From NCBI GenBank assembly GCA_963708395.1, contig CAVPSG010000002.1, forward strand, positions 1,804,401 through 1,868,400: a DNA stretch of 64,000 bases, read 5' to 3'. Both the position numbers and the translations under genes were made by a program. The stretch's first letter is position 1. The number at the start of each line of letters is the position of its first letter. Below are positions 1 to 64,000 of this stretch, in pieces. The notes under the pieces were generated by a model. That model saw only the letters and a list, made by a program, of their open reading frames with translations, was not told the DNA's origin and did no database searches. This DNA comes from an uncultured Acidobacteriota bacterium. Its GTDB lineage: Bacteria; Acidobacteriota; Thermoanaerobaculia; UBA5066; Gp7-AA6.

Positions 1-540
1 GAAGAGGCGGCGCGCGACGTCGCCGCGAAAGAGCTTGAATCCGCACTGCGTGTCGTGAATGCCCGGCACGGCGAAAAGCTGCACGAGCACGTTGCCCGCC
101 CGTCCGAGGGCGACGCGATAGAAGGGCTGACTCCGCCGCACGAGATCGCGCTGGATGGCGCGCGAGCCGATCGCGACGGGATGGGTCGGGAGCCGCTCGG
201 CGAGCTTGACCCACTCGGTGAGCGGCGTCGAGAGGTCGACGTCGGAGATCAGGATCGGATCGCCCGCCGCCGCCAGGACGCCCGTCCGGATCGCGGCGCC
301 TTTGCCCCGATTGCGCTCGTGGGCGAGGACGGACAGCGGCAGGTTCGCCTCGGCCGCGATGCGCGCCGCGGCCGCGCGCGTCCCGTCGGACGAGCCGTCG
401 TCCACGAGAAGGACCTCCCAGTCCCACCCGCCCGGCCGCGACCGGCGCCACTCGGCCACCGCGCGCAGGCACGCCTCGATTCGCCCTCGCTCGTTGTAGG
501 CCGGCAGAACGAGCGACGCCTTCTCCGCCGGCGCCGTCAC
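1..540 (-). CDS. Family 2 glycosyltransferase, polyprenyl-phosphate hexose synthase-like (Dpm1/ArnC-like); 3' end lies outside the window
   Basis: Minus-strand translation from GTG at 540 reads VTAPAEKASLVLPAYNERGRIEACL..WEVLLVDDGSSDGT..HERNRGKGAAIRTG..ISDVDLSTP, the GT2 signature layout. Absent from the ORF track because it runs off the window edge. Its start overlaps (GTGA) the stop of the upstream methyltransferase. Confidence 0.7.
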   Translation of the reverse strand, partial: MTAPAEKASLVLPAYNERGRIEACLRAVAEWRRSRPGGWDWEVLLVDDGSSDGTRAAAARIAAEANLPLSVLAHERNRGKGAAIRTGVLAAAGDPILISDVDLSTPLTEWVKLAERLPTHPVAIGSRAIQRDLVRRSQPFYRVALGRAGNVLVQLFAVPGIHDTQCGFKLFRGDVARRLF

Positions 541-1211
541 GCCTTCGTCGCCTCGTAGACGAACTGGTAGGCGAAGAGGGTCGGCCAGACGCGGGCGGTT
601 CCGGACGCAAGGGCGCGCACCGGAGCGCGCCAGGGGGCCCTCCCGAGCGCCGGCAGGGCGAGCTCGTAGGGCATTGCCGTCGGCCGGATCGCGTCGATTC
701 GGAAGCCGGCGGCCTCCAGGAGCTCGCGGCCGGTCGCGCGGGTGAAGAACCGCAGGTGCGTGCGGTCGAGGATCCCGCGATCGGCGTACGGGAAGCGGCC
801 GAGGAGAAGGGCGCCGCGCACGCTCGCGTTGGCCACGTTCGGCAGCGAGACGAAGAGCCGGCCGCCGGGGGCGAGCCAGCCGGCGATCCGGGAGAGCAGG
901 TCCTGGGGCCGGACGAGATGCTCGAGCACGTCGGCGCACACGACCACGTCGAAGGACTTCTCCCAGGTCCCGGCGGCGAGCGCGTCCGCGGTGCGCCAGT
1001 CGTCGTACACGGCGCGGGAGTCCGCGGGCGTCGCGGGATCGGGCTCCACGGCGGCGAGGAAGGCGCAGCGGTCGCGGAGCGCGCGCCCCAGGTGGCCTCC
1101 CGCCGCGCCGAGGTCGAGGAGGCGCAGGCCCGCGGGCAGCTCGCGGATCCGGCGCCTCAGCACGTCGTGCGAGGACGCCGGGATCTCCTTCCAGACGTAT
1201 CTTTCGGACAC
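537..1211 (-). CDS. Class I SAM-dependent methyltransferase (Methyltransf_11-like)
   Basis: Motif I LDLGAAGGHLGRAL, then DVVVCADVLEHLV and PGGRLFVSLPN. Probable GTG start at 1211 (VSERYVWKEIP); the 362-aa track ORF extends spuriously upstream into the antisense of nadE. Confidence 0.7.
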   Translation of the reverse strand: MSERYVWKEIPASSHDVLRRRIRELPAGLRLLDLGAAGGHLGRALRDRCAFLAAVEPDPATPADSRAVYDDWRTADALAAGTWEKSFDVVVCADVLEHLVRPQDLLSRIAGWLAPGGRLFVSLPNVANASVRGALLLGRFPYADRGILDRTHLRFFTRATGRELLEAAGFRIDAIRPTAMPYELALPALGRAPWRAPVRALASGTARVWPTLFAYQFVYEATKA

Positions 1212-1227
1212 CGCGTTTCCCCGCGCC

Positions 1228-2877
1228 TCAGCCGCCGAATTTCTGCGCGATCGGGTAGCGGCGCCCCTCGCCGAACGCCTTCCCGGTGATCTTGGGCCCC
1301 GGCGGCATCTGGCGCCGCTTGTACTCGTTGCGGTCGATGCGCCCGGAGATCTCGCGCGCGACGTCGGCGGGGACGCCGGCCCGCTTGGCCGCCGCGTCCG
1401 CGGGAAGCGAGCGATCCACGAGCGCCGAGATGAGCGGGTCGAGCACGTCGTAGAGCGGCAGCGAGTCCGAGTCCTTCTGATTCGGCGCCAGCTCGGCCGA
1501 CGGCGGCTTGGTGATCGAGGAGGCCGGGATGATCTCCGACGCGCGGTTGATGTCGGCCGCGACCGCGTACACGAGCGTCTTCGGAACGTCGGACAGGAGG
1601 GCGTACCCGCCGGCCATGTCGCCATAGAGCGTGCAGTAGCCGACCGCGACCTCCGACTTGTTGCCCGTCGAAAGCAGCAGGTGGCCCTCCGCGTTCGAGA
1701 GCGCCATGAGCAGCGCGCCGCGGATCCGCGCCTGCAGGTTTTCCTCCGTCTTCGTGCGCTCGATCGGGGCGAGCGCCGGCGCGAGCGTTGCGCGATAGGC
1801 GTCGAGCACGGGGCCGATCGGGATCTCGAGGAGCCGGATCTTCAGGCGCCGGGTGAGCTCGCGCGCGTCGGTCACGCTCCCGGGAGACGAATACGGGCCC
1901 GGCATCGCGACGCCGACGACCCGATCGGCCCCGAGCGCCTCGACGGCGATCGCCGCCGTGACCGCCGAGTCGACGCCGCCCGAAAGCCCCAGTACGGCGG
2001 TCCGAAAGCCGCACTTTCCGGCGTAGTCGGCGAGCGCCAGGACGAGCGCCTGGCGCACCCGGCGGGCGTCCGGCTCGCGTTCGGTCAGAGCGGCGCCCCC
2101 TCCGGGGAGGTCGACCGTCCAGAAGTCCTCGGCGAAGGAGCGCCCCCGGCCGACGAGGCGTCCCCGTGCGTCGAACGCGAGCGAGCCGCCGTCGAAGACG
2201 AGGCTGTCGTTTCCGCCCACGAGATTGCAGGAGACGAGCGGCGTGCGGCTCGACCGCGCGATCCGGGACATGAAGCGCTCGCGCAGGCGGGCCTTGCCGA
2301 GCTCCCAGGGCGACGCGGAGACGTTGACGTGCAGGTCGAGCTTCAGCGGGCGCAGGTCCGACACCGGGTCGGCCGCGTAGCGCCGCTGCTTCCAGAACGT
2401 CTTGTCGTTCCAGATGTCCTCGCAGATCGTCACGCCCACGCGCGCGCCCGCGACGCGGAGCACGAGGGGCTTCGTTCCCGGCTCGAAGTAGCGGCCCTCG
2501 TCGAAGACATCGTAAGTCGGCAGCAGGCGCTTGCGGTACGTCGCGACGACGCGGCCGCTCCGCGCGGCGACGGCGACGTTGAAGAGCGCGCGCCCGGCCT
2601 TCGCGGGATTGCGCACGACCGAGCCGTACAGCCAGAGCGCGGGACCGCTCTGACGCGCGATGCGCTTCGCGGCCGCCTCGGACGCCGCGACGAACGCGCG
2701 CCGCTCGAGCAGGTCTCGCGGCGGGTAGCCGCAGACGGCGAGCTCCGGAAACAGCACGACGTCGGCGTGCGCCGCCTCCGCCCGGCGGCCGGCCGAGAGG
2801 ATCTTCGCGGCGTTGCCGGCGAAGTCGCCGATCGTCGTGTCGATCTGGGCCACGCCGACGCGAAGGGAACGGGTCAT
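1228..2877 (-). CDS. nadE: Glutamine-dependent NAD+ synthetase
   Basis: N-terminal nitrilase/CN-hydrolase domain (VGVAQIDTTIGDFAGN..FPELAVCGYPPRD) plus C-terminal NAD synthetase domain (GLSGGVDSAVTAAIA..STGNKSE.AVGYCTLYGD), 549 aa. Confidence 0.9.
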   Translation of the reverse strand: MTRSLRVGVAQIDTTIGDFAGNAAKILSAGRRAEAAHADVVLFPELAVCGYPPRDLLERRAFVAASEAAAKRIARQSGPALWLYGSVVRNPAKAGRALFNVAVAARSGRVVATYRKRLLPTYDVFDEGRYFEPGTKPLVLRVAGARVGVTICEDIWNDKTFWKQRRYAADPVSDLRPLKLDLHVNVSASPWELGKARLRERFMSRIARSSRTPLVSCNLVGGNDSLVFDGGSLAFDARGRLVGRGRSFAEDFWTVDLPGGGAALTEREPDARRVRQALVLALADYAGKCGFRTAVLGLSGGVDSAVTAAIAVEALGADRVVGVAMPGPYSSPGSVTDARELTRRLKIRLLEIPIGPVLDAYRATLAPALAPIERTKTEENLQARIRGALLMALSNAEGHLLLSTGNKSEVAVGYCTLYGDMAGGYALLSDVPKTLVYAVAADINRASEIIPASSITKPPSAELAPNQKDSDSLPLYDVLDPLISALVDRSLPADAAAKRAGVPADVAREISGRIDRNEYKRRQMPPGPKITGKAFGEGRRYPIAQKFGG

Positions 2878-2961
2878 GGGGCCTCGAGTCTTCGGGGTCG
2901 CGCGGGCGGAGTCAAGAAGGGGCCCGGTCGAGCGGATCGACCGGCGGTCGTCATCGCGTTC

Positions 2962-3499
2962 TCAGGATTCGACTTCCCGGACGAGCGGCCGGCCGGACAG
3001 CCGGTCGGCGAGGGTCGGCCTCTCCGGATCGCGCCGGCCGAGCCAGAGCGGCAGCCCGAGCGAGACCGCCGCGAGCGCGGTGCCGGCCCAGCGCCGGGAC
3101 GCCTCCGACGGCGTGAGCACGCGTCCCGACGGGCCCTGGCGCGCGGCGAGCCCGGCGAGGCTCATGCCCACGGTGCGGCCGAAAAGCGTCAGCGGCAGGC
3201 CCACGAACACGAAGGAGAAGAGGAGTCCGAACGCCGCCGCCCAGACGAGTCCCGACAGCCTCGGTCCGCGCCCCGCCCAGGCCACGGCCGTCATCAGCGC
3301 GATCGTGACCGCGAGCGAGGCACCGGAAAGATCCGCGGCGAACGCGGCCGCGCGGAGCCCGAGCGTCGCGACGGGCTCGGGACCCGAGGACGCCTCCCGC
3401 TCCGGTTCGGCCGCCGCGCCCGTCTCGCCGGCGCGGAGCGCCTCTTCGTGGAGCGGAAACTCGGCGAGCGCGTCGGACGGGGGGCGGCCGGAAAGTTCG
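2962..3499 (-). CDS. RDD-family small membrane protein (start uncertain)
   Basis: C-terminal part of the track ORF 2962..3723 has two or three predicted TM helices (LAVTIALMTAVAWAG, LVWAAAFGLLFSFVFVGLPLTLFG) and an RDD-like layout. The upstream 220 bp of that ORF overlaps the TPR gene in another frame and is not credible. No canonical start was found near 3500. Confidence 0.4.
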
Positions 3500-3502
3500 A
3501 GC

Positions 3503-5749
3503 TCAAGGCCGGTGCGAGAGGTGCCGCACGTAGATGCGGCCGAGCAGATCGAGGTCGCCCTTCTGGTAGCGGTCCGCGAACTTGCGGTGCCTCTGGATCT
3601 CCGTGTCCTCGGGGTCCAGCGCCAGCGCCTCGTCGAAAGACTGTTTCGCTTTCGGATAGAGCCCGTTCTGGAGCTGTGTGATCCCCTGGTTCGTGTAGCA
3701 GCGCAGCAGGTACGACCGCGCATCCTGATTGCCCTTGTCGGACTGATAGATCCTCCAGAGCACCGGAATCGCCGTTTCGTACTCGCCCTCGTTGTAGAGC
3801 TTCACCGCGGGCGTGAGCTCCGCGACGTGCTCGGAGGCCTCCGCCATCGACTGCGCGAAGGCGGAGTCGCCCTGGAAGGACGAGGAGACCGCGCTGAAGT
3901 CCTTGAGCGCATCGATGTAGCGCTTCTCGCCGAGCGCCCGCTCGGCGCGGGTCCGGATCGGCGCGGGATCGGTCGCGTCGCTCGATGCCGGCGCTCCAGC
4001 CGCCGCACCGCCCGCCGGAGGCGGCGGCGTATCGCCGGTCGGGCGCGAGAGCGTCTCGAGCAGCTGCTTCGCCTTCGCGTAGTCGGGATCCGAGGGACGA
4101 ATTCGCTTCAACTCCGCCAGGGTCTCGGGGATCTTGCCTTCCTGGAAAAAAGCCGTCGCCTTCTCGAGCGATCCGCCGGGGCGCGCCCCGGCCACCTCCC
4201 GGACGGCCGCGGTCGGACCCGGCTTGGGTTGCCGCAGCACGAGCCACGCACCGACGCCCACGAGCACGACGAAGACGGCGCCGATCAACGCCACCCGCGG
4301 CGGGACCCGGATCGCGAGGCCACCGCGCTTCTTCGGGGCCGGCGCGGCTTCCTGGGGTTCCTCGACGGGCAGGCCCATCTCCTCTTCGGCCGGCGGCTCG
4401 CCCTCCGCCGGCGGCTCGGCCGGAACCTCGGCGAGCTCTCTCTCGATGCGGTCGAGGGCCTCGCGCGCCGTCGCGTTTCCACTGTCGATCGAGAGCGCCT
4501 CGAGATACGACGCCCGCGCGCCCGAGAGGTCGCCCGCGTCGAACGCCGTCTGGCCTTTCTTGAGGATGTGTCCGAGGCGCTGATCGCCCTCGGCCATGAC
4601 CTGGCGCGTCTTCTCGATGCGCGTGACCGCTTCGACGCTGTTGATGTCGATCAGGAAGATGCGCGACCAGATCTCGATGGCGCCTTCGTGATCCCCGCGC
4701 GCCGCGGCTTCGTCGCCCTGGCGCAGGAGATTCGCGACCTCGCGCTCGGAGCGTCCGGCGTCTTCCGCGGGAGCGGCCCGGCGTGCGGCGGCGGGCGGGA
4801 GCGGCGCCGCGGCCGGCGCCGGCTCGGGAGACTCGCTCCAGAGATCGCCCGGGGAACCCGGAGAGCCCGCGGGACGGTCGAGCGGTCCGCGACGCGTCGG
4901 CGGGAGGTCCGGCGGGGGAGTCACCGCGGTCGGCGCGTCGAGGGAGAGTCCGTCGAGAGACAGGGAGTCGAGGCCGCCGGCTGCCGGCGCCGGAGATTCG
5001 CCGCGGTCGAAGGAGATGTGCGGCTCGTCCGAGGGGCCGAATCCCGATCCGCCTGGCTCGCCGAGATCCATCATGCCGCCGAGCTCCGGTTCCGCGGCTG
5101 CGGCGGGGCGCGAGCCCGCCTCGGAGATGCGGCGCTCGAGCAGGGAGACCGCGGGATGCTCCGGATCGAGCGCGCGCATGCGCTCGAGCTCGCGGGACGC
5201 GTCCGGATATCGCCGCGCTTCGAGGAGACCCAGCGCACGGCCGCGCGCGCCCTCGAAGTCGGCCGCGGCGTCCTTGCGCTTTCGCGATTTCTCGATGAGC
5301 TCCGTCGCGTGAACGTTGCCGGGCAGAGCCGTCAGGACCTGCTCGGCGGCGTTGATGCACGCGTCGAAATCACGCGCGTTGTAGCTCTCGACGGCGCGCA
5401 CGAGCATCTTCTCCGCGTCGGCGGCGGTGGGCCGCCCCCGCGCCGGAGCTCCGGCCACGATGGCCTCGAGCTCGATCAGGTCGACGTCTGCGGCGGGATT
5501 CTTGGCCTTCTCGAGCAGTCGCCGCGCGGGCGAGAACCGCGGGTCCATCTTGAGGATGAAGTCGCAGCCGATGAGACAGTCGTCCGTTTTGCCTTCCTGG
5601 AACAGGGAAAGCGTGTGCTTGAAAGTGGTCAGAATCTTGTCGCGCACTTCCCGCGGCAGCGACGGATTGCCCGGATAGAGGCCGGGATTGGTGGAGTTGC
5701 CGCTCACCGGGACGCTCCGCGGACCGGCGTCCGGTTCGGCCGAGACCAT
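3503..5749 (-). CDS. TPR-repeat protein with a central transmembrane helix and Pro/Ala-rich linker
   Basis: ATG at 5749 (MVSAEPDAG..) preceded by a stop-free antisense run. N-terminal TPR-like helices, low-complexity PAPAAAP segment, one TM (ALIGAVFVVLVGVGAWLVL), C-terminal TPRs. The first ~183 codons of the 931-aa track ORF are antisense to ftcD. Confidence 0.55.
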   Translation of the reverse strand: MVSAEPDAGPRSVPVSGNSTNPGLYPGNPSLPREVRDKILTTFKHTLSLFQEGKTDDCLIGCDFILKMDPRFSPARRLLEKAKNPAADVDLIELEAIVAGAPARGRPTAADAEKMLVRAVESYNARDFDACINAAEQVLTALPGNVHATELIEKSRKRKDAAADFEGARGRALGLLEARRYPDASRELERMRALDPEHPAVSLLERRISEAGSRPAAAAEPELGGMMDLGEPGGSGFGPSDEPHISFDRGESPAPAAGGLDSLSLDGLSLDAPTAVTPPPDLPPTRRGPLDRPAGSPGSPGDLWSESPEPAPAAAPLPPAAARRAAPAEDAGRSEREVANLLRQGDEAAARGDHEGAIEIWSRIFLIDINSVEAVTRIEKTRQVMAEGDQRLGHILKKGQTAFDAGDLSGARASYLEALSIDSGNATAREALDRIERELAEVPAEPPAEGEPPAEEEMGLPVEEPQEAAPAPKKRGGLAIRVPPRVALIGAVFVVLVGVGAWLVLRQPKPGPTAAVREVAGARPGGSLEKATAFFQEGKIPETLAELKRIRPSDPDYAKAKQLLETLSRPTGDTPPPPAGGAAAGAPASSDATDPAPIRTRAERALGEKRYIDALKDFSAVSSSFQGDSAFAQSMAEASEHVAELTPAVKLYNEGEYETAIPVLWRIYQSDKGNQDARSYLLRCYTNQGITQLQNGLYPKAKQSFDEALALDPEDTEIQRHRKFADRYQKGDLDLLGRIYVRHLSHRP

Positions 5750-5789
5750 TGGCAATTCACGGTTGTGCCGATTATAAACTCTCGGCGGC

Positions 5790-6696
5790 ATGCGGACCGT
5801 GATCGAAAGCGTCCCGAACATTTCCGAGGGGCGCGACCGCGTCCGCGTGGAGGAAATCGCCGCCGCCGTGCGCGCCGTTCCGGGGACGCGGCTCCTCGGC
5901 GTATCCTCCGACTCTTCGCACAACCGGAGTGTCCTGACGCTCGTGGGCGACGCGGCCGGCGTCGCGGCGGCGATTCGGGCCCTCTTCGAGGCGGCGCTTC
6001 CGCGCATCGATCTGACGAAGCACTCGGGCGAGCATCCGCGCATGGGCGCCGTGGACGTCGTCCCGTTCATCCCGATCCGCGGCGCGACGGTCGAGCAGTG
6101 CGTCGCGCTCTCGCGCCGAGGTCGGCGCCGAGATCGCCGAGCGGTTCGGCGTGCCGGTGTATCTCTACGAGGACTCGGCGTCCTCGGACCGCCGGCGCAA
6201 CCTGGCCGACATCCGCAAGGGCGAGTTCGAGGGCTTCGCCGAGAAGATGAAGGACGCCGGATGGAAGCCCGACTTCGGGCCCGACCGCCCGCACGCAACG
6301 GCCGGCGTCGTCGCCGTGGGCGCGCGCGCGCCGCTGATCGCCTACAACATCAACCTCGGAACGCGCGATCTCGCCGTGGCCGACCGCATTGCGAAGGCGA
6401 TCCGCCACGTCGGGGGCGGCTTCCGCTACGTGAAGGCGATGGGCGTCGAGCTCGCCGACCGTGGCCAGGTGCAGGTCTCGATCAACATGACGAACTACCG
6501 GAAGACGCCGCTCCACCGCGTCTTCGAGTGCGTCCGCTCCGAGGCCGAGCGCCACGGAGTGCCCGTCGTGGGCTCCGAGATCGTGGGCCTGACCCCGGCC
6601 GACGCGCTCTTTGCCGCCGCGGAGCACTACCTTCGAATCGAGAACTTCTCCGGCGATCAGGTGCTCGAGACGAAACTGCTCGAGGCGGAAGAGTAA
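5790..6696 (+). CDS. ftcD: Glutamate formimidoyltransferase (FTCD N-terminal domain family); frameshifted near 6113-6118 in this assembly
   Basis: MRTVIESVPNISEGRD..VLTLVGD.. matches the formiminotransferase N-terminus. It continues in the +1 frame as PVYLYEDSA..IRKGEFEGF..KPDFGP..LIAYNINL..QVSINMTNYRKTP..VGSEIVGL. One extra C in tcgcgcCgaggtc breaks the frame. Confidence 0.7.
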
Positions 6697-6705
6697 GAGA
6701 GAGAG

Positions 6706-7239
6706 TCATTCCGGCCCGGAGTGCCGGCTCCGCTCGGGTCCGAGAGTCTGGTCCGCTTGCGCGCTCCGCAGCATCGTGATTCTCGTGACGGGATGGAGCT
6801 CCATGTGCCGGTGACGCTTGTCCTGGACGTAGATGCCATCCGCTTCGATGTGATCGCCGACACGCGGCACCGGAATCTTGCTGCCGCACTTCCAGCAACG
6901 AAACACGAAGAATCGAAAAACGGGGTGCCGACAGACGATCTCGAGCTCCAACATGTCCTGGCCCAACCCTTCATAGTTCCTCTGATTCGCGAGGTGCGCG
7001 TACTCCGGGTCGAGTCTCAGGTACACGATCGCGTCTCCGTCGAGGACGTAGCGCGCGTCGGTGACGATGCCGCGCAGGGTGATGCAAGGCTCCTGAATGA
7101 CGAGCCGCTGCGGCGAATAGACGCATTGCCACCAGTTGCCTTCGCACTCTCCCGGCACGGTTTGGGCGCGGGATGCAACGCACTCGGCGGAGCAAACCGA
7201 GACGACCACCAGGATGAGTCGAGTCAGCCGCCGAGGCAC
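6706..7239 (-). CDS. Secreted Cys-rich hypothetical protein
   Basis: Signal peptide MPRRLTRLILVVVSVCSAECVASRA, then a 150-aa domain with at least 8 Cys. No family recognised. Confidence 0.45.
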   Translation of the reverse strand: MPRRLTRLILVVVSVCSAECVASRAQTVPGECEGNWWQCVYSPQRLVIQEPCITLRGIVTDARYVLDGDAIVYLRLDPEYAHLANQRNYEGLGQDMLELEIVCRHPVFRFFVFRCWKCGSKIPVPRVGDHIEADGIYVQDKRHRHMELHPVTRITMLRSAQADQTLGPERSRHSGPE

Positions 7240-7267
7240 ACGGGTTCCCTCGAGCCCGAGGTGAGGG

Positions 7268-8545
7268 TCAACGAGCCAAGTCCCGTCCGCCCCGGGCCGT
7301 CGCTGCCGAGGCCATGAAGACGACGACGATCGGGTCGACCGGATGGCGGTAGCGGACTTCCGAGTGCGTCAGGTAGTAGGCGATCGGGAGGAAGACCAGG
7401 GGGATCACCAGAGGAACGACGCCGTCCCGGCGGTCCCGGACCGCCCGATAGAGGCCCGCAAAGGCGAGCGCCGAGACGAGACTGTAGGCGAAAGCGTTCG
7501 GAAGTCCCTCCTCGTCCAGGGTCCAGCGCGGAGGGAAATCCCACAGGTTGGTCCAGGTGTACAGAACGCGCCGGAGAGTGAGGACCGCGAAGCGAGAGGG
7601 CCGGCGCGAGATCACCTCCCAGGCTTCGCGCTGCTTTTCCGCCATGTACGCCGGCTCGCCGAGCGTCTTCACCTTCTCCATCTCCGCGGGGTTGTTTCCG
7701 GGGATCACCTGAAAATTGGAGGCATGACGCGTGTCGTCGCTGTTGCCGACGAGGAACTCCTGGCCGATGCTGCCGCGGAAAGCGACGAAGCGTCCGTAGA
7801 CCCGGCTGCAGCGCCAGACCCAGGGTCCGGTCGCACAGAGGAACACCAGAGACGCGGCGGCCGCGACGGCCGTGCAATTCTCTCCGCGCCGCCAATGCCG
7901 CAGCCAGACCCACGCGCCGAGGAAGGGCAACGTGGAGAGAACGGCCGGGTTCGTGAGCACCGCCACTCCCCACAACGCGCCGTACCCGAGCCACGCGCTC
8001 GAGCTCGTCGACCGTTCCAGGCGCAGGGTCGCCAGGACCGTGAGGCTGAACAACAGCGTCGTCAGGGTCGTTTCCCAGACGGTCGCGTTCGCCAGGGCGA
8101 TCGCCCAGGGGAAGAAAGCCCAGATCCACCCGGCCCAAACCGCGGTGCGGAGCCCGAAGACCCGGCGGGCGATGAAGAAAACCGGCAGACACGTCATGGC
8201 CGAAAAGAGGTTGTTCAAGGTCAGCATGACCAGGGCCGACGAAGCCGTGTAGGTTCCGAACAGCCGGAAGACGCCGGCGACCAGGTACGTGTACACGGGA
8301 GGCACGAGGGCCGTGGGTCCCGTCGGCTCGGGAAAGGGCGAGCTGAATCCGTAGCCGGAAGCGATCGACCGCGCGACCCTCGCCGTCTCCCAGCCGAACG
8401 TCCAATGATCCCGCGCGGGATCCAGTCGATTCGTATAGGTGAAGCTCATGACCACCAGGCGAAGCAGGAAGGCCACTGTGGCCATCGTCCACGGGGAGCG
8501 AAGCCACGGCCCACTCACTCGCAGACGCGCCGCGGCACCCGTCAC
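7268..8545 (-). CDS. GT-C fold polytopic membrane glycosyltransferase (ArnT/PMT-like), paralogue 1
   Basis: 425 aa, about 10-12 predicted TM helices, periplasmic loop motif RLDPARDHWTFGWETARVARSIASGYGF, large C-terminal soluble region. Architecture resembles lipid-carrier-dependent GT-C transferases; exact family not assigned. Confidence 0.5.
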   Translation of the reverse strand: MTGAAARLRVSGPWLRSPWTMATVAFLLRLVVMSFTYTNRLDPARDHWTFGWETARVARSIASGYGFSSPFPEPTGPTALVPPVYTYLVAGVFRLFGTYTASSALVMLTLNNLFSAMTCLPVFFIARRVFGLRTAVWAGWIWAFFPWAIALANATVWETTLTTLLFSLTVLATLRLERSTSSSAWLGYGALWGVAVLTNPAVLSTLPFLGAWVWLRHWRRGENCTAVAAAASLVFLCATGPWVWRCSRVYGRFVAFRGSIGQEFLVGNSDDTRHASNFQVIPGNNPAEMEKVKTLGEPAYMAEKQREAWEVISRRPSRFAVLTLRRVLYTWTNLWDFPPRWTLDEEGLPNAFAYSLVSALAFAGLYRAVRDRRDGVVPLVIPLVFLPIAYYLTHSEVRYRHPVDPIVVVFMASAATARGGRDLAR

Positions 8546-8554
8546 GCGCGGATC

Positions 8555-9839
8555 TTAGACCGATACCGGCGCGGGGTCGGGACGCGAAGAAGTCACAGCG
8601 TATGCCGCGAAGACGACGACGACGGGGTCGATCGGATGCCGATAACGAGAGTCCGAATGGGTCAAGTAGTAGGCGATGGGAAATAAGACCAACGGGATCA
8701 CGAGAGCCGTCACGCCGTCCCGACGGCGTCGGATCGCCCGATAGAGTCCGATAAGCGCCAGCAGCGACACGAAACTGTAGGTGAGAAGGTTCGGCAGGCC
8801 CGTACCGTCCAGCTTCCAGCGAAGAGGGAAATTCCAGAATCCCGTCCAGGTGTACAGAACGCGCCGGAGAGTCAGGACGGCGAAGCGAAAGGGCCGGCGC
8901 GAGATCACGTCCCGGGCGTCGCGCTGCCTTTCTGCCATGTACGCCGGCTCGCCGAGCCTCTTCACCTTCTCCATCTCCACGGGGTCGTCTCCGGGAAGCA
9001 CCGTGAAGTTGGACGGAACGCGCGGGTCCGTATTCCCGACCAGGATCTCCAGACCGACACCGCCGCGGAAGGCGACGAAGCGTCCGTAGATCTGGCTGCA
9101 GCGCCAGACCCAGGGTCCCGTCGCACAGAGGAAGACCAGAGACGCGGCGGCCGCGACGGCCGTGCAATTCTCTCCGCGTCGCCAATGCCGCAGCCAGACC
9201 CACGCGCCGAGAAAAGGCAACGTGGAAAGGACGGCCGGGTCCGTGAGCGCGGCCACTCCCCACAACGCGCCGTAGCCGAGCCAGGCGCCCCAGCTCGTCG
9301 ATCGTTCCAGGCGCAGCGTCGCCAGGACCGCGAGGCTGAGCAACAGCGTCGTCAGCGTCGTATCCCAGACGGTGGTATTCGCCAGCGCAATCGCCCAGGG
9401 GAACAAAGCCCAGATCCACCCCGCCCAGGCCGCGGTGCGGAGCCCGAAGACCCGGCGCGCGATGAAGAAAACCGGCAGACACGTCATCGCCGAAAACAAG
9501 TCGTTGAAGGTCAGCATGACCAGGGCCGACGAAGTCGTATAGGTTCCGAACAACCGGAAGACGCCGGCGACGAGGTACGTGTAAACGGGAGGCACGAGGG
9601 CCGTGGGCCCCGTCGGCTCGGGGTAGGGCGAGCTGAATCCGTAGCCGGAAGCGATCGACCGCGCGACCCTCGCCGTCTCCCAGCCGAACGTCCAGTGATC
9701 CCGCGCGGGATCCAATCGATCCTTGTAAGTGAAGCTCATGACCACCAGGCGAAGCAGGAAGGCCGCTGCGGCCATCGTCCACGGAGAACCGAGCCATCGC
9801 CTGGCCTCGACTCGCGGGGGCGTCGTCGGGCGCGTCATG
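8555..9839 (-). CDS. GT-C fold polytopic membrane glycosyltransferase (ArnT/PMT-like), paralogue 2
   Basis: About 80% identical to paralogue 1 over nearly its whole length (same motifs; compare MATVAFLLRLVVMSFTYTNRLDPARDHW with MAAAAFLLRLVVMSFTYKDRLDPARDHW). Probable ATG near 9839; the track ORF extends to 9931. Confidence 0.5.
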
Positions 9840-9954
9840 GCTCCCAGGCGTGCAAGCGGCGGTCTGCGAGAAGCATCTAAACAGATCCTAAACTTTCGAC
9901 GAGCGCGATCGAGTTCCACCCGCTCGCACAACTTTCCGCTATGTTAGGGCTGCG

Positions 9955-11178
9955 ATGGTGTCGATGGCGGCTTTCGCTTCCATGGCGTGGCGTGGAGTCT
10001 CTCTCGTTCTTCTCGTCACGCTCTCGATTTCGATCCTCTATTCCGTCCTCGTTCTGCTGCGGGTCGCGTTCTTCCGCCTTCCCGCAAAGTCCGACCGCGC
10101 GTTCACGCCCCCGGCGACTCTCCTGAAGCCGGTCTGCGGCCTCGAGCCCGAGCCGGTTCTCTACGACTGCCTGCGATCGTTCTGCGAGCAGGATTACCCG
10201 AGCTACCAGATCATCTTCGGCGTCCGTCGGCCCGACGATCCTGCCGTTGCCGTCATCGAGCGCCTGTTACGCGACACGACCCATCCCGACGCCTCGCTGA
10301 TCGTCGATGGCCGTGTCTACGGCGCCAATCGCAAGCTCTCCAACCTCACGAACATGTATGAGGCCGCCCGCCACGACATCCTGGTCTCGGCGGACGCCGA
10401 CGGAAGCGTCGGGCCCGACTACCTGCGATCCGTTGTCGCGCCTTTCGCCAGCAGCCGGGTCGGCGCGTTGACCTGCCTGTACGTCGGCAAGCCCCAGAGG
10501 GGCGTGTGGTCGGCGCTCGGCGCGGATTTCATCAACGACGTGATCCTTCCTTCGGTCTTGATGGCCCTGGCGCTGGGCAAACTGCGCTTTCTCTTCGGGA
10601 ACACGATGGCTGTGCGCCGGGAGGTGCTCGAAGAGATCGGAGGATTTCGAGGGTTGACGACGTACCTCGCCGATGACTATCTGATCGGCCGACGGGTCAG
10701 TGACCGGGGCCTGGACGTCCGCCTGGCTTCCTACGTGGTCGAGACCGTCATTTCGGAGCCCCGCCTGTCGTCGCTCTTCGCCCACGAGCTGCGCTGGGGC
10801 CGCACGTTTCGAACGGTGCGGCCCGCCGGATGGACTCTCTCGGTGCTGACCGACACGACGGTCCTGGCGTTTCTTTTCCTCCTGGTCTCCGGCGGCCAAT
10901 CCCTGGCGGTCGGCCTCTTCGCGGCGGCGGCCGGGCTTCGGTTCGGCCTTCACAAAATGGTGCGACGCCGGTTCGGCATCGACGGGCCGGATCCACTCTG
11001 GCTGGTTCCGGTGCGGGATGTCCTGACATTCGCCGTCCGGATCGCGAGCCTGGTGGGCCGTCGCCTCGTGTGGAAGAAGGAGCGTTTCTTCGTCGTCTCC
11101 TCCGGGCACCTCGAAACGGAGGCGAGCCCTTCCGAGCGGAATCGATGCGCGCCGGACTCCGTGTCAGCGCAACAGTAG
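9955..11178 (+). CDS. hpnI: Hopanoid-associated glycosyltransferase HpnI (GT21, ceramide-glucosyltransferase-like)
   Basis: N-terminal TM, then TLLKPVCGLEPEPVLYDCLRSFCEQDYPSYQIIFGV.., D.D and QxxRW-like region (AHELRWGRT), C-terminal TM helices. Layout and motifs of the HpnI family (recalled from memory, not searched). Confidence 0.7.
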   Translation: MVSMAAFASMAWRGVSLVLLVTLSISILYSVLVLLRVAFFRLPAKSDRAFTPPATLLKPVCGLEPEPVLYDCLRSFCEQDYPSYQIIFGVRRPDDPAVAVIERLLRDTTHPDASLIVDGRVYGANRKLSNLTNMYEAARHDILVSADADGSVGPDYLRSVVAPFASSRVGALTCLYVGKPQRGVWSALGADFINDVILPSVLMALALGKLRFLFGNTMAVRREVLEEIGGFRGLTTYLADDYLIGRRVSDRGLDVRLASYVVETVISEPRLSSLFAHELRWGRTFRTVRPAGWTLSVLTDTTVLAFLFLLVSGGQSLAVGLFAAAAGLRFGLHKMVRRRFGIDGPDPLWLVPVRDVLTFAVRIASLVGRRLVWKKERFFVVSSGHLETEASPSERNRCAPDSVSAQQ

Positions 11179-12789
11179 CGACGCGAAGACACGCCACTGC
11201 GTGCCCCGGACCGCGGCGGTCCGTTCGGGGTAGGCGGTCACGCGGTCGTTCCAGGTCCAGGCTCCTCCGACCGCCAGGGCGCCGTAGACCGGCAGGCGCC
11301 CTTCCACCCGAAACGACTGGAGGCGGCTCGAGAGCGATGCCTCGACCGGGAGCGATGCCCCGCTGGTCGTATGAGTCCACAGGGCTTCGTAGCCGATCCG
11401 GAGGAGGTCCAGGCCGGCCCGGTCGAGTCTCGCCAGTGAGCGCACGCCGCCGCCGACGCCGTAGTCGTACGGCCGGCCGGCGGCGGTGAACTGATACAGC
11501 ATGTCGTTCGCCTGCAGGGCCGTGACGGGGAAGCCGACGCCGGCGATCTCGGTACGCAGCTCCAATCCGCGTGACAGCGGGAAGCGCGAGAGCAAGTCGA
11601 CCGAAAACGTCTGCGTCGAGAAGATCTCGGACTGATTGTTCGTGTACTCGTATCCCATGAAAAGACCCAGGCGATGCTCGGCGGCCGCCGACGACGAGAT
11701 CCCCCAGGACGCGAGCAATCCACGCTCCAGCCACCGGCTGCCGACGTCTTTCGACGAAGGGTAGATTTCGAGCAAGGCCTCGAAGGAGTCGAAGGGCTTG
11801 TGGTTCTCGCCGGAAAAGGCGTCGCCGTAGCGGATCAATACGCCGAGAAGACCCTGGTTCGGGAAGAGCACGACGGAGGGAGGGCCGTCGTTCAGCCGCT
11901 GGTATCCGGCATACACCTCGGCCGAGAACGCCGCGGGCATGCGGTCGTCGGGGTTCGGAAAGTCTTTCGCCAGCTCTCCGCGAACGTGCCGGTTGAAGAG
12001 GCCGGGGGGGTTGAGCACGGCCGCGCCGATCTCGCGGAAGAGCCGGCTGGCGCCGCTGGCCCTGTTGTCCAGGAGCATGGTCGAAAGACGGTACAAAACC
12101 TCGCCCGTCACGGCGCCGCCGAGAGAGGTGGTGAGGACGTCGTTGAGCGATGCCGCCTCGGTCTCGCCGAAGTACTCCCACATCAGGCTGCCGGCCGCCG
12201 CGAAGAGGGTCGATTCCCAGAAGTTGAAGCCGTTCGTGCGCGAGGCGTTGTAGTAGATGGTTCCGTTGAAGGGGTGGAGGGTCTGGTTGGTCGGAAAGTC
12301 GTCGTGGTGGTCGTAGACCAGGCCCGTCTTCAGATTGGCTTTCCAGGAGTCCAGCGAGATGAATGACCAGGGATCTTCCAGGATGTACCGCTCGATGAGC
12401 CACATGGCGACGTTCACTCCGAAGACTTCCCCGGCGGCCATCCAAAAGTACTTCTTCGGCGCCGCGGCCGGTGCCGCTCGACCTTCCGAGCCGAGCCGGA
12501 GGGGCAGCCCGAGGGAGAGATCCGGAGGCGTGGTCAGCGGTTCGGCAGCCGGGGAGAGCGGATCGAAGAGGGAGCTCCCACGTTCGTCCGGAAAAAGACG
12601 GAACCCGGGTTGCTCGATTGCGGGTCCGCTTTGCTTCTCCAGCCGGAGCGGCGCGTCGCTGCACAACTCGAGCGCGCGCCCCGGAGCCGCCGCCGCGGCT
12701 CCCCCGAAGAGCAGCGTCCCCGCCGCCCAGAGCGACAGGAGGCTGTTTGGCGGGCGCACCCGGCGCAGACCGCTCTTCCGGATACGCAC
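11164..12789 (-). CDS. Secreted hypothetical protein (possibly DUF3943-like), opposite strand between hpnI and hpnJ
   Basis: GTG at 12789 gives signal peptide ..LRRVRPPNSLLSLWAAGTLLFGGAAAAAP. Trp/Tyr-rich 540-aa mature protein (NGFNFWESTLFAAAGSLMWEYFGE). A start at 12936 would overlap the hpnJ start, so was rejected. Confidence 0.45.
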   Translation of the reverse strand: MRIRKSGLRRVRPPNSLLSLWAAGTLLFGGAAAAAPGRALELCSDAPLRLEKQSGPAIEQPGFRLFPDERGSSLFDPLSPAAEPLTTPPDLSLGLPLRLGSEGRAAPAAAPKKYFWMAAGEVFGVNVAMWLIERYILEDPWSFISLDSWKANLKTGLVYDHHDDFPTNQTLHPFNGTIYYNASRTNGFNFWESTLFAAAGSLMWEYFGETEAASLNDVLTTSLGGAVTGEVLYRLSTMLLDNRASGASRLFREIGAAVLNPPGLFNRHVRGELAKDFPNPDDRMPAAFSAEVYAGYQRLNDGPPSVVLFPNQGLLGVLIRYGDAFSGENHKPFDSFEALLEIYPSSKDVGSRWLERGLLASWGISSSAAAEHRLGLFMGYEYTNNQSEIFSTQTFSVDLLSRFPLSRGLELRTEIAGVGFPVTALQANDMLYQFTAAGRPYDYGVGGGVRSLARLDRAGLDLLRIGYEALWTHTTSGASLPVEASLSSRLQSFRVEGRLPVYGALAVGGAWTWNDRVTAYPERTAAVRGTQWRVFASLLLR

Positions 12790-12902
12790 GGAATGATCTT
12801 CCTCGTTGCTGCGCCCGGAAGTCGGGCGGGAACGGCGGATGATAGCGCACGCGCCCGGTCGATGGTCTTCCCGAGACCTGATACGCTCGGGGGCTGACGG
12901 GC

Positions 12903-14327
12903 ATGAAAAAGACGCTCTTCTTGAATCCTCCCTCATACGAGGGGTTCGACGGGGGAGCGGGCTCGAGGTACCAGGCGCGCCGAGAGATCCGCTCGTTCTG
13001 GTATCCGACCTGGCTGGCCCAACCGGCGGCTCTGGTGCCGGGTAGCCGGCTCGTGGACGCGCCGGCTCGCGGGCTCTCGGTGGCCGACGTCCTGCCTCTG
13101 GCCGGGCAGTACGAGCTGGCGGTGTTTCACACGAGCACGCCGTCCTTTGCCGAGGACGTGCGCGTGGCGGAGGAGTTCAAGAGGGCCAACCCGAACCTTC
13201 AGATCGGGTTCGTAGGTGCGCACGTGGCCGTGTCCCCGGAGGCGTCGCTTGGGGCGTCGGAGGCGGTGGACTTCGTCGCGCGCGCCGAATTCGACTACTC
13301 GATACTCGAGGTTGCCGAGGGAAGGCCGTTCGATGCCGTGGATGGAATCTCCTTCAAAGTGGACGGCCGGGTCGTGCACAACAAGGAGCGCGCGACGCTG
13401 GAGAACATGGACGCGCTGCCGTTTGTCACCGACGTCTACAAACGAGATCTCCACATCGAGGATTACTTCATCGGGTACCTGTTGCACCCCTACGTCTCGC
13501 TCTACACGGGCCGCGGCTGCCGGTCGCGGTGCACGTTCTGTCTCTGGCCGCAAACGATCGGGGGCCACCGCTACCGCACGCGCAGTCCCGAGAACGTGAT
13601 CGAGGAGATCCGGCGGGCGAAGGAGTTCTTTCCGCAGGCCAGGGAATTCTTCTTCGACGACGACACGTTCACCGACGATCTCCCGCGGGCGGAGGCGATT
13701 GCGCGGGGGCTCGGCGAGCTCGGGGTCACGTGGTCCTGCAACGCGAAGGCGATCGTTCCGTACGAGACGCTGAAGATTCTCAAGGACAATGGGCTGCGAC
13801 TGCTGCTGGTGGGCTACGAGACGGGCAGCCAGCAGATCCTGAACAACATCCGCAAGGGGACGCGCGTGGACGTCGCGCGGCGCTTCACCGCGGACTGCCA
13901 CAAGCTCGGCGTCGTCATCCATGGCACGTTCATCGTGGGGCTGCCGGGCGAGACGCCGGAGACGATCGAGAGCACGATCCGATTCGCAAACGAGATCAAC
14001 CCGCACACGATCCAGGTATCGCTGGCCGCCCCGTATCCCGGCACCGAGCTGTACCAGCAGGCGTCGGCCAACGGATGGCTCGACCTGGACAGCCAGAGCC
14101 TCGTCGGCTCGAACGGCGTGCAGGTCTCCTCGATCTCCTATCCGCACCTGTCCAAGAAGGAGATCTTTCAGGCGGTCGCCAAGATGTATCGGCGCTTCTA
14201 CTTCCGACCCAAGAAGATCGTCGAGATGACCTCCGAGATGATCCGGAGCCCCGAGATGATGCGGCGCCGGCTGCGCGAGGGCGTCGAGTTCATGCACTTC
14301 TTGACGGGCCGCGAAGATCACGTCTGA
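12903..14327 (+). CDS. hpnJ: Hopanoid biosynthesis B12-binding radical SAM protein HpnJ
   Basis: MKKTLFLNPPSYEGFDGGAGSRYQARREIRSFWYPTWLAQPAALV.. (HpnJ-type N-terminus), B12-binding-like region, radical-SAM Cys cluster YTGRGCRSRCTFCLWP, 474 aa. Confidence 0.75.
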   Translation: MKKTLFLNPPSYEGFDGGAGSRYQARREIRSFWYPTWLAQPAALVPGSRLVDAPARGLSVADVLPLAGQYELAVFHTSTPSFAEDVRVAEEFKRANPNLQIGFVGAHVAVSPEASLGASEAVDFVARAEFDYSILEVAEGRPFDAVDGISFKVDGRVVHNKERATLENMDALPFVTDVYKRDLHIEDYFIGYLLHPYVSLYTGRGCRSRCTFCLWPQTIGGHRYRTRSPENVIEEIRRAKEFFPQAREFFFDDDTFTDDLPRAEAIARGLGELGVTWSCNAKAIVPYETLKILKDNGLRLLLVGYETGSQQILNNIRKGTRVDVARRFTADCHKLGVVIHGTFIVGLPGETPETIESTIRFANEINPHTIQVSLAAPYPGTELYQQASANGWLDLDSQSLVGSNGVQVSSISYPHLSKKEIFQAVAKMYRRFYFRPKKIVEMTSEMIRSPEMMRRRLREGVEFMHFLTGREDHV

Positions 14328-14385
14328 GGATTGCGAAGCGACGGCCGCGGCCGGGAGGTCGAGGAGGCCCGCCGGATCCGCGCGG

Positions 14386-15735
14386 CTACTCCCGCTCGAC
14401 TTCGATGCCGTAGCTCTTCAATTTCCGATACAGGTTTGACCGCTCGATCTGGAGTGTCTCCGCGGCGCGCGTGACATTGCCGCGGAACCGGCGCAGCGCG
14501 GCGAGGATGTAGCGCCGCTCGAAGTCGTCGCGGGCCTCGCGCAGGGGCGCGTCGGGCGCGACCGCGCCGTGCTCGGGCCGGAACTCGGCCGGCAGATCCT
14601 CGACCCCGATCTCGGGGTGCGGCGACAGGATCATGAGACGCTCGATGAGGTTCTTGAGCTCCCGGACGTTTCCGGGCCAACGATAGGCGCGCAGCGCGTC
14701 GAGGGCCGCGGGGGACAGCGGTTTGGGGCGGCGGCCGAGGCGCTGCGAGGCGACTTCGAGAAAGTGCCGGCAGAGCGTTGAAAGGTCTTCGAAGCGGTCC
14801 CGTAACGGCGGGACGTCGAGCGGCACGACGGCGAGGCGGAAGTAGAGGTCCTCGCGGAACCGGCCGGCGCGAATCTCCGAAGGGAGGTTCTTGTTCGTCG
14901 CGGAGAGGATCCGGGCGTCGGACTCGATCGGCCGCGTGCCCCCCACGCGCGTGAATCTCCCTTCCTGCAGCGCGCGAAGGACCTTCGCCTGCGTGCGCGC
15001 GGACATGTCGCCGACCTCGTCGAGGAAGAGCGTCGCGCCGTCGGCCTCCTCGAATTTCCCCCGCCGATCCTCCGAGGCGCCCGTAAACGAGCCGCGCACG
15101 TGCCCGAAGAGCTCCGACTCGATCAGCTCCTCGGGGATCGCCGCGCAGTTGACCTCGATGAGGCGCGAGTCCGCTCGCGCCGAGCGGCGATGGATCGCGC
15201 GCGCGATGAGCTCTTTGCCCGTGCCGCTCTCTCCGGTGATGAGGACGCGGGCGTCCGTCGGCGCCACGCGTGCGATCTCCTCCTTCAGCCGCCGCATCGA
15301 CGCCGACTCGCCGATCAGCTCTTCGGGCTCGCTCTGGCCTCGGAAGGAGGCGAGCTCGGCCAGAAGACTCCGCCGCTCGATCGCCTTCTTCGCGGTCAGG
15401 AGCACCCGGTCGAGCGAGAGCGGCTTCTCGAGGAAGTCCTCGGCGCCGAGGCGCACGGCGCGCACGGCCGTCTCGACGTTGGCATGTCCGGAGATCATGA
15501 CGACCGGAAGCTCGGCCAGCCGGTCGCGCGCCGCCTCGAGGATCGAGAGGCCGTCGCGATCGCGGAGCCAGACGTCGAGGAAGACGAGATCGAGCGAGTC
15601 TTCCGAGATCCGCCGCAGCCCTTCTTCGCCGGATTCGACCGCGGTGACGAGGTAGCCCTCGTCCGTCAGGATCTGCGAGAACGTCTCCCGCACCGCGCGT
15701 TCGTCATCGATGACGAGGATGCGCTTCTTCTTCAC
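14386..15735 (-). CDS. Sigma-54-dependent response regulator (NtrX/NtrC-like)
   Basis: GTG start overlapping the kinase stop (GTGA). Receiver domain (KRILVIDDE..LVFLDVWL), AAA+ sigma54 domain (GESGTGKELIARAIH, GAFTGA-like ESELFGHVRGSFTGA), C-terminal Fis-type HTH. The track shows it fused to the kinase as one 1169-aa ORF. Confidence 0.85.
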   Translation of the reverse strand: MKKKRILVIDDERAVRETFSQILTDEGYLVTAVESGEEGLRRISEDSLDLVFLDVWLRDRDGLSILEAARDRLAELPVVMISGHANVETAVRAVRLGAEDFLEKPLSLDRVLLTAKKAIERRSLLAELASFRGQSEPEELIGESASMRRLKEEIARVAPTDARVLITGESGTGKELIARAIHRRSARADSRLIEVNCAAIPEELIESELFGHVRGSFTGASEDRRGKFEEADGATLFLDEVGDMSARTQAKVLRALQEGRFTRVGGTRPIESDARILSATNKNLPSEIRAGRFREDLYFRLAVVPLDVPPLRDRFEDLSTLCRHFLEVASQRLGRRPKPLSPAALDALRAYRWPGNVRELKNLIERLMILSPHPEIGVEDLPAEFRPEHGAVAPDAPLREARDDFERRYILAALRRFRGNVTRAAETLQIERSNLYRKLKSYGIEVERE

Positions 15736-17895
15736 GCGGCCGGCAGCTCGATGATGAAGCGGGCTCCGCGTGGCCGGTTGTCCTCGACGCGGATCGTGCC
15801 GCGGTGATCCGCGACGATGCGGTAGACGATCGCGAGGCCGAGTCCCGTGCCGCGGCCCTTCGTCGTGAAGTCGGGCAGGAAGAGCTTTTCCCGGTCGCGT
15901 GCCGGGACGCCGCGCCCCGTGTCGGCCACCTCGATCGTGCAGCCGCCCTCGCGGTCCGAGAGGGTGACGACGATCTCCCCCTTCTCGCCGCACGCCTCGA
16001 GCGCGTTGTCGATCAGGTTCACGAGCGCGCGCTTGATCTGGTCCGGATCGAGGACGACGGTGTCGCGCGCCAGGCGCGTGTCGACGCGCACCGCGATGCC
16101 CTCGCGCTCGCCCTCGAAGAGCCGGACGGCGGATCGCGCGAGCTCGGTCAGGTCCGTCGGCTCCGGGCGCATCTGCGGCAGGCGCGCGAAGCGCGAGAAC
16201 TCGTTGACGAGCGACTTCAGGAACCCGACTTCTTCGACGATGATCCGCGTGCCGCGCTCGATCGTCTCCGGCAGGTCCGGCTCCCCGGCGCGGAAGCGCC
16301 GCAGGATGCGCTCGGCCGACAGGCGGATGGGCGTCAGCGGGTTCTTGATCTCGTGCGCGACGCGCCGCGCGACCTCGCTCCAGGCGGCGAGCCTCTGCTC
16401 GCGCGCGACGTGCGTCGTGTCCTCGAGCGCCAGCACCCAGCCGCGCCCGCCGCCGCCGGACGAGGGCAGGCGGACGCACCGAGACCTCGATGTGCCGCCC
16501 GCCCGACTCGTCCGAGAGCACGAGCTCCCGCGGCGCCGCCGGCGGGGCGCCCGACCGCGCCTCCTCGAGGAGGCCCACGAGCGGCTCGAGGTCCGGGCGT
16601 GCGGCGAGCGAGACGGACGTGACTTCGTCCGTCAGGCCGAGCAGCGCCCGGGCGGCGGGATTGCAGACCGTGATCTGGCCGCCGGCGTCCAGCGCGATGA
16701 CGCCGGTCGTCACGGACTCGAGCACCGTCGAGAAGAGGCGGCGCTCGAGCTCGAGCCGCCGGTTGGAGTCCTGGAGCTCGGCGTTCGTGTGGAGGAGCGC
16801 GCCGCGCGCGTCCTCGAGTCCCGCCGCCATGCGGTTGAAGGACTCGACGAGGACCGCGAGCTCGTCGGTGGCCGGCACGTCCACGCGTGCGGAGAAGTCG
16901 CCCGAGCGCAGCCGGCCCGTCGAGGCGGCGAGCGCCCCGATCGGCTCGGTGATGCGTTTTGCGAGCGTCAGGCCGGTCCAGATCGACGCGAAGAGGATCG
17001 CGAGCGTCAGGAGGAGGAAGGTCGAGATGTTCGCCGCTTTGATCGCGGGCTTCTGCACCTCGAGCTTCTGATACTCGCTCCAAGCGGCGGCGATTTCGTC
17101 GAGGGACCGAGCCTCCGCGGCCGGCAGCCGGATTCCGGCGACGAAGACGCGGTCGCCGCTGCGGAAGGCCGCTCGATACCGATGGCTGCCGTCCTTGAGC
17201 ACCTCGATCTTGAAGGGCTCGCCCTCGGCACCGTCGCCCCCGAGCGTCCCGGCCGCGAGCGGCGGCGGCTGCGGGTCGGCCGCGGCGACGGCCACGCGGC
17301 TTCCGCCGCGGTAGATCTCGAGGGAGTCGAGGCCCCGTTCGCGCCGGCGGGTCTCGAGGGGCGGCACCGCGTCTCCCGAAAGCTCGGGCGCGGCGGCGGA
17401 CACGGACTTCGCCTCGTCGAGCGCCTGATCGAGGACCCGCCGCTCGGCGCGATCCTGGACGGCGCGAGCCTGGACGACGACCTGGCGCACGGGCGTCGAG
17501 AACCACCGATCGATCGTGCTCTGGAGCAGGCCGGTCGCTGAGAAGAAGACCAGCGCCACGGGAATGGCGGTCAGGCCGATGTAGGTGACGAGGAGCTTCG
17601 TCTGGAACCGCGAGCCGAGGGCCGGGCGCCGCCGGTCGAGCCAGGCCTTGAGCAGGGTACGGCCGAGCACGAAGAGCACCGCGGCCATGAGGGTGACGTT
17701 CAGGTACGAGAGGACGAAGAGGAGGAGGCCGCGCGTGATCGTCGCGGGATCGAGCTCGGCGGCGCGCTGCTCCAGGACGGAGACGGCGGCCCACACGACG
17801 AGAACCGTCAGGACCAGACCCACGATGAGCCGGTTGTCCTTCCGGCGGCGGAGGATCTCGCTCGCGATCTTCACGACGCCCGCCTCACGGCGCAC
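15732..17895 (-). CDS. Sensor histidine kinase (NtrY-like: multi-TM, HAMP, PAS, HisKA, HATPase_c); frameshift near 16440-16480
   Basis: N-terminal TM helices, HAMP, PAS (LESVTTGVIALDAGGQITVCNPAA), H-box HEIKNPLTPIRLSAE and HATPase (DNALEA..DTGRGV..GTGLGL) in the 15732..16436 frame. The frame breaks in a GC run ggcggcggcggg upstream of the H-box. Confidence 0.75.
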
Positions 17896-18478
17896 CCGCC
17901 GGCGCCGGCACGACGAACTTCTGAGACTTCTTCCACGAGGTCCGCGAATCCACGGGGATGAAGGCGAAGAGATACCTCGAGTCGAAGGCGGCGCGCATGT
18001 GCACCACGAGGTTGTGGCTCGGCCACTCCGGCCGGACGTGAAAGGCGAGCAGGTTCTCTCGGGAAACGAGCTGACGCTTCACGTCTTCGAAATCCGCGGT
18101 CGTCGCGCGCGAGAGCGGCTTGTCATCCAGAGTCTCGACCACGACGTACTCGCGCGTGACCGGGTCGAAAGTGACGGAGACGTCGTACCGCCGCGAGTCG
18201 AGGAACGTGTCGAACCAGTACCGGTACTGCCGGTAGAGGCGGATCTCGTAGCGGATCGTGGTCTCGAGGCCGGCCTCGATCCGGCGCGCGAGCTCCGGGT
18301 TCAGGACTCCGGAGAGCTCGAACTTCAGGAACACGTCCGCGCCCCGGTTGGTGACCCGCAGGAGCGTGACCATTGGCCGCGCCGGCTCTCCGGCCCCGGC
18401 GTCGGCCGCCCGAGCCGGCGGCGACCCGTTCAGAGAAAGAGCCAAAAGGGCCACCAAGGCCCGTCGTTTCCGCCCCAC
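17885..18478 (-). CDS. DUF4390-like periplasmic protein upstream of the NtrY-like kinase
   Basis: Signal peptide MGRKRRALVALLALSLNGSPPARA, about 170-aa domain. Conserved position immediately 5' of the kinase, with overlap. Confidence 0.5.
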   Translation of the reverse strand: MGRKRRALVALLALSLNGSPPARAADAGAGEPARPMVTLLRVTNRGADVFLKFELSGVLNPELARRIEAGLETTIRYEIRLYRQYRYWFDTFLDSRRYDVSVTFDPVTREYVVVETLDDKPLSRATTADFEDVKRQLVSRENLLAFHVRPEWPSHNLVVHMRAAFDSRYLFAFIPVDSRTSWKKSQKFVVPAPAGAP

Positions 18479-18527
18479 GAGCGGATTCTAGGCGAGGCGG
18501 CGGCCCGGGGTCGGGGCGCGGCGGGGG

Positions 18528-19409
18528 CTAGGTCCGGATGGCGCGGCGCGGCACGGCCGCCGGCTCCGCGCGCGGCGACTGCAGCGCCGCCTCGAGGGCG
18601 CTCACGAACTCCACGTGGAGGGCATGTCCGGCTTTGCTCGCGTGGATGCGGCCGGTCAGGGGCCGCCCGAGCAGGGAGAGGTCCCCGAGAAGGTCCAGGA
18701 TCTTGTGCCGCACGAACTCGTCGCGGAAGCGCAGCGGCCCCGAGAGGATGCCGGCGTCGTCGAGCACGACGGCGTTCTGGAGCGATCCGCCGCGCGCGAG
18801 GCCGCGCGCCCGCAGCTGCTCGACTTCCTTCACGAAACCGAAGGTGCGCGCCGGCGCGATGCGCGCCGCGTACTCCTCCGGGCGCACGCTCCAGGTCAGG
18901 GTCTGCTTCCCGACGTACGGGTGCGGGAAGTCGATGTCGTAGGTGATCGTGAGGCCGTCGCCGTCGGGCATGTAGAGGATCGACTTGTCGCCGCGCTCGA
19001 TGGAGAGCTCGCGGTCGAGCGCCGCCAGGCGCACCGGGGCGTCCTGGCGCTCGAAGCCCGCGGCGTGGAAGAGTCGGACGAACGGCAACGCCGAGCCGTC
19101 CAGGATCGGGACCTCGGGCCCCGCGATTTCGATCCGGCAGTTGTCGAGCCCCTCGCCGGCGGCGGCCGAGAGCAGGTGCTCCACGGTGCCGATCGAGATT
19201 CCGTCGGACGAAAGCGTGGTGGCGTAGTCGAAGGTGGAAGCGGATCCGACGCGCGCCGGAATCGGTCTCTCGGGCCGGTCCACGCGGACGAAGACGAGGC
19301 CGGTGTCGGGCGGCGCCGGCACGAAGTGCGCCGCCACAGGGTGGCCGGAATGGAGGCCGACCCCTTCGATCGAAACCCCTGTTTTCAGTGTGGTTTGAGA
19401 CCGAATCAT
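18528..19409 (-). CDS. lpxC: UDP-3-O-acyl-N-acetylglucosamine deacetylase
   Basis: MIRSQTTLKTGVSIEGVGLHSGHPV..HLLSAAAG.GLDNC.IEI.GPE.PILDGSA.PF..HKILD.LGDL.L, full length (293 aa). Confidence 0.9.
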   Translation of the reverse strand: MIRSQTTLKTGVSIEGVGLHSGHPVAAHFVPAPPDTGLVFVRVDRPERPIPARVGSASTFDYATTLSSDGISIGTVEHLLSAAAGEGLDNCRIEIAGPEVPILDGSALPFVRLFHAAGFERQDAPVRLAALDRELSIERGDKSILYMPDGDGLTITYDIDFPHPYVGKQTLTWSVRPEEYAARIAPARTFGFVKEVEQLRARGLARGGSLQNAVVLDDAGILSGPLRFRDEFVRHKILDLLGDLSLLGRPLTGRIHASKAGHALHVEFVSALEAALQSPRAEPAAVPRRAIRT

Positions 19410-19612
19410 GCTTCGCTCACCTCGCTACTCCGCATCTTCAATGCCAGGGATGGACGTCGGAGGAACGAATCCCAGAAGTCTTTCATTTCAGGACACTTCA
19501 TTTCGCCGAGAGGAGAGGTCCGGGGGCGGACGGGGTGCCATTTTTGTAGCACTTTTGGGACAGTTCCGTGGCGTCTGCGCCACGGCCTTCCGACGCCCGA
19601 TAGACTCGGGCC

Positions 19613-20101
19613 ATGGCGCGCAGCGGGGCGGAAAAAGTCGGCCCGAAGGCCGCACCGGTCAAGCCGGTGGCGACCAACCGGAAGGCCCACCATGACTACT
19701 TCATCGAAGACCGGGCGGAGGCCGGCCTCGTCCTGACCGGCACGGAGGTGAAGTCCCTCCGCGAGGGGCGCGCGCAGCTGAAGGACTCCTACATCCAGTT
19801 CCGGGACGGCGAGGCTTTCCTCGTCTCGGCGCACATCTCTCCCTATGGCGCCGGTTCGTGGACGAACCACCTGCCGGAACGCGACCGCAAGCTGCTGATG
19901 CACCGCCGCGAGCTCGACCGCTGGGCGGGCGCCGTCGCCACGCGCGGCGTGACCTGCATTCCCCTCTCGCTCTACTTCAAGGGCTCGCACGTCAAGGCCG
20001 AGATCGCCCTCGTGAAAGGAAAGAAGCTCCACGACAAGCGGCAGACGATCCGCGACCGCGAGCTCAAGCGCGAGGCGGATCGCGCGATGCGGCGGCGTTA
20101 G
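19613..20101 (+). CDS. smpB: SsrA-binding protein
   Basis: ..IATNRKA.HDYFIE...EAGL.L.GTEVKSLR.G...L.DSYI.F.DGEA.L...HISPY.., 162 aa. Confidence 0.9.
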   Translation: MARSGAEKVGPKAAPVKPVATNRKAHHDYFIEDRAEAGLVLTGTEVKSLREGRAQLKDSYIQFRDGEAFLVSAHISPYGAGSWTNHLPERDRKLLMHRRELDRWAGAVATRGVTCIPLSLYFKGSHVKAEIALVKGKKLHDKRQTIRDRELKREADRAMRRR

Positions 20102-20145
20102 TCGGCTGCCGAAGAAGAGTTCGGCGGCGGAAGACCTCCTTCGAC

Positions 20146-21246
20146 ATGCGACAGATCATCCGCCGGGCCCTCGCCCTTTCCGTCCTCATTCTCTTGCCTC
20201 GGGCGGCTCTTGAACTGCAGAGCCCGTGGCCCGACGGGCCGGCGCCCGTTGTTCGGTGGTCTAGAGAGATTGTTGCGAGAGACGTCCTATTTGGCGGCGG
20301 TTCCGTATTCGCTCAGACGAAGGGATCACTCGTTGCATTGGACGGAGACTCAGGAGAGCAGCTGTGGGAGCAATCGCTCGGAAACGAGAACAGCCCGAGA
20401 CGACCTGCCGACCCAATGGTCGTGTTGGATGACAGAATAGCTGTTGGGGTTGGACACGAGGTCCTGGTGTTTGACAGCCGAACAGGCTCCCAAGTGTCCC
20501 GGACAGAAATCCTCGGAGGACCGGCACGGATCATCGCCGGGCCGCCGTTGCTGGTAGAGACCCAATGGCGCCTTGCTGGTTCAGTAATTCTGAGGATCGA
20601 TCCGGATAGCGGCAGAGTCCTAACGCGTCAACGTTCAAACTTGGTGGAGCGGATCTGGGTCCGCGACGGGATCCTTCTCGTGATGGCCTATCGTTCAAGT
20701 TCAGAGAAAGCGCCGGAAATGCATATCCTGAGGGCATTTCGGGCTTCCGATCTCAACTTGCTGTGGAGCCTTCGAGCCGACTGGCCCGAACTTCACGAAG
20801 TCGATGGCGTCTCGGTCCTAAGCGTGATCGCGAATCACGACAGGGGCGGGAAGTACATGCCAATCAATCTTCGGACCGGCGAGCTAGGCCCGCCCTTGCC
20901 GCGGCGAGGACCAGTCGAGTCAGAGTGGGGAGGCGCGACTTGGGAGCTCGAATCGGTCGACTCAGGTGACAACTTCGATCGGATGCGACGGAACGACCCG
21001 GCCAACGGCAGCGCTATCTGGACGCAGGACATTCCTTTTCCCGTCACAGGGTTCCTTCATGACCGCGCGACGCTCTATCTTTTCGGAGGAGATGGCCTGG
21101 CAGTTCTCGACTGGTCGACGGGTAGACCCAGGCAGGTCCTCCAAAGCTTCCAGCGCATACGAGAGCTGTTCATTTTCAATGACTCGTTGGTGGCATGGAC
21201 CTTCGGTGATCGAATCATCTCGTTCACCTTGTCGCCCGCCGTCTAA
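20146..21246 (+). CDS. Secreted PQQ-like beta-propeller repeat protein (BamB-like fold); locally lower GC
   Basis: Signal peptide MRQIIRRALALSVLILLPRAALE, then repeated LxALDxxSGxxLW / VLVFDSRTGSQV blade motifs. Visibly A/T-richer codon usage than its neighbours. Confidence 0.5.
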   Translation: MRQIIRRALALSVLILLPRAALELQSPWPDGPAPVVRWSREIVARDVLFGGGSVFAQTKGSLVALDGDSGEQLWEQSLGNENSPRRPADPMVVLDDRIAVGVGHEVLVFDSRTGSQVSRTEILGGPARIIAGPPLLVETQWRLAGSVILRIDPDSGRVLTRQRSNLVERIWVRDGILLVMAYRSSSEKAPEMHILRAFRASDLNLLWSLRADWPELHEVDGVSVLSVIANHDRGGKYMPINLRTGELGPPLPRRGPVESEWGGATWELESVDSGDNFDRMRRNDPANGSAIWTQDIPFPVTGFLHDRATLYLFGGDGLAVLDWSTGRPRQVLQSFQRIRELFIFNDSLVAWTFGDRIISFTLSPAV

Positions 21247-21253
21247 CCCGCGC

Positions 21254-21741
21254 ATGAGGCCCGTCCTCCGGGAGATCCGAAAGTCCGACCGGGAGGCGAT
21301 GTATCGTCTCGACCACCGCTGCTTCGAGCCAGGCATCGCCTTCACGCGCGCGCAGATCCAGGCGTTCCTCGGGCTCGAGAGCCTCGAAGCCGTCGCGGCC
21401 GAGGCCGATCGGCGAGCTCATCGGCTTCGCGATCGGATACCTGCGGCGTCCCGGCCTCGGCGGCGTCCTGACGCTCGACGTCGATCCGCAGCGCCGCCGG
21501 GGAGGCATCGGCCGCGCGCTCTTCCGCGAGCTCCTCGCGCGGCTCGAGGCCGCGGGCGCGCGGACCGTGCAGCTCGAGGTGGACGTGCGGAATTCCGGGG
21601 CCATCGCGTTCTATCGGTCCTTCGGTTTTCGCCGCGTCGGCCGGATTCCGGACTACTACGGCGGCGGAAAGGACGCGTACGAGATGGAGAAGGGGAAAGC
21701 CTCTCGCTCTAGCAGGTTGCTGAAGAAGGGTGTGGGATGAC
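21254..21741 (+). CDS. GNAT family N-acetyltransferase (RimI-like); frameshift near 21408
   Basis: MRPVLREIRKSDREAMYRLDHRCFEPGIAF..; after a +1 shift, GELIGFAIGYLRRPGLGGVLTLDVDPQRRRGGIGRALFRELLARLEAAGARTVQLEVDVRNSGAIAFYRSFGFRRVGRIPDYY (acetyl-CoA motif A R-x-x-G-x-G). Confidence 0.6.
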
Positions 21742-21824
21742 GTTACGAGCGCCGCGGGGTCAGATCCGAGGAAGCGCGACGACGTCGATGCCATCGCATC
21801 GGCGAGGAGCGATGACGAAGCCTG

Positions 21825-23231
21825 CTAGGGCAAGAAGCCGAGGTTCGGTGTCGTGAACCGCCCGATGAGCGGGAAGATCGTCGGGATGTCCGCGGCCCCG
21901 ACTCCGAACCAGCTCGCGAGCGTTGCCGCGTACTGCTCGACGGCGCACGTCGGGATCCAGCGGCCCCGGTCGTCGGTGTCGTCCGGGCCGCCGAGCGCGA
22001 GCGTCGGGAAGACCGAGTCGGTCGAGCGAGGCACGCCGTAGAAGTCGCCGCCCGCGACCGCGCCGCCCATCACGAGCTGGTGGTTACCCCAGCCGTGGTC
22101 GGTGCCGACGCTGCCGCCGTCGCCCGAGGGCTGGAGCGTGCGCCCGAAGTCGGAGAGCGTGAACGTCGTGACCTGGGACTCGACGCCGAGCTCGACCGTC
22201 GCGTCGGAAAAGGCCTTCAGCGCGGCGGACAGCTCGCCGAGCAGGTCGGCCTGATCGGTGAGCTGGTCCGTGTGGGTGTCGAACCCGCCCATCTCGCAGT
22301 AGAAGATCTGCCGCTTGAGCGGCGTCGGCGCCGTCTGGTTCAGCTTGATCAGCTTGGCGACCTGCAGGAGCTGGTCGCCGAGGTCCGAGCCCGGGAATGA
22401 CGTCGTGATCGACGGATCCGTCGAGAGGGCCTGGCTGATGTCGTAGGCCTGCTGGGTCGCGTCGCTCGTGGCGGCGACCAGCGTGGCCGACCGGTCGATC
22501 GTACGCAGATGATTCATGGACGTCAGCCTGGCGTTCTCGCCGGGCGAGCCGTAGAAGCCGTAGAGCACGAGGACCTCGTCGAGAGGCGTCGGCGCCGGGG
22601 CGATGCCGAGCGGCCGCGTCGTCATCCCGAGGCCAAAGAGCGAGGTGCCCCAGTTCACCGAGGTCACGATGGGGAAGATCGCGCCGCTGTTCATCGCGGC
22701 GGTGAAGTCGCCCGTGCGGCCTCCCCAGCCGAGCCGCGTGTCGACGTCGGCGCGCGCGGACTGCCACTGCGTGACCTGGTCGGAGTGGGAGAAGAGAGCG
22801 TACGGCTGCGGGTCTCCATTCTGGAACTGCGCGCGGGTGAGCGGCTGAACGAGCGGTCCGACGTTGGCCACGACGGCGAGCTTTCCGGAGGAGAAGAGCG
22901 CCGGCATCTGCGTCATGTTCGGATGGAAGCCGAATGGCGTGCCGAGCGTCGCGGGAGTGACCGACAGGTACTGGCCCTGGTCCAGGGCGAGCCCGGAGCC
23001 GGTGCGCGCGTCGCTGTACGCCTGGAAGCCCGCCGCGTCGAGCGGCACGATCATCGAGTTGCCGTCGTTGCCGCCGCCCAGGAAGACGCAGACGAGAGCC
23101 CGGTAGTCGGCCGCCGCGGGCCGCGCGTACGCGCTGATCAGGCCCAGTTTGTCGAGCCCGGCCTGGAAGGCCGCCATGCCGAGGGCGGCGCAGCCGGTCC
23201 GGACGAAGAATTCCCTGCGGGTCGGGTCCAT
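21825..23231 (-). CDS. DUF1501 domain protein (Tat signal; sulfatase/phosphatase-like fold)
   Basis: MDPTRREFFVRTGCAALGMAAF (twin-Arg signal), then ..VCVFLGGGNDGNSMIVP..FYCEMGGFDTHTDQ..GTDHGWGNHQLVMGG. Paired immediately with DUF1800. Confidence 0.8.
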   Translation of the reverse strand: MDPTRREFFVRTGCAALGMAAFQAGLDKLGLISAYARPAAADYRALVCVFLGGGNDGNSMIVPLDAAGFQAYSDARTGSGLALDQGQYLSVTPATLGTPFGFHPNMTQMPALFSSGKLAVVANVGPLVQPLTRAQFQNGDPQPYALFSHSDQVTQWQSARADVDTRLGWGGRTGDFTAAMNSGAIFPIVTSVNWGTSLFGLGMTTRPLGIAPAPTPLDEVLVLYGFYGSPGENARLTSMNHLRTIDRSATLVAATSDATQQAYDISQALSTDPSITTSFPGSDLGDQLLQVAKLIKLNQTAPTPLKRQIFYCEMGGFDTHTDQLTDQADLLGELSAALKAFSDATVELGVESQVTTFTLSDFGRTLQPSGDGGSVGTDHGWGNHQLVMGGAVAGGDFYGVPRSTDSVFPTLALGGPDDTDDRGRWIPTCAVEQYAATLASWFGVGAADIPTIFPLIGRFTTPNLGFLP

Positions 23232-23233
23232 GC

Positions 23234-25675
23234 TCACCTCTCGACCTGGAACTGCGAGGACGTCGTCACGAGATACAGGGCCTGCGGCACGACGAGGTCC
23301 GGATCGTCGGACGCCATCGCGACGACGGCGGCGCGGATGCTCGAGCGCATGTCGTCGGACATCGTGCCGTGGAGGAGGAGCCGGTCGAGCTCGGAGAGGA
23401 GCGCGTCGGGGCTCGCCGCGGCGAGCGTCTGGAGCCGCGCGAGGTCGAGGGCCGTGCCCTTGGGGCCGTTGTCGGATTCGTCGATTCCCCAGAAGAGCAG
23501 GAACTGGAGGAAGTTCGCCCGCGCGAGCGCGGTCGTGGCGGAGAGGATGCCGAACTCGGGGCCGGCGAGGGTCGTGCCGGGCACCGTGAAATCCGCCGGG
23601 TAGTAGCTGAAGACGCTGTCGGGCCGGAAGACGTCCTGGCTCATGTCCCACGTGTACGGATCGAGGTAGCCGTCGCTCGGCGACGAGTCGGAGTACGCGT
23701 GCGCGTTGAACGCGCGCAGGATGTTCGTGACGAAAAGGACCGGCTCGCGAAGATGCCCGTAGTCGGCGTCCGTCTTGACGTCGCCGCGTGCCTCGGGATC
23801 GAGGAGGATCGCGCGCACGACCGCCTTGAGGTCGCCGCGCACGCCGATGCCGTCGTCGTCGAAGACCGCGGAGACGCGCGCGACGTAGCCGGGGCTCGGA
23901 TTGCTCGTGACGAGGCTGCGGATGAGGTGGCGCGAGATGAACGGGCCGACGTTCGGGTGCTGGAAGATCATGTCGAGGGCGTCGGACAGGTCCTTCGCGC
24001 CGCCCTGGTTCTTGGACAGCTTCTGCCCGTTCAGCAGCGTCTTCGAGCCGTTGTCGTGGTAGCTCGCGACGAGCACCATCGGATCGCGGTAGTTCGAGTA
24101 GCCGTCCTGCGGCGGGTCCGCGGCGGTCCAGCCGGTGAAGACCTTGGCGAAGTTCGTGACGACGCTCTGGTCGTACGTCGGCAAAGGGAGGCCGTCGGTT
24201 CCGAGTTTCGGCGTGCCGTCGGGATTCAGCTGGAAGACGCCGATCGAGAAGAGCTGCAGGATCTCGCGCGCGTAATTCTCGTTCGGGTCGTACTTGGTGC
24301 TGTCCATCATGTCCAGGTAGTCGCCCATCGCGGGATTGAGCGTGAGCTCCTGAAGGAGTTGCCGATAGTGCCCGAACGCGTGGTGCTGGAAAACCTGGAG
24401 ATACGGCGTGTACCAGGAAGGCATCGAGATGTCCCAGCCCGAGACCGGCATGAGCCGGTGGAGCGCCCACGCGACGCGCTGGCGGAGCTGGTCGTCGGCA
24501 TACAGCGCGTTGGTGAAGAAGCGGAGCTGGAGGGGATAGGCCGTGTAGTTGTCGCGCTGGCAATCGGAGTCGCATGTGAGCGGCACGTCGTCCGGCTGCA
24601 GCGGAAGGTCGGGAAAGCCGGACACGGGAGCGGCGAACTGCTCGTCGAGGTAACCCTCGATGCCGACCTGCCGCACGTGCGCGATGGCCGCGTCGTTCGG
24701 CCCGAAAGTGGCCTGCTCGAGAAGTCGGACGATGTCGGCGTTGAAGGTCCGCGACAGGAAGGCGGCCATCTGGGCCCGCGTGCTCGTGCTGCCCGGGCAG
24801 AACGCGCCGGGGCCGCAGCCCGAGGTCACGCGCTCGCCGGCGAGCTGCTCGATCCAGGCGGCGAATGGCGCGTTCGACGGAACGTCGGTGAACAGAAGTC
24901 CCGTCGCGGGCGGCGGCCGGTACGCGGCCCCGTGCTCGGCGCGCATCAGGAAGACGGCCATCTCGCCGCGCGTCACGGACTGGTCCGGGCAGTATTTCTT
25001 CCCGCCGCAGCCCGTCGTGATGCCCTCGGCCGCCAGGCGCTCGATCCAGCGCGCGAACGGCGCGCCGGCCGGGACGTCCGTGAAAACCGTCCCCGTCGCC
25101 GGAGGCGGTGAGTACGCGCCACCATGCTCGCCGCGCAACAGGAACACCGCCATTTGTCCGCGCGTGACGGAGATGCCGGGGCAGTAGTTGCCGCCGCCGC
25201 AACCGGTCGTGATTCCCTTCCGGGTGATCTTCACGACCGCAGAGTGGAAGGGGTCCGACGATGGCACGTCGGCGTAGTCGGCGAACCAGCCGCCCGCCAG
25301 AACGGCCGTCGAGTTGTCGGGGTTCGTCACCTGGACGTCGAGGAGCGATCCGGGGGCCGCGGCCGGCGCCGAGGCCGAAAGCCGTGTCGTCCCCGCGACG
25401 GCGACGCCCGACGCGAACCCCGAACCGATCTTGACCGTCGCGCCCGGTTGGAATCCATAGCCGAGCGCGGTGATCGCCGCGCCTCCCGAGGCGGGGCCGG
25501 AGTCCGGTGAGAGCCCCGCCACGTCGGGAGTCGCGCCGAAGAGCAGGCGCGCGGGAAGCGCCGCGGCTACGAGGGCGGGTGAAAGCCGGCGGAGTGTCGG
25601 CAATCGGAACAGAAGCGCCTCCGATCTCTTCGGATGGTTTTCGAGAATTCTAGAGATGCGGAGGCACCGGCGCAT
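23234..25675 (-). CDS. DUF1800 domain protein with N-terminal IPT/TIG-like domain and three SLH (S-layer homology) domains
   Basis: Three repeats FTDVPxxxPFAxWIExLAAEGITTGCGGxxYCPxxxVTRGxMAVFLxR (the SLH pattern with GC..YCP replacing GYxDGTFRP), then a DUF1800-like C-terminal 450 aa. Stop abuts the DUF1501 start. True start uncertain; a TTG giving MPTLRRLSPALVAAALPARLLFGA is a plausible signal-peptide start. Confidence 0.75.
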   Translation of the reverse strand: MRRCLRISRILENHPKRSEALLFRLPTLRRLSPALVAAALPARLLFGATPDVAGLSPDSGPASGGAAITALGYGFQPGATVKIGSGFASGVAVAGTTRLSASAPAAAPGSLLDVQVTNPDNSTAVLAGGWFADYADVPSSDPFHSAVVKITRKGITTGCGGGNYCPGISVTRGQMAVFLLRGEHGGAYSPPPATGTVFTDVPAGAPFARWIERLAAEGITTGCGGKKYCPDQSVTRGEMAVFLMRAEHGAAYRPPPATGLLFTDVPSNAPFAAWIEQLAGERVTSGCGPGAFCPGSTSTRAQMAAFLSRTFNADIVRLLEQATFGPNDAAIAHVRQVGIEGYLDEQFAAPVSGFPDLPLQPDDVPLTCDSDCQRDNYTAYPLQLRFFTNALYADDQLRQRVAWALHRLMPVSGWDISMPSWYTPYLQVFQHHAFGHYRQLLQELTLNPAMGDYLDMMDSTKYDPNENYAREILQLFSIGVFQLNPDGTPKLGTDGLPLPTYDQSVVTNFAKVFTGWTAADPPQDGYSNYRDPMVLVASYHDNGSKTLLNGQKLSKNQGGAKDLSDALDMIFQHPNVGPFISRHLIRSLVTSNPSPGYVARVSAVFDDDGIGVRGDLKAVVRAILLDPEARGDVKTDADYGHLREPVLFVTNILRAFNAHAYSDSSPSDGYLDPYTWDMSQDVFRPDSVFSYYPADFTVPGTTLAGPEFGILSATTALARANFLQFLLFWGIDESDNGPKGTALDLARLQTLAAASPDALLSELDRLLLHGTMSDDMRSSIRAAVVAMASDDPDLVVPQALYLVTTSSQFQVER

Positions 25676-25729
25676 CTGCTCCGATGGCCAGTGTCGCGAC
25701 GGTCCGATGGACCTGTCCGCCCGGAGAGC

Positions 25730-26365
25730 TCAGGCGCGCGAAGCGCGCAGAATCGCGAGCGAGACGGCCTCGACGCCGTTCAGAACGAACTGCACGCCGA
25801 TGACCGCGGCGATGAGGCCCATGATCTTCGAGACGATGCGCTGGCCGTTCTCGCCGATGCGCGCGACGAGCCACGGCGCGGCGAGCAGGATCGCGAGCGT
25901 CAGCAGGATGTTCACGGCGATCGCGAGCGCCAGCGCGGCCCGGTGGAATCCGTCGCGGGCCTGGCCGACGAGGACCATCACGGTGGAGATCGCGCCGGGT
26001 CCCGCGATCAGGGGCATCCCGATGGGCACGATCGACGGGTCGGACCGCGAGACCGCGCCGGCGTCGCGCTCATGCTCCTCCTCCTGGAGCGTCCTGAGGC
26101 CCATGATCGTGAAGAGGATGCCGCCGGCGATCTGGAAGGCCGGCAGCGTGATGCCGAAGAAGCCGAAGATCGCGCCGCCGGTCGCGGCGAAGACGGCGAG
26201 GATCACGGCCGCGGCGAGGCAGGCCTTGAACGCGAAGGCCCGCCGCCGGTCGGGCTCGTGAGATGTCAGCGCCACGAAGATCGGCGCCGCCTCGATCGGA
26301 TTGATGACCGAGAAGAGCGTCGAGAACGCGAGGAGAGCGAACTTTCCCTCGGGCGAGGAGAACAT
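25730..26365 (-). CDS. MarC family integral membrane protein (UPF0056)
   Basis: 211 aa, 6 TM helices, INPIEAAPIF..GGILFTIMGL..PLIAGPGAISTVM typical of MarC. Confidence 0.8.
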   Translation of the reverse strand: MFSSPEGKFALLAFSTLFSVINPIEAAPIFVALTSHEPDRRRAFAFKACLAAAVILAVFAATGGAIFGFFGITLPAFQIAGGILFTIMGLRTLQEEEHERDAGAVSRSDPSIVPIGMPLIAGPGAISTVMVLVGQARDGFHRAALALAIAVNILLTLAILLAAPWLVARIGENGQRIVSKIMGLIAAVIGVQFVLNGVEAVSLAILRASRA

Positions 26366-26406
26366 CGCGGTTCATCCTACGCCCCGCGCCGGCGCGCAAC
26401 CGGGGA

Positions 26407-28701
26407 CTACGGACCGTAGAGCAGGAGCTTGAACGCGTTCGTCAGGAACTTCGACATCTCGTCGCGCCCGATGCTGAGGTCCGGGCAGTACTGATTTGCG
26501 GAGCAGCCGGAGATGATCCCGCGCGCCCACAGGTAGTGCGCGTGGCGGCAGAACTCGTCGGTTGGGAAGACGTCGGTGAAGTGGAGGTTCGGGCTGCCCG
26601 CGTCGCACGAGTACGAGAGCCCCGTGTCCGGATCCGGTCCATACGTGATCGGGACCGCCGACCCGCCCGCCGGCGCGACCATCGCCTTGGCGATGAAAAT
26701 CGCCATCTCGGCCCGCGTTGCGTCGAGCGACGGGCAGAATATCGCGGCGCCGCATCCGGACGTCACGTGTTGCGACGCGATGTAGTGCACGCCGCGGCAA
26801 AAGATGTCCGTCGGTGCGACGTCGGTGAAGAGCGACACGCCGCCGTTCGTGCAGCTGTACGGTTGCGAGCCAACCGTACCGCTCGCGGGAAGGGCGGTCC
26901 CGCCCGTCAGGCCGCGGGCGATGAAGATCGCCATCTGCGAGCGCGGGACGGCGCTCGAGGGACAGTAGAGCGTCGTGGTGCAGCCGACCGTGATCCGGTT
27001 GTGGAAGATCGTCTCGATCTTTCGATAGAAGGGGTTGCCGCGCGGCACGTCGAGGAAGCTGTCGCCGATGTGGAGGATCCAGGTCTTGGGCGGCGTCGCG
27101 GTGTCGAGCGTCTCCACGAACGAGGAATCCCAGTGGCTCGAAGGCCGCGTCGCGGGCGCGGTCACGAATGTTCCATAGCAGTCCGATCCGGCGGTGCAGC
27201 TGCCGTTCGCGCCCGGCGCGATGATGCCGTAGGCGGCCAGGGCGTCCACGAGGGAATACGTCGGTCCGGCCGGTCCGTCGAACGACGACCCGGTCCCGTG
27301 CAGATCGACCGAGGAAGCGCCCTGATTGCTCCACGTCGGAGCCACCGCGACCGTTTCGCCCGGCTCGAACACGCCGTTGCCGTCGGATCCGGACCCCCCG
27401 GTCGCGTCGACCGTCAGAGCGAACGGCGCGAGCACCGGCGTCGGCGTGGGCGTCGGCGTCTCGGTCGGAGTCGGCGTGCTCGTGGGAGTCGGAGTCGGGG
27501 TCTCGGTCGGCGTGGAAGTTGGAGTCGCCGTAGGCGTCGCGGTCGGAGTCGGCGTCGAGGTCGGCGTCGCCGAAGGCGTGGCGGTCGGAGTCGACGTGGG
27601 GGTCTGGGTCGGCGTGGAGGTCGGCGTGTCGGTCGGAGTGGGCGTGAATGACGGCGTGAGTGTCGGCGTCGGTGTGAACGTCGGCGTATCGGTTGCCGTC
27701 GCGGTGGGGGTCGCCGTCGGTGTGTGAGTCGGCGTCGCGGTGGAGGTCGGCGTGTCCGTCGGCGTGGGCGTGAACGAAGGCGTCAGCGTCGGCGTGCTGG
27801 TCGGCGTCGGTGTGAAAGATGGGGTCAGAGTCGGCGTCGAAGTCGCCGTCGGGGTCATGGTCGGTGTGTTGGTCGGAGTGTTCGTCGGCGTATTGGTCCG
27901 GGTCGCCGTGGGCGTCGCGGTGCGAGTCGGCGTGGGCGTGGACGTCGGAGCCGGCGCCGCAGGACGGAGAGCGAGCGAATTCGCCACGCCGGGCCCGGCG
28001 TTGTTCGATGCCGTCGCGGTCTTGGTTCCGGTCGGGCCCGCGGCGCCCAGGGTCTGGTAGTTCATCTCGAGAGAGATGCCGAGAGGGTTCGGGACCGAGC
28101 GCGACGCCACGTCCACGGCTTCGGTCATTCCCGCCGGCGGCGTCCAGGTACCCGACGAGGTGTAGTTGTGGCCGGTCACGAGCATGTCCGAGGCCACCGT
28201 CGTCGTGACGCTCGGTGCCGTGTGCGTCAGGGACGAAGGTGTCGCCGTTCCGGCGCTGACGTCGATCGGCGTCGTGGGATCGACGCCCGAGAACGCGAGG
28301 ATGCCGCCCGCCGACCCGGTGGACGTGGAGAGCGTCCAGCTGTAGCTCGCAGGCTCCGATCCGACGACCGCATGGGTGTAGATGGCCTGCGTGGAGGCCG
28401 GAGTGGTCGCCTGGCCGGTCTGAATCCGCAGTGTCCAGCCCCCGGGCGCCGTGATCGTGGCGGTGTTCGGCCGAACGGCGATCGCGGCGATCAGGAGATC
28501 GCCCGCGACCGTGCCCGGAGGCACATTGATCGCGAGCGTCGTGCCGGAAGCCGAGCCCGCGGACCTCGCGGCGCGAAATGCGATCTGGCCCTGCGCCGCG
28601 GAGGCGACGAGGAGGCCGGTGAAGATCCACGAGACGGCGGCAGAATCCCGCAGAGACCGCGCGCGACGAGGGCAGAGAACGCCCCGGTTCTTGAAGTTCA
28701 C
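26407..28701 (-). CDS. Secreted cell-surface protein: N-terminal domain, ~180-aa Thr-Pro linker, three C-terminal SLH domains (Cys variant)
   Basis: GTG at 28701 with an AGGA upstream gives signal peptide (M)[42 protein letters not shown] low-complexity core. C-terminal [50 protein letters not shown] plus two further SLH-like repeats. Track ORF start 28941 rejected because it runs into the uvrA promoter region. Confidence 0.6.
27400..27960. repeat. Coding (Thr-Pro)n microsatellite-like low-complexity tract
   Basis: About 560 bp of gtcggcgt/ggagtcgg-type units on the + strand, encoding the TPTPT linker on the minus strand. Shadow ORF 27326..27727 reads (GVGV)n. Confidence 0.7.
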
Positions 28702-28807
28702 TTTGTTTTGTCCTGAAAAAGTGTCTCCATTGTATACCAATCGGGCGCGTTCCGGAATCGGCATCCGCCGGAAACGGGCGGGCGAACCGTTAGAATCGGC
28801 CCCCTCC

Positions 28808-31660
<2,853 letters not shown>

Positions 31661-31664
<4 letters not shown>

Positions 31665-32236
31665 GACGCGCCCTCGCGGTCCTCCTGACGGCCGCCGCGG
31701 CGTCTCGCGGTCTCGCGCAAACGGCGACGCCGCCCGCGGCAAAGGCCGCGCCGGCGCCGACCCGGGCCCCGGCGGCGAAGCCCCCGCTCGATTTCACCGG
31801 CGTCTGGGAGCTCGACGAGAAGTCGAGCCGCAACGTCGTCGCGGCGATGAGCGGCGAGGTCCTTACGGTTCGCCAGACGGGCAACCAGATCTGGATCTCC
31901 CCCATGGATCCCGCGAAGAGTCACCTGCTCTCCGAATCGATCGTCGTGGACGGCAAGACCTACGAGAAGACGCTCGGCAACAAGGGCAAGGGCTACCTGA
32001 CGGTGGACTGGGGCAAGGACGGGAAGTCGCTCTGGCTCGAGGTCACCGCCGGGCCCGACGAGGATCCGCGGAAGGTCGTGCAGCGCAGCGTCTGGAAGCT
32101 CTCGAAGGACCGCCGCGTGTGGGTGCGCCAGAGCGTCTCGATCCAGAACGGCAAGACGACGGAGGCGACGCTCGTCTTCCGCCGGCGCACCGCGCCGCCG
32201 CGCGCCGCGGCGAAGACCCCGACTCCGGCTCCCTGA
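31661..32236 (+). CDS. Secreted hypothetical protein (lipocalin/beta-sandwich-like?)
   Basis: GTG overlapping the uvrA stop. Signal peptide [21 protein letters not shown], then a 160-aa Lys-rich beta-strand-like domain. No family recognised. Confidence 0.4.
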
Positions 32237-32248
32237 CCTCGCCCGCCG

Positions 32249-35014
32249 CTACGGGACGCCGAGCACCTGGAGCTCGGCGGTGAGCGCCGGGTCGCCGGGA
32301 TTCTTCGCGAGCGCATCGCGCACGACCTTCGCCGCGCCGTCGGTGTCGCTCTGCGCTGCGAGCATCCGCGCGAGCTCGAGCGAGGCCTCGGGCTCTCCCG
32401 GCGCTGCCGCGAGCGCGCTCCGGTAGGCGGCGATCGCGCGCTCCGGCCGGCTCTGGCCCGCGTACTGGTTGCCGAGGCCGATCCACGCCTTCGGGTTGGT
32501 CGGGTCGCGGCGCACGCTGTCTTCCATCAGCGAGATCGCCGAGTCGAAACGGTTCATCGACGCGCGAGCGAAACCGAGCAGGTACGTCTCGTGCGGATCG
32601 AGGTCGCGATCGGGATCGAAGTTCTCCATGTCGGGGAAGAGGTGCGTCTGCGCCGCCTCGATCAACGCGTCGTTGTGCGGCGATGTCTCCTCGTACAGCG
32701 CGCGGGGCGCGAAGAACTCGATGATGGGATGGTCGTCGGTGTGGAGGCCGGGCGCGTCCGCGAGGAGGCGCTCCAGATCGCCGCCGGCGAGGACGAACGG
32801 TCCGAAGAAGGCCGCAGGGCTCCAGATGCCGATGCCGCGCAGGTCGTCGGCGAGGCCGGGCACGGTCTCGAACTTCCGCTGGATGCGCTTGAAGTCCCAC
32901 GAAACCGAGTCCGCCGTGCCCACCAGGATCACGTCGCCGAAGTTGGGCCGCCAGTACGTTGCATGCGGAAAGACGCTGCGGAACGTCGCGACGATCATCT
33001 TCAGGTGCTCGGGCCGGAGCGCATGCGTGTGCCACCACTGGACCATCACTCCGCCGGGGTTCAGCCGAGCGCGCGCGGTCTCGTAGAACTCCTTCGTGAA
33101 GAGATTGCCGACGCCCGCCACCCAGATGTCCGACGGGTCCGAGATGATGACGTCGTAGGTCTTGCGCCGGGCGAGCAGGACGTTCCGCCCGTCCGCCGCG
33201 ATGAACCGCACACGCGGGTCGGCGAGGACCCTTCGGTTCTCCTTCTCGAAGAGACGCGCGGCGGCGACGCCCGACGGCTCGATGTCCACGATGTCGATCG
33301 AACGCACGGGATGCCGCGCGACGGCGGCCGCCGAGACGCCGGTCCCGAGGCCCAGGACGAAGACGTCCTTCGGGTCGGGGTGCAGCATCATGCCGATCTG
33401 CCCAATGAGGACCTGCACGGCCATGTCCGAGGGATGCGTGGACGCGTCGGTCTTTCCGTTCGAGCGGTAATAGAGGTCCCCGTCCTCGCGGTCCACCGAG
33501 AGCGTCGTCGAGACGCCGTCCTTGTAGAAGAGCAGGTCCATCTGGCTGGCCGCGGCGCGCCAGTCCGACGCGGTCTTGTAGTTGCCCGCGAAGAATCCGA
33601 CGCCGGTCGCGAGCTCTTTTCGAGGCCAGGCGGGCGCGAACAACGCCGCGAGGACGGCGGCGGCCAGTCCGCCGGCGAGGAGCGGCCGTCTCGCCGGATG
33701 CCGCAGGGCCGTGAGCGCGCCGAGAGCGGCCGCCCCCGAGGCCGCCGCCGCGAAGAGGATCGCCGCGCGCAGCCCGAGGCGCGGCACGAGCACGAAGCCT
33801 CCGAGGAACGCGCCGGCGACGGTGCCCGCGGTGTTCCAGACGGTGACACGCGCGACGCCGCGCCCGACGCCCCCGGGCGAGGACGTCGTCGCGGCGATCG
33901 CCGCCGGATACGCGATGCCGAAGAGGATCGCCGCCGGCAGCACGAGCGGCACCGTCAGCACGAGCTGGACGAGCTCCTGGAAGAAGAAGGACTCGCGCGC
34001 GAGCGGGTGCAGCGCGACGACGCCGGCCGGCAGCTGTCCGACGAGATAGATGCCCGAGAGCCCGGCCGCCGCGATGCCGGTCTGCGCGGCCGCGAAGGCT
34101 TCGACGGGCGCGCGCGCGAGGCGGGTGCGCGCGAAAACAGCGCTTCCGATCGAGAGGCCCGCCAGGAAGATCGCGAGCATCATCCCGAAGGCGTAAACGG
34201 AGCTGCCGAGGATCATGGCGAGCGTGCGCGACCACGCGACCTCGAAAACCATCGCGCAAAGGCCCGATGCCGCGGCGCCCCAGAGGAGAGCGCGGCTGCC
34301 GCCCGGAGACTCCGGCGCGCGCGCGACGGCTGGCGGCGGCATTGCGGGAGCCTCCACGTCCTCCGCCGGCGCTTCGGACGGCCGCGCGAGGCGCAGCGCG
34401 AGGCCGCCCACGGCGAGATTCGCGGCCGCGGCCAGGCGCTCCGCAGACGAGATTCCGAGGTCGGGCAGCAGAAAGTAGGTCGCGAGTCCCACGCCGGCCG
34501 CGGCCCCGAGCGTGTTGGCCGCATAGAGGCCTCCCACGCGCCGCGCCACCTCGGAGGACGAGGCCACGGCGTAGCGCGAGAGCAGTGGCAGCGTGCCGCC
34601 CATGAGCGTCGTCGGCAGAACGAGGACGCCGGCCGCGAGCGCGAACTGCAGCGCGAAGAAGAGAAACGGCGAGCCCTCGAGCGCCGGCTCGAGGCCGAGG
34701 TAGACGGCGGCGGCGGCCCGGAGCAGCAGCGGCACGGCGACCGCCAGAATCCCGATCCCGATCTCGAGCCGGCCGTAGACGCGCAGGGCGCGCGCCGGAT
34801 CGCGGTCGGCCACGCGCCCGAACCGGAGGCTGCCGAGGGCGAGGCCTCCCATGAAGGCGGCGAGGACGGTCGAGACGGCGAGCGTCGTGCTGCCGAAGAC
34901 GAGCGCGAGGCGCCGCATCCAGACGATCTCGTAGACGAGGCCGCACGCGCCGGAGACGGTGAAGAGGAGGAGAAGCCAGGCGGTGCGCGCCGGGGCCGCC
35001 GTCCTGCCGCTCAT
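32249..35014 (-). CDS. Fused polytopic membrane domain / spermidine-synthase-like (PABS) domain / C-terminal TPR protein
   Basis: ATG at 35014 (MSGRTAAPART..). About 12 TM helices (MFS-like), then PABS motifs GLGTGVSAAAVA..DVIISDPSDIWVAGVGNLFTKEFYE..LNPGGVMVQW, then TPRs. Confidence 0.7.
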   Translation of the reverse strand: MSGRTAAPARTAWLLLLFTVSGACGLVYEIVWMRRLALVFGSTTLAVSTVLAAFMGGLALGSLRFGRVADRDPARALRVYGRLEIGIGILAVAVPLLLRAAAAVYLGLEPALEGSPFLFFALQFALAAGVLVLPTTLMGGTLPLLSRYAVASSSEVARRVGGLYAANTLGAAAGVGLATYFLLPDLGISSAERLAAAANLAVGGLALRLARPSEAPAEDVEAPAMPPPAVARAPESPGGSRALLWGAAASGLCAMVFEVAWSRTLAMILGSSVYAFGMMLAIFLAGLSIGSAVFARTRLARAPVEAFAAAQTGIAAAGLSGIYLVGQLPAGVVALHPLARESFFFQELVQLVLTVPLVLPAAILFGIAYPAAIAATTSSPGGVGRGVARVTVWNTAGTVAGAFLGGFVLVPRLGLRAAILFAAAASGAAALGALTALRHPARRPLLAGGLAAAVLAALFAPAWPRKELATGVGFFAGNYKTASDWRAAASQMDLLFYKDGVSTTLSVDREDGDLYYRSNGKTDASTHPSDMAVQVLIGQIGMMLHPDPKDVFVLGLGTGVSAAAVARHPVRSIDIVDIEPSGVAAARLFEKENRRVLADPRVRFIAADGRNVLLARRKTYDVIISDPSDIWVAGVGNLFTKEFYETARARLNPGGVMVQWWHTHALRPEHLKMIVATFRSVFPHATYWRPNFGDVILVGTADSVSWDFKRIQRKFETVPGLADDLRGIGIWSPAAFFGPFVLAGGDLERLLADAPGLHTDDHPIIEFFAPRALYEETSPHNDALIEAAQTHLFPDMENFDPDRDLDPHETYLLGFARASMNRFDSAISLMEDSVRRDPTNPKAWIGLGNQYAGQSRPERAIAAYRSALAAAPGEPEASLELARMLAAQSDTDGAAKVVRDALAKNPGDPALTAELQVLGVP

Positions 35015-35080
35015 CGCGATCAGAATACTCCGGCATCGCTCTCCGGTGAGGCGGCCTTTCCCGGCTACAATTTCCTCGTC

Positions 35081-35816
35081 CGTGATCACCGGCTACAACA
35101 CCGACGTCAAGCACCGCAACCGCGTCTTCCACGTGCAGACGGAGGACAAGGGGGAGTCGAACCCCTGCGTCGAGTCGCTCGTGTACGTCGGAGGCGAGAT
35201 CCTCGCGACGCGCCGCATCTCCTACGCGGAGACCGCGAGCAAGGGCCGCGACGACTCCGCCATCCAGGAGCTGATGGAACAACAGCATCGCGCGATGATC
35301 GCGGCGATCCAGCGCGGGAAGTTCGACGGCCCCAACGGCAGTGTCCGGGCCCCGGCCGCGGAGGAGGCGCAGCCCGCGAAGCCCGCTCCGAAGGCGGCCA
35401 AGGCCGCGCTCGAGGAGACCGCGCTCGCCGGCCCGCCGCCGGCGGGTCAGACCGCCGGCGACCGCACGCTCGATCAGGTCATCCTCGACTACCTGGCCGC
35501 CGAGTCGGCGCGCGAGGAGCTCGAGGTCGCAGTGGTCTCCCCCGGAGACTTCGTCGCCGGCCGTGCGGCGCAGATGAAACTGAAGGCCCTGTCCTCCGCC
35601 TCGCGACAGCCCGTCGCGGGCGCGTCGGTCCAGGTCCGGATCCTCTCGACGCAGGCCAAGCCGGCCGTCGTCTTCCAGGGAAAGACCGCGGCCGATGGCT
35701 CCTGCACCGTCTCGTTCGCCGTGCCGCCGCTGCGCGAAGGGAACGCCGCCGCCGTCGTGCGCGTTGTGTCGTCGGTGGGCTCGACGGAGTTCAAGTATCC
35801 GGTGAAGAAGGCATGA
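35081..35816 (+). CDS. Hypothetical protein
   Basis: GTG start. VITGYNTDVKHRNRVFHVQTEDKGESNPCVESLVYVGGEIL.., Ala/Pro-rich middle, C-terminal beta-rich region. Its stop overlaps the thiS-like start. Confidence 0.35.
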
Positions 35817-36025
35817 GCGCCGAGGTCTGCGTCCGCGTCAACGGGGAAGAGATGCGGCTCCCGCAGGGCGAGTCCGTGGCCGCGCTCCTCGAGCGCCTGT
35901 GCGTGTCCCTGGCGCGCGTGGCCGTCGAGCGCAACCGCGAGATCCTGCCCAAAGCGCAATACCCTGTCACCCCGCTTGCCGAGGGCGACGTGTTCGAGAT
36001 CGTGGAGCTGGTCGGCGGAGGCTAG
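35813..36025 (+). CDS. thiS: ThiS/MoaD-family small sulfur-carrier protein (C-terminal GG)
   Basis: 70 aa, MSAEVCVRVNGEEMRLPQGESVAALLERL...GDVFEIVELVGGG ending in Gly-Gly before the stop. No thiF/thiG/moeB is adjacent. Confidence 0.55.
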   Translation: MSAEVCVRVNGEEMRLPQGESVAALLERLCVSLARVAVERNREILPKAQYPVTPLAEGDVFEIVELVGGG

Positions 36026-36242
36026 CCGTCGCGGAGGCTTGCTCGGGGCCCTGCGCGCACCGGCGAACGACTCGGCCAAAGGGCCTCGATCGTTCGCCTG
36101 GACCCCTCGCCGCGCCTCGCTCCCGCGGCCCGAGGCTCCTCCGCTCGCCGGGCGGACCCGCTTCGCGGAGACTCCTCGCGCCGCGAGCGGAAGGCTTTCC
36201 TTGCTCGGTTGAATTCGATCGGCTATTCTCCGCGTCCCGAGT

Positions 36243-36318
36243 GGGCCGTTAGCTCAATTGGTAGAGCAAGAGACTCTTAATCTCTAGGTTGTAGGTTCGA
36301 GTCCTACACGGCTCACCA
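36243..36318 (+). tRNA. tRNA-Lys (anticodon CUU)
   Basis: Hand fold: acceptor GGGCCGT/ACGGCTC, D-arm GCTC-AATTGGTA-GAGC, anticodon stem AGAGA/TCTCT with loop CTCTTAA (anticodon CTT), T-arm GTAGG-TTCGAGT-CCTAC, encoded CCA. Confidence 0.85.
36286..36318 (+). repeat. attL-like direct repeat (3' end of tRNA-Lys)
   Basis: AGGTTGTAGGTTCGAGTCCTACACGGCTCACCA. Confidence 0.55.
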
Positions 36319-36761
36319 CAATTCCCTCGACAGGCGAGCAAATTGTGACCTCCCGAGGCGAGATTGTGACCTCCCGGGATTCGCGCTTCCTTCACGACGG
36401 AGCCCCCATCGAGTCCGCGCGACCAGACCGCGCCCGCGTTCGACCGTTGCCTGACGCGCGGCCGCGGCCATCGCCTGCCCGATGAGCAGCGCGATCGAAT
36501 AGACCGAGTTCATGCCGCGGGAGTGGGCGAGGAGGGTCGAAATCTGGGCGTTCGGACGGTTTGTTGGTAGAGCTCCTCTACGAGTTCGGCTCTCTGATTG
36601 CGGGCGCGACGCTTTCGCCCGGATCGCCCTGACTCGCCTGGCGAGGACCTTCCCGAACTTGTGTTCCACTTTCGCTACCGCCTTCTGGTGGGCCCGCCGC
36701 CGGGTTCTCCGACTCCTGATTTGGCGGGGCGTGCTCTCACTTGGCCGGTTCTGGGCATATG

Positions 36762-37127
36762 CTAGGCCTCTCCGGACATCTTGTCGGCAGCGAGCAGCGA
36801 CGTGTTCCCGCCGAGCGCGACCGTCCGACGCTTCAACTCGGGGGTCCAGTCCTCCTCCGGATGGCTGAAGGCTTGGGGCTCGTCGTAGGCGTTCACCATT
36901 CCGACACGCGTGCATCCCTTCACCATCTCCGGATTTACCGTCATCGTGAGGGCTTTCGCCTTCTGCGAGTCCTCGTAATCCTTGTGCCACTTCTCGACCC
37001 GACGCTCCTCCTGGAGCTTCTGGCTCTGCGACGGCGTCGTCGAGCACCCGCCCAGACAGAGACCAAAGCCGAGACCGAGGACCTCAGCCGCGGCAGTGAA
37101 CCGTCTTCCCGTCCGCGCTCGCAGCAT
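36762..37127 (-). CDS. Small lipoprotein (island cargo)
   Basis: MLRARTGRRFTAAAEVLGLGFGLCLGGCSTTP.. has a lipobox L-G-G-C; 121 aa. This is the C-terminal part of track ORF 36762..37424. Confidence 0.45.
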   Translation of the reverse strand: MLRARTGRRFTAAAEVLGLGFGLCLGGCSTTPSQSQKLQEERRVEKWHKDYEDSQKAKALTMTVNPEMVKGCTRVGMVNAYDEPQAFSHPEEDWTPELKRRTVALGGNTSLLAADKMSGEA

Positions 37128-37144
37128 CGCGCTCAGACGTCCTC

Positions 37145-37524
37145 TTACTTCCGCTTCTTGAAAGCGACGGCGCCCCGTTTGGCGAAACGAGAGGTTCGAC
37201 GGGCTGGCATTCTGCCGCCGCCGCCGGCCGCAGCGAGAATAGCCGGGACCCTCGGCAACTGTGCCCGGGCGATCGCCAGGTCGTGCATCGCCTGGAGGTT
37301 CATCCAGAACTCCGGGTAGTCCCGAGCGCGGCGCCAAACAGGATTGCAGTCTCGGGCGTGACTCCGCGCTTTCCAGTGGCGACCTCGTTAACCCGCTGAG
37401 TGGGAACGCCGAGGTGCGCTGCAAAGGTTACCTGCGCGATTCCGCGCGGCTTCAGAAACTCCTCGACTAGCATCTCTCCCGGATGCGTGGGGATCCGGTC
37501 GGTTGGCAGCATTTTGACAACCAC
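37145..37524 (-). CDS. higA: HigA-type antitoxin (XRE-family HTH); 1-nt frameshift near 37300
   Basis: MVVKMLPTDRIPTHPGEMLVEEFLKPRGIAQVTFAAHLGVPTQRVNEVATGKRGVTPETAILFGAALGTT then, after a missing C in actaccCggag, PEFWMNLQAMHDLAIARAQL... Confidence 0.6.
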
Positions 37525-37537
37525 CCTTTCTGCTGAC

Positions 37538-37828
37538 TCAGTGATAGTCGGTCAGCCTGACTTCCGCGGCGCCGGACTTATCCCATCGGAAAACGATCCG
37601 CCACTGATCGTTCACCCTGACGCTGTGAAACCCCGCCAGGGCGCCCTTCAAAGCCTCGAGCCTGTTGCCCGGTAGCGCCGCCAGATCCGACAGCTCGGCC
37701 GCGGCGTGGATAGCGTCGAGCTTCCGGAACGCGCCTTTCAGGACATCTGGACCGAACTTTCGAGCTCGCGCCGAAGCTAACCCGTTCCAGACGTCCTCCG
37801 TCGCCGCGTCACCAAAAGACGTGATCAC
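37538..37828 (-). CDS. higB: HigB-type (RelE/ParE superfamily) toxin
   Basis: (V)ITSFGDAATEDVWNG....FGPDVLKGAFRKLDAIHAAAELSDLAALPGNRLEALKG...WRIVFRWDKSGAAEVRLTDYH (HigB layout: TE..WNG, RL..L, WRI.F). GTG at 37828; an alternative ATG at 37882 is possible. Confidence 0.6.
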   Translation of the reverse strand: MITSFGDAATEDVWNGLASARARKFGPDVLKGAFRKLDAIHAAAELSDLAALPGNRLEALKGALAGFHSVRVNDQWRIVFRWDKSGAAEVRLTDYH

Positions 37829-37844
37829 GGATGGGCATAATACA

Positions 37845-37865
37845 CGAATACCGTGTATTCGTGCA
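37845..37865. promoter_or_regulatory. Perfect 9-bp inverted repeat (CACGAATAC-cgt-GTATTCGTG) directly upstream of higB; candidate autoregulatory operator
   Basis: Read directly from the sequence. Position is consistent with TA-operon operators. Confidence 0.35.
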
Positions 37866-38232
37866 ATCTGGCCTCTCGGCACCCCTTCTCCAGACCGGTC
37901 TGGGGAACTGCTGCGCCCCCGCGCTGAGCGACGCTAGGAGGGTGCCATCGCGACAGCCAGGAGCGCGGGGTTCCTCGTCATTGAGGGCGGCCGACGTAGG
38001 GCAATTCTATGTCCGGCTGGGGGCGTGGAATTCACCCCAGAACGCGAGCACGAGGGGAGAAACGTAACCCGGTCGCCTCGTGTCCGAGCCTTTAGTCCCG
38101 CTCGAGTTTAGTCCAGACGTCCATGGCCGCGGCACCGGCGTCGGCCTTGATGCGATCTCCTGCTTTGGGCGGGCCGGCGAGCCACGAATCAGTCGGCTGG
38201 ATTGTCCGGAAACGGGCTGAGGGGAATGGGTC

Positions 38233-39411
38233 TCATGCGAGCTTCTTGGCGAGTTGTTCTTCGAGGATTTCCTGGACGGTGAGAGGAATGATGATCCTCC
38301 CGGATTTCCGGAAGAACCCATCAACCTCCTTGAGTGCGTCGCTCGTGAAATCGAAGGCCACGAAAAATCCCTTCTTGGGGTTCTCCCGGGTCATCGCAGC
38401 CTCGAAGGAGTCAATTTCTGGACGTCCCACCCGATCCTTTTGCTTTACCTGGACCGGGTACCACTCATCCATGAAGTCGAGTCCAGCAGTTTCGCCTTCC
38501 TTGACCTCGCTCGTGGGAGCGGCGCCCACGGGAAACACTCGCCCGTCGATCCCCATGTCGCCGACCTGCACTTTGTTTGGAATCCCGCCGATGGCGATCA
38601 CGGCCCAATTCTCGAACTCGAACGGAGGGATCTTCCGCAGCTGATCCACGGACCATGGGAGGTCGCGCACGACGAAACCCCGCCCAATCTTCCAGAGCTT
38701 CTCGTCTTCCCGGAGCGTTGTCTCGCCCCGTAGGCGCTTCGCCATGACCCGGCAAGCCGTTGGGGATACGTCGATCCCGATCCATTGACGCTTATGCCTC
38801 TCGGCAGCTAGCAAAGCCGTGCCGCAGCCGCAGAACGCATCGAGAACAATGTCGTTTTCGTTTCTGCTTGCTTGAATGATTCGTTCCAGCAACGGTAGAG
38901 GCTTCTGCGTAGGGTAGCCGAGCGACTCGGCTGCCTGGCTGTTGATTGGCGGAATGTCGTCCCACAGGTTTTGGAGCGCGGGACCTGCTGACTCGTCGAG
39001 GTACATTTTTAGGCGCAATTGGCCGCCAGGCTTCGCAGGGAAATGAAGCCGGTTCTCTCGATCGTACTTCTCCATGCGGTCTCGGTCGCATGACCATCCA
39101 TTCGGATGTGGCTCATAGGTGATGCCGTTGCTAGCCTTGAAGGAATAGCGGAGGTTTGGTCGCTTTCCCGGATTCCGAAGCGTCACGGACTGCCAGTTTC
39201 GGCCGTCCGCGTCTCGATAGTTGAATCTCCGCTCAACGTACTCCGGCTCAAAACTCCCATGAGTCTGGTTCCACGTGTAGTCTGCCGAGTGCACGTAGTA
39301 GAAAATACTGTCGGTGATCGCCCCGAAACGTCTTCCAGCGTTCCCGTGAGCAAGACCCTCGCAGATCGGGCGATTGTGGGCTCCTGACCCCGGTTTGTGC
39401 GCTCCCGCCAC
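38233..39411 (-). CDS. DNA methyltransferase (N4/N6 beta-class, C-terminal half with motif I) fused to an Mrr-like PD-(D/E)xK restriction-endonuclease domain; N-terminal region disrupted
   Basis: ..GYPTQKPLPLLERIIQASRNENDIVLDAFCGCGTALLAAERHKRQWIGIDVS (HPTQKP/DPFxGSGT-type motifs). C-terminal GDMGIDG..EWYPVQVKQK..GFFVAFDFTSDA is an Mrr_cat-like D..(E/Q)xK core. The expected upstream DPPY/NPPY motif was not found in any frame; there are three frame changes within 39250..39420. Confidence 0.55.
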   Translation of the reverse strand: MAGAHKPGSGAHNRPICEGLAHGNAGRRFGAITDSIFYYVHSADYTWNQTHGSFEPEYVERRFNYRDADGRNWQSVTLRNPGKRPNLRYSFKASNGITYEPHPNGWSCDRDRMEKYDRENRLHFPAKPGGQLRLKMYLDESAGPALQNLWDDIPPINSQAAESLGYPTQKPLPLLERIIQASRNENDIVLDAFCGCGTALLAAERHKRQWIGIDVSPTACRVMAKRLRGETTLREDEKLWKIGRGFVVRDLPWSVDQLRKIPPFEFENWAVIAIGGIPNKVQVGDMGIDGRVFPVGAAPTSEVKEGETAGLDFMDEWYPVQVKQKDRVGRPEIDSFEAAMTRENPKKGFFVAFDFTSDALKEVDGFFRKSGRIIIPLTVQEILEEQLAKKLA

Positions 39412-40010
39412 ATGCGGTCGCCGCCTCCGCCTCGTCGACGGACTCCCGCGAGATCACGGTGAGGCCCGCGCGCTTCTCGGCAGCCCCCTCGCGCGCGGCC
39501 GCCTCCATCGCCTTGCCGACGTTCCGGGCGAGGAGGTCGTGGTCCGTGGTCGACAAACACGAGCCCGAGGGCACGGGGACGCAGGGCGCACAGGGCGAAC
39601 GCCTCGACGAAGTCAGCGAACGCGGGCCACGTCTCCCGGAGCTTCTCGATGATCTTCTCGATCTCGGGCCACGGGACGTATTTCTTGACGAGCTTCTTCC
39701 TCTTCGGAGCCTTCTGGGACTTCTTTCCGAGCCGTTTGATCTCGGGGACCGCGATGATCGCGTGACCCCGCTTCGCGTCCCGGAGGACGGAGAGCAGGAG
39801 GGAGACTTCGCCCTTGATCGTCTTCGTGACGACGCCGTCAGAGATCCGGGCGTTCCGGTACGCCTTGATGGTGTCCTCGGCCACGAACGCAGTGAGCCTG
39901 CCGATTCCGGTGCGTTCACAGATGCGGTCGAGCTTGTACCCGGCCCGGAGAGCCCACGCTGCACCCGCGTGGGCCTTGATCTCCGCGACGTCCCCTGCAC
40001 GCGGATGTTA
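39412..40010 (-). pseudogene. Tyrosine-recombinase N-terminal fragment (SAM-like core-binding domain plus start of catalytic domain), truncated or frameshifted
   Basis: GTG-initiated frame: VAEIKAHAGAAWALRAGYKLDRICERTGIGRLTAFVAEDTIKAYRNARISDGVVTKTIKGEVSLLLSVLRDAKRGHAII..KKYVPWPEIEKIIEKLRETWPAFADFVEAFALCALRPRALGLVFVDH. The frame is lost after ~150 aa and no RHR-Y catalytic part follows. Confidence 0.35.
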
Positions 40011-40089
40011 GGCGGACGCACTCGGATGCCCTCAAGATTGCAACCTCGATTGCGATGACCCAGAGTCGAAACATCGCCCAACCGGGGTC

Positions 40090-41187
40090 CTACGGCGTCG
40101 GAGTCGGGGTCGGGGTCGGGGTTTCTCGAACAATCCGAACCGCCCCCCGAGCTCGTTTCGAAAGCACAACAGGCATTCGCGGATACGGTACCGATGGTGT
40201 GGGCGTCGCAGATGTGGACTCTCCAGGGTCCAGCCGACCGATCTGGTTGCTACGGAATTGCGTAAACCAGAGGTTGCCATCTGGACCCGCCGCGATACCG
40301 TTAAGTCCGCTGTCGCCCGTGGGGATCGTGAACTCAGTGATCGTGCCGGCGGGGGTGATCCGGCCGATCTTGTTAGCCGCGTACTCTGTGAACCAGATGG
40401 CGCCGTCGGGCCCGGCCGCGATCCCGTAAGGTGCGCCGCCGGCCGCGAACTCGGTAATCGTGCCGGCCGTGGTGATCCGCCCGATCTTGTTGCCGAGATA
40501 CTCTGTGAACCAGAGGGCGCCGTCGGGCCCGGCCGCGATCTCGTAAGGTCTGCTGCCGGCCGTGGGGATCGCGAACTCGGTAATCGTGCCGGCCGTGGTG
40601 ATCCGCCCGATCTTGCTTACATTGTCTTCAGTAAACCAGAGGTTGCCGTCCGGACCTGCCGCGATGCCGTTAGGTCCGCTGACGGGTGTGGGGATCGTGA
40701 ACTCGGTAAACGCGCCGGCGGTCGTGATCCGCCCGATTTTGTTGACCCGGTCTTTGGTAAACCAGAGGTTGCCATCAGGGCCCGCCGCGATACGGTAAGG
40801 CGCGCCGGCCGTGGGAGTCGCGAACTCGGTAATCGTGCCGGCCGTGGTGATCCGCCCGATCTTGTTGCGATCAAATTCCGCAAACCAGAGATTGCCATCA
40901 TGGCCCGCCGCGATACCCCAAGGTCCGCTGCCGCCCGTGGGAATCGTGAACTCGGTAATCGTGCCGGCCGTGGTGATCCGCCCGATCTTATTGCCGAGAT
41001 ACTCTGTGAACCAGAGGGCGCCGTCGGGCCCGGCCGCGATCCCGTAAGGGGAACTCCCGGCTGTCGGGATCGGGAACTCGGTGATCATTTGGCTGCGAGC
41101 GATTCCGCCGAGGCACAGACCGACGACAGCGAGAATCAGTCGCGCGGCAGGTCCGCTGTAGATCCGGCGGGCCGTCTCGTCCTTCAC
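40090..41187 (-). CDS. Secreted seven-bladed beta-propeller protein with Vgb-lyase/NHL-like repeats and a C-terminal (Thr-Pro)n tail
   Basis: Signal peptide MKDETARRIYSGPAARLILAVVGLCLGGIA, then 7-8 repeats of ITEFxIPTxGSxPxGIAAGPDGxLWFTExxxNKIGRITTAG (the streptogramin B lyase Vgb-like repeat pattern), ending ..[11 protein letters not shown]. Confidence 0.55.
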   Translation of the reverse strand: MKDETARRIYSGPAARLILAVVGLCLGGIARSQMITEFPIPTAGSSPYGIAAGPDGALWFTEYLGNKIGRITTAGTITEFTIPTGGSGPWGIAAGHDGNLWFAEFDRNKIGRITTAGTITEFATPTAGAPYRIAAGPDGNLWFTKDRVNKIGRITTAGAFTEFTIPTPVSGPNGIAAGPDGNLWFTEDNVSKIGRITTAGTITEFAIPTAGSRPYEIAAGPDGALWFTEYLGNKIGRITTAGTITEFAAGGAPYGIAAGPDGAIWFTEYAANKIGRITPAGTITEFTIPTGDSGLNGIAAGPDGNLWFTQFRSNQIGRLDPGESTSATPTPSVPYPRMPVVLSKRARGAVRIVRETPTPTPTPTP

Positions 41188-41272
41188 AGCCTCATCTTCC
41201 CTAATGGATAGCGCGTCAGCGGCGAGCCGACCAAGCGAAGCGGGCAGCGAGGGACTTCGATGCGTGCGCGTT

Positions 41273-41830
41273 TCAGAAGCCTCCGACCGCAGGGGACGGC
41301 GCCTTTACGAGGTCGGGAAAGTGAGGAGACGTCACAACCTTTCTCAAGAGATCTTGAACCGCCGGCATGAGCGCCTGTGCGGTCTGATTGCAGGCAGTCT
41401 CACCGTAAAAGCTGCTCTTGTACTCGTAGTCTTCCGAGATCCGAAGCGATTGACCGTTCGAGGACTTCACGGTGAGGGCCAGGAGCCACCCGATGTCGAC
41501 GTGAAATCGATGGTCTCCAGATTTGCGGTCAGAGTCACGGGGCCGGTCGCGGAGAACGACTCGGCCAGCCTCAGGTCATCAACGAACGCCTTGCGGACGT
41601 AGTCCTCAAAGGTATCGCCGTCCGGAGTCTTGATCGGTCCGACAGCGCGACAGGTGATCTCCCGGCGGCCTGGCGGAGTCGCGGTAAACGGTCCGACGTT
41701 GATCTGCGGTTTCCCCAGCGCCCTCAGGGCGCTGACGTTGTCGACGGAGACCGCGTAGCGACTCGCCGCATAGGTGAAGCATCCGACGCAGCCCAGCAGG
41801 GCGACGAGGATAGCCAGATTTGAGCGATTC
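41273..41830 (-). CDS. Lipoprotein (island cargo); one frameshift near 41470
   Basis: TTG start gives (M)NRSNLAILVALLGCVGCFTYAASRYAVSVDN..TLTANLETIDFTSTSGGSWPSP, continuing in the next frame as KSSNGQSLRISEDYEYKSSFYGETACNQTAQALMPAVQDLL.. (track ORF 41273..41470). The ORF track merged the first part into the integrase ORF. Confidence 0.4.
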
Positions 41831-42119
41831 AACTGTGGATAGCTTATAGCTCCTCGGACCTGGCCTAGACCATGTCGGCGTCGATTCCCGAAGCGATCAC
41901 TGAGACATCGGGATTTCTCCTTGTCCCTTTCGGAACCTTCAGGGATTCCGCCGGTGATCGGCGGATCCGACTCGGGCCTTGTGGTCGCCGGCAAGAGCAG
42001 CGGTTCGACGGGGATCTCGGGCGCGCCCTTCTGGATCTCACGGCGGTCCCAGGGCGTTCGGACCCAGGGGAGCGCCAGTTCGCTCGCCTCTGGATTCGGT
42101 GGATCGAGCCGACCTTCAC

Positions 42120-43038
42120 CTAGCGCCACGTCGTCGCGACCGACCGATGGCGCATGAATGCTGCGAGGTCGAAGATCGGGAATTGCCGCTCGTAGAGGTG
42201 CGTGCAGCGCGAGTAACGCAAAACGTGCGGTGAGAGGTGGCGCCCCCGAGGCTCGATGCCGGCCGCCTCGACGCGCGCCTGCAGAATCGCAGCGAACTGA
42301 GCGGAGCTCACGCCCCGATCTTCGGGACCGCGGGGTGTCCCAATGCGAGGGAACAAAGCCGGATCGCGAACACCGGCAGACTCGAGCGCCATGAGGTGCG
42401 CCTGCAGGAGTTGACAGACGGTGTCGTCGAGCGCGAACACCTGCGGCTCTCGAGAACACTTGCTCTCGCGGATCACGAGGAGGGCTGGCCGGAGTGGATC
42501 TGGAGGTCGGACCGACGGAGACGACCGGGTTCCCCGCGCGGAGCGCGCATTGGTAAACGACCGCGACCATCGCGGAGTTGCATCCCTCGACGAGGTCGTG
42601 GATCCGCGAGCGCCGGTTGAACAGGACGGCCGGATCCTTTCGGCGCTGCGGGACCAGGGGGCGCTGCCAAAAGACGATGCGACCGATTTCCTCGCGCGAG
42701 AACACCGGGATGACGTCGCGCCGCTTTTCCTCGGGAGCCCGCGCGAGTCGCAGCGGGTTCTCCGGGATGTGCCCGCGGGACGCGAGGGACGAGTAGAAGG
42801 CTTTGAGTGCGGACATCCGGAGCCTCCGCGTATTCGGGGACCGCCGCGCGAGCGCCAAGCGGGCCATGTACGAGTCGGCGTCGCGGATCGTGACTGCCGC
42901 GAAGTTCTCGATCTCCATACGGCGCCGGAAGTCGGCGAGGGACTTGCGGTAGGCGACGACCGTCGACTCCGAGCGGCCGAGAACGTTGCTTAGGAAGGCG
43001 ACGAACTCCTCGACCAGGTTGGCAGGGGAGTCCGTCAT
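42120..43038 (-). pseudogene. int: Tyrosine integrase (XerC/D-like), disrupted: frameshift(s) near 42480-42540 and an in-frame TAG at the expected catalytic-Tyr codon
   Basis: N-terminus MTDSPANLVEEFVAFLSNVLGRSESTVVAYRKSLADF..ALKAFYSSLASRGHIPENP.. (core-binding). Catalytic part is in frame 42120..42476: LVIRESKCSREPQVFALDDTV..HVLRYSRCTHLYE..MRHRSVATTWR then TAG where RY(A/T)HL normally places the catalytic Tyr. Confidence 0.65.
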
Positions 43039-43156
43039 CGGGTCGCCTCTCTCGAGGCCGCCGTGTACACAAACTGTGATCTCCCGCCTGCCGCGGAGAT
43101 CCAGTTTCGGGCCTCAGGGCAATGCGAAATCGGGTGAATCGGGCAGGATGGCCGAG

Positions 43157-43189
43157 GGGTTGTATTTTCGAGTTTTACACGGCTCACCA
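43157..43189 (+). repeat. attR-like direct repeat
   Basis: GGGTTGTATTTTCGAGTTTTACACGGCTCACCA matches the tRNA 3' end at 28 of 33 positions; the last 14 nt are identical. Confidence 0.55.
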
Positions 43190-43359
43190 ACCTCGAACCG
43201 TCCGAAATCGACCAGGAATCCACCGAAACGGCCCCTCCCCACCCCAAAGGGCACTTTAACGGCCCCTCCGGAGAGCCTCCGACGAGTTACCATTGTGGCG
43301 GCCTAAATCCTGTCAGGACGACGTTTGGAACCTGCCGCGGGAGGCAGCTCGGGAGCGGT

Positions 43360-44653
43360 CATGGGCGCCGGGCAACGTGTTCGGGTCACACAGGAGATTC
43401 GAGTCCCCGACCGGGAAGAGGTCCGGGGAGACGGGCTCGCGCCTTCGCTCGAGACGCTCGTCCCCGCCGTCGCCGTCCGCCTCACCGACGGCATCCGGCT
43501 GGCCGTCGCGACCGAGGAGGTCCAGCGTCTCGAGCGCGCGCTCGCCGTCGCGCGCGCGGGTCTCGGCGGGCTCTTGCTCCTCGTCGAGACGGTCGTGCAG
43601 CTCTCGTGGCCGCGCGGCAACTGGACGCGCATCGAGCTCTCGGGGATCTACGCTCTGGTGGGGCTCGCGGTCTGGGCCAGGTTGCGCCGCCACGACTCGA
43701 CGCCGGCGCTGCGACGCGCGCTCCAGGCCTTCGACATTTTTTCGGCGGCGGTCCTCTCGCTCATGGGAGACGAGGTGCTCGTGCTCGTCGGCGTGCTGGC
43801 AATCTACGCGGCCGCGGCGCGGTGGTCGCGGATCGAGGCGATCGTGACGGCCGCGGCGATCAGCGGGCTCGTCCTGATCGGCCAGCTCGCGACGCTGATC
43901 CTCTCCTCGACGCGGCCCGATTTCGACGGGCACGCGTTCTTCTTCCGGATGTCGACGCTCTTCCTGCTCTCGTTTCTCTTCAGCCACGTGACCCGTCGCG
44001 GGAAGGAGCTTCAGGACGAGACGTTGAAGGCCAAGGCCATGGACCGGGCTCTGGTGGCGCGCGAGCTCCACGACGGGGCGATCCAGTCGCTCATCGGAAT
44101 GGAGGTTCAGGTCGACGTCCTGCGTCGGAGCGCGACGGACACGCCGGCGATGGCCGAGGAGCTGTCGCGCATCCAGGCGATGCTGCGCCGCGAGGTCCTC
44201 AACCTGCGCGAGCTGATGCGGCAGATGAAGCCGCTCGACCTCGACCCGCGCCAGCTCCTCGACTTCCTGGCGGAGTCGGTCGACAAGTTTCGCCGCGAGG
44301 CGGGCATCTCCGCGAGCTTCGTCTCGGATCTGAGGGAGCTCTCGCTGTCGCCGCGCCTCTGCGCGGAGATCGCGCGCATCGCGCAGGAGGCCCTCGTCAA
44401 CGTGCGCAAGCACAGCGGGGCCTCGAACGTCATCGTGCGGCTGAGCCTGGACGGTGACGAGGGCCGGCTCGTGGTGGACGACGACGGGCGGGGGTTCGAC
44501 TTTTCGGGCAGGCTCTCGCAGGCGGAGCTCGACGCGGCGCGCAAGGGGCCGGTGATCATCAAGGAGCGCGTGCGATCGATCGGAGGCAGTCTGGCGATCG
44601 AGTCGGCGCCGGGCCGGGGCGCGCGCCTCGAGATCACGTTTCCGAATGAATAA
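43360..44653 (+). CDS. Sensor histidine kinase, HisKA_3/DesK-NarX type (membrane domain + H-box + HATPase_c)
   Basis: 5 TM helices, H-box ARELHDGAIQSLIGM, HATPase (EALVNVRKHSGAS..DDDGRGF..GGSLAIESAPGRGARLEI). Start approximate (ATG 43360). Confidence 0.7.
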
Positions 44654-45314
44654 AGTGCTCAAGCCGATCCGCATCGTCATCGCGGACGATCACCCGATCG
44701 TGCGCGACGGCCTCCGCCGCCTGCTCGAGATCGAAAAGGACTTCGAGGTCGTGGGTCAGGCGTCCGACGGCCGCGAGGCGATCCGCCTCGTGCGCCAGCT
44801 GCGGCCGGACGTGCTGCTGCTCGACCTCGCCATGCCGCGCCTTCCGGGCCTCGAGGTGCTGCGCGAGCTGTCGTCGTCGTCGCTCGAGGTCCGGACGATT
44901 CTGCTGACGGCGGCCGTCGAAAAGGAGCAGATCGTCGAAGCGCTCCAGATCGGAGCGCGCGGCGTCGTCTCGAAGGAATCGGCGACGGAGCTCCTCTTCA
45001 AGAGCATCCGAACGGTCGTCTCCGGTCAGTACTGGGTCGGACGCGAGGAGGTCTCGGACCTCGTCGCCGCGCTGCGCGGGCTCCTGCCGACCGGCGCCGA
45101 GGAGCGCCAGCGCTCCTTCGGTCTGACTCGGCGCGAGCTCGAAATCGTGGCCGCGATCGTCGAAGGCTGCACCAACCGCGACATCGCCCAGAAGTTCTCG
45201 CTCTCCGAGGACACCGTGAAGCACCATCTCACCCACATCTTCGACAAGCTCGGCGTTTCCAACCGACTCGAGCTCGCGATGTTCGCGGTCAACCATCACC
45301 TGCCTGCCCCTTAG
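44646..45314 (+). CDS. LuxR/NarL-family response regulator
   Basis: IRIVIADDHPIVRDGLRRLLE..DVLLLDLAMP (receiver) and LTRRELEIVAAIVEGCTNRDIAQKFSLSEDTVKHHLTHIFDKLGV (LuxR HTH). Start overlaps the kinase stop. Confidence 0.85.
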   Translation: MNKVLKPIRIVIADDHPIVRDGLRRLLEIEKDFEVVGQASDGREAIRLVRQLRPDVLLLDLAMPRLPGLEVLRELSSSSLEVRTILLTAAVEKEQIVEALQIGARGVVSKESATELLFKSIRTVVSGQYWVGREEVSDLVAALRGLLPTGAEERQRSFGLTRRELEIVAAIVEGCTNRDIAQKFSLSEDTVKHHLTHIFDKLGVSNRLELAMFAVNHHLPAP

Positions 45315-45858
45315 GGAAGCGGCGATTTCCCTCGCAGACGCCACCTAAGTGCCTTCCGGCGGGCACCCGCGGGCCATTGGCTCCGGCGGCCCGGAGGCTA
45401 TCCTCGAAGCCATCGCAGCGGAGGACAAATTGGGCGCTCGGTCGGTGTCGTGGAAACCTGTCGGCTCTCCCGCTCGGTGTGTCTCCGCAAGACAACCCGA
45501 ACTGACGGGAACCTGGACAGGCTGCGCGAACCCATCGCACGCCGCCGCTCCCCTTCGGGGGGAGGCGTAGGCGTGGACACGTCGTCGCGCCCGGTGCGGG
45601 CCCGGAGTCTGGGGCGAGAGGCGGTCGGAGGTCTGACGACTCCCGACAGAGGTTGTGGCGCGACGTCGCCGGGAATCGCGGTTTCCCTTCCGCCCCTCAC
45701 CCGAGACTCCGGGCCCGGAGAGCCCTGCGTGATGTGCGAGCACCCGCGAGCCCTCCACACCGAGGGAACCGACGGCGCGGGCTGGTGCGCGCAGGGCTCC
45801 TGGTGCGAGTGCGGCGGATTTCAGGGATCGCGAGCGCTCTGAACCACAGGAGGGTGTC

Positions 45859-46254
45859 GTGAAGATCGCGTCGGAGAGGTTGTCGGGTCGGCGGGTCGGG
45901 ATGGAGCCGGAGGCGGGGCCGGCGCTCGATCGGGAGATCGAGCGGCGCGTCTGCGGCGTTCCGCCGGGCGAGGCCGTGCCGCGATATTCGACGGACGAGT
46001 CCGCGGCCGTGGCTCTGGCCAACCGGTTCTCGCGGACGCGCGGCTGGTGGTTCTTCGAGAAGAAGGAAGTCTTCGGAGGCTCCGCCTTCGGATGGATCCA
46101 GGAATCGCAGCCGCTCTTCGTGTCCGTGCACCCGATCCAGGCGAGTGCGCCGACGCGCGCGCTGGCGATCTGCCGGTCGCTTCTGAAGGTGGCCGACTTC
46201 CTCGACGCCAGGCCGCACGCCATTTCCGAGAACCGCGCGACCGCGCACGCCTGA
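45859..46254 (+). CDS. Hypothetical protein
   Basis: GTG start, 131 aa (..PRYSTDESAAVALANRFSRTRGWWFFEKK..APTRALAICRSLLKV). No confident family. Confidence 0.3.
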   Translation: MKIASERLSGRRVGMEPEAGPALDREIERRVCGVPPGEAVPRYSTDESAAVALANRFSRTRGWWFFEKKEVFGGSAFGWIQESQPLFVSVHPIQASAPTRALAICRSLLKVADFLDARPHAISENRATAHA

Positions 46255-46343
46255 TCGCGCGCTTCCGATTCCATTGCATTCCGAAGAGACCGGCCGCGCG
46301 CCGGTCTCTTCGTTTCGCGGCGTCCTGCTAAACTGCCGGCCGA

Positions 46344-46486
46344 TGGTCTGGACGCTCTTCCTGGCGCTCTTCGCGCTGTGGCTGATCGCCCACTTCGCGT
46401 TTCACATCGCGAGCGGCCTGATCCATCTGCTCCTGCTCGGCGCGGTCGTCGCCCTCGTCGTTGGCCTCGTGCGGCGCACGACCTGA
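46344..46486 (+). CDS. Small two-TM membrane protein (lmo0937-like family)
   Basis: MVWTLFLALFALWLIAHFAFHIASGLIHLLLLGAVVALVVGLVRRTT, 47 aa. The track ORF begins further upstream at 46274. Confidence 0.45.
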
Positions 46487-46501
46487 CGCCGGGCGTCCCG
46501 G

Positions 46502-46968
46502 CTACTTCACGACCTCCAGGTGCGGGTCGGCCTTGACGGGCGCCCCGCCGATTGCGGTGAAGGTCAAGTCGTACTCCACGTTCACCTTGGCCTGGCCGCC
46601 TGAGGAGGCGGCGGCATCCGAGTAGCAAAGGAAGTCCTGGCACGTGAAAGTGAAAGGAGCCGCCCCTTTGAAGACAAGGTTGGGCTTCGTGCCCAAGACC
46701 AGCCAGACGACAAAGTGCGTGTCGCTCGTCACCGTCAATGTCTCGGGAACGACCTGGTTGTTGCCGATCGCGACCGCCACGGCGACACGATTGTTGGGAT
46801 GGGCCGCCTGAATATCCGCCACCTTCTTTTGAAACAACAGGAAGAAGTCGTGCGGCGGTGGCGGCGGGTTCCCACCTCCGGGACAACTGTCTCCCAGCAA
46901 CACCAGGCTTCCGGTCAGAAGCGCCAGAACGCGCAGTCCCAGGGATGGCCCAGAGCCCTTTCGCATAA
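46502..46968 (-). CDS. Secreted hypothetical protein
   Basis: MRKGSGPSLGLRVLALLTGSLVLLGDSCPGGG signal peptide, about 125-aa beta-rich mature part with 4 Cys. The ATG at 46968 lies just downstream of the kinase gene stop. Confidence 0.4.
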
Positions 46969-47001
46969 CCCCTCCTCTCCTCTCGAAGCGAACGAATCCC
47001 C

Positions 47002-49599
47002 TCAGGCCGCATCCTTCTTCGCGGTGATTCGAGTCCTGTAGGCCGGCGTCTTTCGCAGCGCCGCGAACTCCGGCTCGCGCTCGATCGTGCCGAGTCCCAG
47101 CCCCGCCTCCACGGCCTGCTCGATCCACCCGACCGCGTCATCGGTCTTTCCGAGGAGATTCGAGACGACCGCGGCGTCGTAGAACGAGTCGGGATTTCCC
47201 GGCTCGATCTCGAGCGCCTTGCGGATGGCGGCGAGGCCATCCGCCGCCTTGCCGGTCTTGGCGAGCGCGAGTCCGAGCGTGCAGAGCGCGCGGGCGTCGC
47301 GCGGATCGACCCCGAGCTCCTGCCGCGCGAGCGAGATCGCCTTTTCGTACGCGGCCGCCGCCCTCGGCCGTTCGCCGGGCGCCCAGCGGTAGGCGTCGCC
47401 GAGGTTGGCCCAGTAGAGCGACTTGCCGGGAGTGAGCGCCGTGGCCTTCTCGAAAGAGCCGGCGGAATCGGCGTAGCGGCCGAGGAAGAACTGCAGCGTC
47501 CCGAGGTTCGAGTAGGCGCCGTCGCTCGGCGCGATCGCGGCGGACTTCTGGAAGGCCTCGAGCGCGTCGTCGAAGCGGTCGGCCTGCTCGTAGGCGGCAC
47601 CGAGGTTGTTCCACGCGCGCACGTTGTCGGGCGTCTTCGCGACGACCTCCCGGAACATCTCGGCAGCCTGAGGATATCGCCCGATCGAGTAGTCGAACAC
47701 GCCGTAGTGGTTGTACGGCACCCACGACCCGGGCTGCAGGGCCACCGCGCGCTTGTGGCAGCCCTCCGCCTCGTCGTTGCGACCCACCGACTGATACGCC
47801 TCGGCGAGGCCCAGGAGGCCCTCGAGTGAATCCGGCGCCTGCGAGAGAGCGATCTGGAATTCGCTCACGGCCTCGGCGCCTTTCCCGGTGCGCGACAGGA
47901 CGAGCCCTCGCGCGACGTGGACCTCGGGAATCCCGGGGTCGAGACGCGTCGCGCGTTCGGCGGCCTCGATGGCCCGGTCCGCCCAGTCCTTCTCCCGCGT
48001 GATCGTATATTCGTGAAGGCACGCGCGCGCGAGCGCGGACTGCACGAGCGCCGAGCCCGGGACTTCCGAGGCGAGCGGGTTCAGGATCGCGAGGGCGGCC
48101 TCGACCGACTCCTTCCGGTCGTATCTCTGGAGATAGCCGAGCGCCTCGAGGTAGCGCTCCTGCTGGCTCGTCGTCACGAGGCCCGTCGGAAGCGGCGTCC
48201 TCCGCCCGGCCGGGGTCGCGTGGAGGTCGCGCGCGACGCGGTCGGTCAGCTGATCCTGGATCGCGAAGATGTTCGAGGCGGTTCCCGTCACCTCGCCTCC
48301 GCCGACCTGCCGGCGCTCGTGCGTCTGCCAGACCGACCACGTAAAGCGGAGCCGGTCGCCCTCCTGCTGTGTCGCGCCGACGAGCACGTAGTCGGCTCCG
48401 AGGTCGCGGGCGATGCGGAACGGATCGCGCTGCCGGTCCGCGGCTTCGACGACGACCGACGGCGTGACGACCTGGACGCCCGAGAGATTGGAGAGGCGGG
48501 CGCTGACGGTCTCGACGAGGCCTTCGCCGATCCGCTGGCCGTCGGGCCGTCCCGAGAGGTCGCGGAAGGGGAGGACCGCGAGCAGCCGCGGCGCCCCCGG
48601 CGAAGCCGGCGCCGCGGCGCGGGGGCGATACGCGAGCCAGAGGCCGGCCGCGACGCCGAGGCCGGCGAGGATCGCGAGCACGAGGCGCCGCTCGCGCGGG
48701 CTCGGCAGGGCAGCCGTCCCGCCGGACCGGTCGCCGCTCGCGATGTACGCGTCCTCGAGCGCGATCCGCGCATCGCCGATGTCCCGCAGGCGGCGGTTCG
48801 GGTCCTTCTGGAGGCAGCGCTCGAGCAGCTCGCGCACGCGCGCCGGCGTCGCCGCCGGCAGCGCGGACCAGTCGGGCTCCTTCGTCGCGACGTTGATGAG
48901 AACGTCCGGCGGGCTCTCGCCCGTGAACGCCCGGCGGCCGGTGAGCATCTCGAAGAGAACGCAGCCGAAGGACCAGACGTCCGTCCGCTTGTCCACCGTG
49001 CGCCCGCGCGCCTGTTCGGGGCTCATGAACTCGACGGTGCCGACGATGACGCCGGGCCGCGTCTCGTCGAGCCGCAGCGTCGGCGACTCGGAGGAGTCGC
49101 GAGAGTCCTCCGCCTTCGGATCCATCGCCTTGGCGAGCCCGAGGTCGAGGACCTTGACGCGCCCTTCGGGCGTGATCTTGATGTTCGCCGGCTTCAGATC
49201 GCGGTGGACGATTCCTTTCTCGTGCGCCGCCTCGAGGCCCTCGGCGATCTGGCGCGCCGCGCCGAGCGCCTCGCGCAGCGGCATCGGGCCGCGCGCGAGG
49301 ATCTGCGACAGCGTCTGGCCCGGGACGAGCTCCATCACGATGTAGCGGATCGGGCCGGATTCCTCGAGCCCGTAAATCGCCGCGAGGTTCGGGTGGTTGA
49401 TCGCCGCGAGCATTCGCGCTTCGCGGTCGAAGCGCGTGAGCTTCGCGGCGTCCTGCGCGAAGGCCTCCGGAAGAATCTTGATCGCGACTTCGCGGCCGAG
49501 CTTACGGTCGTGGGCCCGGTACACCTCGCCCATACCGCCCGCTCCCAGCGGTCCGAGGACCTCATAGGAGCCGAGGCTCGTTCCCGGATCGAGGCTCAT
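47002..49599 (-). CDS. Ser/Thr protein kinase with TM helix and extracytoplasmic sensor/TPR domain
   Basis: Hanks kinase motifs GPLGAGGMGEVYRA, VAIK, HRDLKPANI, DLGLA, GTVEFMSPEQ. TM RLVLAILAGLGVAAGLWLAY. C-terminal TPRs. 865 aa, intact. Confidence 0.85.
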   Translation of the reverse strand: MSLDPGTSLGSYEVLGPLGAGGMGEVYRAHDRKLGREVAIKILPEAFAQDAAKLTRFDREARMLAAINHPNLAAIYGLEESGPIRYIVMELVPGQTLSQILARGPMPLREALGAARQIAEGLEAAHEKGIVHRDLKPANIKITPEGRVKVLDLGLAKAMDPKAEDSRDSSESPTLRLDETRPGVIVGTVEFMSPEQARGRTVDKRTDVWSFGCVLFEMLTGRRAFTGESPPDVLINVATKEPDWSALPAATPARVRELLERCLQKDPNRRLRDIGDARIALEDAYIASGDRSGGTAALPSPRERRLVLAILAGLGVAAGLWLAYRPRAAAPASPGAPRLLAVLPFRDLSGRPDGQRIGEGLVETVSARLSNLSGVQVVTPSVVVEAADRQRDPFRIARDLGADYVLVGATQQEGDRLRFTWSVWQTHERRQVGGGEVTGTASNIFAIQDQLTDRVARDLHATPAGRRTPLPTGLVTTSQQERYLEALGYLQRYDRKESVEAALAILNPLASEVPGSALVQSALARACLHEYTITREKDWADRAIEAAERATRLDPGIPEVHVARGLVLSRTGKGAEAVSEFQIALSQAPDSLEGLLGLAEAYQSVGRNDEAEGCHKRAVALQPGSWVPYNHYGVFDYSIGRYPQAAEMFREVVAKTPDNVRAWNNLGAAYEQADRFDDALEAFQKSAAIAPSDGAYSNLGTLQFFLGRYADSAGSFEKATALTPGKSLYWANLGDAYRWAPGERPRAAAAYEKAISLARQELGVDPRDARALCTLGLALAKTGKAADGLAAIRKALEIEPGNPDSFYDAAVVSNLLGKTDDAVGWIEQAVEAGLGLGTIEREPEFAALRKTPAYRTRITAKKDAA

Positions 49600-49656
49600 T
49601 GGAAGCGCCGGAGCGGGATTCTAATGCCGATGGGTTCGGTCCCGCCGGCGCGGACT

Positions 49657-51700
49657 ATGATCGTCCCACGAAGACCCCGGCAAGAATCGCCGCGGCGGCC
49701 GTTCTCGGGACGGCGTGTCTCGCGTTTTCCGCGCACGCCGCGGACGGCGGCCTCGCGCCGACGGTGGCGCGCTTCGACCATCTCCAGGTCGGCGCGTCGG
49801 CGTCCGTGTCGAATCTCCGGATCGCGTCCGGCCGTCTGGTGCTGACGCTCAAGTCGGGCGCGGCCGCGCCCGTCAAGGCGGGCGACGAGGTCGTCGGGAT
49901 CTACTTCGACGGCGCGGGAGAGCTCGTGTACACGTCGGCCGACCCCGTCGAGCTCCCCATCTTGACCTTCAACGCGAAGAAGGCGACGGGATTGGACGTT
50001 GAGCGCGGGGAGGCCGGCGCCGTCATTCGCGATACACCGCAGCGGATCCTGTGGCTCGCCGCGGGCCAGGAAATTCCGTCGGTCTCGGCGGTCTCTTCGG
50101 CAGGCGCCGGAGCCGCGCCGCTCGAGGCCTCCTTCGCGAAGCATCTCGACCGCCTGCGGCACGTCGCGGGATTCGACACGGCGCTCTTCTTCACGCAGCA
50201 GAAGCTCGACGCGCCCGGCTCGCCGCGCGCGCTCGTCGCGGCGGACGGCGGCAAGGAAGCGCTCCTGTACCTTCTCGACGGACTGGAGGACCATTCCGAG
50301 AGTCTGCTCGCCCTGCGGAAGCCCCGTTACCCCGACGCCGAGACGAAGAACGATCTGTATGAAACGGTGCTCTCGGAGCAGCCGGTGGGCCGCGAGCGAC
50401 GGGATCCCGTGACGCCCCTCTATCTGCTCACGCAGGTGGACCTCGGACTGCGCGCCTCCGACGGCAAGGACGTCTCGCTCTCCGTTGGCGAGACCGTCGT
50501 CCCGATCGGGTCGCCGCGGCGCGTTTTTCGATTCGATCTGTACAACGCGCGGTACTACGGATCCGGAATCGGCTCGCGCACCTGGAACGTTCGGAGCGTG
50601 AAGGACGGCGAGGGCCGCGCGCTCGCCTTTCTCCATCGGGGCGACCAGATCCTCGTCGAGACCGCGGCGCCGGTACCCGCGGATCAGAACGCCACCTTGC
50701 GCTTCGAGATCGACGGGGACTTCCTCGTGCGGCCCGGCGGCGACAGCTACTGGCAGCTCGGCCTCGGCGGCGGGGCCTGGTTCCCGATGCCGGATCTGAA
50801 CGCGCAGCTCTTCGACTTTCACTGCGTCGCGCGCGTCAAGAAGCCGTTCCTCCCGATCGCGTCGGGCCGGACGCTGCGGCGCGCGGAGGACGGCGACGAG
50901 AACATCCTCGAGACGCGGACCGAGAACCCGGTCGCCTTCCCGGCCGTCATCGCCGGCGCCTACCAGTGGGAGGAGGAGACGCGCGACGGCGTCACCGTGC
51001 GCGTCGCGTCCTACGCCATGAAGAACTCGCGGGCGATGAAGCAGCTCGCGGGCCTCGCCTTCGGGATCATCGAGAACTATCAGAGCTTCCTCGGGCCGTT
51101 TCCCTTTCCCGAGTACGACATCGTGGAGATCAACACTGGGGGTTCGGCCAGGCGCCGCCCGGCGTCATGTTCATCACGAAGGAGGCGTTCAATCCGCTCA
51201 TGGGGGAGACCAACCAGCTCTTTTCCCAGGGCATCAACGAGCGCTTCGCCCACGAGATCGCGCACCAGTACTGGGGCCAGCGTCGTGAAGATGCCCAGCC
51301 GCGACGAGCAGTGGCTCACCGAGTCGTTCGCCGAGTACAGCGCCGCGATCTTCCTGAAAGCCATGAAGGGGCAGGGAACCTACAAGACGCTCCTCAACCA
51401 CTGGCGCTCCAACGCGTCGGACGCGACGAAGATCTCGCCCATCCCGCTCGCCAACCGGATCTCGATCCCCAGCGATCCCGAAACGGCGTTCCTCTACCGG
51501 AACGACCTGATCTACGACAAAGGCGCCTACCTGCTCGGCGGCCCTCCACAAGGAGCTCGGCGATTCGATGTTTCTGACGTTCTTCAAGTCGTACCAGAAG
51601 TCGTTCCGCTGGAAGTTCGGCTCGACGAAGACGGTCGAGGGCATCCTGCAGTGGCTCACCAAGAAGGACTACGCGCCCTTCTTCGACCGAGAACTACTGG
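49657..51700 (+). CDS. Secreted M1-family (gluzincin) metallopeptidase-like protein; at least 3 frameshifts
   Basis: HExxH motif FAHEIAHQYWGQ in frame 50966..51577. Flanking pieces are in frame 49599 (..WLTESFAEYSAAIFL, E-18 downstream) and frame 51568. Probable ATG at 49657 (MIVPRRP then, after a 1-nt shift, ARIAAAAVLGTACLAFSAHA signal peptide). The 3' end is approximate and must precede tRNA-Leu. Confidence 0.5.
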
Positions 51701-51746
51701 GGCGTCGGTCTGCCGAAGGACTGACCCCGGTTATCATTTCCTCTCC

Positions 51747-51831
51747 GCGAGAGTGGCGGAACTGGCAGACGCGCGGGACTTAGGATCCCGTGGGGAAACC
51801 CTTGAGGGTTCGAGTCCCTCCTCTCGCACCA
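51747..51831 (+). tRNA. tRNA-Leu (anticodon UAG), type II with long variable arm
   Basis: Acceptor GCGAGAG/CTCTCGC, anticodon stem CGGGA/TCCCG with loop CTTAGGA (anticodon TAG, G37), variable arm TGGGGAAACCCTT, T-arm GAGGG-TTCGAGT-CCCTC, encoded CCA. Confidence 0.8.
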
Positions 51832-51859
51832 GGAAGCGTGGAGATGACCTTCGCCAACC

Positions 51860-53383
51860 GTGAAGCGATTTCGGATCGCCGCTCCTTCGTCGTGGACTGG
51901 TCGACGTCCGCCACGCGCGGCGCGGGAGCCGCGGCATTCCGTTCTCGTCGTCCTTCGCGAGCAGGCGGACCTGTCGGGCGCCGCGGCGATCCGGGATCCG
52001 GCAGAGCGTCGTCGGTTCGTCTTCGACGCCTTGAGCGACGTCGCGGATCGGACTCAGGCAGCGCTCGCCGCCGAGCTGCGCGCCGAGGGCGCCACCGTAC
52101 GCCGGCACTTCCTTCTCAACATGCTCGAGGTCGAGGGTGACGGCGGCCTTGCGCGGAGGCTCGCGGAGCGCCCCGAGGTCTCTCGTGTGGCGTCGAACCG
52201 CCCGACGGCGATGCGCCGGGTGCCCGAGGCGGTCGGCGGCGCGTCGGCCGAGGCGGCCGCGCCCCTCGCCGCCGCGGCGGTCGGCGCGAACCTCGACGTG
52301 ATCCGCGCGCCCGAGCTGTGGGCCCGCGGTTTCACGGGCCAGGGCATCGTCGTCGGCGACGCCGATACGGGATTCGCCTGGGAGCATCCCGCGCTGAAGC
52401 CGCACTACCGCGGATTCGACGGCTTCACGGTCTCGCACGCCTACAACTGGCACGACGCGGTGCACGACGCGGCCGCGAGCAACATCTGCGGCTCGAACTC
52501 CGCCGCCCCCTGCGACGACGACGGGCACGGCACCTCGACCGCGGCCCTGATGGTCGGCGACGACGGCGCGGGGAACCAGGTCGGCGTCGCGCCGGGGGCG
52601 AGCTTGATCGGGTGCCGCAACATGGACCAGGGCACGGGATCTCCCGCTCGGTACACCGAGTGTTTCGAGTTCCTCCTCGCGCCCACCGACGAGAACGGAC
52701 GGAACCCGCGTCCCGATCTCGGCGCCGACGTCATCAACAATTCCTGGGGTTGTCCGGCGGTCGAGGGATGCACGGACCCGGAGATTCTGAGGGCGGTCGT
52801 TGAAAACGTCCGCGCCGCCGGGGTCCTCGTCGTGGTCTCGGCCGGCAACGGCGGCGATGCCTGCGCGACGGTCCTGGACGCGCCCGCGATCTACGACGCC
52901 TCGTTCTCGATCGGCGCGACGGACGATCACGACGCGATCGCGGCGTTCTCGAGCCGCGGTCCGGTCACGCAGGACGGGTCGAATCGGCTGAAGCCCGACA
53001 TCGTCGCGCCCGGCGTTCTCGTGCGAACGGCCACGCCGCCCGACGAGTACACGGCCGCGTTCTCCGGGACCTCCGCCTCGGCGCCGCACGTGGCCGGCGC
53101 GGCGGCGCTCCTCTGGTCCGCCGTCCCGTCGCTCCGAGGCGACCCGGATCGGACGGCCGACCTCTTTCGGCAATCGGCCTTGCCGCTGCTTTCTTCCCAG
53201 GACTGCGCTCCGTTTCCCGGCGACACGGTGCCCAACGCCGTGTTCGGTTACGGACGGCTCGACGTGTCCGAGGCCGTGGTGCTCGCGGACCCGGTGTCCC
53301 CGCGGCGGATCTCGCTCCCGCGCCGGACACGCCCGAAGGTGAAGAAGCTCGGCCCGCGTCCCTCCCTCGGCTCGATCCAGTAA
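51860..53383 (+). CDS. S8 family serine peptidase (subtilisin-like) with N-terminal I9-type propeptide
   Basis: Catalytic triad motifs VGDADTGF (Asp), HGTSTAALMVGD (His), GTSASAPHVAGAAALL (Ser). Propeptide-like VLVVLREQADLSGAAAI..RRRFVFDAL. True start uncertain (GTG 51860, or an upstream ATG at 51845 in another frame). Confidence 0.75.
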   Translation: MKRFRIAAPSSWTGRRPPRAAREPRHSVLVVLREQADLSGAAAIRDPAERRRFVFDALSDVADRTQAALAAELRAEGATVRRHFLLNMLEVEGDGGLARRLAERPEVSRVASNRPTAMRRVPEAVGGASAEAAAPLAAAAVGANLDVIRAPELWARGFTGQGIVVGDADTGFAWEHPALKPHYRGFDGFTVSHAYNWHDAVHDAAASNICGSNSAAPCDDDGHGTSTAALMVGDDGAGNQVGVAPGASLIGCRNMDQGTGSPARYTECFEFLLAPTDENGRNPRPDLGADVINNSWGCPAVEGCTDPEILRAVVENVRAAGVLVVVSAGNGGDACATVLDAPAIYDASFSIGATDDHDAIAAFSSRGPVTQDGSNRLKPDIVAPGVLVRTATPPDEYTAAFSGTSASAPHVAGAAALLWSAVPSLRGDPDRTADLFRQSALPLLSSQDCAPFPGDTVPNAVFGYGRLDVSEAVVLADPVSPRRISLPRRTRPKVKKLGPRPSLGSIQ

Positions 53384-53395
53384 ACTCGGCGCCCC

Positions 53396-54709
53396 ATGGC
53401 CCTGCTGAACGCGACCGAAGAGTCGCCCACCCGCACCGCGCTCGAGATCGAGGTCCCCGCCGAGGACGTCGCGAAGGCGTTCGACGCCGTCGTGCGCTCG
53501 TATGCCAAGCGCGCGGCGATTCCCGGCTTCCGAAAGGGGCACGCGCCCGAATCGGTCATCCGCCAGCGCTTTGGCGAGCAGATCCGGGAGGACGTGCTCG
53601 AGGCGCTCCTGCCCGACGCGCTCTCGGCCGCGATCGAGGAGAAGCGCCTCGCCGTGCTCGGCCGTCCCCGCATCGACGCGCTGACCTGGGACCCGCCCGG
53701 CGCGATCCGCTTCACGGCACACCTGGACTTGAAGCCGGTGGTCGACCCGGGGGAGTGGCGGGGGGTTCCCGTCGAGGACTCTTCGATCGAGCCGTCGGAG
53801 GACGAGGTCGAACACGTCCTCGACCGCCTGCGGGAAGGGCACGCCGAGTTTCACCCGATCGAGGGCCGCCCCGCGGCGCCCGGCGACTTCGCCGTGGCGG
53901 ACATCGCCGGCACTTTCGTCGAGATCCTCGCGCCGGGGCAGAACCCGCGGACTTTCCGCGACGAGAAGATCACGCTCGAGGTCGGCCACGCCGACTCCAT
54001 GCCGGAGATCAACGAGGCCCTCCGCGGGCTCCTGCCCGGACAGACGCAGCGGTTTCGCAAGACGTTCGCCGACGACTTCCCGAACGACGAGTTCCGGGGC
54101 AAGACCGTCGACTACGAGCTGACGCTCGTCGCGCTGAAAGAGAAGCGGCTGCCGGCCGTGGACGAGGCGTTCGCGAAGGCGGTCGGCGACAGCGAGACGG
54201 TCGAGGGCCTGCGCGAAAAGATCCGGAAGAGCCTCCGGCTCGAGAAAGAAGCGGAGCGCCGCCGCAAGTTCCGCCGCGCGATCCTCGATACGCTCCTGTC
54301 TCGCGGGGCGATCCCGGCTCCGGAAGTCCTCGTCGACTCGGAGACCGAGGGCGCGCTCCGCGACTATGCGCGGTACCTGGCCGCGAGCGGCGCCGACCCG
54401 AAGGACGCCGACTGGGAGCGCCTGCGCCAGGAGGCGCGTCCGGGGGCGGAGAAGCGGGTGCGCGAGTATCTGCTCCTCGACGCGATCGCGGGCAAGGAAG
54501 GCATCGAGGTCACGGAGACGGAGCTCGAGGCGGAGTTCAAGCGCACCGCGGCGCGCCGCGGGGAGGACCCGGCCGCCCTTCGAGAACAGCTTGCCCGCGC
54601 CGGGGGTTTCGACGCGCTCCGGGACGAGATGCGGCTGTCCAAGACCGTGGATCTCTTGATCTCTGCCGCGCGGGTGCTACCCTCGGGGGAGCCCGTCGAG
54701 GTCGAGTAG
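53396..54709 (+). CDS. tig: Trigger factor
   Basis: ..[23 protein letters not shown].. (TF ribosome-binding motif GFRxGxxP), PPIase-like middle and C-terminal domain; 437 aa, intact. Confidence 0.9.
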
Positions 54710-54734
54710 GCCCCGCGGGGAATCGGAGCGGCCC

Positions 54735-55383
54735 GTGTCTGTTATGGAAGACGAAGAAGAGGGAGGCGGCATGGTTCTCGTCCCCATGGTCATCGAGCAG
54801 ACGAGCCGCGGCGAGCGGGCCTACGACATCTATTCGCGGCTGCTGAAGGACAACATCATCTTTCTCGGGCAGCCGATCGACGACACCATCGCCAATCTGA
54901 TCATCGCCCAGATGCTGTTCCTGGAGTCGGAGAACGCCGGAACGCGACATCTCCTTCTACATCAACTCACCGGGCGGGGTGATCTCGGCCGGCATGGCGA
55001 TCTACGACACGATGCAGTACGTCAAGAACGACGTCTCGACGATCTGCGTCGGGCAGGCGGCCTCGATGGCGGCCGTGCTCATGGCGGCCGGGACGCGCGG
55101 CAAGCGGTTCGCGCTGCCCAACTCGCGCTTCCTGATCCACCAGCCGCTCGGTTACGGCCTGCAGGGGCAGGCGACCGACATCGAGATCCACGCCAGGGAT
55201 CTCTTGAAGCTGCGCGAGCGCATCAATGCGATCCTCTCGGAGCATACGGGCCAGGCGATCGAAAAGATCGCCAAGGACACCGACCGCGACTACATCCTCG
55301 AGGCCGAGGACGCCAAGAAGTACGGGCTCGTCGACGCCATCTACCATCGCCGCGACGAAGCCGCGCTGAAGGCGGCGGGCTAG
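54735..55383 (+). CDS. clpP: ATP-dependent Clp protease proteolytic subunit; frameshift near 54930-54975
   Basis: [38 protein letters not shown]..; frame 54979..55383 continues ..[58 protein letters not shown]. Confidence 0.85.
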
Positions 55384-55602
55384 CCGGCCGCTCGCGATTC
55401 TTTCCCGGCTGCATCCAACACGCGGCGCGAGGCGTAGATGTGTTCGGAGAACGAGCACGCGCATCCCTCTGCAGAAAGTTGGAGCGCGCGACGTCCACTT
55501 TCGTGCCCATAAACGCCGATCGTCATGCGGGAATAGGGGCTGGCACGGCACGTTTCCCGCATATGGGTGTGCTAGAGTCCGAACGAATCGATCGCGGGCC
55601 CG

Positions 55603-55631
55603 TTGACGGGTTCCGAGGGCTACCCTAGAAT
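55603..55631 (+). promoter_or_regulatory. Candidate sigma70-type promoter for clpX (TTGACG-17 nt-TAGAAT), followed by GGAGG RBS
   Basis: Read directly: cgTTGACGggttccgagggctacccTAGAATcgg, 25 nt before the clpX ATG. clpP-clpX spacing is unusually long (272 nt). Confidence 0.4.
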
Positions 55632-55655
55632 CGGAGAGACCCCCCCGGAGGCTGA

Positions 55656-56904
<1,249 letters not shown>

Positions 56905-56965
56905 GGGGCGGCTCGCCCCGGGCGGCGCGCCTCGCGCCGGGAACACGGAAGGAAGAACCCAGATC

Positions 56966-59379
56966 ATGAAAGCGACCGAATCCGCGGGCCGGCTCGGGGA
57001 AACGCTCCCGCTGGTCCCCCTGCGGGACATGGTGGTCTTTCCCCACATGATGGCGCCGTTCGTCGTCGGGCGGGAGTCCTCCATCCGCGCGCTCGAGGCC
57101 GCCCTCGCGACGCCGACCAAGCGCCTCTTCCTCGCCGCGCAGACGCGATCCGCAGCTCGACGAGCCGAAACCGGGCGACATCTTCGCGCATCGGGCGTCA
57201 TCGCGACGGTGGCGCAGTCGCTGAAGCTCCCCAACGGGCACATCAAGGTGATGGTCGAGGGGCAGCGGCGCGGGAACGATCGAAGGATTCGAGGAGCACG
57301 AGGAGTACATGGCCGTCGTCGTGCGGCCGTCCGAGGAGCGCCCGGCCGACGCCGCGGAGCTCAAGGAGTACATGGGCAAGGTGCTCGGGCTCTTCGAGCA
57401 GTACGCGAAGCTCTCGCACCACCTCGCCTTCGAGAGCGATCGCCGCCTCGCTGCGCATCGAGGAGCCGGAGCGCTTCGCCGACACGCTCTCGGCGCACCT
57501 CGCGGTGCCGACGGCCGAGAAGCAGACGCTGCTCGAGTCGGAGAACGTCTACGAGCAGCTGCAGAAGCTTCAGGACCTGCTGGAGATCGAGGTCGAGAAG
57601 GTCAACATCGACCGCCGGATCAACAACAAGGTCAAGAAGCAGATGGAGAAGGCCCAGAAGGAGTACTACCTCAACGAGAAGATCAAGGCCATCCATCAGG
57701 AGCTCGGGCGCAAGGACGACCGCGGCGACGAGGTCGAGGAGCTCAAGAAGAAGATCGCCTCGGCCGGGATGCCGAAGGAGGTCCGGGAGAAGGCCGAGAC
57801 GGAGCTCAAGCGCCTGGAGGCGATGCCGCCGGTCTCGGCCGAGGCCACGGTCTCGCGCAACTACATCGAATGGCTGGTGGGCGTGCCCTGGAAGCAGGCC
57901 TCGCGCGAGTCGAAGGACATCTCCCGCGCCGAGAAGATCCTGAACGAGGACCACTACGGCCTGGAGAAGGTCAAGGAGCGGATCCTCGAGTTCCTGGCCG
58001 TGCGCCAGCTCGTCCAGAAGACGAAGGGCTCGATCATCTGCTTCGTCGGGCCGCCCGGCGTCGGCAAGACGTCGCTCGCCAAGTCGATCGCGCGCTCGCT
58101 CAACCGGCGCGTTCGTGCGCCTGTCGCTCGGCGGCGTGCGCGACGAGGCGGAGATCCGCGGCCACCGCCGGACCTACATCGGCGCGTTTCCCGGCCAGAT
58201 CATCCAGATGATGAAGAAGGCCGGGACGGTCAACCCGGTCTTCCTGCTGGACGAAGTGGACAAGATGTCGTCGGACTTCCGGGGCGACCCGGCGTCGGCG
58301 CTGCTCGAGGTGCTCGACCCGGAGCAGAACCACTCGTTCCTCGACCACTACCTCGACGTCGAGTACGACCTCTCGAAGGTCATGTTCATCGCGACGGCCA
58401 ACATCGCCGATCCGATCCCGCCGGCCCTGAAGGACCGCATGGAGCTGATCGCGCTCTCCGGCTACACGCCGAACGAGAAGCTCGCGATCGCGCGGCAGTT
58501 CCTCGTGCCGCAAGCAGCGCGAGGCGAACGGCCTGCGCGCCGACCAGATCGAGATTCGCCGACGACGCGATCACGGCGATCGCCGACCAACTACACGCGC
58601 GAGGCGGGCGTGCGGAACCTCGAGCGCGAGATCGGCAGCGTCTGCCGCAAGGTCGCGCGGCGGATCGTGCAGAAGAACGTCGAGACGCCGGTCAAGGTCA
58701 CGCCGGAGAACCTGCGCGAGTTCCTCGGCAAGCCCAAGTTCCGCAGCCAGCGCAAGGGCGAGACGTCCGAGGTCGGCATCGCGACGGGCCTCGCCTGGAC
58801 CGAGGCGGGCGGCGAGATCCTGATGACGGAGACGTCGCTTCTGCAAGGGCAAGGGCAACCTGACGCTCACGGGCTCGCTCGGCGAGGTGATGCAGGAGTC
58901 GGCGCGCGCCGCGGTGTCCTACGTCCGCAGCCGCGCGGAGATGTACGACGCGGACCCCAACTTCCACGAGAAGTTCGACATCCACATCCACGTTCCCGAG
59001 GGCGCGATCCCCAAGGACGGGCCGTCCGCGGGCATCACGATGGCGGTGTCGCTCTTCTCCGCCGTGACGAAGATCCCGGTCCTGAAGGACGTCGCGATGA
59101 CGGGCGAGATCACGCTGCGCGGCAAGGTCCTGCCGGTCGGCGGCATCAAGGACAAGGTGCTCGCGGCCTACCGCGCGGGCATCCGCACGATCATCCTCCG
59201 GCCGAGAACGACAAGGACCTGGACGATCTGCCCGAGGAGATCCGCAACGAGATGGAGTTCCACCTCGTCTCGAACATGGACGAGGTGATCAGGGTCGCCC
59301 TGGAAGGAGTTCCCGCGGCCGCGCCGAGCCTGCCGGCGGATGGCAAGCCGGCGGCCGAGGGAGGCACCGTCGCGCACTA
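56966..59379 (+). CDS. lon: ATP-dependent Lon protease; split by at least 4 frameshifts
   Basis: N-terminal LON domain ([33 protein letters not shown]), AAA+ ([15 protein letters not shown], Walker [10 protein letters not shown]), S16 protease with catalytic-site context [16 protein letters not shown]. Pieces in frames 56966, 57309, 57505, 58115 and 58887. Confidence 0.85.
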
Positions 59380-59449
59380 GACAAGCGCGGCGGCCCGAGC
59401 GGCCCGTGACCGGGTCCGCCGGGGTCCCGAGTCCGCGCGCGGCCGCGGT

Positions 59450-60060
59450 TTGAAAGGAAGGCCCGGGAGGGAGAGCGCGGCTCGGGCGCGGGCGGGTCGT
59501 CGTCGCCGGTCCACCGGCGCGGAGGACTTTGCCGGAGACGCCGGCGCCCGTGGTCGCCTTGGTGGGCCGGTCGAACGTCGGGAAGTCGAGCCTGTTGAAC
59601 CGGCTGCTCGGCCGCGGGGCCGCGCGGGTCGGAAAGACACCCGGGCAAGACCAGAGGGATCTACTTCTATGAAACCGAAGATGGGTTTCGGTTCGCCGAC
59701 CTGCCCGGAGCGGGTTTCGCCCGCGTCTCGCGGGAGGAGCGCGAGCGCTGGCGCGGAGCTGGCGACGCGCTTCTGCGGAGCGGCCGCGGTGACGCTCGCG
59801 CTGCGACTGGTGGATCCGCGCGTGCCGGACGGCGGCGCCGGACCGCGAGATGTCGCGAGTACCTCGGAGCGCTCGGCGTGCCGTCGCTCGTCGTGGCGAC
59901 CAAGTGGGACCGCCTGCGGCTCGCGGCGAGCGGGCCGCCGCGCGGCGCCGGCTCGAGGAAGAGCACGGGGCGGTGCTGCCCGTCTCGGCGCAGAGCGGCG
60001 AGGGGATCGAAGAGCTGCGGCGGGAGATCCGCCGGAGAGCTGAAGGGAGTCGAGGGATAG
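59450..60060 (+). CDS. engB: Ribosome-biogenesis GTPase EngB/YihA(YsxC); heavily frameshifted
   Basis: G1 [21 protein letters not shown], ..[20 protein letters not shown].., ..[14 protein letters not shown].., ..[25 protein letters not shown] spread over three frames. The lon-engB order is conserved in many bacteria. Boundaries approximate. Confidence 0.5.
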
Positions 60061-60065
60061 ATCCA

Positions 60066-61436
<1,371 letters not shown>

Positions 61437-61451
61437 GAAGTAATCAGTCGT

Positions 61452-61496
61452 CAGTTCTCAGTTTTCAGTTCCGGAACTGACGACTGATGACTGACA
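61452..61496 (+). terminator. Long GC-poor inverted repeat immediately downstream of rho (candidate terminator or attenuator hairpin)
   Basis: ATCAGTCGTCAGTT..cagttccggaactg..AACTGACGACTGAT: 14-bp arms with an internal palindrome CAGTTCCGGAACTG. No 3' U-run. Confidence 0.35.
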
Positions 61497-61500
61497 ACTG

Positions 61501-62272
61501 ATGACTCGTCTTCGCATCTCCCTCGTCGATTTCCTCAACGCGCGGCCCCTCACCTGGGGACTTCTTCGTGAGCCGCCTCGAGGAGTTTCCGTCTCCCGTG
61601 ACACGCCTTCGGTCTGCGCGGAGAAGCTGGCGTCTGGTCAGGCCGACGTCGGGCTCATCCCCTCGATCGAGTACCAGCGCATTCCAGGGCTTCGCGCCGT
61701 CCGCGGGCTCGGCATCGCCGCGGCCGTCGGAGGTGCGCTCGGTGCTCCTCGTCTCGAACGTCTCGCGCGAGAAGATCGGCTCGGTCGCGCTCGACCCGGC
61801 CTCACGCACCTCGGCCGCGCTGACGCGGATCCTGCTCGGGCGGCGCTACGGCCTGGGGCCGTCGTACGCGGAGGGCGGCAGCGAGTCCTCCGACGCGCGC
61901 CTCATCATCGGCGATCCGGCGCTCAAGACCCGCCAGAACGGCCACGTCGTTCTCGATCTCGCGGCCGAGTGGCGCGCCTTCTCCGGCCATCCCTTCGTGT
62001 TCGCGTTCTGGGCCGTGCGGGAATCCGCGGCCGCTCCGGAGGTCGAGCGGCTCCTGCGAGCCTCCTACGACGCCGGCCGCCGCGAGTTCCCGCGCCTCGT
62101 GCGCGAGGAGGCGGCCGAGTCGGGCCTCTCCGAGGCGGTCGTCGAGGACTACCTGCGCCACGCCCTGCACTACGAGCTCGACGCCGGAGATCTCGAGGGG
62201 CTGTCGCTCTTCTACCGCCTCGCGGCCGAGGAGAAGCTCATCGAGGCGGCGCGGCCGCTGGAGTTCATCTAA
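61501..62272 (+). CDS. mqnA: Futalosine-pathway MqnA/MqnD-family protein (chorismate dehydratase-like); frameshift near 61700
   Basis: MTRLRISLVDFLNARPLTWGL...QADVGLIPSIEYQRIPGLRAV; then in frame 61568: ..VRSVLLVSNVSREKIGSVALDPASRTSAALTRILL..LIIGDPAL..VLDLAAEWRAFSGHPFVFAFWAVRE. Confidence 0.6.
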
Positions 62273-62406
62273 CCGTCGCCGTCGCTCGGCGGGCGGGGAC
62301 AAGCCCCGCCCCTACGATCTCGCAGGGATTAGATCCGATCGGTTTCGTAGGGGCGGCCCTCGCGGCCGCCCGTCATCCGCCACCGAATCGTCAGCGGACA
62401 GGCGCG

Positions 62407-63114
62407 TCACCTTGCTAGCAACGCCGATGGCAAAACATGCCAGACGACGTAGAACGCGACGCGCACGACGATTGCGGCTAGGAATCCCCTTTTCCGGAAC
62501 GTCCACGCCTGCACGAAATTCAATGCGTAGTCCTCCGCGAAGACGGCGGCCATCGTCGCGAAGCCGAGACTCCGGAGCCCGAGGTCGCCGAGCGGCTCGA
62601 GCAACGACGTCGCGACCGCGAGCGTCCAGAAGACCGCGCCTTCCCTCTGGCGGAACGCGGGAATCCGCGTCAGGAGCCAAAGGAGGACGGGAATCGGGAA
62701 CAGGCGGTACAGGATCTCGACGATGATCGCCCCGCCGGGATAGACGAGCGCCGACGCCGGGAACTCGATGTGGATGGATGGCAGCCCCATCTTCGCCGCG
62801 ACGGCATGGGACCAGCCCGTCGCCGCGTCGGTGATCAGGGCGAGGATGCCGAGCGCGATTCCCCAGACCGCCGGCTCGAGGAGGCGCCGCCGCGCGCCGG
62901 CCGCCTCCCACGGCGGCGGAAAGCCGGTGCGCTCCGACAGGAAGACGCCGAGGCTACCGAGCGCGGTCCACAGCCCGAGAAACGGCCACTCGAAGACCTT
63001 CGCCTGCGACGGGGAACGGAAGACGCCGGGCGCAACCGTCAGGACGAGCTTGACCAGGACCAGATAGCCGGCGAGCCAGAAAAATACGCCGAGTGCTTTC
63101 GAAGGTCCCTTCAT
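62407..63114 (-). CDS. Polytopic membrane protein of unknown function between the mqn genes
   Basis: 235 aa, about 7 TM helices; no diagnostic motif recognised (CPBP/CAAX-protease motifs were looked for and not clearly present). Confidence 0.35.
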   Translation of the reverse strand: MKGPSKALGVFFWLAGYLVLVKLVLTVAPGVFRSPSQAKVFEWPFLGLWTALGSLGVFLSERTGFPPPWEAAGARRRLLEPAVWGIALGILALITDAATGWSHAVAAKMGLPSIHIEFPASALVYPGGAIIVEILYRLFPIPVLLWLLTRIPAFRQREGAVFWTLAVATSLLEPLGDLGLRSLGFATMAAVFAEDYALNFVQAWTFRKRGFLAAIVVRVAFYVVWHVLPSALLAR

Positions 63115-63188
63115 GTCACCCGCCGATACGCCGCACGGCGCCGAATGTTCCCGACGGGTCTTCGACCGTCCGGGCTAGAATCGACCGG

Positions 63189-64000
63189 ATGGCCGAAGAC
63201 CGGACCCGGGAGATCCTCGATCGGACGCTCGCGGGCGAGCGCCTGTCGGACGCGGACTGCGAGACGCTTCTCGCCGAGGGAAATCTGCTGGCGCTCGGGC
63301 AGGCGGCCGATGCGGTCCGCCGCCGGATGAACGATGCCGGCATCGCGACCTACCTCGTGGACCGCAACATCAACTACACGAACGTCTGCGTCTATCGCTG
63401 CCAGTTCTGCGCGTTCTACCGGCCGAGCTCGAAGCATCCCGAGTCCTACGTCCTCTCCTTCGACCAGATCGGCGAAAAGATCCAGGAGATGCTCGATCTG
63501 GGAGGCACCGGCGTCCTCCTCCAGGGCGGCGTGAACGGCGACCTGCCGTTCTCCTTCTACGAGGACATGTTCCGGTTCATCCGGAAGACCTTTCCGACGG
63601 TCCATCTGCACGCCCTGTCGTCTCCGGAGATCTACTTCCTCCAGAAGATCACGAAATGGCCGCTCCGCGACGTGATCTCCCGCCTGCGCGACGCCGGCCT
63701 CCAGTCGATCCCGGGCGGCGGCGCGGAAGTCCTCGAGGACTCGGTGCGGGAGCGGATCTGGGCGCTCACCAAGTCCCCGACCGACAAGTGGATCGAGGTG
63801 CACGAGGTGGCCCACGGCCTCGGCCTGCGCACGACGGCGACCATGATGTTCGGCGTCGGCGAGACCTACGCGCAACGCGTGCACCACTTCCGCGTGCTGC
63901 GCGACCTGCAGGATCGCACGGGCGGCTTCACCGCCTGGATCCCGTGGACGTTCCAGGAGGAGAACACCGCGCTCGACGGCAAGGTCCCGCTCGCCGGCGG
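63189..64000 (+). CDS. mqnC: Radical SAM futalosine-pathway enzyme (MqnC/MqnE family); 3' end outside the window
   Basis: MAEDRTREILDRTLAGERLSDADCETLL..NINYTNVCVYRCQFCAFYRP (CxxxCxxC radical-SAM cluster in the MqnC/MqnE N-terminal context) ..GGTGVLLQGG... Absent from the ORF track because it runs off the window; the antisense ORF 63111..63887 shadows it. Confidence 0.65.
   Translation, partial: MAEDRTREILDRTLAGERLSDADCETLLAEGNLLALGQAADAVRRRMNDAGIATYLVDRNINYTNVCVYRCQFCAFYRPSSKHPESYVLSFDQIGEKIQEMLDLGGTGVLLQGGVNGDLPFSFYEDMFRFIRKTFPTVHLHALSSPEIYFLQKITKWPLRDVISRLRDAGLQSIPGGGAEVLEDSVRERIWALTKSPTDKWIEVHEVAHGLGLRTTATMMFGVGETYAQRVHHFRVLRDLQDRTGGFTAWIPWTFQEENTALDGKVPLAG

Follow-up and report, generated by a model that had tools for sequence, protein, structure and literature searches.

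Results

Genes of the window

The window, a 64-kb stretch of DNA, carries two unrelated units in its first part, a tandem pair of GT-C glycosyltransferase genes and a conserved housekeeping operon. The features considered here are as follows.

1–540, minus strand: GT2 glycosyltransferase (PF00535, 3.7e-24), N-terminal 180 aa, cut by the window start
537–1211, minus strand: class I SAM methyltransferase, MTase (Methyltransf_23, 3e-19)
1228–2877, minus strand: nadE, backbone gene between the two units
about 2962–3510, minus strand: RDD, backbone gene between the two units
3503 to about 5755, minus strand: TPR protein, backbone gene between the two units
5790–6779, plus strand: FTCD, backbone gene between the two units, with an apparent frameshift
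6706–7239, minus strand: small177, a 177-aa protein, rich in Cys and hydrophobic at its N-terminus
7268–8545, minus strand: GT-C paralogue A (PMT_2, 38.9 bits)
8555–9838, minus strand: GT-C paralogue B, the copy nearest hpnI (PMT_2, 40.1 bits)
9955–11178, plus strand: hpnI, bacteriohopanetetrol glucosamine-pathway glycosyltransferase (TIGR03472, 394 bits against a cutoff of 310)
11164–12789, minus strand: DUF3943 protein (PF13084, 3.1e-32), wedged between hpnI and hpnJ
12903–14327, plus strand: hpnJ, hopanoid-associated B12/radical-SAM enzyme (TIGR03471, 809 bits against a cutoff of 577.6)

All features of the earlier note were present, with the identities and coordinates it gave. Paralogue B probably starts at the ATG at 9838 (orthologues begin MTRPTT), the longest ORF reaching a TTG at 9931; with this start, which the orthologues use, B and hpnI are divergent and 116 bp apart. 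Paralogue A starts 9 bp past the stop of B, and small177 lies 29 bp downstream of A, the three genes probably forming one operon. Small177 gave no significant Pfam or NCBIfam match, is kept downstream of the GT-C gene only in a close clade (71–83% identity), and is probably secreted. The DUF3943 start was set from 541-aa orthologues, the longest ORF extending to 12936. Both hpnI and hpnJ pass their TIGRFAM cutoffs and are genuine; the window ORFs that were examined included no hpnK. The antisense "shadow" ORFs arise, as is usual, from the GC content of about 67%.

Fold and family of the tandem membrane proteins

The description of the two proteins in the earlier note as GT-C-type membrane transferases is supported by profile scores and by structural matches. 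Both paralogues exceeded the PMT_2 (PF13231) gathering score of 26.1, with a match that spans only about 160 residues of the N-terminal module (residues 82–244). When NCBIfam was scanned at E<=0.01, the sole match was a weak one to archaeal STT3, and neither paralogue matched the ArnT family; the profile classification that the note had suggested as a check places both proteins in PMT_2. An AlphaFold (AF2) model of paralogue A (pLDDT 78.9, pTM 0.83) was all helical and ended in TM helices, and Foldseek ranks 1–35 against the PDB were all GT-C enzymes (E down to 2.6e-6, TMq 0.34–0.53), with AglB, STT3, ArnT and PglB as the best matches.

We found 709 homologues of paralogue A, most of them from Acidobacteriota. 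In a MAFFT alignment of 31 sequences, D46, H47, E53, T54 and R56 were invariant and D42 nearly so, and all of these residues sit right after predicted TM1 (residues 18–36), in the first extracytoplasmic loop; the acidic ones may act in catalysis. The pair belongs to a well-conserved PMT_2 subfamily, about 430 aa in length, most of whose members come from Acidobacteriota. In comparison with bacterial PMT_2/GT39-like proteins, the paralogues pass the gathering threshold but have no MIR domains, eukaryotic Pmt structures were weaker structural matches than AglB or STT3, and no evidence for protein O-mannosylation emerged.

Duplication history of paralogues A and B

Global MAFFT alignment of A and B gave an identity of about 80%, in agreement with the figure in the earlier note; BLASTP gave 84% over 392 aa, and identity at the nucleotide level was 88%. 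The two-copy arrangement is also present in loci L003, L005 and L011 (L005 and L011 are short-read, k141 assemblies), making four species-level genomes with the window. Its recurrence in three further species-level genomes shows that the duplication is no assembly artefact. Across the four genomes the C-terminal third separates A-type from B-type orthologues, with identities of 81–93% within type and 76–82% between types, and that of B groups with the hpnI-proximal copies of the other three. In the N-terminal part, the paralogues of one genome resemble each other at least as much as orthologues do, and dS was 0.21–0.31 for paralogue pairs versus 0.27–0.47 for orthologues. With dN/dS at 0.10–0.27 across both copies (0.13–0.24 for B against its orthologues), both are under purifying selection.

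This sequence pattern argues for homogenisation of the N-terminal two thirds by gene conversion, while the C-terminal third stays diverged; residues 251–347 are a diverged segment. The duplication had been taken to be recent; instead, region-wise identity and dS place it before the four species, the pair being old and partly homogenised. A is the ancestral-type copy, as L001 and L008–L014 each carry a single, A-type gene. Very strong constraint could explain part of the N-terminal homogeneity, and the lowered dS favours gene conversion.

The MTase-GT2 operon and the GT2 partners of the GT-C family

The translational coupling of the MTase and GT2 was found at 537–540, where the GT2 start codon GTG (540–538) overlaps the MTase TGA (539–537) to give GTGA, and the overlap is kept in relatives. 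The GT2 has a full length of about 244 aa, as judged from its 97% identical orthologue in L003 (19348–20082), in which neither a TM nor a GtrA domain is present. Its closest solved relatives are ArnC (4e-15, catalytic core only) and P. furiosus DPMS (5.5e-15), and its best NCBIfam equivalog score is weak (ArnC, 50.6 bits against a cutoff of 529), all equivalogs being far under cutoff. An unclassified polytopic membrane protein (454 aa) of its own sits beside the GT2 in close relatives. The MTase has 3706 homologues, and the best 120 of these, the matches listed, are all at least 69% identical.

The two genes belong to a conserved backbone of the order smpB-lpxC-FTCD-TPR-RDD-nadE-MTase-GT2, and L001, L003 and L061–L063 have its intervening genes in this order too. 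In L061–L063, lpxC abuts FTCD and nadE-MTase-GT2 is unchanged, with no GT-C or hpn gene at this backbone (GT-C absent within 8 kb). Because relatives carry the backbone without GT-C or hpn genes, the 6-kb proximity of MTase-GT2 to the GT-C pair is incidental, and the single cluster proposed earlier separates into a backbone operon, TPR-RDD-nadE-MTase-GT2, and the block that holds the GT-C genes. The block genes have a GC3 of 0.80–0.89 versus 0.90–0.95 for the backbone.

Elsewhere, the most widespread neighbour of the GT-C family is a GT2. At 10 Terriglobia loci (L012, L016–L024) a fusion of GT2 with GtrA (PF04138)/DPMS_TM follows the GT-C gene on the same strand after about 200 bp, and at Acidobacteriaceae-type loci (L033–L054) an ArnC/PgfS-like GT2 lies about 5 kb from the GT-C gene. 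No homologue of the GT2-GtrA fusion was found in the 64-kb window by tblastn, none of the window ORFs put through the Pfam scan matched PF04138, and the window encodes no GtrB/DPMS-type donor synthase or GtrA-like flippase; the only candidate GT2 lies 6 kb off in the separately conserved operon, not adjacent to the pair. The earlier suggestion that a GT2 makes the lipid-linked donor is therefore plausible at the family level, from the Terriglobia fusion, but that GT2 is of a different type from the one in the window. By analogy, a polyprenyl-phosphate-sugar donor is plausible for the GT-C subfamily as a whole.

Three-component Gtr-type periplasmic systems combine a GtrB-like GT2 synthase, a GtrA flippase and a GT-C transferase (PMC11127046). 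The window shares the GT-C fold transferase with these systems, and the Terriglobia loci combine synthase and putative flippase in one gene right after the GT-C gene. Unlike the Gtr systems, the window has no GtrB/GtrA adjacent to the pair or elsewhere in its 64 kb, shows no O-antigen or phage context around the pair, and has its transferase in two tandem copies that have undergone partial gene conversion.

Linkage to hpnI and hpnJ

Neighbourhoods were compared over flanks of ±10 kb per locus. The order hpnJ-DUF3943-hpnI-GT-C-small177 is kept in six species-level genomes, and linkage of GT-C to hpn genes is confined to one narrow Thermoanaerobaculia-like clade (homologues at least 83% identical); the genomes that bear it are close relatives with collinearity across about 20 kb and hence do not count as independent observations. 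Neither hpnI nor hpnJ occurs within 10 kb of 40 GT-C homologue loci at 76% identity or less (L012–L054), and outgroup hpnI loci of 52–72% identity have no PMT_2 gene. In L009, L010 and L014, hpnI is cut down to remnants of 39–61 aa beside an intact GT-C gene. DUF3943 remains beside GT-C even where hpnI is lost, and outgroup hpnI-hpnJ loci lack it. The synteny comparison across relatives thus found no conserved GT-C-hpn linkage beyond the close clade, an outcome that the earlier note had itself named as speaking against its hopanoid proposal.

The canonical hpn side-chain module (hpnI-hpnJ-hpnK-hpnL in L060, hpnI-hpnJ in L057–L059) has no GT-C gene; in the window hpnI and hpnJ stand beside the GT-C pair but are split by DUF3943. 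No GT-C or DUF3943 is reported in the hopanoid gene neighbourhoods of Acidobacteria (PMC5462960) or in shc-centred microsynteny across bacteria (bioRxiv 10.1101/2025.07.29.667474). B-type copies were found only in genomes with intact hpnI (4/4: the window, L003, L005 and L011), a restriction with which a hopanoid-related role for B is compatible.

Discussion

The structural resemblance to ArnT, the undecaprenyl-phosphate-L-Ara4N:lipid A transferase, raises the possibility that the paralogues add a sugar to lipid A or core phosphates, like ArnT, RgtA-D or LgmB. ArnT (GT83; PDB 5EZM/5F15) has the GT-C fold in common with them (Foldseek 5ezm, E=1.4e-4) as well as the acidic residues of the first periplasmic loop, database annotators label homologues "ArnT family" or "Ara4N transferase-like", and the GT2 near the distant homologues in L033–L054 resembles ArnC along its whole length (218 bits). 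However, identity to ArnT is just 14–16%, a PDB sequence search with the GT-C family profile returned nothing relevant, ArnT included, and archaeal and eukaryotic OST subunits outscore ArnT structurally. ArnT is about 550 aa long with a C-terminal periplasmic domain, whereas the paralogues, at 425–427 aa, are ~125 aa shorter and lack it; ArnT sits in the arnBCADTEF operon, whereas the window pair has hpnI, DUF3943 and small177 as neighbours, and arnA, arnB and arnD had no match among the window ORFs covered by a non-exhaustive scan. We consider this role unlikely, in line with the earlier note, which had set the canonical lipid A aminoarabinose pathway aside. A single system, in which the DPM1/ArnC-like GT2 makes a polyprenyl-phosphate-sugar, the MTase modifies the donor or the product and the GT-C pair consumes the donor, appears slightly more doubtful. 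It would fit the polyprenyl-phosphate glycosyltransferases among the solved GT2 relatives, the lack of any other such GT2 candidate in the window and the conserved MTase-GT2 coupling. Yet the two pairs have four unrelated backbone genes between them, one of these on the opposite strand, the nadE-MTase-GT2 operon stands in L061–L063 with no GT-C nearby, and the window-type GT2 lacks a membrane anchor, scores far below the ArnC cutoff and adjoins its own polytopic membrane protein in close relatives; the conserved partner of the GT-C family elsewhere is another GT2 type, 30–36% identical, with TM or GtrA domains.

The arrangement beside hpnI could also mean that one or both paralogues, especially B, glycosylate bacteriohopanepolyol periplasmically from a lipid-linked donor, with an HpnI/HpnJ product, for example, as the acceptor, in which case the product would be a novel composite hopanoid. 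The divergent placement of B and hpnI, the gene order kept in six genomes, the restriction of B-type copies to genomes with intact hpnI and the lower GC3 shared by the block genes speak for such a role. Against it stand the origin of all linked genomes in one collinear clade, the 40 more distant loci without hpnI or hpnJ, the outgroup hpnI loci without a PMT_2 gene, the GT-C genes that stay intact beside hpnI remnants and the two studies of hopanoid gene neighbourhoods that report neither GT-C nor DUF3943. A dedicated hopanoid-glycosylation system is unlikely, and we give hopanoid glycosylation by either paralogue only a small chance.

We favour, with moderate confidence, the explanation that the two GT-C paralogues have a common donor and different acceptors or positions, and that the adjacency to hpnI is lineage-specific. 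As in other GT-C enzymes, each protein would use a polyprenyl-phosphate-sugar as donor, on the outer side of the inner membrane, and move its monosaccharide onto an envelope acceptor, with the Asp/Glu cluster of the first extracytoplasmic loop (D42/D46-H47...E53) carrying out catalysis. In GT-C enzymes the N-terminal module is conserved and the C-terminal module is variable. As in those enzymes, the homogenised N-terminal module may comprise the catalytic loop and the donor-lipid site, and the distinct C-terminal thirds may correspond to the variable part that faces the acceptor; donor type, periplasmic action and the split between donor and acceptor modules are all drawn by analogy. Because the N-terminal module is shared and the C-terminal thirds are distinct, the same donor with two acceptors or positions is most likely. 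The pair would be co-transcribed with small177, and the block (two-component system, hpnJ, DUF3943, hpnI, GT-C, small177) lies inserted between lpxC and FTCD when compared with other class members. The hpnI adjacency and the 6-kb distance from nadE-MTase-GT2 are a lineage-specific arrangement with no sign of a shared pathway.

The pair is best seen as a new member of the PMT_2 GT-C subfamily, with hpnI as a neighbour and at most a candidate partner. A slimmer chance still attaches to a variant in which B was duplicated beside hpnI, kept the donor module of A by gene conversion and had its C-terminal third retuned to bacteriohopanepolyol. Were this so, B would be the first GT-C enzyme that glycosylates a hopanoid at the periplasmic face, and the pair would show how acceptor modules of GT-C enzymes can be swapped in nature.

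Gene organization around the tandem GT-C genes

The window has a GC content of ~68%, and long antisense ORFs consequently shadow every real gene. The gene map for 1-14.4 kb was derived from third-position GC, Pfam and NCBIfam. In this map, the gene-level features described in the earlier note were real and correctly identified, and so was the GTGA start/stop overlap between the methyltransferase (MTase) and GT2 genes.

Genes in window 1-14.4 kb (coordinates, strand, feature)
1-540, -, GT2, truncated at the window edge
537-1211, -, class I SAM methyltransferase (MTase)
1228-2877, -, nadE
~2962-3510, -, RDD protein
3503 to ~5755, -, TPR protein
5790-6779, +, glutamate formimidoyltransferase (FTCD), apparent frameshift
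6706-7239, -, Cys-rich 177-aa protein (small177), probably secreted
7268-8545, -, GT-C paralogue A
8555-9838, -, GT-C paralogue B
9955-11178, +, hpnI (NCBIfam 394 bits vs equivalog cutoff 310)
11164 to ~12789 (longest reading to 12936), -, DUF3943 protein
12903-14327, +, hpnJ (NCBIfam 809 bits vs equivalog cutoff 577.6)

The DUF3943 gene separates hpnI from hpnJ and is read from the other strand; its 3' end overlaps that of hpnI by 15 bp. The small177 protein has a hydrophobic N-terminus, is encoded 29 bp downstream of paralogue A and matched no family in Pfam or NCBIfam. Its conservation (71-83%) is limited to the close clade, where it is invariably downstream of the GT-C gene, and it showed no homology to the small proteins encoded ahead of hpnI at three outgroup loci (L057-L059).

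FTCD is broken into two frames near 6100-6150, with the N-terminal part in the 5790 frame and the C-terminal part in ORF 6151-6696, while two relatives (L001 and L003) have an unbroken 301-aa orthologue. Further housekeeping genes are seemingly split or frameshifted at 14386-17895, 30054-31664 and 54979-61436; among them, judged by translations, are apparent UvrA, ClpX, Lon and Rho fragments, as well as an NtrY/NtrX-like kinase and a sigma-54 regulator merged as a single 1169-aa ORF. This pattern suggests long-read assembly indel errors, not true pseudogenes, and isolated frameshifts in the window should therefore not be over-interpreted.

Elsewhere, the region 36243-43038 resembles an integrated mobile element. 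After a tRNA gene (36243-36315) comes a stretch of lower GC (0.60-0.65), whose products are a DNA methylase-Mrr fusion (38233-39411), a beta-propeller protein of the virginiamycin-B-lyase family (40090-41187) and a protein carrying a phage-integrase N-terminal domain (41467-43038). An 844-aa ORF at 26407-28941 (-) had no Pfam match; its antisense frames (27326-28060 +) give long (GV)n-like repeats, so this region codes for a highly repetitive low-complexity protein.

The two membrane proteins are GT-C-type enzymes distinct from ArnT

Both membrane proteins exceed the Pfam PMT_2 threshold, and the pair shares 84% protein and 88% DNA sequence identity. A family-alignment profile gave no relevant match among PDB sequences, and thus no solved structure at the sequence level. 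An AlphaFold2 model of paralogue A (31-sequence alignment; pLDDT 78.9, pTM 0.83) was compared with the PDB by Foldseek, and the best 35 matches were all GT-C glycosyltransferases (AglB, STT3, ArnT, PglB, ALG9, Pmt4, Emb and DPY19 among them) at 11-16% sequence identity. The model thus predicts the GT-C fold for the pair.

Public records name these proteins "ArnT" or "Ara4N transferase". This label is unsupported because the NCBIfam scan returned no ArnT match, and because A and B fall ~125 residues short of the length of ArnT and have no counterpart to its periplasmic domain. The family is large and closely conserved: it numbers 709 matches at E<=1e-5, mainly in Acidobacteriota (Thermoanaerobaculia and Terriglobia), and the 29 database homologues that were aligned share 59-90% identity. 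MAGs with the labels Dormiibacterota, Heliobacteriaceae, Candidatus Aquilonibacter and Verrucomicrobiae (L015, L031, L034 and L054) also contain subfamily homologues (37-63% identity), through either lateral transfer or binning contamination.

GT-C enzymes place catalytic acidic residues just after the first transmembrane helix. In the family alignment, D46, H47, E53, T54 and R56 are invariant and directly follow this helix; by analogy, they may have a catalytic role.

The duplication is old and partly homogenized

To the earlier note, the duplication looked recent. Comparison with relatives showed that it is not, and that the two parts of the gene have different histories. Over residues 251-405, the copies fall into two clear types. 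Window A, the single copy of L001 and the distal copies of L003, L005 and L011 form the A type, and window B forms the B type with the copies nearest hpnI in the latter three genomes (L003, L005 and L011), with nucleotide identities of 81-93% within a type vs 76-82% between types. Over residues 14-250, copies from the same genome (84-95%) are equal to or closer than orthologues. The dS values between A and B follow the same division, at 0.21-0.31 for the N-terminal part (orthologues, 0.27-0.47) and 0.49-0.57 for the C-terminal part. Taken together, these patterns indicate that the duplication is older than the split of at least four species and that gene conversion later homogenized the N-terminal two thirds.

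An assembly artefact was rejected as the source of the duplication, as independent MAGs built from short reads contain the pair as well. Nor is one window copy a pseudogene, since both ORFs are intact and dN/dS between orthologues is 0.10-0.27 for both copies, indicating purifying selection.

The N-terminal module of GT-C enzymes holds both the catalytic loop and the site for the donor lipid, while the C-terminal part is variable. Given this modular layout, a homogenized N-terminal part and a diverged C-terminal part would most simply be read as A and B using one donor and two acceptors or positions.

The hopanoid genes adjoin the GT-C genes in a single lineage

The earlier note had proposed a candidate lipid or hopanoid glycosylation system, with the proximity to hpnI and hpnJ as a hint, and had named a lack of consistent linkage to hpn genes among relatives as one outcome that would count against it. 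This lack is what we observed. Both genes adjoin the GT-C gene only for homologues of at least 83% identity, that is, within a clade collinear over ~20 kb; at the 40 loci with homologues of 31-76% identity, neither was found within 10 kb. Even within this clade, hpnI survives in three species-level genomes (L009, L010 and L014) only as 39-61-aa remnants, located between DUF3943 and a GT-C gene that is itself full-length and free of stop codons. Conversely, hpnI and hpnJ are contiguous in L057-L059 (hpnI 66-72% identity), where no PMT_2 gene lies within 7 kb, and a more distant locus (L060; hpnI 52%) has the canonical hpnI-hpnJ-hpnK-hpnL order. DUF3943 still adjoins the GT-C gene where hpnI is lost and is missing from the outgroup hpnI-hpnJ loci.

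Published accounts of hopanoid gene neighbourhoods, in Acidobacteria (PMC5462960) and in shc-centred microsynteny across bacteria (bioRxiv 10.1101/2025.07.29.667474), make no mention of any GT-C gene or of DUF3943, and a literature search for an association of either with hpn genes found none. In favour of a hopanoid role, the B-type copy occurs only in four genomes with intact hpnI and is hpnI-proximal each time; however, these genomes are close kin, and the co-occurrence is therefore weak evidence. The hopanoid connection is thus a lineage-specific adjacency that fails comparative testing.

The MTase-GT2 pair is a separate unit

The earlier note had joined GT2, MTase and GT-C into a single candidate system; we found instead two evolutionarily independent units that are juxtaposed. 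The MTase has 3706 homologues (E<=1e-10), with at least 69% identity in all 120 best matches listed. In three relatives' loci (L061-L063; 71-76% identity), the order is smpB-lpxC-FTCD-TPR-RDD-nadE-MTase-GT2 with the 4-bp MTase/GT2 overlap retained; lpxC directly adjoins FTCD, and GT-C, hpnI, hpnJ and DUF3943 are all absent. In the window clade, DUF4390, a histidine kinase, a sigma-54 regulator, hpnJ, DUF3943, hpnI, GT-C and small177 lie between lpxC and FTCD, a block of ~12 kb (window 6700-18500) inserted relative to L061-L063. That GT2 and MTase lie ~6 kb from the GT-C pair is a by-product of this position.

Across the six genes between small177 and hpnJ inclusive, GC3 is slightly reduced, at 0.80-0.89 vs 0.90-0.95 for the backbone genes, a weak signal; base composition does not mark a foreign island, as GC over 6-15 kb is 0.65-0.68 and the window as a whole averages 0.68 +/- 0.033, a difference of no more than ~1 SD. 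An hpnJ-like N-terminal fragment (43-73% identity over 52-98 aa) just downstream of small177 in the relatives L008 (11867-12159, -) and L014 (11868-12137, -) hints at an earlier rearrangement near the block.

The window-type GT2, 244 aa at full length in a 97%-identical orthologue, has no membrane anchor. Its nearest solved relatives are ArnC and archaeal DPMS (E about 5e-15, catalytic core only), so "Dpm1/ArnC-like" was a fair description, yet it scores far under all equivalog cutoffs. Close relatives encode, convergently with GT2, a polytopic membrane protein of 454-457 aa (L001 18923-20287, -; L003 20030-21284, -), a location just past the left edge of the window. It carries the conserved motifs MWAxDFLAIWGWKGK and THPEYPxGLPLL and may be the true membrane partner of the MTase-GT2 pair. 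Its candidacy as a GT-C partner found no support: there was no Pfam hit at E<=0.1, hhalign to the GT-C family gave <1% probability, and the PDB profile search gave no match, which leaves the protein unclassified.

GT-C relatives are accompanied by a different GT2

We fetched 52 genomic loci and clustered the neighbouring ORFs for 48 of them; the sole neighbour conserved between distinct clades was a GT2. At 10 Terriglobia loci, a 388-aa fusion of GT2 to a GtrA/DPMS transmembrane domain (PF00535 + PF04138) lies ~200 bp downstream on the same strand as GT-C, and a shorter GT2 occupies the equivalent position at three other loci. At Acidobacteriaceae-type loci, the GT2 is ~5 kb from GT-C and resembles ArnC/PgfS along its entire length (218 bits, ArnC model). 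At one locus with a 71%-identical homologue (L004 11504-14279), the gene after GT-C encodes an LPG_synthase_TM (HpnL/AglD-like) membrane protein, with a second PMT_2 protein (629-aa) and a DUF2279 protein in the vicinity, a distinct multi-GT-C neighbourhood.

Gtr-type periplasmic glycosylation has three components: a GT2 that charges polyprenyl phosphate, a GtrA-like protein that flips the product and a GT-C enzyme that transfers the sugar (PMC11127046). The conserved GT2(-GtrA) neighbour has the same signature. The general logic of a lipid-phosphate-sugar donor for GT-C, as put forward in the earlier note, is supported by these neighbours, but not the choice of the window GT2, which is of a different type: the partner GT2s share 30-36% identity with it and carry membrane domains, and none of the partner type was found in the 64-kb window.

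Implications

What remains is an uncharacterized GT-C subfamily, mostly of Acidobacteriota, represented here by an old, partially homogenized tandem pair. A hopanoid role, if true, would mean new composite BHPs, relevant to biomarker geochemistry, but the comparative evidence makes it unlikely. The present tests also bear on annotation, since the ArnT names in public records find no support in them. The pair, with a predicted catalytic and donor module kept near-identical by gene conversion and a diverged C-terminal third, illustrates GT-C modularity. If our best explanation is true, it would add another uncharacterized envelope-glycosylation GT-C family in the Acidobacteriota, a soil-abundant and poorly studied phylum.

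Follow-up and report, generated by a model that had tools for sequence, protein, structure and literature searches.

Cysteine-paired SLH modules in two proteins of a Thermoanaerobaculia-like acidobacterium: probable anchors of exported cargo

The DUF1800-DUF1501 pair and its neighbours

The 64-kb window, i.e. the whole stretch of DNA that was analysed, derives from a Thermoanaerobaculia-like acidobacterium, a diderm host with lpxC at 18528-19409. A DUF1800-DUF1501 gene pair and the gene of a second SLH protein, here called the TP-linker protein, lie on the minus strand with a MarC-family gene between them:

21825-23231, minus strand: DUF1501 protein gene, 468 aa (Pfam PF07394, 83.7 bits)
23234-25675, minus strand: DUF1800 protein ORF, 813 aa as the longest ORF (Pfam)
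23243-24727, minus strand: DUF1800 domain, aa 317-811 (PF08811, 288.8 bits, full-length match 1-419/419)
24758-25276, minus strand: three Cys-type SLH repeats of the DUF1800 protein (Pfam SLH, AF2, Foldseek); singly 25142-25276, 24950-25084 and 24758-24892 (aa 134-178, 198-242 and 262-306)
25310-25522, minus strand: IPT/TIG domain of the DUF1800 protein, aa 52-122 (PF01833, 27.4 bits, cutoff 20.9)
25730-26365, minus strand: MarC/NAAT-family integral membrane protein (PF01914, 163.6 bits; TIGR00427, 159.6 bits)
26407-28701, minus strand: TP-linker protein, probable start GTG at 28701
26446-27057, minus strand: three divergent Cys-type SLH repeats of the TP-linker protein (hhalign to Cys-SLH profile A1); singly 26923-27057, 26695-26829 and 26446-26580 (aa 629-673, 705-749 and 788-832)
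27058-27435, minus strand: middle domain of unknown family, aa 503-628
27436-27960, minus strand: Thr/Pro-rich linker, 175 aa / 525 bp (T 46%, P 27%; approximate T-P-T-x pattern)
27961-28587, minus strand: N-terminal all-beta domain of unknown family, aa 119-327 (AF2, homolog search)

The upper end of the TP-linker protein ORF is given as 28701/28941.

The DUF1800 gene is the upstream member of the pair, and 2 nt separate its stop codon from the DUF1501 ATG; the two genes are therefore probably co-expressed. They are adjacent and co-oriented, and the DUF1501 protein, which starts MDPTRREFFVRTG..., carries a twin-arginine-type motif at its N-terminus (MDPTRREFF) as well as GGGNDG and GTDHGWG motifs. 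The likely start of the DUF1800 protein is a TTG at 25603 or a CTG at 25612, after GGAGG, and is followed by a predicted signal peptide ...LPTLRRLSPALVAAALPARLLFGA, while the signal peptide of the TP-linker protein ends directly before QIAF. Neither the DUF1800 domain nor the DUF1501 protein has a PDB relative by sequence. Two-gene DUF1800-DUF1501 modules have been reported in Proteobacteria, e.g. beside bacterial chitin synthase genes (PMC5122149), and share with the window the gene order, the tight coupling and the Tat-type motif on DUF1501, whereas the window DUF1800 protein has an N-terminal TIG domain and three SLH domains in addition. From the TIG domain and the envelope anchors of DUF1800, the earlier note had suggested an extracytoplasmic enzyme complex. 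The pair, the TIG domain and the SLH domains were all recovered by Pfam, and an extracytoplasmic location is plausible given the Tat-type motif on DUF1501, the hydrophobic N-termini of the other two proteins and the fact that the extra cysteines are all paired; the DUF1800 and DUF1501 proteins may form a complex.

The arrangement of the pair is conserved in a relative (L001), whose DUF1800 ortholog is 92% identical and in which the MarC-family gene also keeps its position. The MarC-family protein is probably unrelated, cargo-wise, to the two SLH proteins. In the TP-linker protein, the all-beta domain was modelled by AF2 with 14 strands (pLDDT 97.4) and found no PDB match by Foldseek (TM<=0.32) or by profile. 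It has 180 homologs, none with a Pfam domain covering the all-beta region, and in most full-length matches inspected it forms the C-terminal end of 250-360-aa proteins. The middle domain is without a Pfam hit; in homologs of 300-385 aa the match spans 100% of the SLH-region query and leaves enough sequence upstream for this domain, which suggests that middle domain and SLH repeats travel together in homologs of about 340 aa. The L001 ortholog of the TP-linker protein has 720 aa.

Six SLH repeats of a widespread cysteine-containing type

In Gram-positive bacteria and diderm Terrabacteria, SLH domains serve as the textbook non-covalent wall anchor. The two window proteins contain six 45-residue repeats with identical internal spacing, all with G-C-x5-C-P...R-x-[EQ]-M (in the DUF1800 protein, G-I/V-T-x-G-C-x5-C-P...T-R-[GA]-[QE]-M), and a six-frame pattern scan of the window returned these six together with two Arg-rich sequences that are unrelated and fit the loose pattern by chance. 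With Pfam SLH (PF00395; PROSITE PS51272; cutoff 20.8 bits) the DUF1800 protein scores 58.4 bits over three stretches, but the TP-linker protein stays below the cutoff at 18.8 bits. The HMMER check proposed in the earlier note thus found all four families (SLH, DUF1800, DUF1501, TIG) above threshold, with the SLH region of the TP-linker protein on its own falling short. By hhalign, all three repeats of this protein match the Cys-SLH profile A1 with 99.9% probability (E 1.8e-34), and most of its close homologs are annotated PF00395. Profile A1 in turn matches PDB entries of the Sap SLH domains (E 3.9e-15), SbsB (2.6e-12) and the OmpM SLH domain (1e-5).

The AF2 model of the DUF1800 protein SLH module has two helices per repeat (pLDDT 94.8, pTM 0.88). 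Foldseek hits 1-15 with this model are all Sap or SpaA SLH trimers, with 3PYW as the best (TM 0.82/0.84, rmsd 2.8 A), so that the module is predicted to adopt the pseudo-threefold 'three-pronged spindle' fold of three domains, with a three-helix core and three lobes. On the basis of profile, profile-to-PDB match and, for the DUF1800 protein, predicted fold, the six repeats are true SLH domains organized as two three-domain modules, as had been proposed from the letters of the sequence. The replacement of the canonical GY-x-DGTFRP turn by a Cys pair, the second part of that proposal, is borne out by HMMER alignment to the Sap SLH domains of known structure. There, the first Cys aligns with the Y of 'GY' and the second with the R/E of 'F-R/E-P', and in 6/6 window repeats G-C-x5-C-P stands for the canonical G-[YF]-x-D-G-T-F-[RK]-P. 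This canonical loop, which is typical of the SLH family but not strictly defining, is absent from all of the top 150 homologs.

Is the cysteine variant special to this locus? It is not: it defines a very large subfamily that is already annotated as SLH. An exhaustive search retrieved 67,873 cluster representatives; Acidobacteriota and Anaerolineales supply most of them, the majority already bear the PF00395 label, and 74 of 76 scanned members pass PF00395 at E<=1e-4. The distinctiveness implied by the earlier note is hence lost among tens of thousands of proteins that share the variant. The module lies within 40 residues of the C-terminus in 106/143 homologs, genomes carry several paralogs, and the cargo is diverse and exported (TIG, BNR/sortilin, PKD, fn3, FG-GAP, beta-propellers, peptidases and DUF1800, the last in only 2 of the 76). 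Members were also found in Sedimenticola (Gammaproteobacteria) and in one Actinomycetota MAG. The searchable literature yielded no description of a Cys-stapled SLH subfamily.

Compared with the SLH modules of Gram-positive bacteria (Bacillus anthracis Sap, 3PYW/6BT4; P. alvei SpaA, 6CWC and related; G. stearothermophilus SbsB, 4AQ1), the window modules likewise have three tandem domains of about 55-65 residues, their G-I-x-x-G (SLH-Gly29) and T-R-x-[EQ] (SLH-Arg43) motifs are kept, and the Cys-SLH module is terminal on varied cargo; for the DUF1800 protein the predicted fold is Sap-like as well. Cys-SLH differs in its loop, G-C-x5(7)-C-P, in position 13, which is mostly Pro/Phe, in TRAQ-M being commoner than TRAE-A, in the inter-repeat linker LLRxxHGxxYxPPxATG, which is itself conserved, and in its hosts, which are Acidobacteriota and Anaerolineales, not Firmicutes; only about 20% of its residues are identical to Sap. 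The outer-membrane tethers of diderm Terrabacteria (Veillonella OmpM, 8BYM/8BZ2; Thermus SlpA) resemble the window proteins in placing SLH in a diderm envelope, where the OmpM/SlpA SLH domain binds its peptidoglycan-associated ligand from the periplasmic side, and profile A1 detects that of OmpM. OmpM, however, combines one SLH domain with a coiled coil and a beta-barrel porin, while the window proteins have three SLH domains and, by Pfam, no porin domain in either. We therefore rejected an OmpM-type tether in favour of cargo anchoring.

Ligand residues, CsaB and the cysteine pair

As Blackler et al. (2018, PMC6081394) showed, SLH-Arg43, SLH-Gly29 and SLH-Trp13 contact 4,6-pyruvyl-ManNAc in a groove that is lined by the inter-helix loop. 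SLH-Gly29 and SLH-Arg43 are present in 6/6 window repeats. Among 501 family repeats chosen by G-x-x-x-G-C-x5-C-[PA], a selection that itself fixes Gly25, Gly29 and both Cys, Pro37 reaches ~100%, Arg43 99% and Gln/Glu45 93%; in alignment A1, built from 20 three-repeat modules, all three repeats have the Gly, the two Cys and the Arg without exception. The Arg motif reads mostly TRAQ, not TRAE. Position 13 of the 501 repeats is Pro in 32%, Phe in 28% and Trp in 16%, position 14 is Phe in 43%, and the window repeats have PF, IF or EF at this site, i.e. an aromatic residue nearby. With Trp not conserved at the SLH-Trp13 site, the platform for sugar stacking may depart from the canonical one.

The earlier note had named csaB, the pyruvyl transferase gene, as the partner to search for and its absence as an argument against SLH-type anchoring. 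No csaB was found in the 64-kb window, but in related Acidobacteriota CsaB equivalogs share contigs with Cys-SLH genes (L041, L084, L088, L090, L094, L107, L105), so that this argument does not apply to them. In an Acidobacteriota MAG, 4.7 kb separate a Cys-SLH gene from a CsaB equivalog (TIGR03609, 214.5 bits, cutoff 213.1; PF04230, 146 bits); on metagenome contigs, two Cys-SLH genes lie upstream of CsaB in 5/5 of its close relatives whose contig extends at least 9 kb in that direction, and a more distant CsaB (L105) has one as its immediate neighbour. The CsaB of L084 forms one polypeptide with GT2 and GT1-type (Glyco_trans_1_4) glycosyltransferase domains; of the Cys-SLH proteins encoded upstream of it, one has an M12 metalloprotease domain. 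Most cases of this adjacency come from a single closely related lineage (CsaB identity 67-74%), and it may reflect shared ancestry rather than functional coupling. Since CsaB equivalogs accompany Cys-SLH genes in related Acidobacteriota, SLH-type anchoring is plausible. A different ligand in Acidobacteriota is conceivable, as SLH/CsaB has been reported to be practically absent from Gracilicutes and some SLH domains bind polyamine-modified peptidoglycan instead (bioRxiv 10.1101/2021.05.31.446380). For Gracilicutes and Chloroflexota, SLH/CsaB is described as practically absent or lost.

Could the trimer be a carbohydrate-binding module that directs its cargo to acidic or pyruvylated polysaccharides of foreign origin, for instance in a biofilm matrix or in other organisms' walls, instead of anchoring the protein to its own cell? 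The cargo, mostly hydrolase, propeller and adhesin-type domains, would suit such a role, as would the spread to unrelated phyla (Sedimenticola, the Actinomycetota MAG), which is familiar from mobile binding modules, and an altered SLH-Trp13 could mean a changed specificity. However, CsaB equivalogs on the same contigs enable the organisms to produce a pyruvylated glycan of their own, a C-terminal triple repeat on many paralogs per genome fits classic SLH sorting, and all experimentally characterised three-SLH modules (Sap, SpaA, SbsB) bind the wall polymer of their producer (PMC6081394). We consider this alternative unlikely and favour self-anchoring.

The cysteines themselves occur as pairs. 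Both are present in 588/591 repeats, spaced as C-x5-C in 463 and as C-x7-C in 116. Repeats 2 and 3 of the TP-linker protein have an additional pair (YSC...[IE]FC), of which homolog repeats possess both members (155), neither (81) or apparently a single one (10), and extra linker cysteines are likewise paired. The co-occurrence in 588/591 repeats and the tolerance of two loop lengths favour, as far as sequences can tell, a disulfide over a metal site, the two options that the earlier note had left side by side. A Zn or Fe site, within a repeat or between the three repeats, would draw on the six invariant cysteines per module and on the short C-x5-C-P spacing, which does occur in some metal sites. 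Yet a tetrahedral site needs more than the two Cys that each domain offers, the 501 repeats show no conserved His, Asp or additional Cys in the vicinity, the loop varies in length, the three loops sit on separate lobes of the SLH fold (fold match; lobe description in PMC6081394), and the proteins are exported, with the other cysteines of the family paired too. A metal site is thus very improbable.

The Thr/Pro spacer and envelope anchoring

Pro/Thr-rich interdomain linkers are known from secreted glycoside hydrolases, e.g. the cellulases of Cellulomonas fimi. The tract of the TP-linker protein resembles these in being long, low in complexity, T/P-rich and degenerate in its codons, in varying in length between species and in spacing a functional domain from a binding or anchoring module; it differs in its unusual length of 175 aa and in its position, with an uncharacterised beta domain on one side and an SLH anchor on the other. 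The earlier note had read it as a coding microsatellite of roughly 560 bp and a contingency locus. It measures 525 bp, and we rejected a DNA-level microsatellite: the longest perfect repeats are 14 bp (period 6) and 23 bp (period 12), Tandem Repeats Finder gives 63-64% matches at periods 12 and 18, and the Thr codons are mixed (ACG 40, ACC 23, ACT 13, ACA 5). The strain comparison gave a divided picture. One independent assembly (L083) is colinear, gap-free and ~99.8% identical over 314 bp of the tract (27436-27749), whereas another, short contig (L082), 99.94% identical downstream, diverges inside the tract to (TFTPTATA)n; the latter has 2.7x coverage and atypical, low-GC codons and may be chimeric. 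High-frequency slipped-strand length change that varies the reach of the N-terminal domain could call on this contig and on the 129-aa tract of the L001 ortholog, a relative with about 85% nucleotide identity, but with DNA this degenerate, no length change over 314 bp in a near-identical strain and any change being in-frame, hence without an on/off switch, we give it next to no credence. The tract is most probably an ordinary linker, not a switch.

Taken together, we think it rather likely that disulfide-stapled SLH trimers anchor exported cargo to an envelope glycan. After export to an oxidising extracytoplasmic compartment, on the periplasmic face or at the cell surface, each Cys pair would form an intradomain disulfide that staples the loop lining the ligand groove. 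The three SLH domains would pack as the usual spindle, and the retained SLH-Gly29 and SLH-Arg43 would bind an anionic epitope of a glycan. The likeliest candidate is a ketal-pyruvylated sugar, made by CsaB, on a polymer associated with peptidoglycan. The module would thereby hold its cargo non-covalently on the cell envelope, in one case the DUF1800 protein and in the other the uncharacterised all-beta domain, kept off the anchor by the Thr/Pro spacer.

The locus does not reveal a new mechanism. Pfam SLH already detects the domains, and the tract is most probably a linker of the usual kind. What the locus points to is a very large, putatively cysteine-stapled SLH subfamily that is concentrated in Acidobacteriota and Anaerolineales, and that CsaB accompanies in at least one lineage, which extends the SLH/CsaB paradigm beyond the groups where it has been mapped. 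Both groups are abundant in soil and sediment and poorly cultured. More tentatively, and with some doubt, we speculate that Cys-SLH is a distinct disulfide-locked clade which, jointly with a pyruvyltransferase of the CsaB type (a fusion with glycosyltransferases in some lineages), serves as the principal system by which exported proteins are sorted and anchored in Thermoanaerobaculia, other Acidobacteriota and Anaerolineales. If true, the SLH/pyruvylated-polymer system would be widespread in Chloroflexota and in a diderm phylum of the Gracilicutes. The anchor would place one DUF1800-DUF1501 pair in the envelope, a first localisation clue (wall-tethered, extracytoplasmic) for this pair, and the signature G-C-x5/7-C-P...TRAQM may serve as a simple predictor of envelope-retained exoproteins in these phyla.

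A probably envelope-tethered DUF1800 protein, a TP-linker protein and their six SLH repeats

The genes relevant to the finding all lie on the minus strand of the window (G+C ~68%):

23231-21825, minus: DUF1501 protein, 468 aa (Pfam PF07394, 83.7 bits)
25675-23234, minus: DUF1800 ORF, with TIG (aa 52-122, Pfam 27.4 bits), SLH (three stretches, Pfam 58.4 bits) and DUF1800 (aa 317-811, Pfam 288.8 bits) domains
26365-25730, minus: MarC/NAAT membrane protein gene, between the DUF1800 ORF and the TP-linker gene
28701/28941-26407, minus: gene of the TP-linker protein

Both families of the DUF1501-DUF1800 pair that the earlier note had named, as well as its TIG domain, were thus recovered by Pfam. With its stop codon, the DUF1800 ORF ends only 2 nt before the ATG of DUF1501, a spacing that makes co-transcription probable and translational coupling possible. 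The DUF1501 N-terminus reads MDPTRREFFVRTG, a twin-arginine-type motif; co-inheritance of the pair and a Tat signal on DUF1501 were reported previously (PMC5122149). We found no functional study of either family in the searchable literature, and a PDB sequence search with DUF1501 and the DUF1800 domain returned no relatives with a solved structure. An exact-match look-up with the DUF1501 protein likewise gave no hit. The fusion to SLH suggests that the DUF1800 protein works tethered in the envelope of its host, a diderm marked by lpxC (18528-19409), while a physical DUF1800-DUF1501 complex can only be inferred. A Thermoanaerobaculia locus (SMAG_U3819, hereafter L001) is colinear with the window over 21.2-31 kb at ~85% nucleotide identity, and its DUF1800 ortholog is 92% identical, which identifies the host of the window as a Thermoanaerobaculia-like acidobacterium.

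A pattern search detected exactly six 45-residue repeats, three in each of the DUF1800 and TP-linker proteins, with identical internal spacing and the shared motif [FY]-x-D-V ... G-x-x-x-G-C-x5-C-P ... R-x-[EQ]-M. A six-frame scan of the window with a looser pattern returned the same six and two Arg-rich chance matches. Aligned by HMMER to the solved Sap SLH domains, the repeats have their first Cys where 'GY' has its Tyr and their second at the Arg/Glu of 'F-R/E-P', so the Cys-pair motif had been described accurately from the start.

The repeats are SLH domains by four lines of evidence. First, a profile of 20 aligned three-repeat modules of this cysteine-containing type (Cys-SLH; the alignment is called A1) matches, in the PDB sequence set, the SLH domains of Sap (E 3.9e-15), SbsB (2.6e-12) and OmpM (1e-5). 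Second, AlphaFold2 folds A1 with a pLDDT of 94.8 and a pTM of 0.88, each repeat forming two helices. Third, all 15 best Foldseek matches of this model in the PDB are SLH trimers, with Sap (3PYW) on top (TM 0.82/0.84, rmsd 2.8 A over 177 columns). Fourth, the C-terminal region of the TP-linker protein, which alone scores 18.8 bits against the Pfam SLH threshold of 20.8, aligns to A1 over all three repeats with 99.9% probability (E 1.8e-34). Together with the 58.4 bits of the DUF1800 protein, the Sap match bears out the SLH assignment proposed in the earlier note.

Cysteine pairs and ligand contacts

Do the cysteines form a disulfide or bind a metal, the two options considered initially? Both are present in 588 of 591 repeats from 263 relatives, the one apparent single-Cys repeat being a pattern-matching artefact, and they enclose loops of two lengths (C-x5-C in 463 repeats, C-x7-C in 116). 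A second, optional pair connects the linker between repeats with the beginning of helix 1, in the form YSC...FC in the TP-linker protein and PPxC...DVxC in other Cys-SLH members:

aa 697/715 and 779/798: optional Cys pair of the TP-linker protein, repeats 2 and 3

Of the homolog repeats, 155 contain both cysteines of YSC...FC, 81 contain neither and 10 seem to have one alone; PPxC...DVxC shows the same joint presence and absence. In a residue tabulation over 501 repeats, neither His, Asp nor a third Cys is conserved near the main pair, and in the solved SLH fold the three loops lie on separate lobes. Variable loop length, missing further ligands and the pairing of the extra cysteines make a metal site unlikely. 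The strict pairing, the two loop lengths, the paired extra cysteines, the lack of nearby ligands, export and the separate lobes favour one disulfide per domain, which would close the loop between the two helices. This inter-helix loop borders the ligand groove and shows flexibility in SpaA SLH1 (Blackler et al. 2018, PMC6081394), so such a staple would render the groove wall more rigid.

The contacts to 4,6-pyruvyl-ManNAc are made by SLH-Arg43 within the TRAE motif, SLH-Gly29 within the GIIxG motif and SLH-Trp13 (Blackler et al., PMC6081394). Among the 501 repeats, which were selected by G-x-x-x-G-C-x5-C-[PA] and in which Gly25, Gly29 and both Cys are therefore fixed by selection, Pro37 is found in ~100%, Arg43 in 99% and Gln/Glu45 in 93%, with TRAQ prevailing. 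In A1, considered independently, Gly, both cysteines and Arg are invariant in all three repeats, and Gly and Arg are retained in all six repeats of the window. Trp13 is not conserved as Trp: position 13 is P, F or W and position 14 often F, so the sugar-stacking platform may differ from that of canonical SLH domains.

The Thr/Pro linker and the surrounding window

27961-28587, minus: N-terminal domain of the TP-linker protein (aa 119-327), all-beta
27436-27960, minus: Thr/Pro tract of the TP-linker protein (aa 328-502; 175 aa, 525 bp)

The tract had been read as a ~560-bp microsatellite and a likely contingency locus; the first description does not hold, and the second is not supported. It is roughly (T-P-T-x)n, with 46% Thr and 27% Pro, and degenerate at the DNA level: TRF reports only 63-64% matches, the longest perfect hexamer and 12-mer repeats span 14 and 23 bp, and four Thr codons are used. 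The TP-linker gene is also carried by two short ENA contigs, L082 and L083, of which L083 is colinear without gaps across 314 bp of the tract. The sequence P0384, which matches the last 342 aa of the protein exactly, was located on two short ENA contigs and nowhere else. These repeat statistics and the gap-free comparison led us to reject a contingency locus. In L001 the orthologous tract measures 129 aa. In its behaviour the tract appears to resemble Pro/Thr linkers from secreted enzymes, with slow indel evolution and no switching. The 1.9-kb contig L082 is 99.94% identical to the window downstream, and upstream of 27702 its tract reads (TFTPTATA)n in low-GC codons (L082 1-136 versus window 27702-27960). 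As its coverage is 2.7x, this divergence could reflect either a strain variant with a replaced linker or a chimeric low-coverage assembly.

For the N-terminal domain there are 180 relatives, and in none of them does a Pfam domain cover the region; in most of the full-length matches that were inspected it sits at the C-terminus of proteins 250-360 aa long, and some short proteins ending in such a homolog are named 'MshQ' by JGI. AlphaFold2 predicts a confident all-beta fold (pLDDT 97.4), for which neither Foldseek nor a profile search found a PDB match. No family could be assigned to the middle domain (aa 503-628); homologs of ~340 aa span the full SLH-region query, with enough length upstream to accommodate it.

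Several housekeeping genes are split across reading frames (28800-31700, uvrA; 14389-18078; 55656-56901; 57944-59400; 60285-61433), and ntrY/ntrX-like, clpX, lon and rho appear fragmented in the ORF lists. The uvrA fragments reach at most 353 aa, the L001 ortholog being open for 899 aa; nucleotide alignments with L001 contain 28 gap openings in 2.3 kb of the uvrA region and 10 in 3.8 kb of the DUF1501/DUF1800 region. The fragmentation suggests assembly indel errors, not pseudogenes. The genes of the finding itself are intact.

A stretch of lower GC (0.61-0.65 versus ~0.68 window-wide) at 36300-43050 reads like an integrated element. It contains:

38233-39411, minus: DNA methyltransferase-like ORF
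39183-39884 and 41467-43038, minus: integrase-like fragments
40090-41187, minus: Vgb-lyase-family beta-propeller protein (Pfam 407.8 bits)

Elsewhere, the window holds:

7271-8554 and 8558-9943, minus: two tandem, highly similar multi-pass membrane proteins
9892-11175: GT21/GT2 glycosyltransferase (Pfam 144.6 bits), adjoining them

Long N-terminal stretches are identical in the tandem proteins (WTMA..AFLLRLVVMSFTY...DPARDHWTFGWETARVARSIASGYGFSSP...), which by eye resemble ArnT/PMT-like glycosyltransferases, a putative assignment; a DUF3943 protein and a putative radical-SAM enzyme also adjoin them.

A large Cys-SLH subfamily and its CsaB neighbours

Is the cysteine variant peculiar to this locus? 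It is not: the motif marks a very large subfamily that is already annotated as SLH. An exhaustive HMMER search with a Cys-SLH query over 1.84 billion cluster representatives gave 67,873 matches at E<=1e-3, 22,681 at <=1e-10 and 3,578 at <=1e-30. The Sap SLH reaches only ~23 bits against this query, which would equal an E-value of ~6 in that library, so all 67,873 matches are much nearer to the query than canonical SLH. Among the 150 best matches, 143 contain a stricter Cys-repeat pattern and none the canonical GY-x-DGTFRP loop; in 106 of these 143 the module lies within 40 residues of the C-terminus. Most database relatives already bear the PF00395 label, and 74 of 76 full-length relatives pass the SLH match. 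The cargo of these 76 includes TIG (20) and DUF1800 (2), sortilin/BNR, PKD, fn3, FG-GAP, beta-propellers, Vgb-lyase, RHS and beta-helix, and the peptidases M10 and C25. This very large subfamily is thus already SLH-labelled, yet we found no characterisation of a cysteine-containing SLH variant in the searchable literature.

A taxonomic scan with one genome per species yielded at least 583 Cys-SLH loci. The best 80 belong mostly to Acidobacteriota or Thermoanaerobaculia MAGs, often several per genome, and also to Anaerolineales/Chloroflexota (L013, L029, L031, L033, L035, L045, L053, L054, L059, L068, L069, L073, L075), the gammaproteobacterial genus Sedimenticola (L038, L039, L060, L064) and one Actinomycetota MAG. 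The three-repeat Cys-SLH modules of Anaerolineales MAGs and Sedimenticola show 53-65% identity, which suggests lateral spread.

Would organisms with such proteins possess CsaB, the pyruvyl transferase on which the proposed anchoring hinges? The window contains no csaB, neither by a Pfam scan of the four proteins of the finding and ten otherwise unidentified ORFs nor by phmmer with E. coli WcaK and an acidobacterial CsaB against every ORF of 120 aa or more; absence from 64 kb says little about the whole genome. When every ORF in the window and in the 80 loci was probed with WcaK, a single match appeared, in an Acidobacteriota MAG (L041), 4.7 kb downstream of that locus's Cys-SLH gene. This protein is a CsaB equivalog (TIGR03609, 214.5 bits versus a cutoff of 213.1; PF04230, 145.8 bits). 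A metagenome scan with it yielded 51 loci, and all five CsaB proteins tested pass the cutoff. The close relatives that are at least 70% identical and whose upstream flank spans 9 kb or more number five (L084, L088, L090, L094 and L107), and all have two Cys-SLH genes 4-8 kb upstream of CsaB on the same strand. The neighbourhood is found at:

L041, 4683-12543: Acidobacteriota MAG
L084, 713-13870: metagenome locus
L088, L090, L094 and L107: further metagenome loci

In this neighbourhood, conserved in an Acidobacteriota lineage, CsaB comes after two Cys-SLH proteins (one of them with an M12 domain), a HAMP histidine kinase and a sulfatase. In L084, one upstream Cys-SLH protein has an M12 metalloprotease domain, and CsaB makes up the N-terminal domain of a protein of 1,289 aa that also contains GT2 and GT1-type (Glyco_trans_1_4) domains. 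Next to a less closely related CsaB (L105, 47% identity) lies a divergently oriented Cys-SLH gene.

Because CsaB is found on contigs with Cys-SLH genes, organisms with Cys-SLH proteins can, judged from gene content, encode it. The adjacency, mostly within one lineage, may be inherited synteny. The csaB check is therefore negative for the window and positive for its relatives, and the latter strengthens the SLH and anchoring reading of the earlier note, which is supported overall.

Acidobacteriota are placed in Gracilicutes. According to Witwinowski et al. (bioRxiv 10.1101/2021.05.31.446380), Gracilicutes practically lack the SLH/CsaB system, and the Chloroflexi clade has lost it. The Anaerolineales Cys-SLH loci conflict with the stated loss in Chloroflexi, and the occurrence of CsaB beside Cys-SLH genes in Acidobacteriota is of some interest given the reported near-absence from Gracilicutes.

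Follow-up and report, generated by a model that had tools for sequence, protein, structure and literature searches.

A tRNA-Lys(CUU) gene lies on the forward strand of the 64,000-nucleotide stretch of DNA that was analysed (the window), and an imperfect copy of its 3' end recurs at the far side of an interval of 6,871 bp (36319-43189). The features of this locus are as follows:

36243-36318, forward strand: tRNA-Lys(CUU), recognised by ARAGORN and Rfam; an intact gene whose 3' end is the proposed target of integration
36287-36318, forward strand: attL copy of the 32-nt repeat (repeat finder), with its perfect block at 36305-36318
36342-36376, forward strand: perfect 14-nt direct repeat pair a, ATTGTGACCTCCCG, copies at 36342 and 36363
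36421-36552, reverse strand: int2a, C-terminal stump of a tyrosine integrase of about 400 aa (tblastn)
36762-37127, reverse strand: lipoprotein 1, 121 aa, lipobox LGGC, no family match
37145-37512, reverse strand: higA antitoxin gene, 122 aa (TIGR02607), intact in the short-read contig L085
37538-37828, reverse strand: higB toxin gene, 96 aa (PF05015, 57.2 bits against a cut-off of 27)
38233-39351, reverse strand: gene that has lost its 5' end and encodes a beta-class N6/N4 DNA methyltransferase joined to an Mrr-like nuclease at the C-terminus (Pfam, homologue alignment)
39373-39407, forward strand: degenerate 14-nt repeat pair b, copies at 39373 and 39394, three mismatches each
39400-39989, reverse strand: int2b, second remnant of the int2 integrase family (tblastn)
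40090-41187, reverse strand: seven-bladed beta-propeller of the Vgb_lyase family, 365 aa (Pfam Vgb_lyase, E 2e-122)
41273-41470, reverse strand: small open reading frame, 65 aa, with codon-position GC as its sole support and no family match
41467-41832, reverse strand: lipoprotein 2, 121 aa, TTG start at 41832, lipobox LLGC, no family match
42120-43038, reverse strand: int1, pseudogene of a XerC/D-like tyrosine recombinase (profile matches)
43073-43086, forward strand: third copy of the 14-nt repeat, ACTGTGATCTCCCG, two mismatches
43158-43189, forward strand: attR, where the tRNA 3' end recurs with four mismatches (repeat finder), with its perfect block at 43176-43189

The repeat finder showed that attL and attR are identical at 28 of 32 positions, that the final 14 nt are perfect and that the four differences all fall in the T-stem. 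The initial annotation had described the repeat, 6.9 kb downstream of the tRNA, as 33 nt long, and with its extra base the identity is 28/33, the last 14 nt again being perfect. It had also raised the possibility of a tRNA-like similarity found elsewhere, but within the window the 13-mer ACACGGCTCACCA occurs at two sites only, attL and attR, compared with 0.05 expected, and a 23-mer with up to three mismatches matches the same two repeat sites only (0.00 expected). The island is thereby bounded by a tRNA gene on one side and by a repeat of its 3' end on the other, and both junctions are spanned by independent short-read contigs of run ERR11563127 (attL by L088, attR by L080). A third, internal copy of the att core is absent from the island beyond chance 7-10-mers. 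The tRNA was the sole match to Rfam, a scan for promoters and terminators yielded nothing exceeding shuffled sequences, and a search with the whole island against phages and plasmids returned gene-level matches only (the methyltransferase, Vgb-family and HigBA genes).

The composition of the island is unlike that of the host. Its GC content is 63.3%, compared with 68.7% for the remainder of the window, and lies below that of all 174 other windows of 6.9 kb (minimum 65.7%); its tetranucleotide distance of 0.265 exceeds that of the other windows (0.130 +/- 0.027, maximum 0.212) by about five standard deviations. The segment had been thought A/T-richer than its flanks from the sequence alone, and the proposed windowed GC and tetranucleotide analyses place it beyond the range of the other windows in both measures. 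The comparison with relatives that had likewise been proposed is equally clear: four related Thermoanaerobaculia genomes (L002, L003, L004 and L079), representing three levels of divergence, all have an empty site, in which the tRNA-Lys gene, identical to that of the window in 76/76 positions, is separated by about 130 bp from the same histidine kinase gene downstream. The empty site corresponds exactly to the sequence left of attL joined to that right of attR, and from position 43190 on the window reads as the empty sites do. In the closest of these genomes the flanks are 98-99% identical at the nucleotide level, and in the most distant one the kinase shares 72% amino acid identity. The claim of site-specific integration into tRNA-Lys is thus borne out by the repeats, the empty site in 4/4 relatives and the foreign composition.

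Among the cargo genes, the HigB/HigA pair reported between the repeats is indeed present: the RelE-fold, HigB-like toxin (PF05015) and the HTH antitoxin HigA (TIGR02607) both exceed their curated cut-offs, and the antitoxin is encoded 3' of the toxin, which is the gene order of known HigB/HigA type II toxin-antitoxin systems. The window HigA continues for about 35 aa past the C-terminal end of the model, in a basic stretch. In the window assembly the C4 run at position 37314 is one C short and the higA frame is broken; HigA scores 61.6 bits as assembled and 90.5 bits after a 1-nt repair as in L085 (cut-off 47.7). HigBA is probably intact; the frameshift is a homopolymer difference from this short-read contig. 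At least two apparent frameshifts in the window (in higA and at 42531 in int1) fall in homopolymers whose length differs from that in short-read contigs of the same population, and therefore single-base frameshifts in the window assembly alone are unreliable.

The gene initially described as a methyltransferase-Mrr nuclease fusion does contain both domains, but it lacks its 5' part and represents only a fragment of a common family of proteins of about 500 aa. Its homology begins at residue ~124 of relatives of about 495 aa, so that the first ~123 codons are missing, and the N-terminal part was not found anywhere in the window. The open reading frame matches positions 92-219 of the PF01555 profile and reaches 23 bits with PF04471 (Mrr_cat; cut-off 21). 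From residue ~124 to the end it is 60-79% identical to many full-length members of the PF01555 methyltransferase-Mrr family (about 490-510 aa), and it has kept the FCGCG SAM-binding motif (motif I) and the D...QVK nuclease motif. The catalytic motif IV, DPPF, is absent, whereas full-length members of the family possess residues 1-123 including this motif. Because these residues are missing, the copy in the window cannot be an active methyltransferase.

The propeller, which had been called Vgb-lyase-like, is a member of the Vgb_lyase family but falls far below the cut-offs of the Vgb enzymes themselves (282 and 267 bits with the NCBIfam models of Vgb(A) and Vgb(B), cut-offs 600). It shares the Vgb_lyase match and the seven-bladed architecture with the streptogramin B lyase Vgb (PDB 2Z2N; phmmer E 3.5e-108), and its seven blades of about 42 aa are on average 70% mutually identical. 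Unlike Vgb, it begins with a signal peptide, ends in a (TP)n tail and lacks the catalytic histidines. The catalytic residues of Vgb, which we take to be His228, Glu268 and His270, correspond to His, Glu and His at these positions of the 2z2n sequence; in the window protein none of the 7/7 blades has a histidine at the equivalent position, and its single histidine is residue 96. Exact-protein look-ups of the Vgb-like open reading frame and of P0016 gave no matches. The two lipoproteins announced between the repeats are both there, each with a lipobox.

The tyrosine integrase noted as abutting the distal repeat, int1, is a tyrosine recombinase gene, but it has become a pseudogene. One frameshift, at ~42480, is also found in short-read contigs, another, at 42531, is confined to the window assembly, and a TAG stands at the codon of the catalytic tyrosine (42122-42120). 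Its profile matches cover the SAM-like and catalytic domains only. A word-indexed protein search for relatives returned only fragments of the same pseudogene, and a scan of metagenome contigs revealed none.

The other two recombinase genes are remnants. The stump int2a, next to the tRNA, corresponds to residues 346-390 of P0124 (tblastn, 36552-36421, E 4e-8); it comprises 44 residues of about 400, carries the HSRGxNSxY end, and its 3' end faces the tRNA. This is the region that had been listed as a possible transposase remnant, a claim that has to be replaced, as tblastn identifies the C-terminus of another integrase family instead. An IS transposase remnant at 36313-37047 was considered and rejected: Pfam, NCBIfam, PHROG and PADLOC gave no match even at E<=10, and the region matches an integrase C-terminus. 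The second integrase fragment between the repeats, int2b (39.4-40.0 kb), is present as stated. It consists of residues 97-240 (39989-39552; tblastn, E 1e-39), an out-of-frame jump and then a C-terminal tail at ~39531-39400, the match of which is weak alone (54% over 39 aa, pairwise E 0.19); it has neither a start codon nor a catalytic core. Tyrosine-recombinase genes thus adjoin both att sites, int2a at attL and int1 at attR, and both are defective; counting int2b, none of the three genes encodes an intact integrase with its catalytic tyrosine.

A word-indexed protein search with the int2 fragment found no relatives; a full HMMER search led to P0124, P0125 and P0126 (393-404 aa), which are phrog_1 integrases (E 1e-21 to 1e-25). 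Neither P0124 nor P0125 is matched by Pfam, and P0126 reaches 25 bits, which is less than the cut-off. In other assemblies, two of these three closest relatives directly adjoin an identical tRNA-Lys 3' end. For P0126 the distance is 43 nt, in the same convergent geometry, and the tRNA-Lys(CUU) concerned matches that of the window in 76/76 positions; P0125 ends 50 nt from the same 3' end. P0124 lies 55 nt from a tRNA-Asn. The intact int2-type elements were recovered as short pieces only. A tblastx comparison of the relatives with the island contributed nothing, because of the noise at this GC content.

Short direct repeats accompany the integrase ends. Pair a, spaced by 21 nt and starting 23 nt from the tRNA end, is a candidate for arm-type integrase sites. 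Pair b has exactly the same spacing and directly abuts the methyltransferase breakpoint; single matches as poor as its copies are expected by chance, and only their spacing and position are improbable. The third copy has the same orientation and lies 71 nt from the attR repeat. Two CACA-containing repeats, ~21 nt apart and ~22 nt from the junction, are common to all five junction regions. The segment 36342-36494 aligns to 39373-39531, so that the combination of paired repeats and integrase C-terminal tail occurs twice, 3.03 kb apart and in the same orientation, and the start of the methyltransferase homology (39351) lies within 5 nt of the end of the paralogous region.

The reading that we favour, with a probability of about 0.8, is that 36319-43189 is an islet that integrated site-specifically at the 3' end of tRNA-Lys(CUU), as two tandem elements, and then decayed. 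The incoming element would have brought with it a sequence that imperfectly matched the final 32 nt of the tRNA. A crossover within the perfect 14-nt block would have rebuilt the tRNA at attL and placed the imperfect version from the element at attR. The enzyme that targeted the site was, judging from the relatives, most likely of the ~400-aa int2 type, the gene of which would normally adjoin the tRNA, pointing its 3' end at it across two short direct repeats. The repeat pair of 21-nt spacing after each int2 copy suggests the tandem accretion and subsequent decay of two related elements, a (36319-39351) and b (39352-43189). Later deletions would have removed most of int2a and the catalytic core of int2b, of both of which only fragments are left, as well as the a/b boundary and, with it, codons 1-123 of the methyltransferase-Mrr gene. 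The unrelated XerC-like recombinase int1 beside attR is also dead. The island would be unlikely to excise on its own, because it holds no intact recombinase, and it may persist as a strain-variable remnant, perhaps kept in place by HigBA, which seems intact. The island also encodes two lipoproteins and a secreted propeller of the Vgb family.

An unlikely alternative, although the strongest competitor, is a single 6.9-kb element integrated by int1, in which the int2 fragments were junk that it already carried. It would account for the position of int1, which abuts attR with a 14-nt repeat copy 34 nt upstream of its start codon, and for the location of all three good copies of this repeat at the two ends of the island. 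However, int1 cannot be linked to any tRNA site, as relatives were not found, and its profile matches are restricted to two domains, whereas members of the int2 family adjoin exactly this tRNA end, with the same arrangement of repeats, in two further assemblies, and a second, paralogous copy of repeat pair and tail lies inside the island. Thus int1 was probably not the enzyme that chose the site; it could conceivably have been the integrase of the last insertion, because it adjoins attR with a repeat copy just upstream. Next to negligible is the idea that the ancestor already had the island and that the relatives lost it when the DNA between the direct repeats was deleted. A perfect 14-nt direct repeat could allow precise deletion, but the site is empty in all four relatives across the three divergence levels, the composition is foreign, and the island holds remnants of an integrase family that inserts at this very site.

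The islet had been singled out as the best place for a new defence arrangement, that is, an active defence/addiction island combining a toxin-antitoxin module, a single-chain restriction-modification-like enzyme and a secreted lyase. In its favour, both HigB and HigA score above the thresholds of their families, the higA frame is unbroken in L085, and the Mrr_cat and SAM-binding parts of the methyltransferase are conserved. Nevertheless, the proposal did not hold and is very improbable: the methyltransferase has lost its DPPF-containing N-terminus, all three recombinase genes are defective, and the propeller is far below the Vgb cut-off and has one histidine only. PADLOC detected no complete defence system in the window and recognised only the methyltransferase fragment, with methyltransferase models. 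As all three integrase genes and the methylase-nuclease gene are broken, the locus is an ordinary decaying island rather than a new defence system.

Like other islands in tRNA genes, this one targets the tRNA 3' end and rebuilds the tRNA with a direct repeat, has integrase genes at its boundaries and a foreign composition, and varies in presence among close strains. Unlike them, it is very small (6.9 kb) and lacks an intact recombinase, an excisionase, and transfer or phage genes. The class includes P4-type islands and the tandem accretion of elements at one att site, as with ICE/CIME in streptococci. The decayed recombinase genes and the two paralogous integrase-end modules in the same orientation resemble accreted islands, whereas the internal att copy expected of tandem arrays is missing. 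That no third att core copy survives within the island speaks against tandem accretion.

The significance of these results beyond annotation is small. They show that tRNA-Lys(CUU) is a hot spot of insertion in Thermoanaerobaculia from soil, with occupancy that varies among strains, link a small, Pfam-poor integrase family to this site, illustrate the rapid decay of such islets and warn that pseudogene calls from the window assembly alone are unsafe.

The int2 type is barely detected by Pfam, and it may represent a poorly described clade of tyrosine integrases. Such a clade may specifically recognise the 3' ends of tRNA-Lys(CUU) and tRNA-Asn and use a conserved pair of CACA-containing arm sites ~21 nt apart. 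If so, the int2b arm region that abuts codon 124 of the methyltransferase gene may reflect integrase-mediated recombination with a secondary, non-tRNA site. The full-length methyltransferase-Mrr family, of which this window has only a truncated copy, could be an uncharacterised single-chain restriction-modification gene. Taken jointly, these three proposals form a speculative reading that we regard as doubtful. The sources annotate the full-length family as adenine-specific DNA methyltransferase, and no functional study of it was found in the literature, where a Type IIG fragment that came up proved to be unrelated. Its members of ~500 aa accompany integrases and toxin-antitoxin modules in L086 and L087, and the integrase beside the methyltransferase in L087 is unrelated to int2.

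The last 32 nt of a tRNA-Lys(CUU) gene recur about 6.9 kb downstream, at 43158-43189, with 28/32 identity and a perfect match over the final 14 nt, in agreement with the initial annotation. The target gene and the propeller reading frame within the enclosed DNA are:

36243-36318, plus strand: tRNA-Lys(CUU), ARAGORN and Rfam concordant
40090-41187, minus strand: Vgb_lyase-family propeller, Vgb_lyase E 2e-122

Within the window, the repeat does not behave as a generic tRNA-like sequence: the 13-mer ACACGGCTCACCA occurs at just two sites, the tRNA-Lys 3' end and the distal repeat (0.05 expected), and a 23-mer search allowing up to three mismatches returns the same two repeat sites only (0.00 expected). 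All four differences of the distal copy (attR) lie in the T-stem and are non-compensatory, and ARAGORN calls no tRNA at 43158-43189, so that this copy is not itself a tRNA. The first base past the distal CCA, position 43190, is a single variable position directly outside the repeat (A in the window, C in the related genomes L079 and L002, T in L003 and G in L004).

The repeats enclose 6,871 bp that are, as had been suspected, A/T-richer than their surroundings, with a GC content of 63.3% versus 68.7% in the remaining window; this is lower than in 174/174 other windows of the same size, and their tetranucleotide distance exceeds that of other windows by about 5 sd. Empty sites were sought with the downstream histidine kinase (43325-44653) as query and one genome per species, a scan that yielded Thermoanaerobaculia/Acidobacteriota MAGs. 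In L002, L003 and L004 (94%, 91% and 72% amino acid identity), some 130 bp separate tRNA-Lys(CUU) from the kinase downstream of it, and in alignment the empty site corresponds to the left side of the window's attL, the repeat copy in the tRNA gene, joined to the right side of attR. An exact-protein look-up with the response regulator retrieved L079, which has flanks 98-99% identical to the window and an empty site, and the short-read contig L080, which is occupied and 99.98% identical to the window across 41020-46947; the attL junction is spanned by another contig of the same population (L088, 37316-36290). It follows that the island exists, that its presence varies between close strains and that assembly did not produce it, and the initial reading of a tRNA-integrated island holds on the att repeat, the deviant composition, the empty sites and both junctions in independent contigs.

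Short-read-type contigs of the same population (L085, L080 and L088) have one homopolymer base more than the window at both 37314 and 42531, and the window has a further gap within 36290-37316. The missing base at 37314 breaks the higA frame, and that at 42531 causes one of the two shifts that disrupt int1, the XerC/D-like recombinase gene beside attR; the higA frameshift and this one in int1 are false, made by short homopolymers in the window assembly. The proposed HigB/HigA pair is probably intact: HigB (96 aa) meets its Pfam cut-off, HigA is intact in L085 (122 aa), and with the base restored its TIGR02607 match improves to 90.5 bits, against 61.6 as assembled, and covers profile positions 2-80 of 81.

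The SAM-like N-domain and the catalytic domain of int1 lie in separate frames. In the short-read contigs, too, the N-terminal ORF of 188 aa ends in SGQPSS and the catalytic part forms a distinct 118-aa ORF. The position equivalent to the catalytic tyrosine, directly after HRSVATTWR, is a TAG codon. Reconstructed int1 has full-length matches to the phrog_1 and XerC/XerD models; neither a word-indexed protein search nor a metagenome contig scan found relatives. Thus int1 is a pseudogene. The first 145 residues of P0002, a protein on a 757-nt ENA contig, are identical to int1 and are followed by unrelated sequence; this could reflect an alternative junction, or a variant of the island with a deletion, in another sample.

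The second integrase fragment of the initial annotation was recovered as a remnant of another family, int2. The fragment has a weak phrog_1 match and returned nothing in the word-indexed protein search; a full HMMER search led to P0124, P0125 and P0126 (393-404 aa), which are phrog_1 integrases (PHROG, E from 1e-21 to 1e-25) that Pfam barely detects, with no match or a sub-threshold one. At E<=0.001, the 154-aa fragment had just five matches in a library of 1.84 billion proteins. In tblastn, residues 97-240 of the int2 proteins align with 39989-39552 (E 1e-39) and residues 346-390, including the HSRGxNSxY end, with 36552-36421 (E 4e-8), so that the supposed transposase remnant beside the tRNA is instead an int2-family C-terminus. 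This remnant directly adjoins attL, its 3' end toward the tRNA. The relatives are similarly placed, with 43 nt between P0126 and a tRNA-Lys(CUU) identical to that of the window, 50 nt between P0125 and the same tRNA-Lys end at a contig edge, and 55 nt between P0124 and a tRNA-Asn. Because the relatives adjoin tRNA ends and the remnant lies beside attL, int2 is the leading candidate for the family whose integrase selected the tRNA-Lys site. An HTH_17 (excisionase-like) gene lies upstream in two other loci (L090 and L091).

The 14-mer ATTGTGACCTCCCG is perfect at 36342 and 36363, with a further copy at 43073 that has two mismatches; the three share one strand and lie at the island ends, and 0/100 shuffles had three hits. 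Allowing three mismatches, at which about 5 hits are expected by chance per 128 kb (both strands), adds 39373 and 39394, again spaced by exactly 21 nt; for two such hits on one strand at a given spacing, we calculate an expectation of about 2e-4. Two CACA-containing repeats with conserved spacing are common to 5/5 integrase-to-junction regions. The region 36342-36494 aligns with 39373-39531, and the frame at 39531-39400 resembles an integrase C-terminal tail, a likeness weak by itself (54% over 39 aa, E 0.19). The second copy of this region ends no more than 5 nt from the breakpoint of the methyltransferase-Mrr nuclease fusion gene (38233-39351, minus strand). We infer that two int2-type elements accreted in tandem and that a subsequent deletion, possibly integrase-mediated, took their boundary together with the 5' part of the MTase gene, although no internal copy of the att core survives inside the island.

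The 392-aa fusion ORF matches Mrr_cat, and PF01555 only from profile position 92 on. It belongs to a large family whose members have about 490-510 aa and are 60-79% identical to it; alignment and tblastn place the start of homology at residue ~124, window position 39351, and find the DPPF-bearing N-terminal part nowhere in the window. It is a dead gene fragment. PADLOC matched MTase models alone, on this ORF alone, and the new defence arrangement that had been proposed is not confirmed. Full-length homologues (about 490 aa, sharing 74-77% identity with the fragment) occur in two other loci: the one in L087 (4803-7473 region) immediately follows an integrase that is linked to tRNA-Phe and accompanied by prophage-like genes, and the one in L086 (6001-8537 region) adjoins a BrnT/BrnA toxin-antitoxin pair. 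For this widespread family, no functional study was found in the literature. Profile searches gave no family match for either lipoprotein or for a 65-aa ORF, and the known phages and plasmids searched held nothing island-like beyond single-gene similarity. The island is a small decaying islet of a well-known kind at a tRNA hot spot, and is probably immobile.

The Vgb-lyase-like propeller keeps its family assignment, but it scores under the NCBIfam Vgb cut-offs and has a single histidine, and by both measures it is no streptogramin lyase. Its seven blades of about 42 aa have a mean pairwise identity of 70%. Identity between blades 1 and 5 reaches 93%, and the DNA has tandem periods of 126, 249 and 375 nt; recent amplification or homogenisation of blades is suggested. 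Outside the island, 46532-47052 is a second variable spot, at which the window aligns with neither L002 nor L079 though both flanks do; the GC content drops to 0.62, and the window has a 208-aa ORF without a Pfam match (46502-47128, minus strand) at a place occupied in L079 by a different 138-aa gene.

Follow-up and report, generated by a model that had tools for sequence, protein, structure and literature searches.

Reading frame and domain composition

Does a reading frame in which a DNA methyltransferase runs directly into an Mrr-like nuclease domain encode a working restriction-modification enzyme, or is it what is left of one? We address this question for an ORF on the minus strand (38233..39411) of a 64-kb stretch of bacterial DNA, which was analysed as a whole (hereafter, the window). 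The ORF encodes 392 aa, with a GTG start and a TGA stop (38233-38235), and joins, without a stop in between, the C-terminal part of a beta-class amino-methyltransferase to an Mrr_cat domain of the PD-(D/E)xK type. This fusion had been noticed in an earlier, sequence-only reading, and the ORF and all the peptides quoted there are indeed present. When the product was compared with Pfam, as that reading had proposed, both domains scored above their cut-offs: N6_N4_Mtase (PF01555; cut-off 26.7 bits) reached 80.9 bits and an E-value of 1.8e-22, with the match spanning only positions 92-219 of the 221 in the profile, and Mrr_cat (PF04471; cut-off 21 bits) scored 23.0 bits when the whole ORF was compared and 25.8 bits for the C-terminal domain by itself.

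The retained methyltransferase part (38722..39351, minus strand) is equivalent to residues ~125-334 of the intact proteins and carries the GYPTQKP motif (38899-38919), the stretch VLDAFCGCGTAL (38812-38847), within which FCGCGT constitutes the AdoMet-binding motif I (FxGxG), and the variable middle region, a putative target-recognition domain. The linker and the Mrr_cat-type nuclease domain follow at 38236..38721 (minus strand); all three Mrr motifs are present, i.e., PPFEFENW (motif I, 38605-38628), GDMGIDG (motif II, 38542-38562) and PVQVKQK (motif III, 38437-38457), and the stretch GFFVAFDFTSDA lies at 38335-38370. The best homologues of the 392-aa product match it with an E-value of 1e-200, which places the identity of the ORF far beyond chance. 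The possibility that two separate genes are involved was ruled out, since the frame is continuous in the window and in every complete homologue examined.

Loss of the N-terminal methyltransferase lobe

Complete family members (~490-512 aa, 60-79% identity) carry an N-terminal IDPPFNSNRNYEVFWGE with a DPPF motif, and it is this region that the window copy lacks. Protein homology begins abruptly at position 39351, which equals residue 124-125 of the intact relatives P0002 and P0009 (tblastn; ~494 aa), and DNA identity to the closest locus likewise begins at 39351. The 20 codons upstream of the 39351/39352 junction (39352..39411, minus strand) show no homology to the family, and the N6_N4_Mtase profile is covered from 1 to 219 in P0002 versus 92 to 219 in the window ORF. 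Neither the ORF nor any of the six frames of the window contains the catalytic motif IV, (D/N/S)PP(Y/F), which intact homologues have as DPPF. Thus, the sequence-only reading was right that the N-terminal methyltransferase half with its DPPY/F motif is gone. Its suggestion that assembly indels might hide the 5' part is refuted: a tblastn search with five intact homologues found the missing 124 residues in none of the six frames of the whole window, where nothing rose above noise, and the same search readily exposed a mis-called start (locus L087) and a frameshifted N-terminus (locus L088) elsewhere. Since the missing residues lie in no frame of the window, indels do not hide them, and an N-terminus concealed by frameshifts can be ruled out.

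With the 124 N-terminal residues lost, motif IV (DPPF) among them, the window copy cannot function in restriction-modification, and its candidacy as a single-polypeptide system falls. Intact homologues do have the domain composition of a single-chain restriction-modification enzyme (a complete methyltransferase plus a nuclease); in the window copy the methyltransferase is incomplete. Judged from its sequence, the window gene is a fragment of an N6_N4_Mtase family member and not a functional member.

The parent family

Methyltransferase-Mrr fusions had been described in the earlier reading as uncommon. On the contrary, we counted more than 7,300 homologous proteins with this architecture, in at least 562 species genomes and 1,233 clusters at 50% identity. 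Bacteria of soil and sediment carry the family in great abundance; by phylum it is spread widely through Acidobacteriota, Planctomycetota and Verrucomicrobiota, and it has relatives in Streptomyces phages. Intact members begin with a beta-class methyltransferase, in which motif IV (DPPF) is followed by a variable insert, probably the target-recognition domain, and by motif I (FCGCGT), and they end with the Mrr-type nuclease. The DPPF form of motif IV suggests that the methyltransferase is specific for N6-adenine. No conserved partner gene (Res, a second methyltransferase or a controller) was found within 4 kb at 80 loci, where any one neighbour family recurred at no more than 4 of the 80; hence, the gene stands alone.

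In this family the nuclease motifs are conserved. Following the published definition of the Mrr motifs (E in motif I, D-x-G-(I/V)-D in motif II, Q-x-K in motif III; PMC2790908), FEFENW, GDMGIDG and QVKQ, which hold the E, D-x-G-I-D and Q-x-K residues, show no variation among the 86 sequences aligned, and 54-59 of 60 cluster representatives preserve the three motifs. Moreover, Mrr_cat matches the C-terminal domains of 23 of 24 family members. For the restriction-endonuclease-like fold, with its alpha-beta-beta-beta-alpha-beta core, the C-terminal model gives partial matches, to the Rpb5 N-domain, EcoT38I and FokI (Foldseek; over ~70 residues only, with E-values of 5e-4 to 3e-2); in the AlphaFold model, the hairpin bearing the catalytic motif II has a pLDDT below 50, and our search for solved structures related in sequence to this domain found none. 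PADLOC matched the full protein to methyltransferase models only, and for the C-terminal domain it gave no more than weak matches to mREase_IV and PDC-S02, so that a Shedu-type or other known defence nuclease was ruled out.

Comparison with known restriction-modification systems

The closest relatives of the methyltransferase, by sequence and by fold, are Type III Mod and Type II beta-class enzymes. These N6-adenine methyltransferases share the permuted order of the family: motif IV (DPPF) is N-terminal, and motif I (FxGxG) comes towards the C-terminal end of the domain. Fold matches of the full-length model are EcoP15I Mod, a Helicobacter Mod, M.MboIIA, M.BceJIV, M.RsrI and CcrM. EcoP15I Mod, M.MboIIA, M.RsrI, M.BceJIV and CcrM also have a variable insert between the lobes, as the family does; unlike the family, they have no fused nuclease, and in the window copy the N-terminal lobe is missing besides. 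Type III Mod proteins pair with a separate Res helicase-nuclease, whereas the family has no conserved adjoining partner gene: no res gene occurs in the window, and no gene family recurs within 4 kb at more than 4 of the 80 loci.

With Mrr, LlaGI and LlaBIII the family has the three diagnostic nuclease motifs in common (the first-helix E, D-x-G-(I/V)-D and Q-x-K), but the loop between motifs II and III counts 32 residues in the family, about twice the 14-16 found in Mrr and the Type ISP enzymes. In LlaGI the nuclease is N-terminal and an SF2 helicase motor separates it from a methyltransferase of the gamma class, whereas in the family the nuclease is C-terminal, the methyltransferase is of the beta class and there is no helicase; no SF2 helicase/translocase domain was detected in any family member scanned. 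Mrr itself combines an N-terminal methyl-DNA-binding domain with no methyltransferase, while the family has a methyltransferase. The alternative offered in the sequence-only reading, a modification-dependent nuclease, finds no support in this comparison, as only the Mrr catalytic domain is present: no N-terminal methyl-DNA-binding (winged-helix) domain matched in the ORF or in full-length homologues, in which the methyltransferase fills the N-terminus, and neither has the composition of Type IV enzymes (Mrr proper). The Mrr catalytic module performs ordinary restriction in Type ISP enzymes (PMC2790908).

Type IIG/IIC enzymes (MmeI, BpuSI, Eco57I) are stand-alone and combine a PD-(D/E)xK nuclease with an amino-methyltransferase in one chain, much like our working model of the intact family. 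In characterised members, an N-terminal nuclease is followed by a gamma-class methyltransferase and a C-terminal recognition domain (PMC3185434, PMC2582602); in the family the order is reversed and the methyltransferase belongs to the beta class.

Streptomyces Likavirus methyltransferases (e.g., phage Hippo gp48, 547 aa) have the same architecture as the family, N6_N4_Mtase followed by a C-terminal Mrr_cat/NA-iREase1 domain, and the phage homologue is 42% identical to P0002 over 444 aa. These homologues differ from the family in being phage-borne and adjoining a serine integrase, and in having S-V-K instead of Q-V-K at motif III.

Working model of the intact family

We postulate, as the most likely mechanism, that an intact member would act as a self-contained restriction-modification enzyme requiring no partner gene: its methyltransferase module would recognise a particular site and modify it using AdoMet, and sites lacking methylation would be cut, there or nearby, by the fused Mrr nuclease. 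Tentatively, the family may represent an unrecognised architectural class, in which a Type III Mod-like beta-class adenine methyltransferase is combined with a C-terminal Mrr nuclease and operates free of helicase and partner; on sequence comparisons we hold this to be possible, if somewhat doubtful.

There is a substantial possibility, although short of a probable one, that the family consists instead of orphan (solitary) methyltransferases, in which the Mrr-like domain is a non-catalytic module for DNA binding or oligomerisation. The gene has no partner, and its homologues in temperate Streptomyces phages would fit such a role, as phage-encoded methyltransferases usually serve self-protection. 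In addition, the phage version matches NA-iREase1, the "inactive REase" model of Pfam, at 2.8e-15, outscoring Mrr_cat; together with the replacement of the motif III Q by S, this is consistent, for the phage branch at least, with a non-catalytic role. The low model confidence at the catalytic hairpin and the restriction of PADLOC defence matches to the methyltransferase part point in the same direction. On the other hand, the invariance of E, D-x-G-I-D and Q-x-K in the 86 close homologues, and their near-invariance among the 60 distant representatives, is hard to explain without catalysis, and the equivalent residues of LlaGI (D74, D78 and K94) are essential for cleavage (PMC2790908).

The family is abundant and always solitary and has retained all catalytic residues of the methyltransferase and of the Mrr nuclease, and our literature searches found apparently no characterised member and no tests of nuclease or methyltransferase activity. 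As a place to look for a novel restriction-modification architecture or for novel specificities, it is well defined and cheap to study. The value lies in intact homologues such as P0002 and P0009, not in the window copy.

The tRNA-Lys island

The fusion ORF lies, as the sequence-only reading had recognised, on an island. A tRNA-Lys(CTT) gene (36243..36318, plus strand) supplies with its 3' 32 nt (36287-36318) the left copy of a direct repeat, the right copy of which (43158..43189, plus strand; 28/32 identical) marks the far end of an integrative element of ~6.9 kb (36319..43189). The island has a GC content of 63.3% versus 68.6% in the rest of the window, and it combines the direct repeat of the tRNA 3' end, integrase remnants and deviant composition that characterise tRNA-targeting islands. 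By its own composition (GC 57.6%; GC3 0.70 versus 0.91 in host genes), the remnant is a gene of foreign origin that was acquired horizontally.

Downstream, the remnant is flanked by the toxin-antitoxin module described in the earlier reading, with a HigB-like toxin gene (37538..37882, minus strand; Pfam, 2.3e-15) followed by a HigA antitoxin gene (37145..37524, minus strand; TIGR02607, 4.5e-17), the HTH antitoxin expected of a type II HigBA pair. The higA gene is frameshifted at a CCC run near 37310, and its last ~18 conserved residues (PEFWMNLQAMHDL...) lie in another frame. Upstream, an N-terminal fragment of a tyrosine integrase (39549..40007, minus strand) retains the core-binding domain and the first portion of the catalytic domain but not the catalytic part itself. 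The fragment is supported by a PHROG match only (phrog_1, E 1e-7), with no Pfam match and no close homologues in our search; the earlier reading had identified it correctly but had placed it in shifting frames, while it occupies a single one. A second tyrosine integrase (42120..43038, minus strand) adjoins the right repeat and is split across two frames, with a SAM-like N-domain in the 43038 frame and the catalytic domain in that of 42476-42120. With higA frameshifted and two integrases broken, the island is decaying.

Integrases also adjoin the close homologues P0002 and P0105, but they are unrelated to the window fragment, which rules out that the same integrase accompanies close homologues; a tblastx comparison of the upstream segment with the fetched loci gave only compositional noise, at one high-GC locus. 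A tRNA gene was found within 6 kb at 7 of 60 family loci. With roughly one tRNA gene expected in every 100 kb, 7 of 60 is by this estimate near the chance rate, and a systematic association of the family with tRNA islands was ruled out.

Origin and state of the window copy

Taken together, we consider it highly probable that what remains here is the 3' three-quarters of a gene of a stand-alone family (~495 aa), acquired horizontally, deleted at its 5' end, dead for methylation and most likely silent. At the 39351/39352 junction, a deletion or rearrangement, possibly mediated by an integrase, would have removed the first ~124 codons, with motif IV and the conserved N-terminal lobe, along with whatever promoter preceded them, and would have left the remainder abutting the integrase fragment inside the decaying island. 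Without motif IV and this lobe, the remnant cannot methylate DNA. Of 110 columns with a conservation of 95% or more in the family, only 2 deviate in the retained part, compared with 2.2 on average in intact members; departures at conserved columns are thus no more frequent than in intact members, and the truncation looks recent. Hence, the remnant is most likely a recent, silent pseudogene.

It is unlikely that the truncated ORF is still expressed with a function of its own, e.g., as a nuclease acting on its own, with the target-recognition region and the AdoMet-binding half of the methyltransferase still in place. Its frame is open for 392 codons from a GTG start, the 372 retained codons carry no excess of substitutions at conserved positions and the nuclease motifs are intact; moreover, a 280-aa product that begins at Met113 and is 100% identical (P0014; on a 3.38-Mb contig in NCBI and ENA) suggests that the source annotation calls a gene here. 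However, the beta-class fold is split, with the N-terminal lobe and motif IV gone, which makes correct folding doubtful, and no promoter-like site was found upstream, although this is a weak test. A recent truncation, with which the un-ameliorated GC3 is consistent, would account just as well for the absence of decay, and the surrounding island is decaying.

Very unlikely is an assembly artefact (a mis-join or indels) at an intact gene: a 1-nt change in a CCC homopolymer, of the kind that long reads typically introduce, disrupts higA, and related metagenome assemblies contain many frameshift-split genes, but the 124 residues occur in no frame of the window, DNA homology ends sharply at 39351, and the host ORFs flanking the island on both sides (2.1-2.7 kb) are uninterrupted, which argues for a low indel rate, so that a chimeric join at 39351 is the only artefact route left.

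The locus, a dead remnant, has little consequence for the genome, and pseudogene, rather than methyltransferase or defence gene, is the annotation that it should receive; it also records how a small tRNA-Lys island decays.

Truncation of the fusion gene in the window

The 392-aa reading frame with a GTG start was confirmed at 38233..39411 (-), and all of the peptides quoted in the sequence-only reading lie within it. As that reading held, a C-terminal methyltransferase part runs in a single frame into an Mrr-like domain: Pfam gives N6_N4_Mtase at E 1.8e-22, although only for profile positions 92-219 of 221, and Mrr_cat at 23.0 bits on the whole ORF (cut-off 21) and 25.8 bits on the C-terminal 162 residues alone. 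Among solved beta-class methyltransferases (M.BceJIV, M.MboIIA, DpnA, RsrI and CcrM), the ORF matches the GYPTQKP...FCGCGT region only. It is a fragment of a beta-class methyltransferase family member, and its Mrr_cat domain is genuine.

A search of 5.8 billion proteins (E 1e-5 or better) returned 7,342 homologue matches, the best of which are 490-512 aa long and share 60-79% identity with the query over 95% of its length. These bear an additional N-terminal stretch of ~124 residues with IDPPFNSNRNYEVFWGE, motif IV of a beta-class amino-methyltransferase, and the intact relative P0002 covers N6_N4_Mtase profile positions 1-219 as well as Mrr_cat. In tblastn, the intact homologues align from residue 124/125 to their end with 39351..38236 in one frame, while residues 1-124 match nothing anywhere in the 64 kb window; nucleotide identity to the closest locus likewise begins exactly at 39351. 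Hidden 5' codons would have been detected, since on two homologues annotated as 'short' the same test revealed a mis-called start (locus L087) and a frameshifted N-terminus (L088). Hence the earlier suggestion that assembly indels conceal the 5' part does not hold, and the window copy owes its missing N-terminus to truncation rather than to a frameshift. Motif IV is missing from it, as is the N-terminal lobe that the family conserves; the variable region, motif I and a nuclease domain whose motifs are intact are retained.

No relation to the family is seen in the 20 codons that lie upstream of the junction. Of 110 strongly conserved columns, the 372 retained codons differ from the family at only 2, which is no higher than the number for intact members, and their composition (GC 57.6%, GC3 0.70) is far from that of the host (GC3 0.91); acquisition and truncation therefore look recent. 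At the P0002 locus, the intact methyltransferase gene is preceded, 56 bp upstream, by an intact integrase with the same orientation, and the window layout would fit a deletion that began within an integrase gene of this kind and extended into the methyltransferase gene. Since no relationship was found between the integrase fragment in the window and the integrase of the P0002 locus, we can only infer this origin.

Abundance and genomic context of the family

The fusion had been regarded as uncommon, which the survey contradicts. It is encoded in at least 562 genomes (scanned with one genome per species), and most of the matches listed come from MAGs of Acidobacteriota, Planctomycetota and Verrucomicrobiota. 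The C-terminal domain alone, used as query in an exhaustive phmmer search, yielded 1,233 clusters at 50% identity. Of ten more distant matches scanned for domains, the three complete ones (P0158, P0256 and P0263) have a full upstream N6_N4_Mtase domain, five shorter proteins have a partial one, and in P0123 and P0142 only Mrr_cat was detected. Judged by this species spread, together with the cluster count and the domains of the distant matches, the fusion is old, obligate and common rather than rare. Annotation calls the family only 'adenine-specific methyltransferase'. Some genomes carry two copies (L054 and L079 on one contig; L067 and L070 in one MAG).

When every ORF within 4 kb of the fusion gene was clustered across 80 loci, no conserved neighbour was found, any neighbour family being common to at most 4 of the 80; the gene stands alone. 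Individual close homologues are accompanied by a BrnTA module, a ParE toxin, integrases, an IS1595 transposase or a separate Mrr_cat protein. Only 7 of 60 loci have a tRNA no more than 6 kb away, which is about the chance rate if we roughly estimate how densely tRNA genes occur. In four of the loci inspected by eye, type II toxin-antitoxin genes adjoin the fusion gene: BrnTA in L001 and ParE in L088 (Pfam annotation), HigBA in the window, and in L007 a RelE/ParE-like ORF judged by eye from the sequence. Beside the closest homologue, P0001, a separate 395-aa Mrr_cat protein (L086 5798-6985) is encoded 16 bp upstream of the fusion gene, possibly a two-nuclease arrangement. The flanking housekeeping genes of L001 and L088 (transketolase, DHQ synthase, PDH E1) are each divided into several called genes, which indicates frequent indel errors in Microflora-Danica-type assemblies.

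Predicted structure and function

The Mrr/LlaGI family is characterized by a glutamate on the first helix, D-x-G-(I/V)-D and Q-x-K, and LlaGI cleavage requires D74, D78 and K94 (PMC2790908). The window counterparts are FEFENW, GDMGIDG and QVKQ; these motif residues are invariant in 86 of 86 aligned sequences and retained in 54-59 of 60 cluster representatives spanning the motifs. In an AlphaFold model of the domain (mean pLDDT 76.5), confidence is good for the C-terminal alpha/beta half but not for the motif II hairpin, and by Foldseek the model matches restriction-endonuclease-like folds (Rpb5 N-domain, EcoT38I, FokI) over ~70 residues. No sequence relative of the domain was found among solved structures, and for this domain PADLOC models gave nothing beyond weak Type IV (Mrr-like) matches. 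The methyltransferase is predicted to be Mod-like, with a variable region inserted at residues ~136-262, since the full-length P0002 model (pLDDT 82.8) is nearest to EcoP15I Mod, a Helicobacter Mod, M.MboIIA, M.BceJIV, RsrI and CcrM. Residues ~136-262 are the least conserved stretch of the protein.

Unlike Mrr and Type IV enzymes, the remnant has no reader domain; unlike Type ISP, it has no helicase and its methyltransferase is of the wrong class; unlike Type III, it is without Res; and unlike canonical Type IIG, its domain order is opposite and its methyltransferase is beta-class rather than gamma-class. Shedu nucleases belong to a different nuclease family. The nearest published statement is about Shedu nucleases with a fused N6_N4_Mtase, for which a mode of action like that of Type II restriction-modification systems has been proposed (PMC10441436), and our literature search found no study of the methyltransferase-Mrr architecture.

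Given that the gene is solitary and its catalytic residues are invariant, we favour the view that the intact proteins are single-chain restriction-modification enzymes, in which methylation and Mrr-type cleavage would share one recognition module. The chief alternative, supported by the phage homologues, is an orphan methyltransferase bearing a non-catalytic REase-fold domain. Temperate Streptomyces Likavirus phages encode a 547-aa homologue (42% identity), annotated as methyltransferase or DNA methylase, for whose REase-like domain Pfam NA-iREase1 ('inactive REase') is the best-scoring model and whose motif III reads S-V-K. It is found in the Likavirus phage Hippo (gp48, L082 1840-3483) and 21 other Streptomyces phages; the genomes listed are ~51 kb, the methyltransferase and REase-like architecture is the same, and a serine integrase adjoins. 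The family is abundant and merits biochemical study.

From its missing parts, the remnant itself would be unable to methylate. Its promoter has probably been lost, so the remnant is probably silent; a weak test found no promoter-like site for it. Were it active as a restriction nuclease and expressed with no accompanying methylation, the remnant would do harm, which also speaks for silence.

An apparently decaying island

There is nothing unusual about the remnant locus, most likely a recent pseudogene within an island that appears to be decaying. The island, ~6.9 kb of lower GC, is delimited by tRNA-Lys(CTT) (36243-36318) and a repeat of its last 32 nt (43158-43189, 28/32 identical). From left to right it holds unassigned ORFs at its left end, HigA and HigB, the remnant, an integrase fragment, a beta-propeller gene and a second integrase. 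The toxin-antitoxin module noticed earlier beside the fusion gene is thus indeed present, as HigA and HigB. The higA antitoxin gene (37145-37524, -) carries a frameshift near 37310, in a CCC homopolymer. The lesion is either real, in which case the toxin is left with an impaired antitoxin, or an error of sequencing; the conserved C-terminal PEFWMNLQAMHDL... of HigA shifts to another frame, and higB looks intact. The integrase N-terminal fragment reported upstream of the remnant exists (phrog_1, E 1e-7), but in one frame (39549-40007) rather than in shifting frames. The second tyrosine integrase (42120-43038, -) adjoins the right repeat and is split over two frames, its SAM-like N-domain and catalytic domain matching Pfam in different ones. 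Since the long host ORFs flanking the island on both sides are uninterrupted, its lesions look like real decay and not a generally error-ridden assembly, although the higA homopolymer lesion could be a sequencing error.

Between the integrases lies a 365-aa Vgb-lyase-family beta-propeller gene (40090-41187, -; Pfam E 2e-122) with five ~246-nt internal repeats and a 10-residue tail at the protein end. The C-terminal part (~36762-37130, -) of ORF 36762-37424 is small-lipoprotein-like, with a LGLGFGLCLGGCSTT lipobox-like signal, and has no Pfam or PHROG match. Two copies of the 14-mer ATTGTGACCTCCCG, at a spacing of 21 nt, are found immediately within the left end of the island (36342-36376), and a 12/14 copy immediately within its right end (43073-43086); possibly these are integrase arm-type binding sites.
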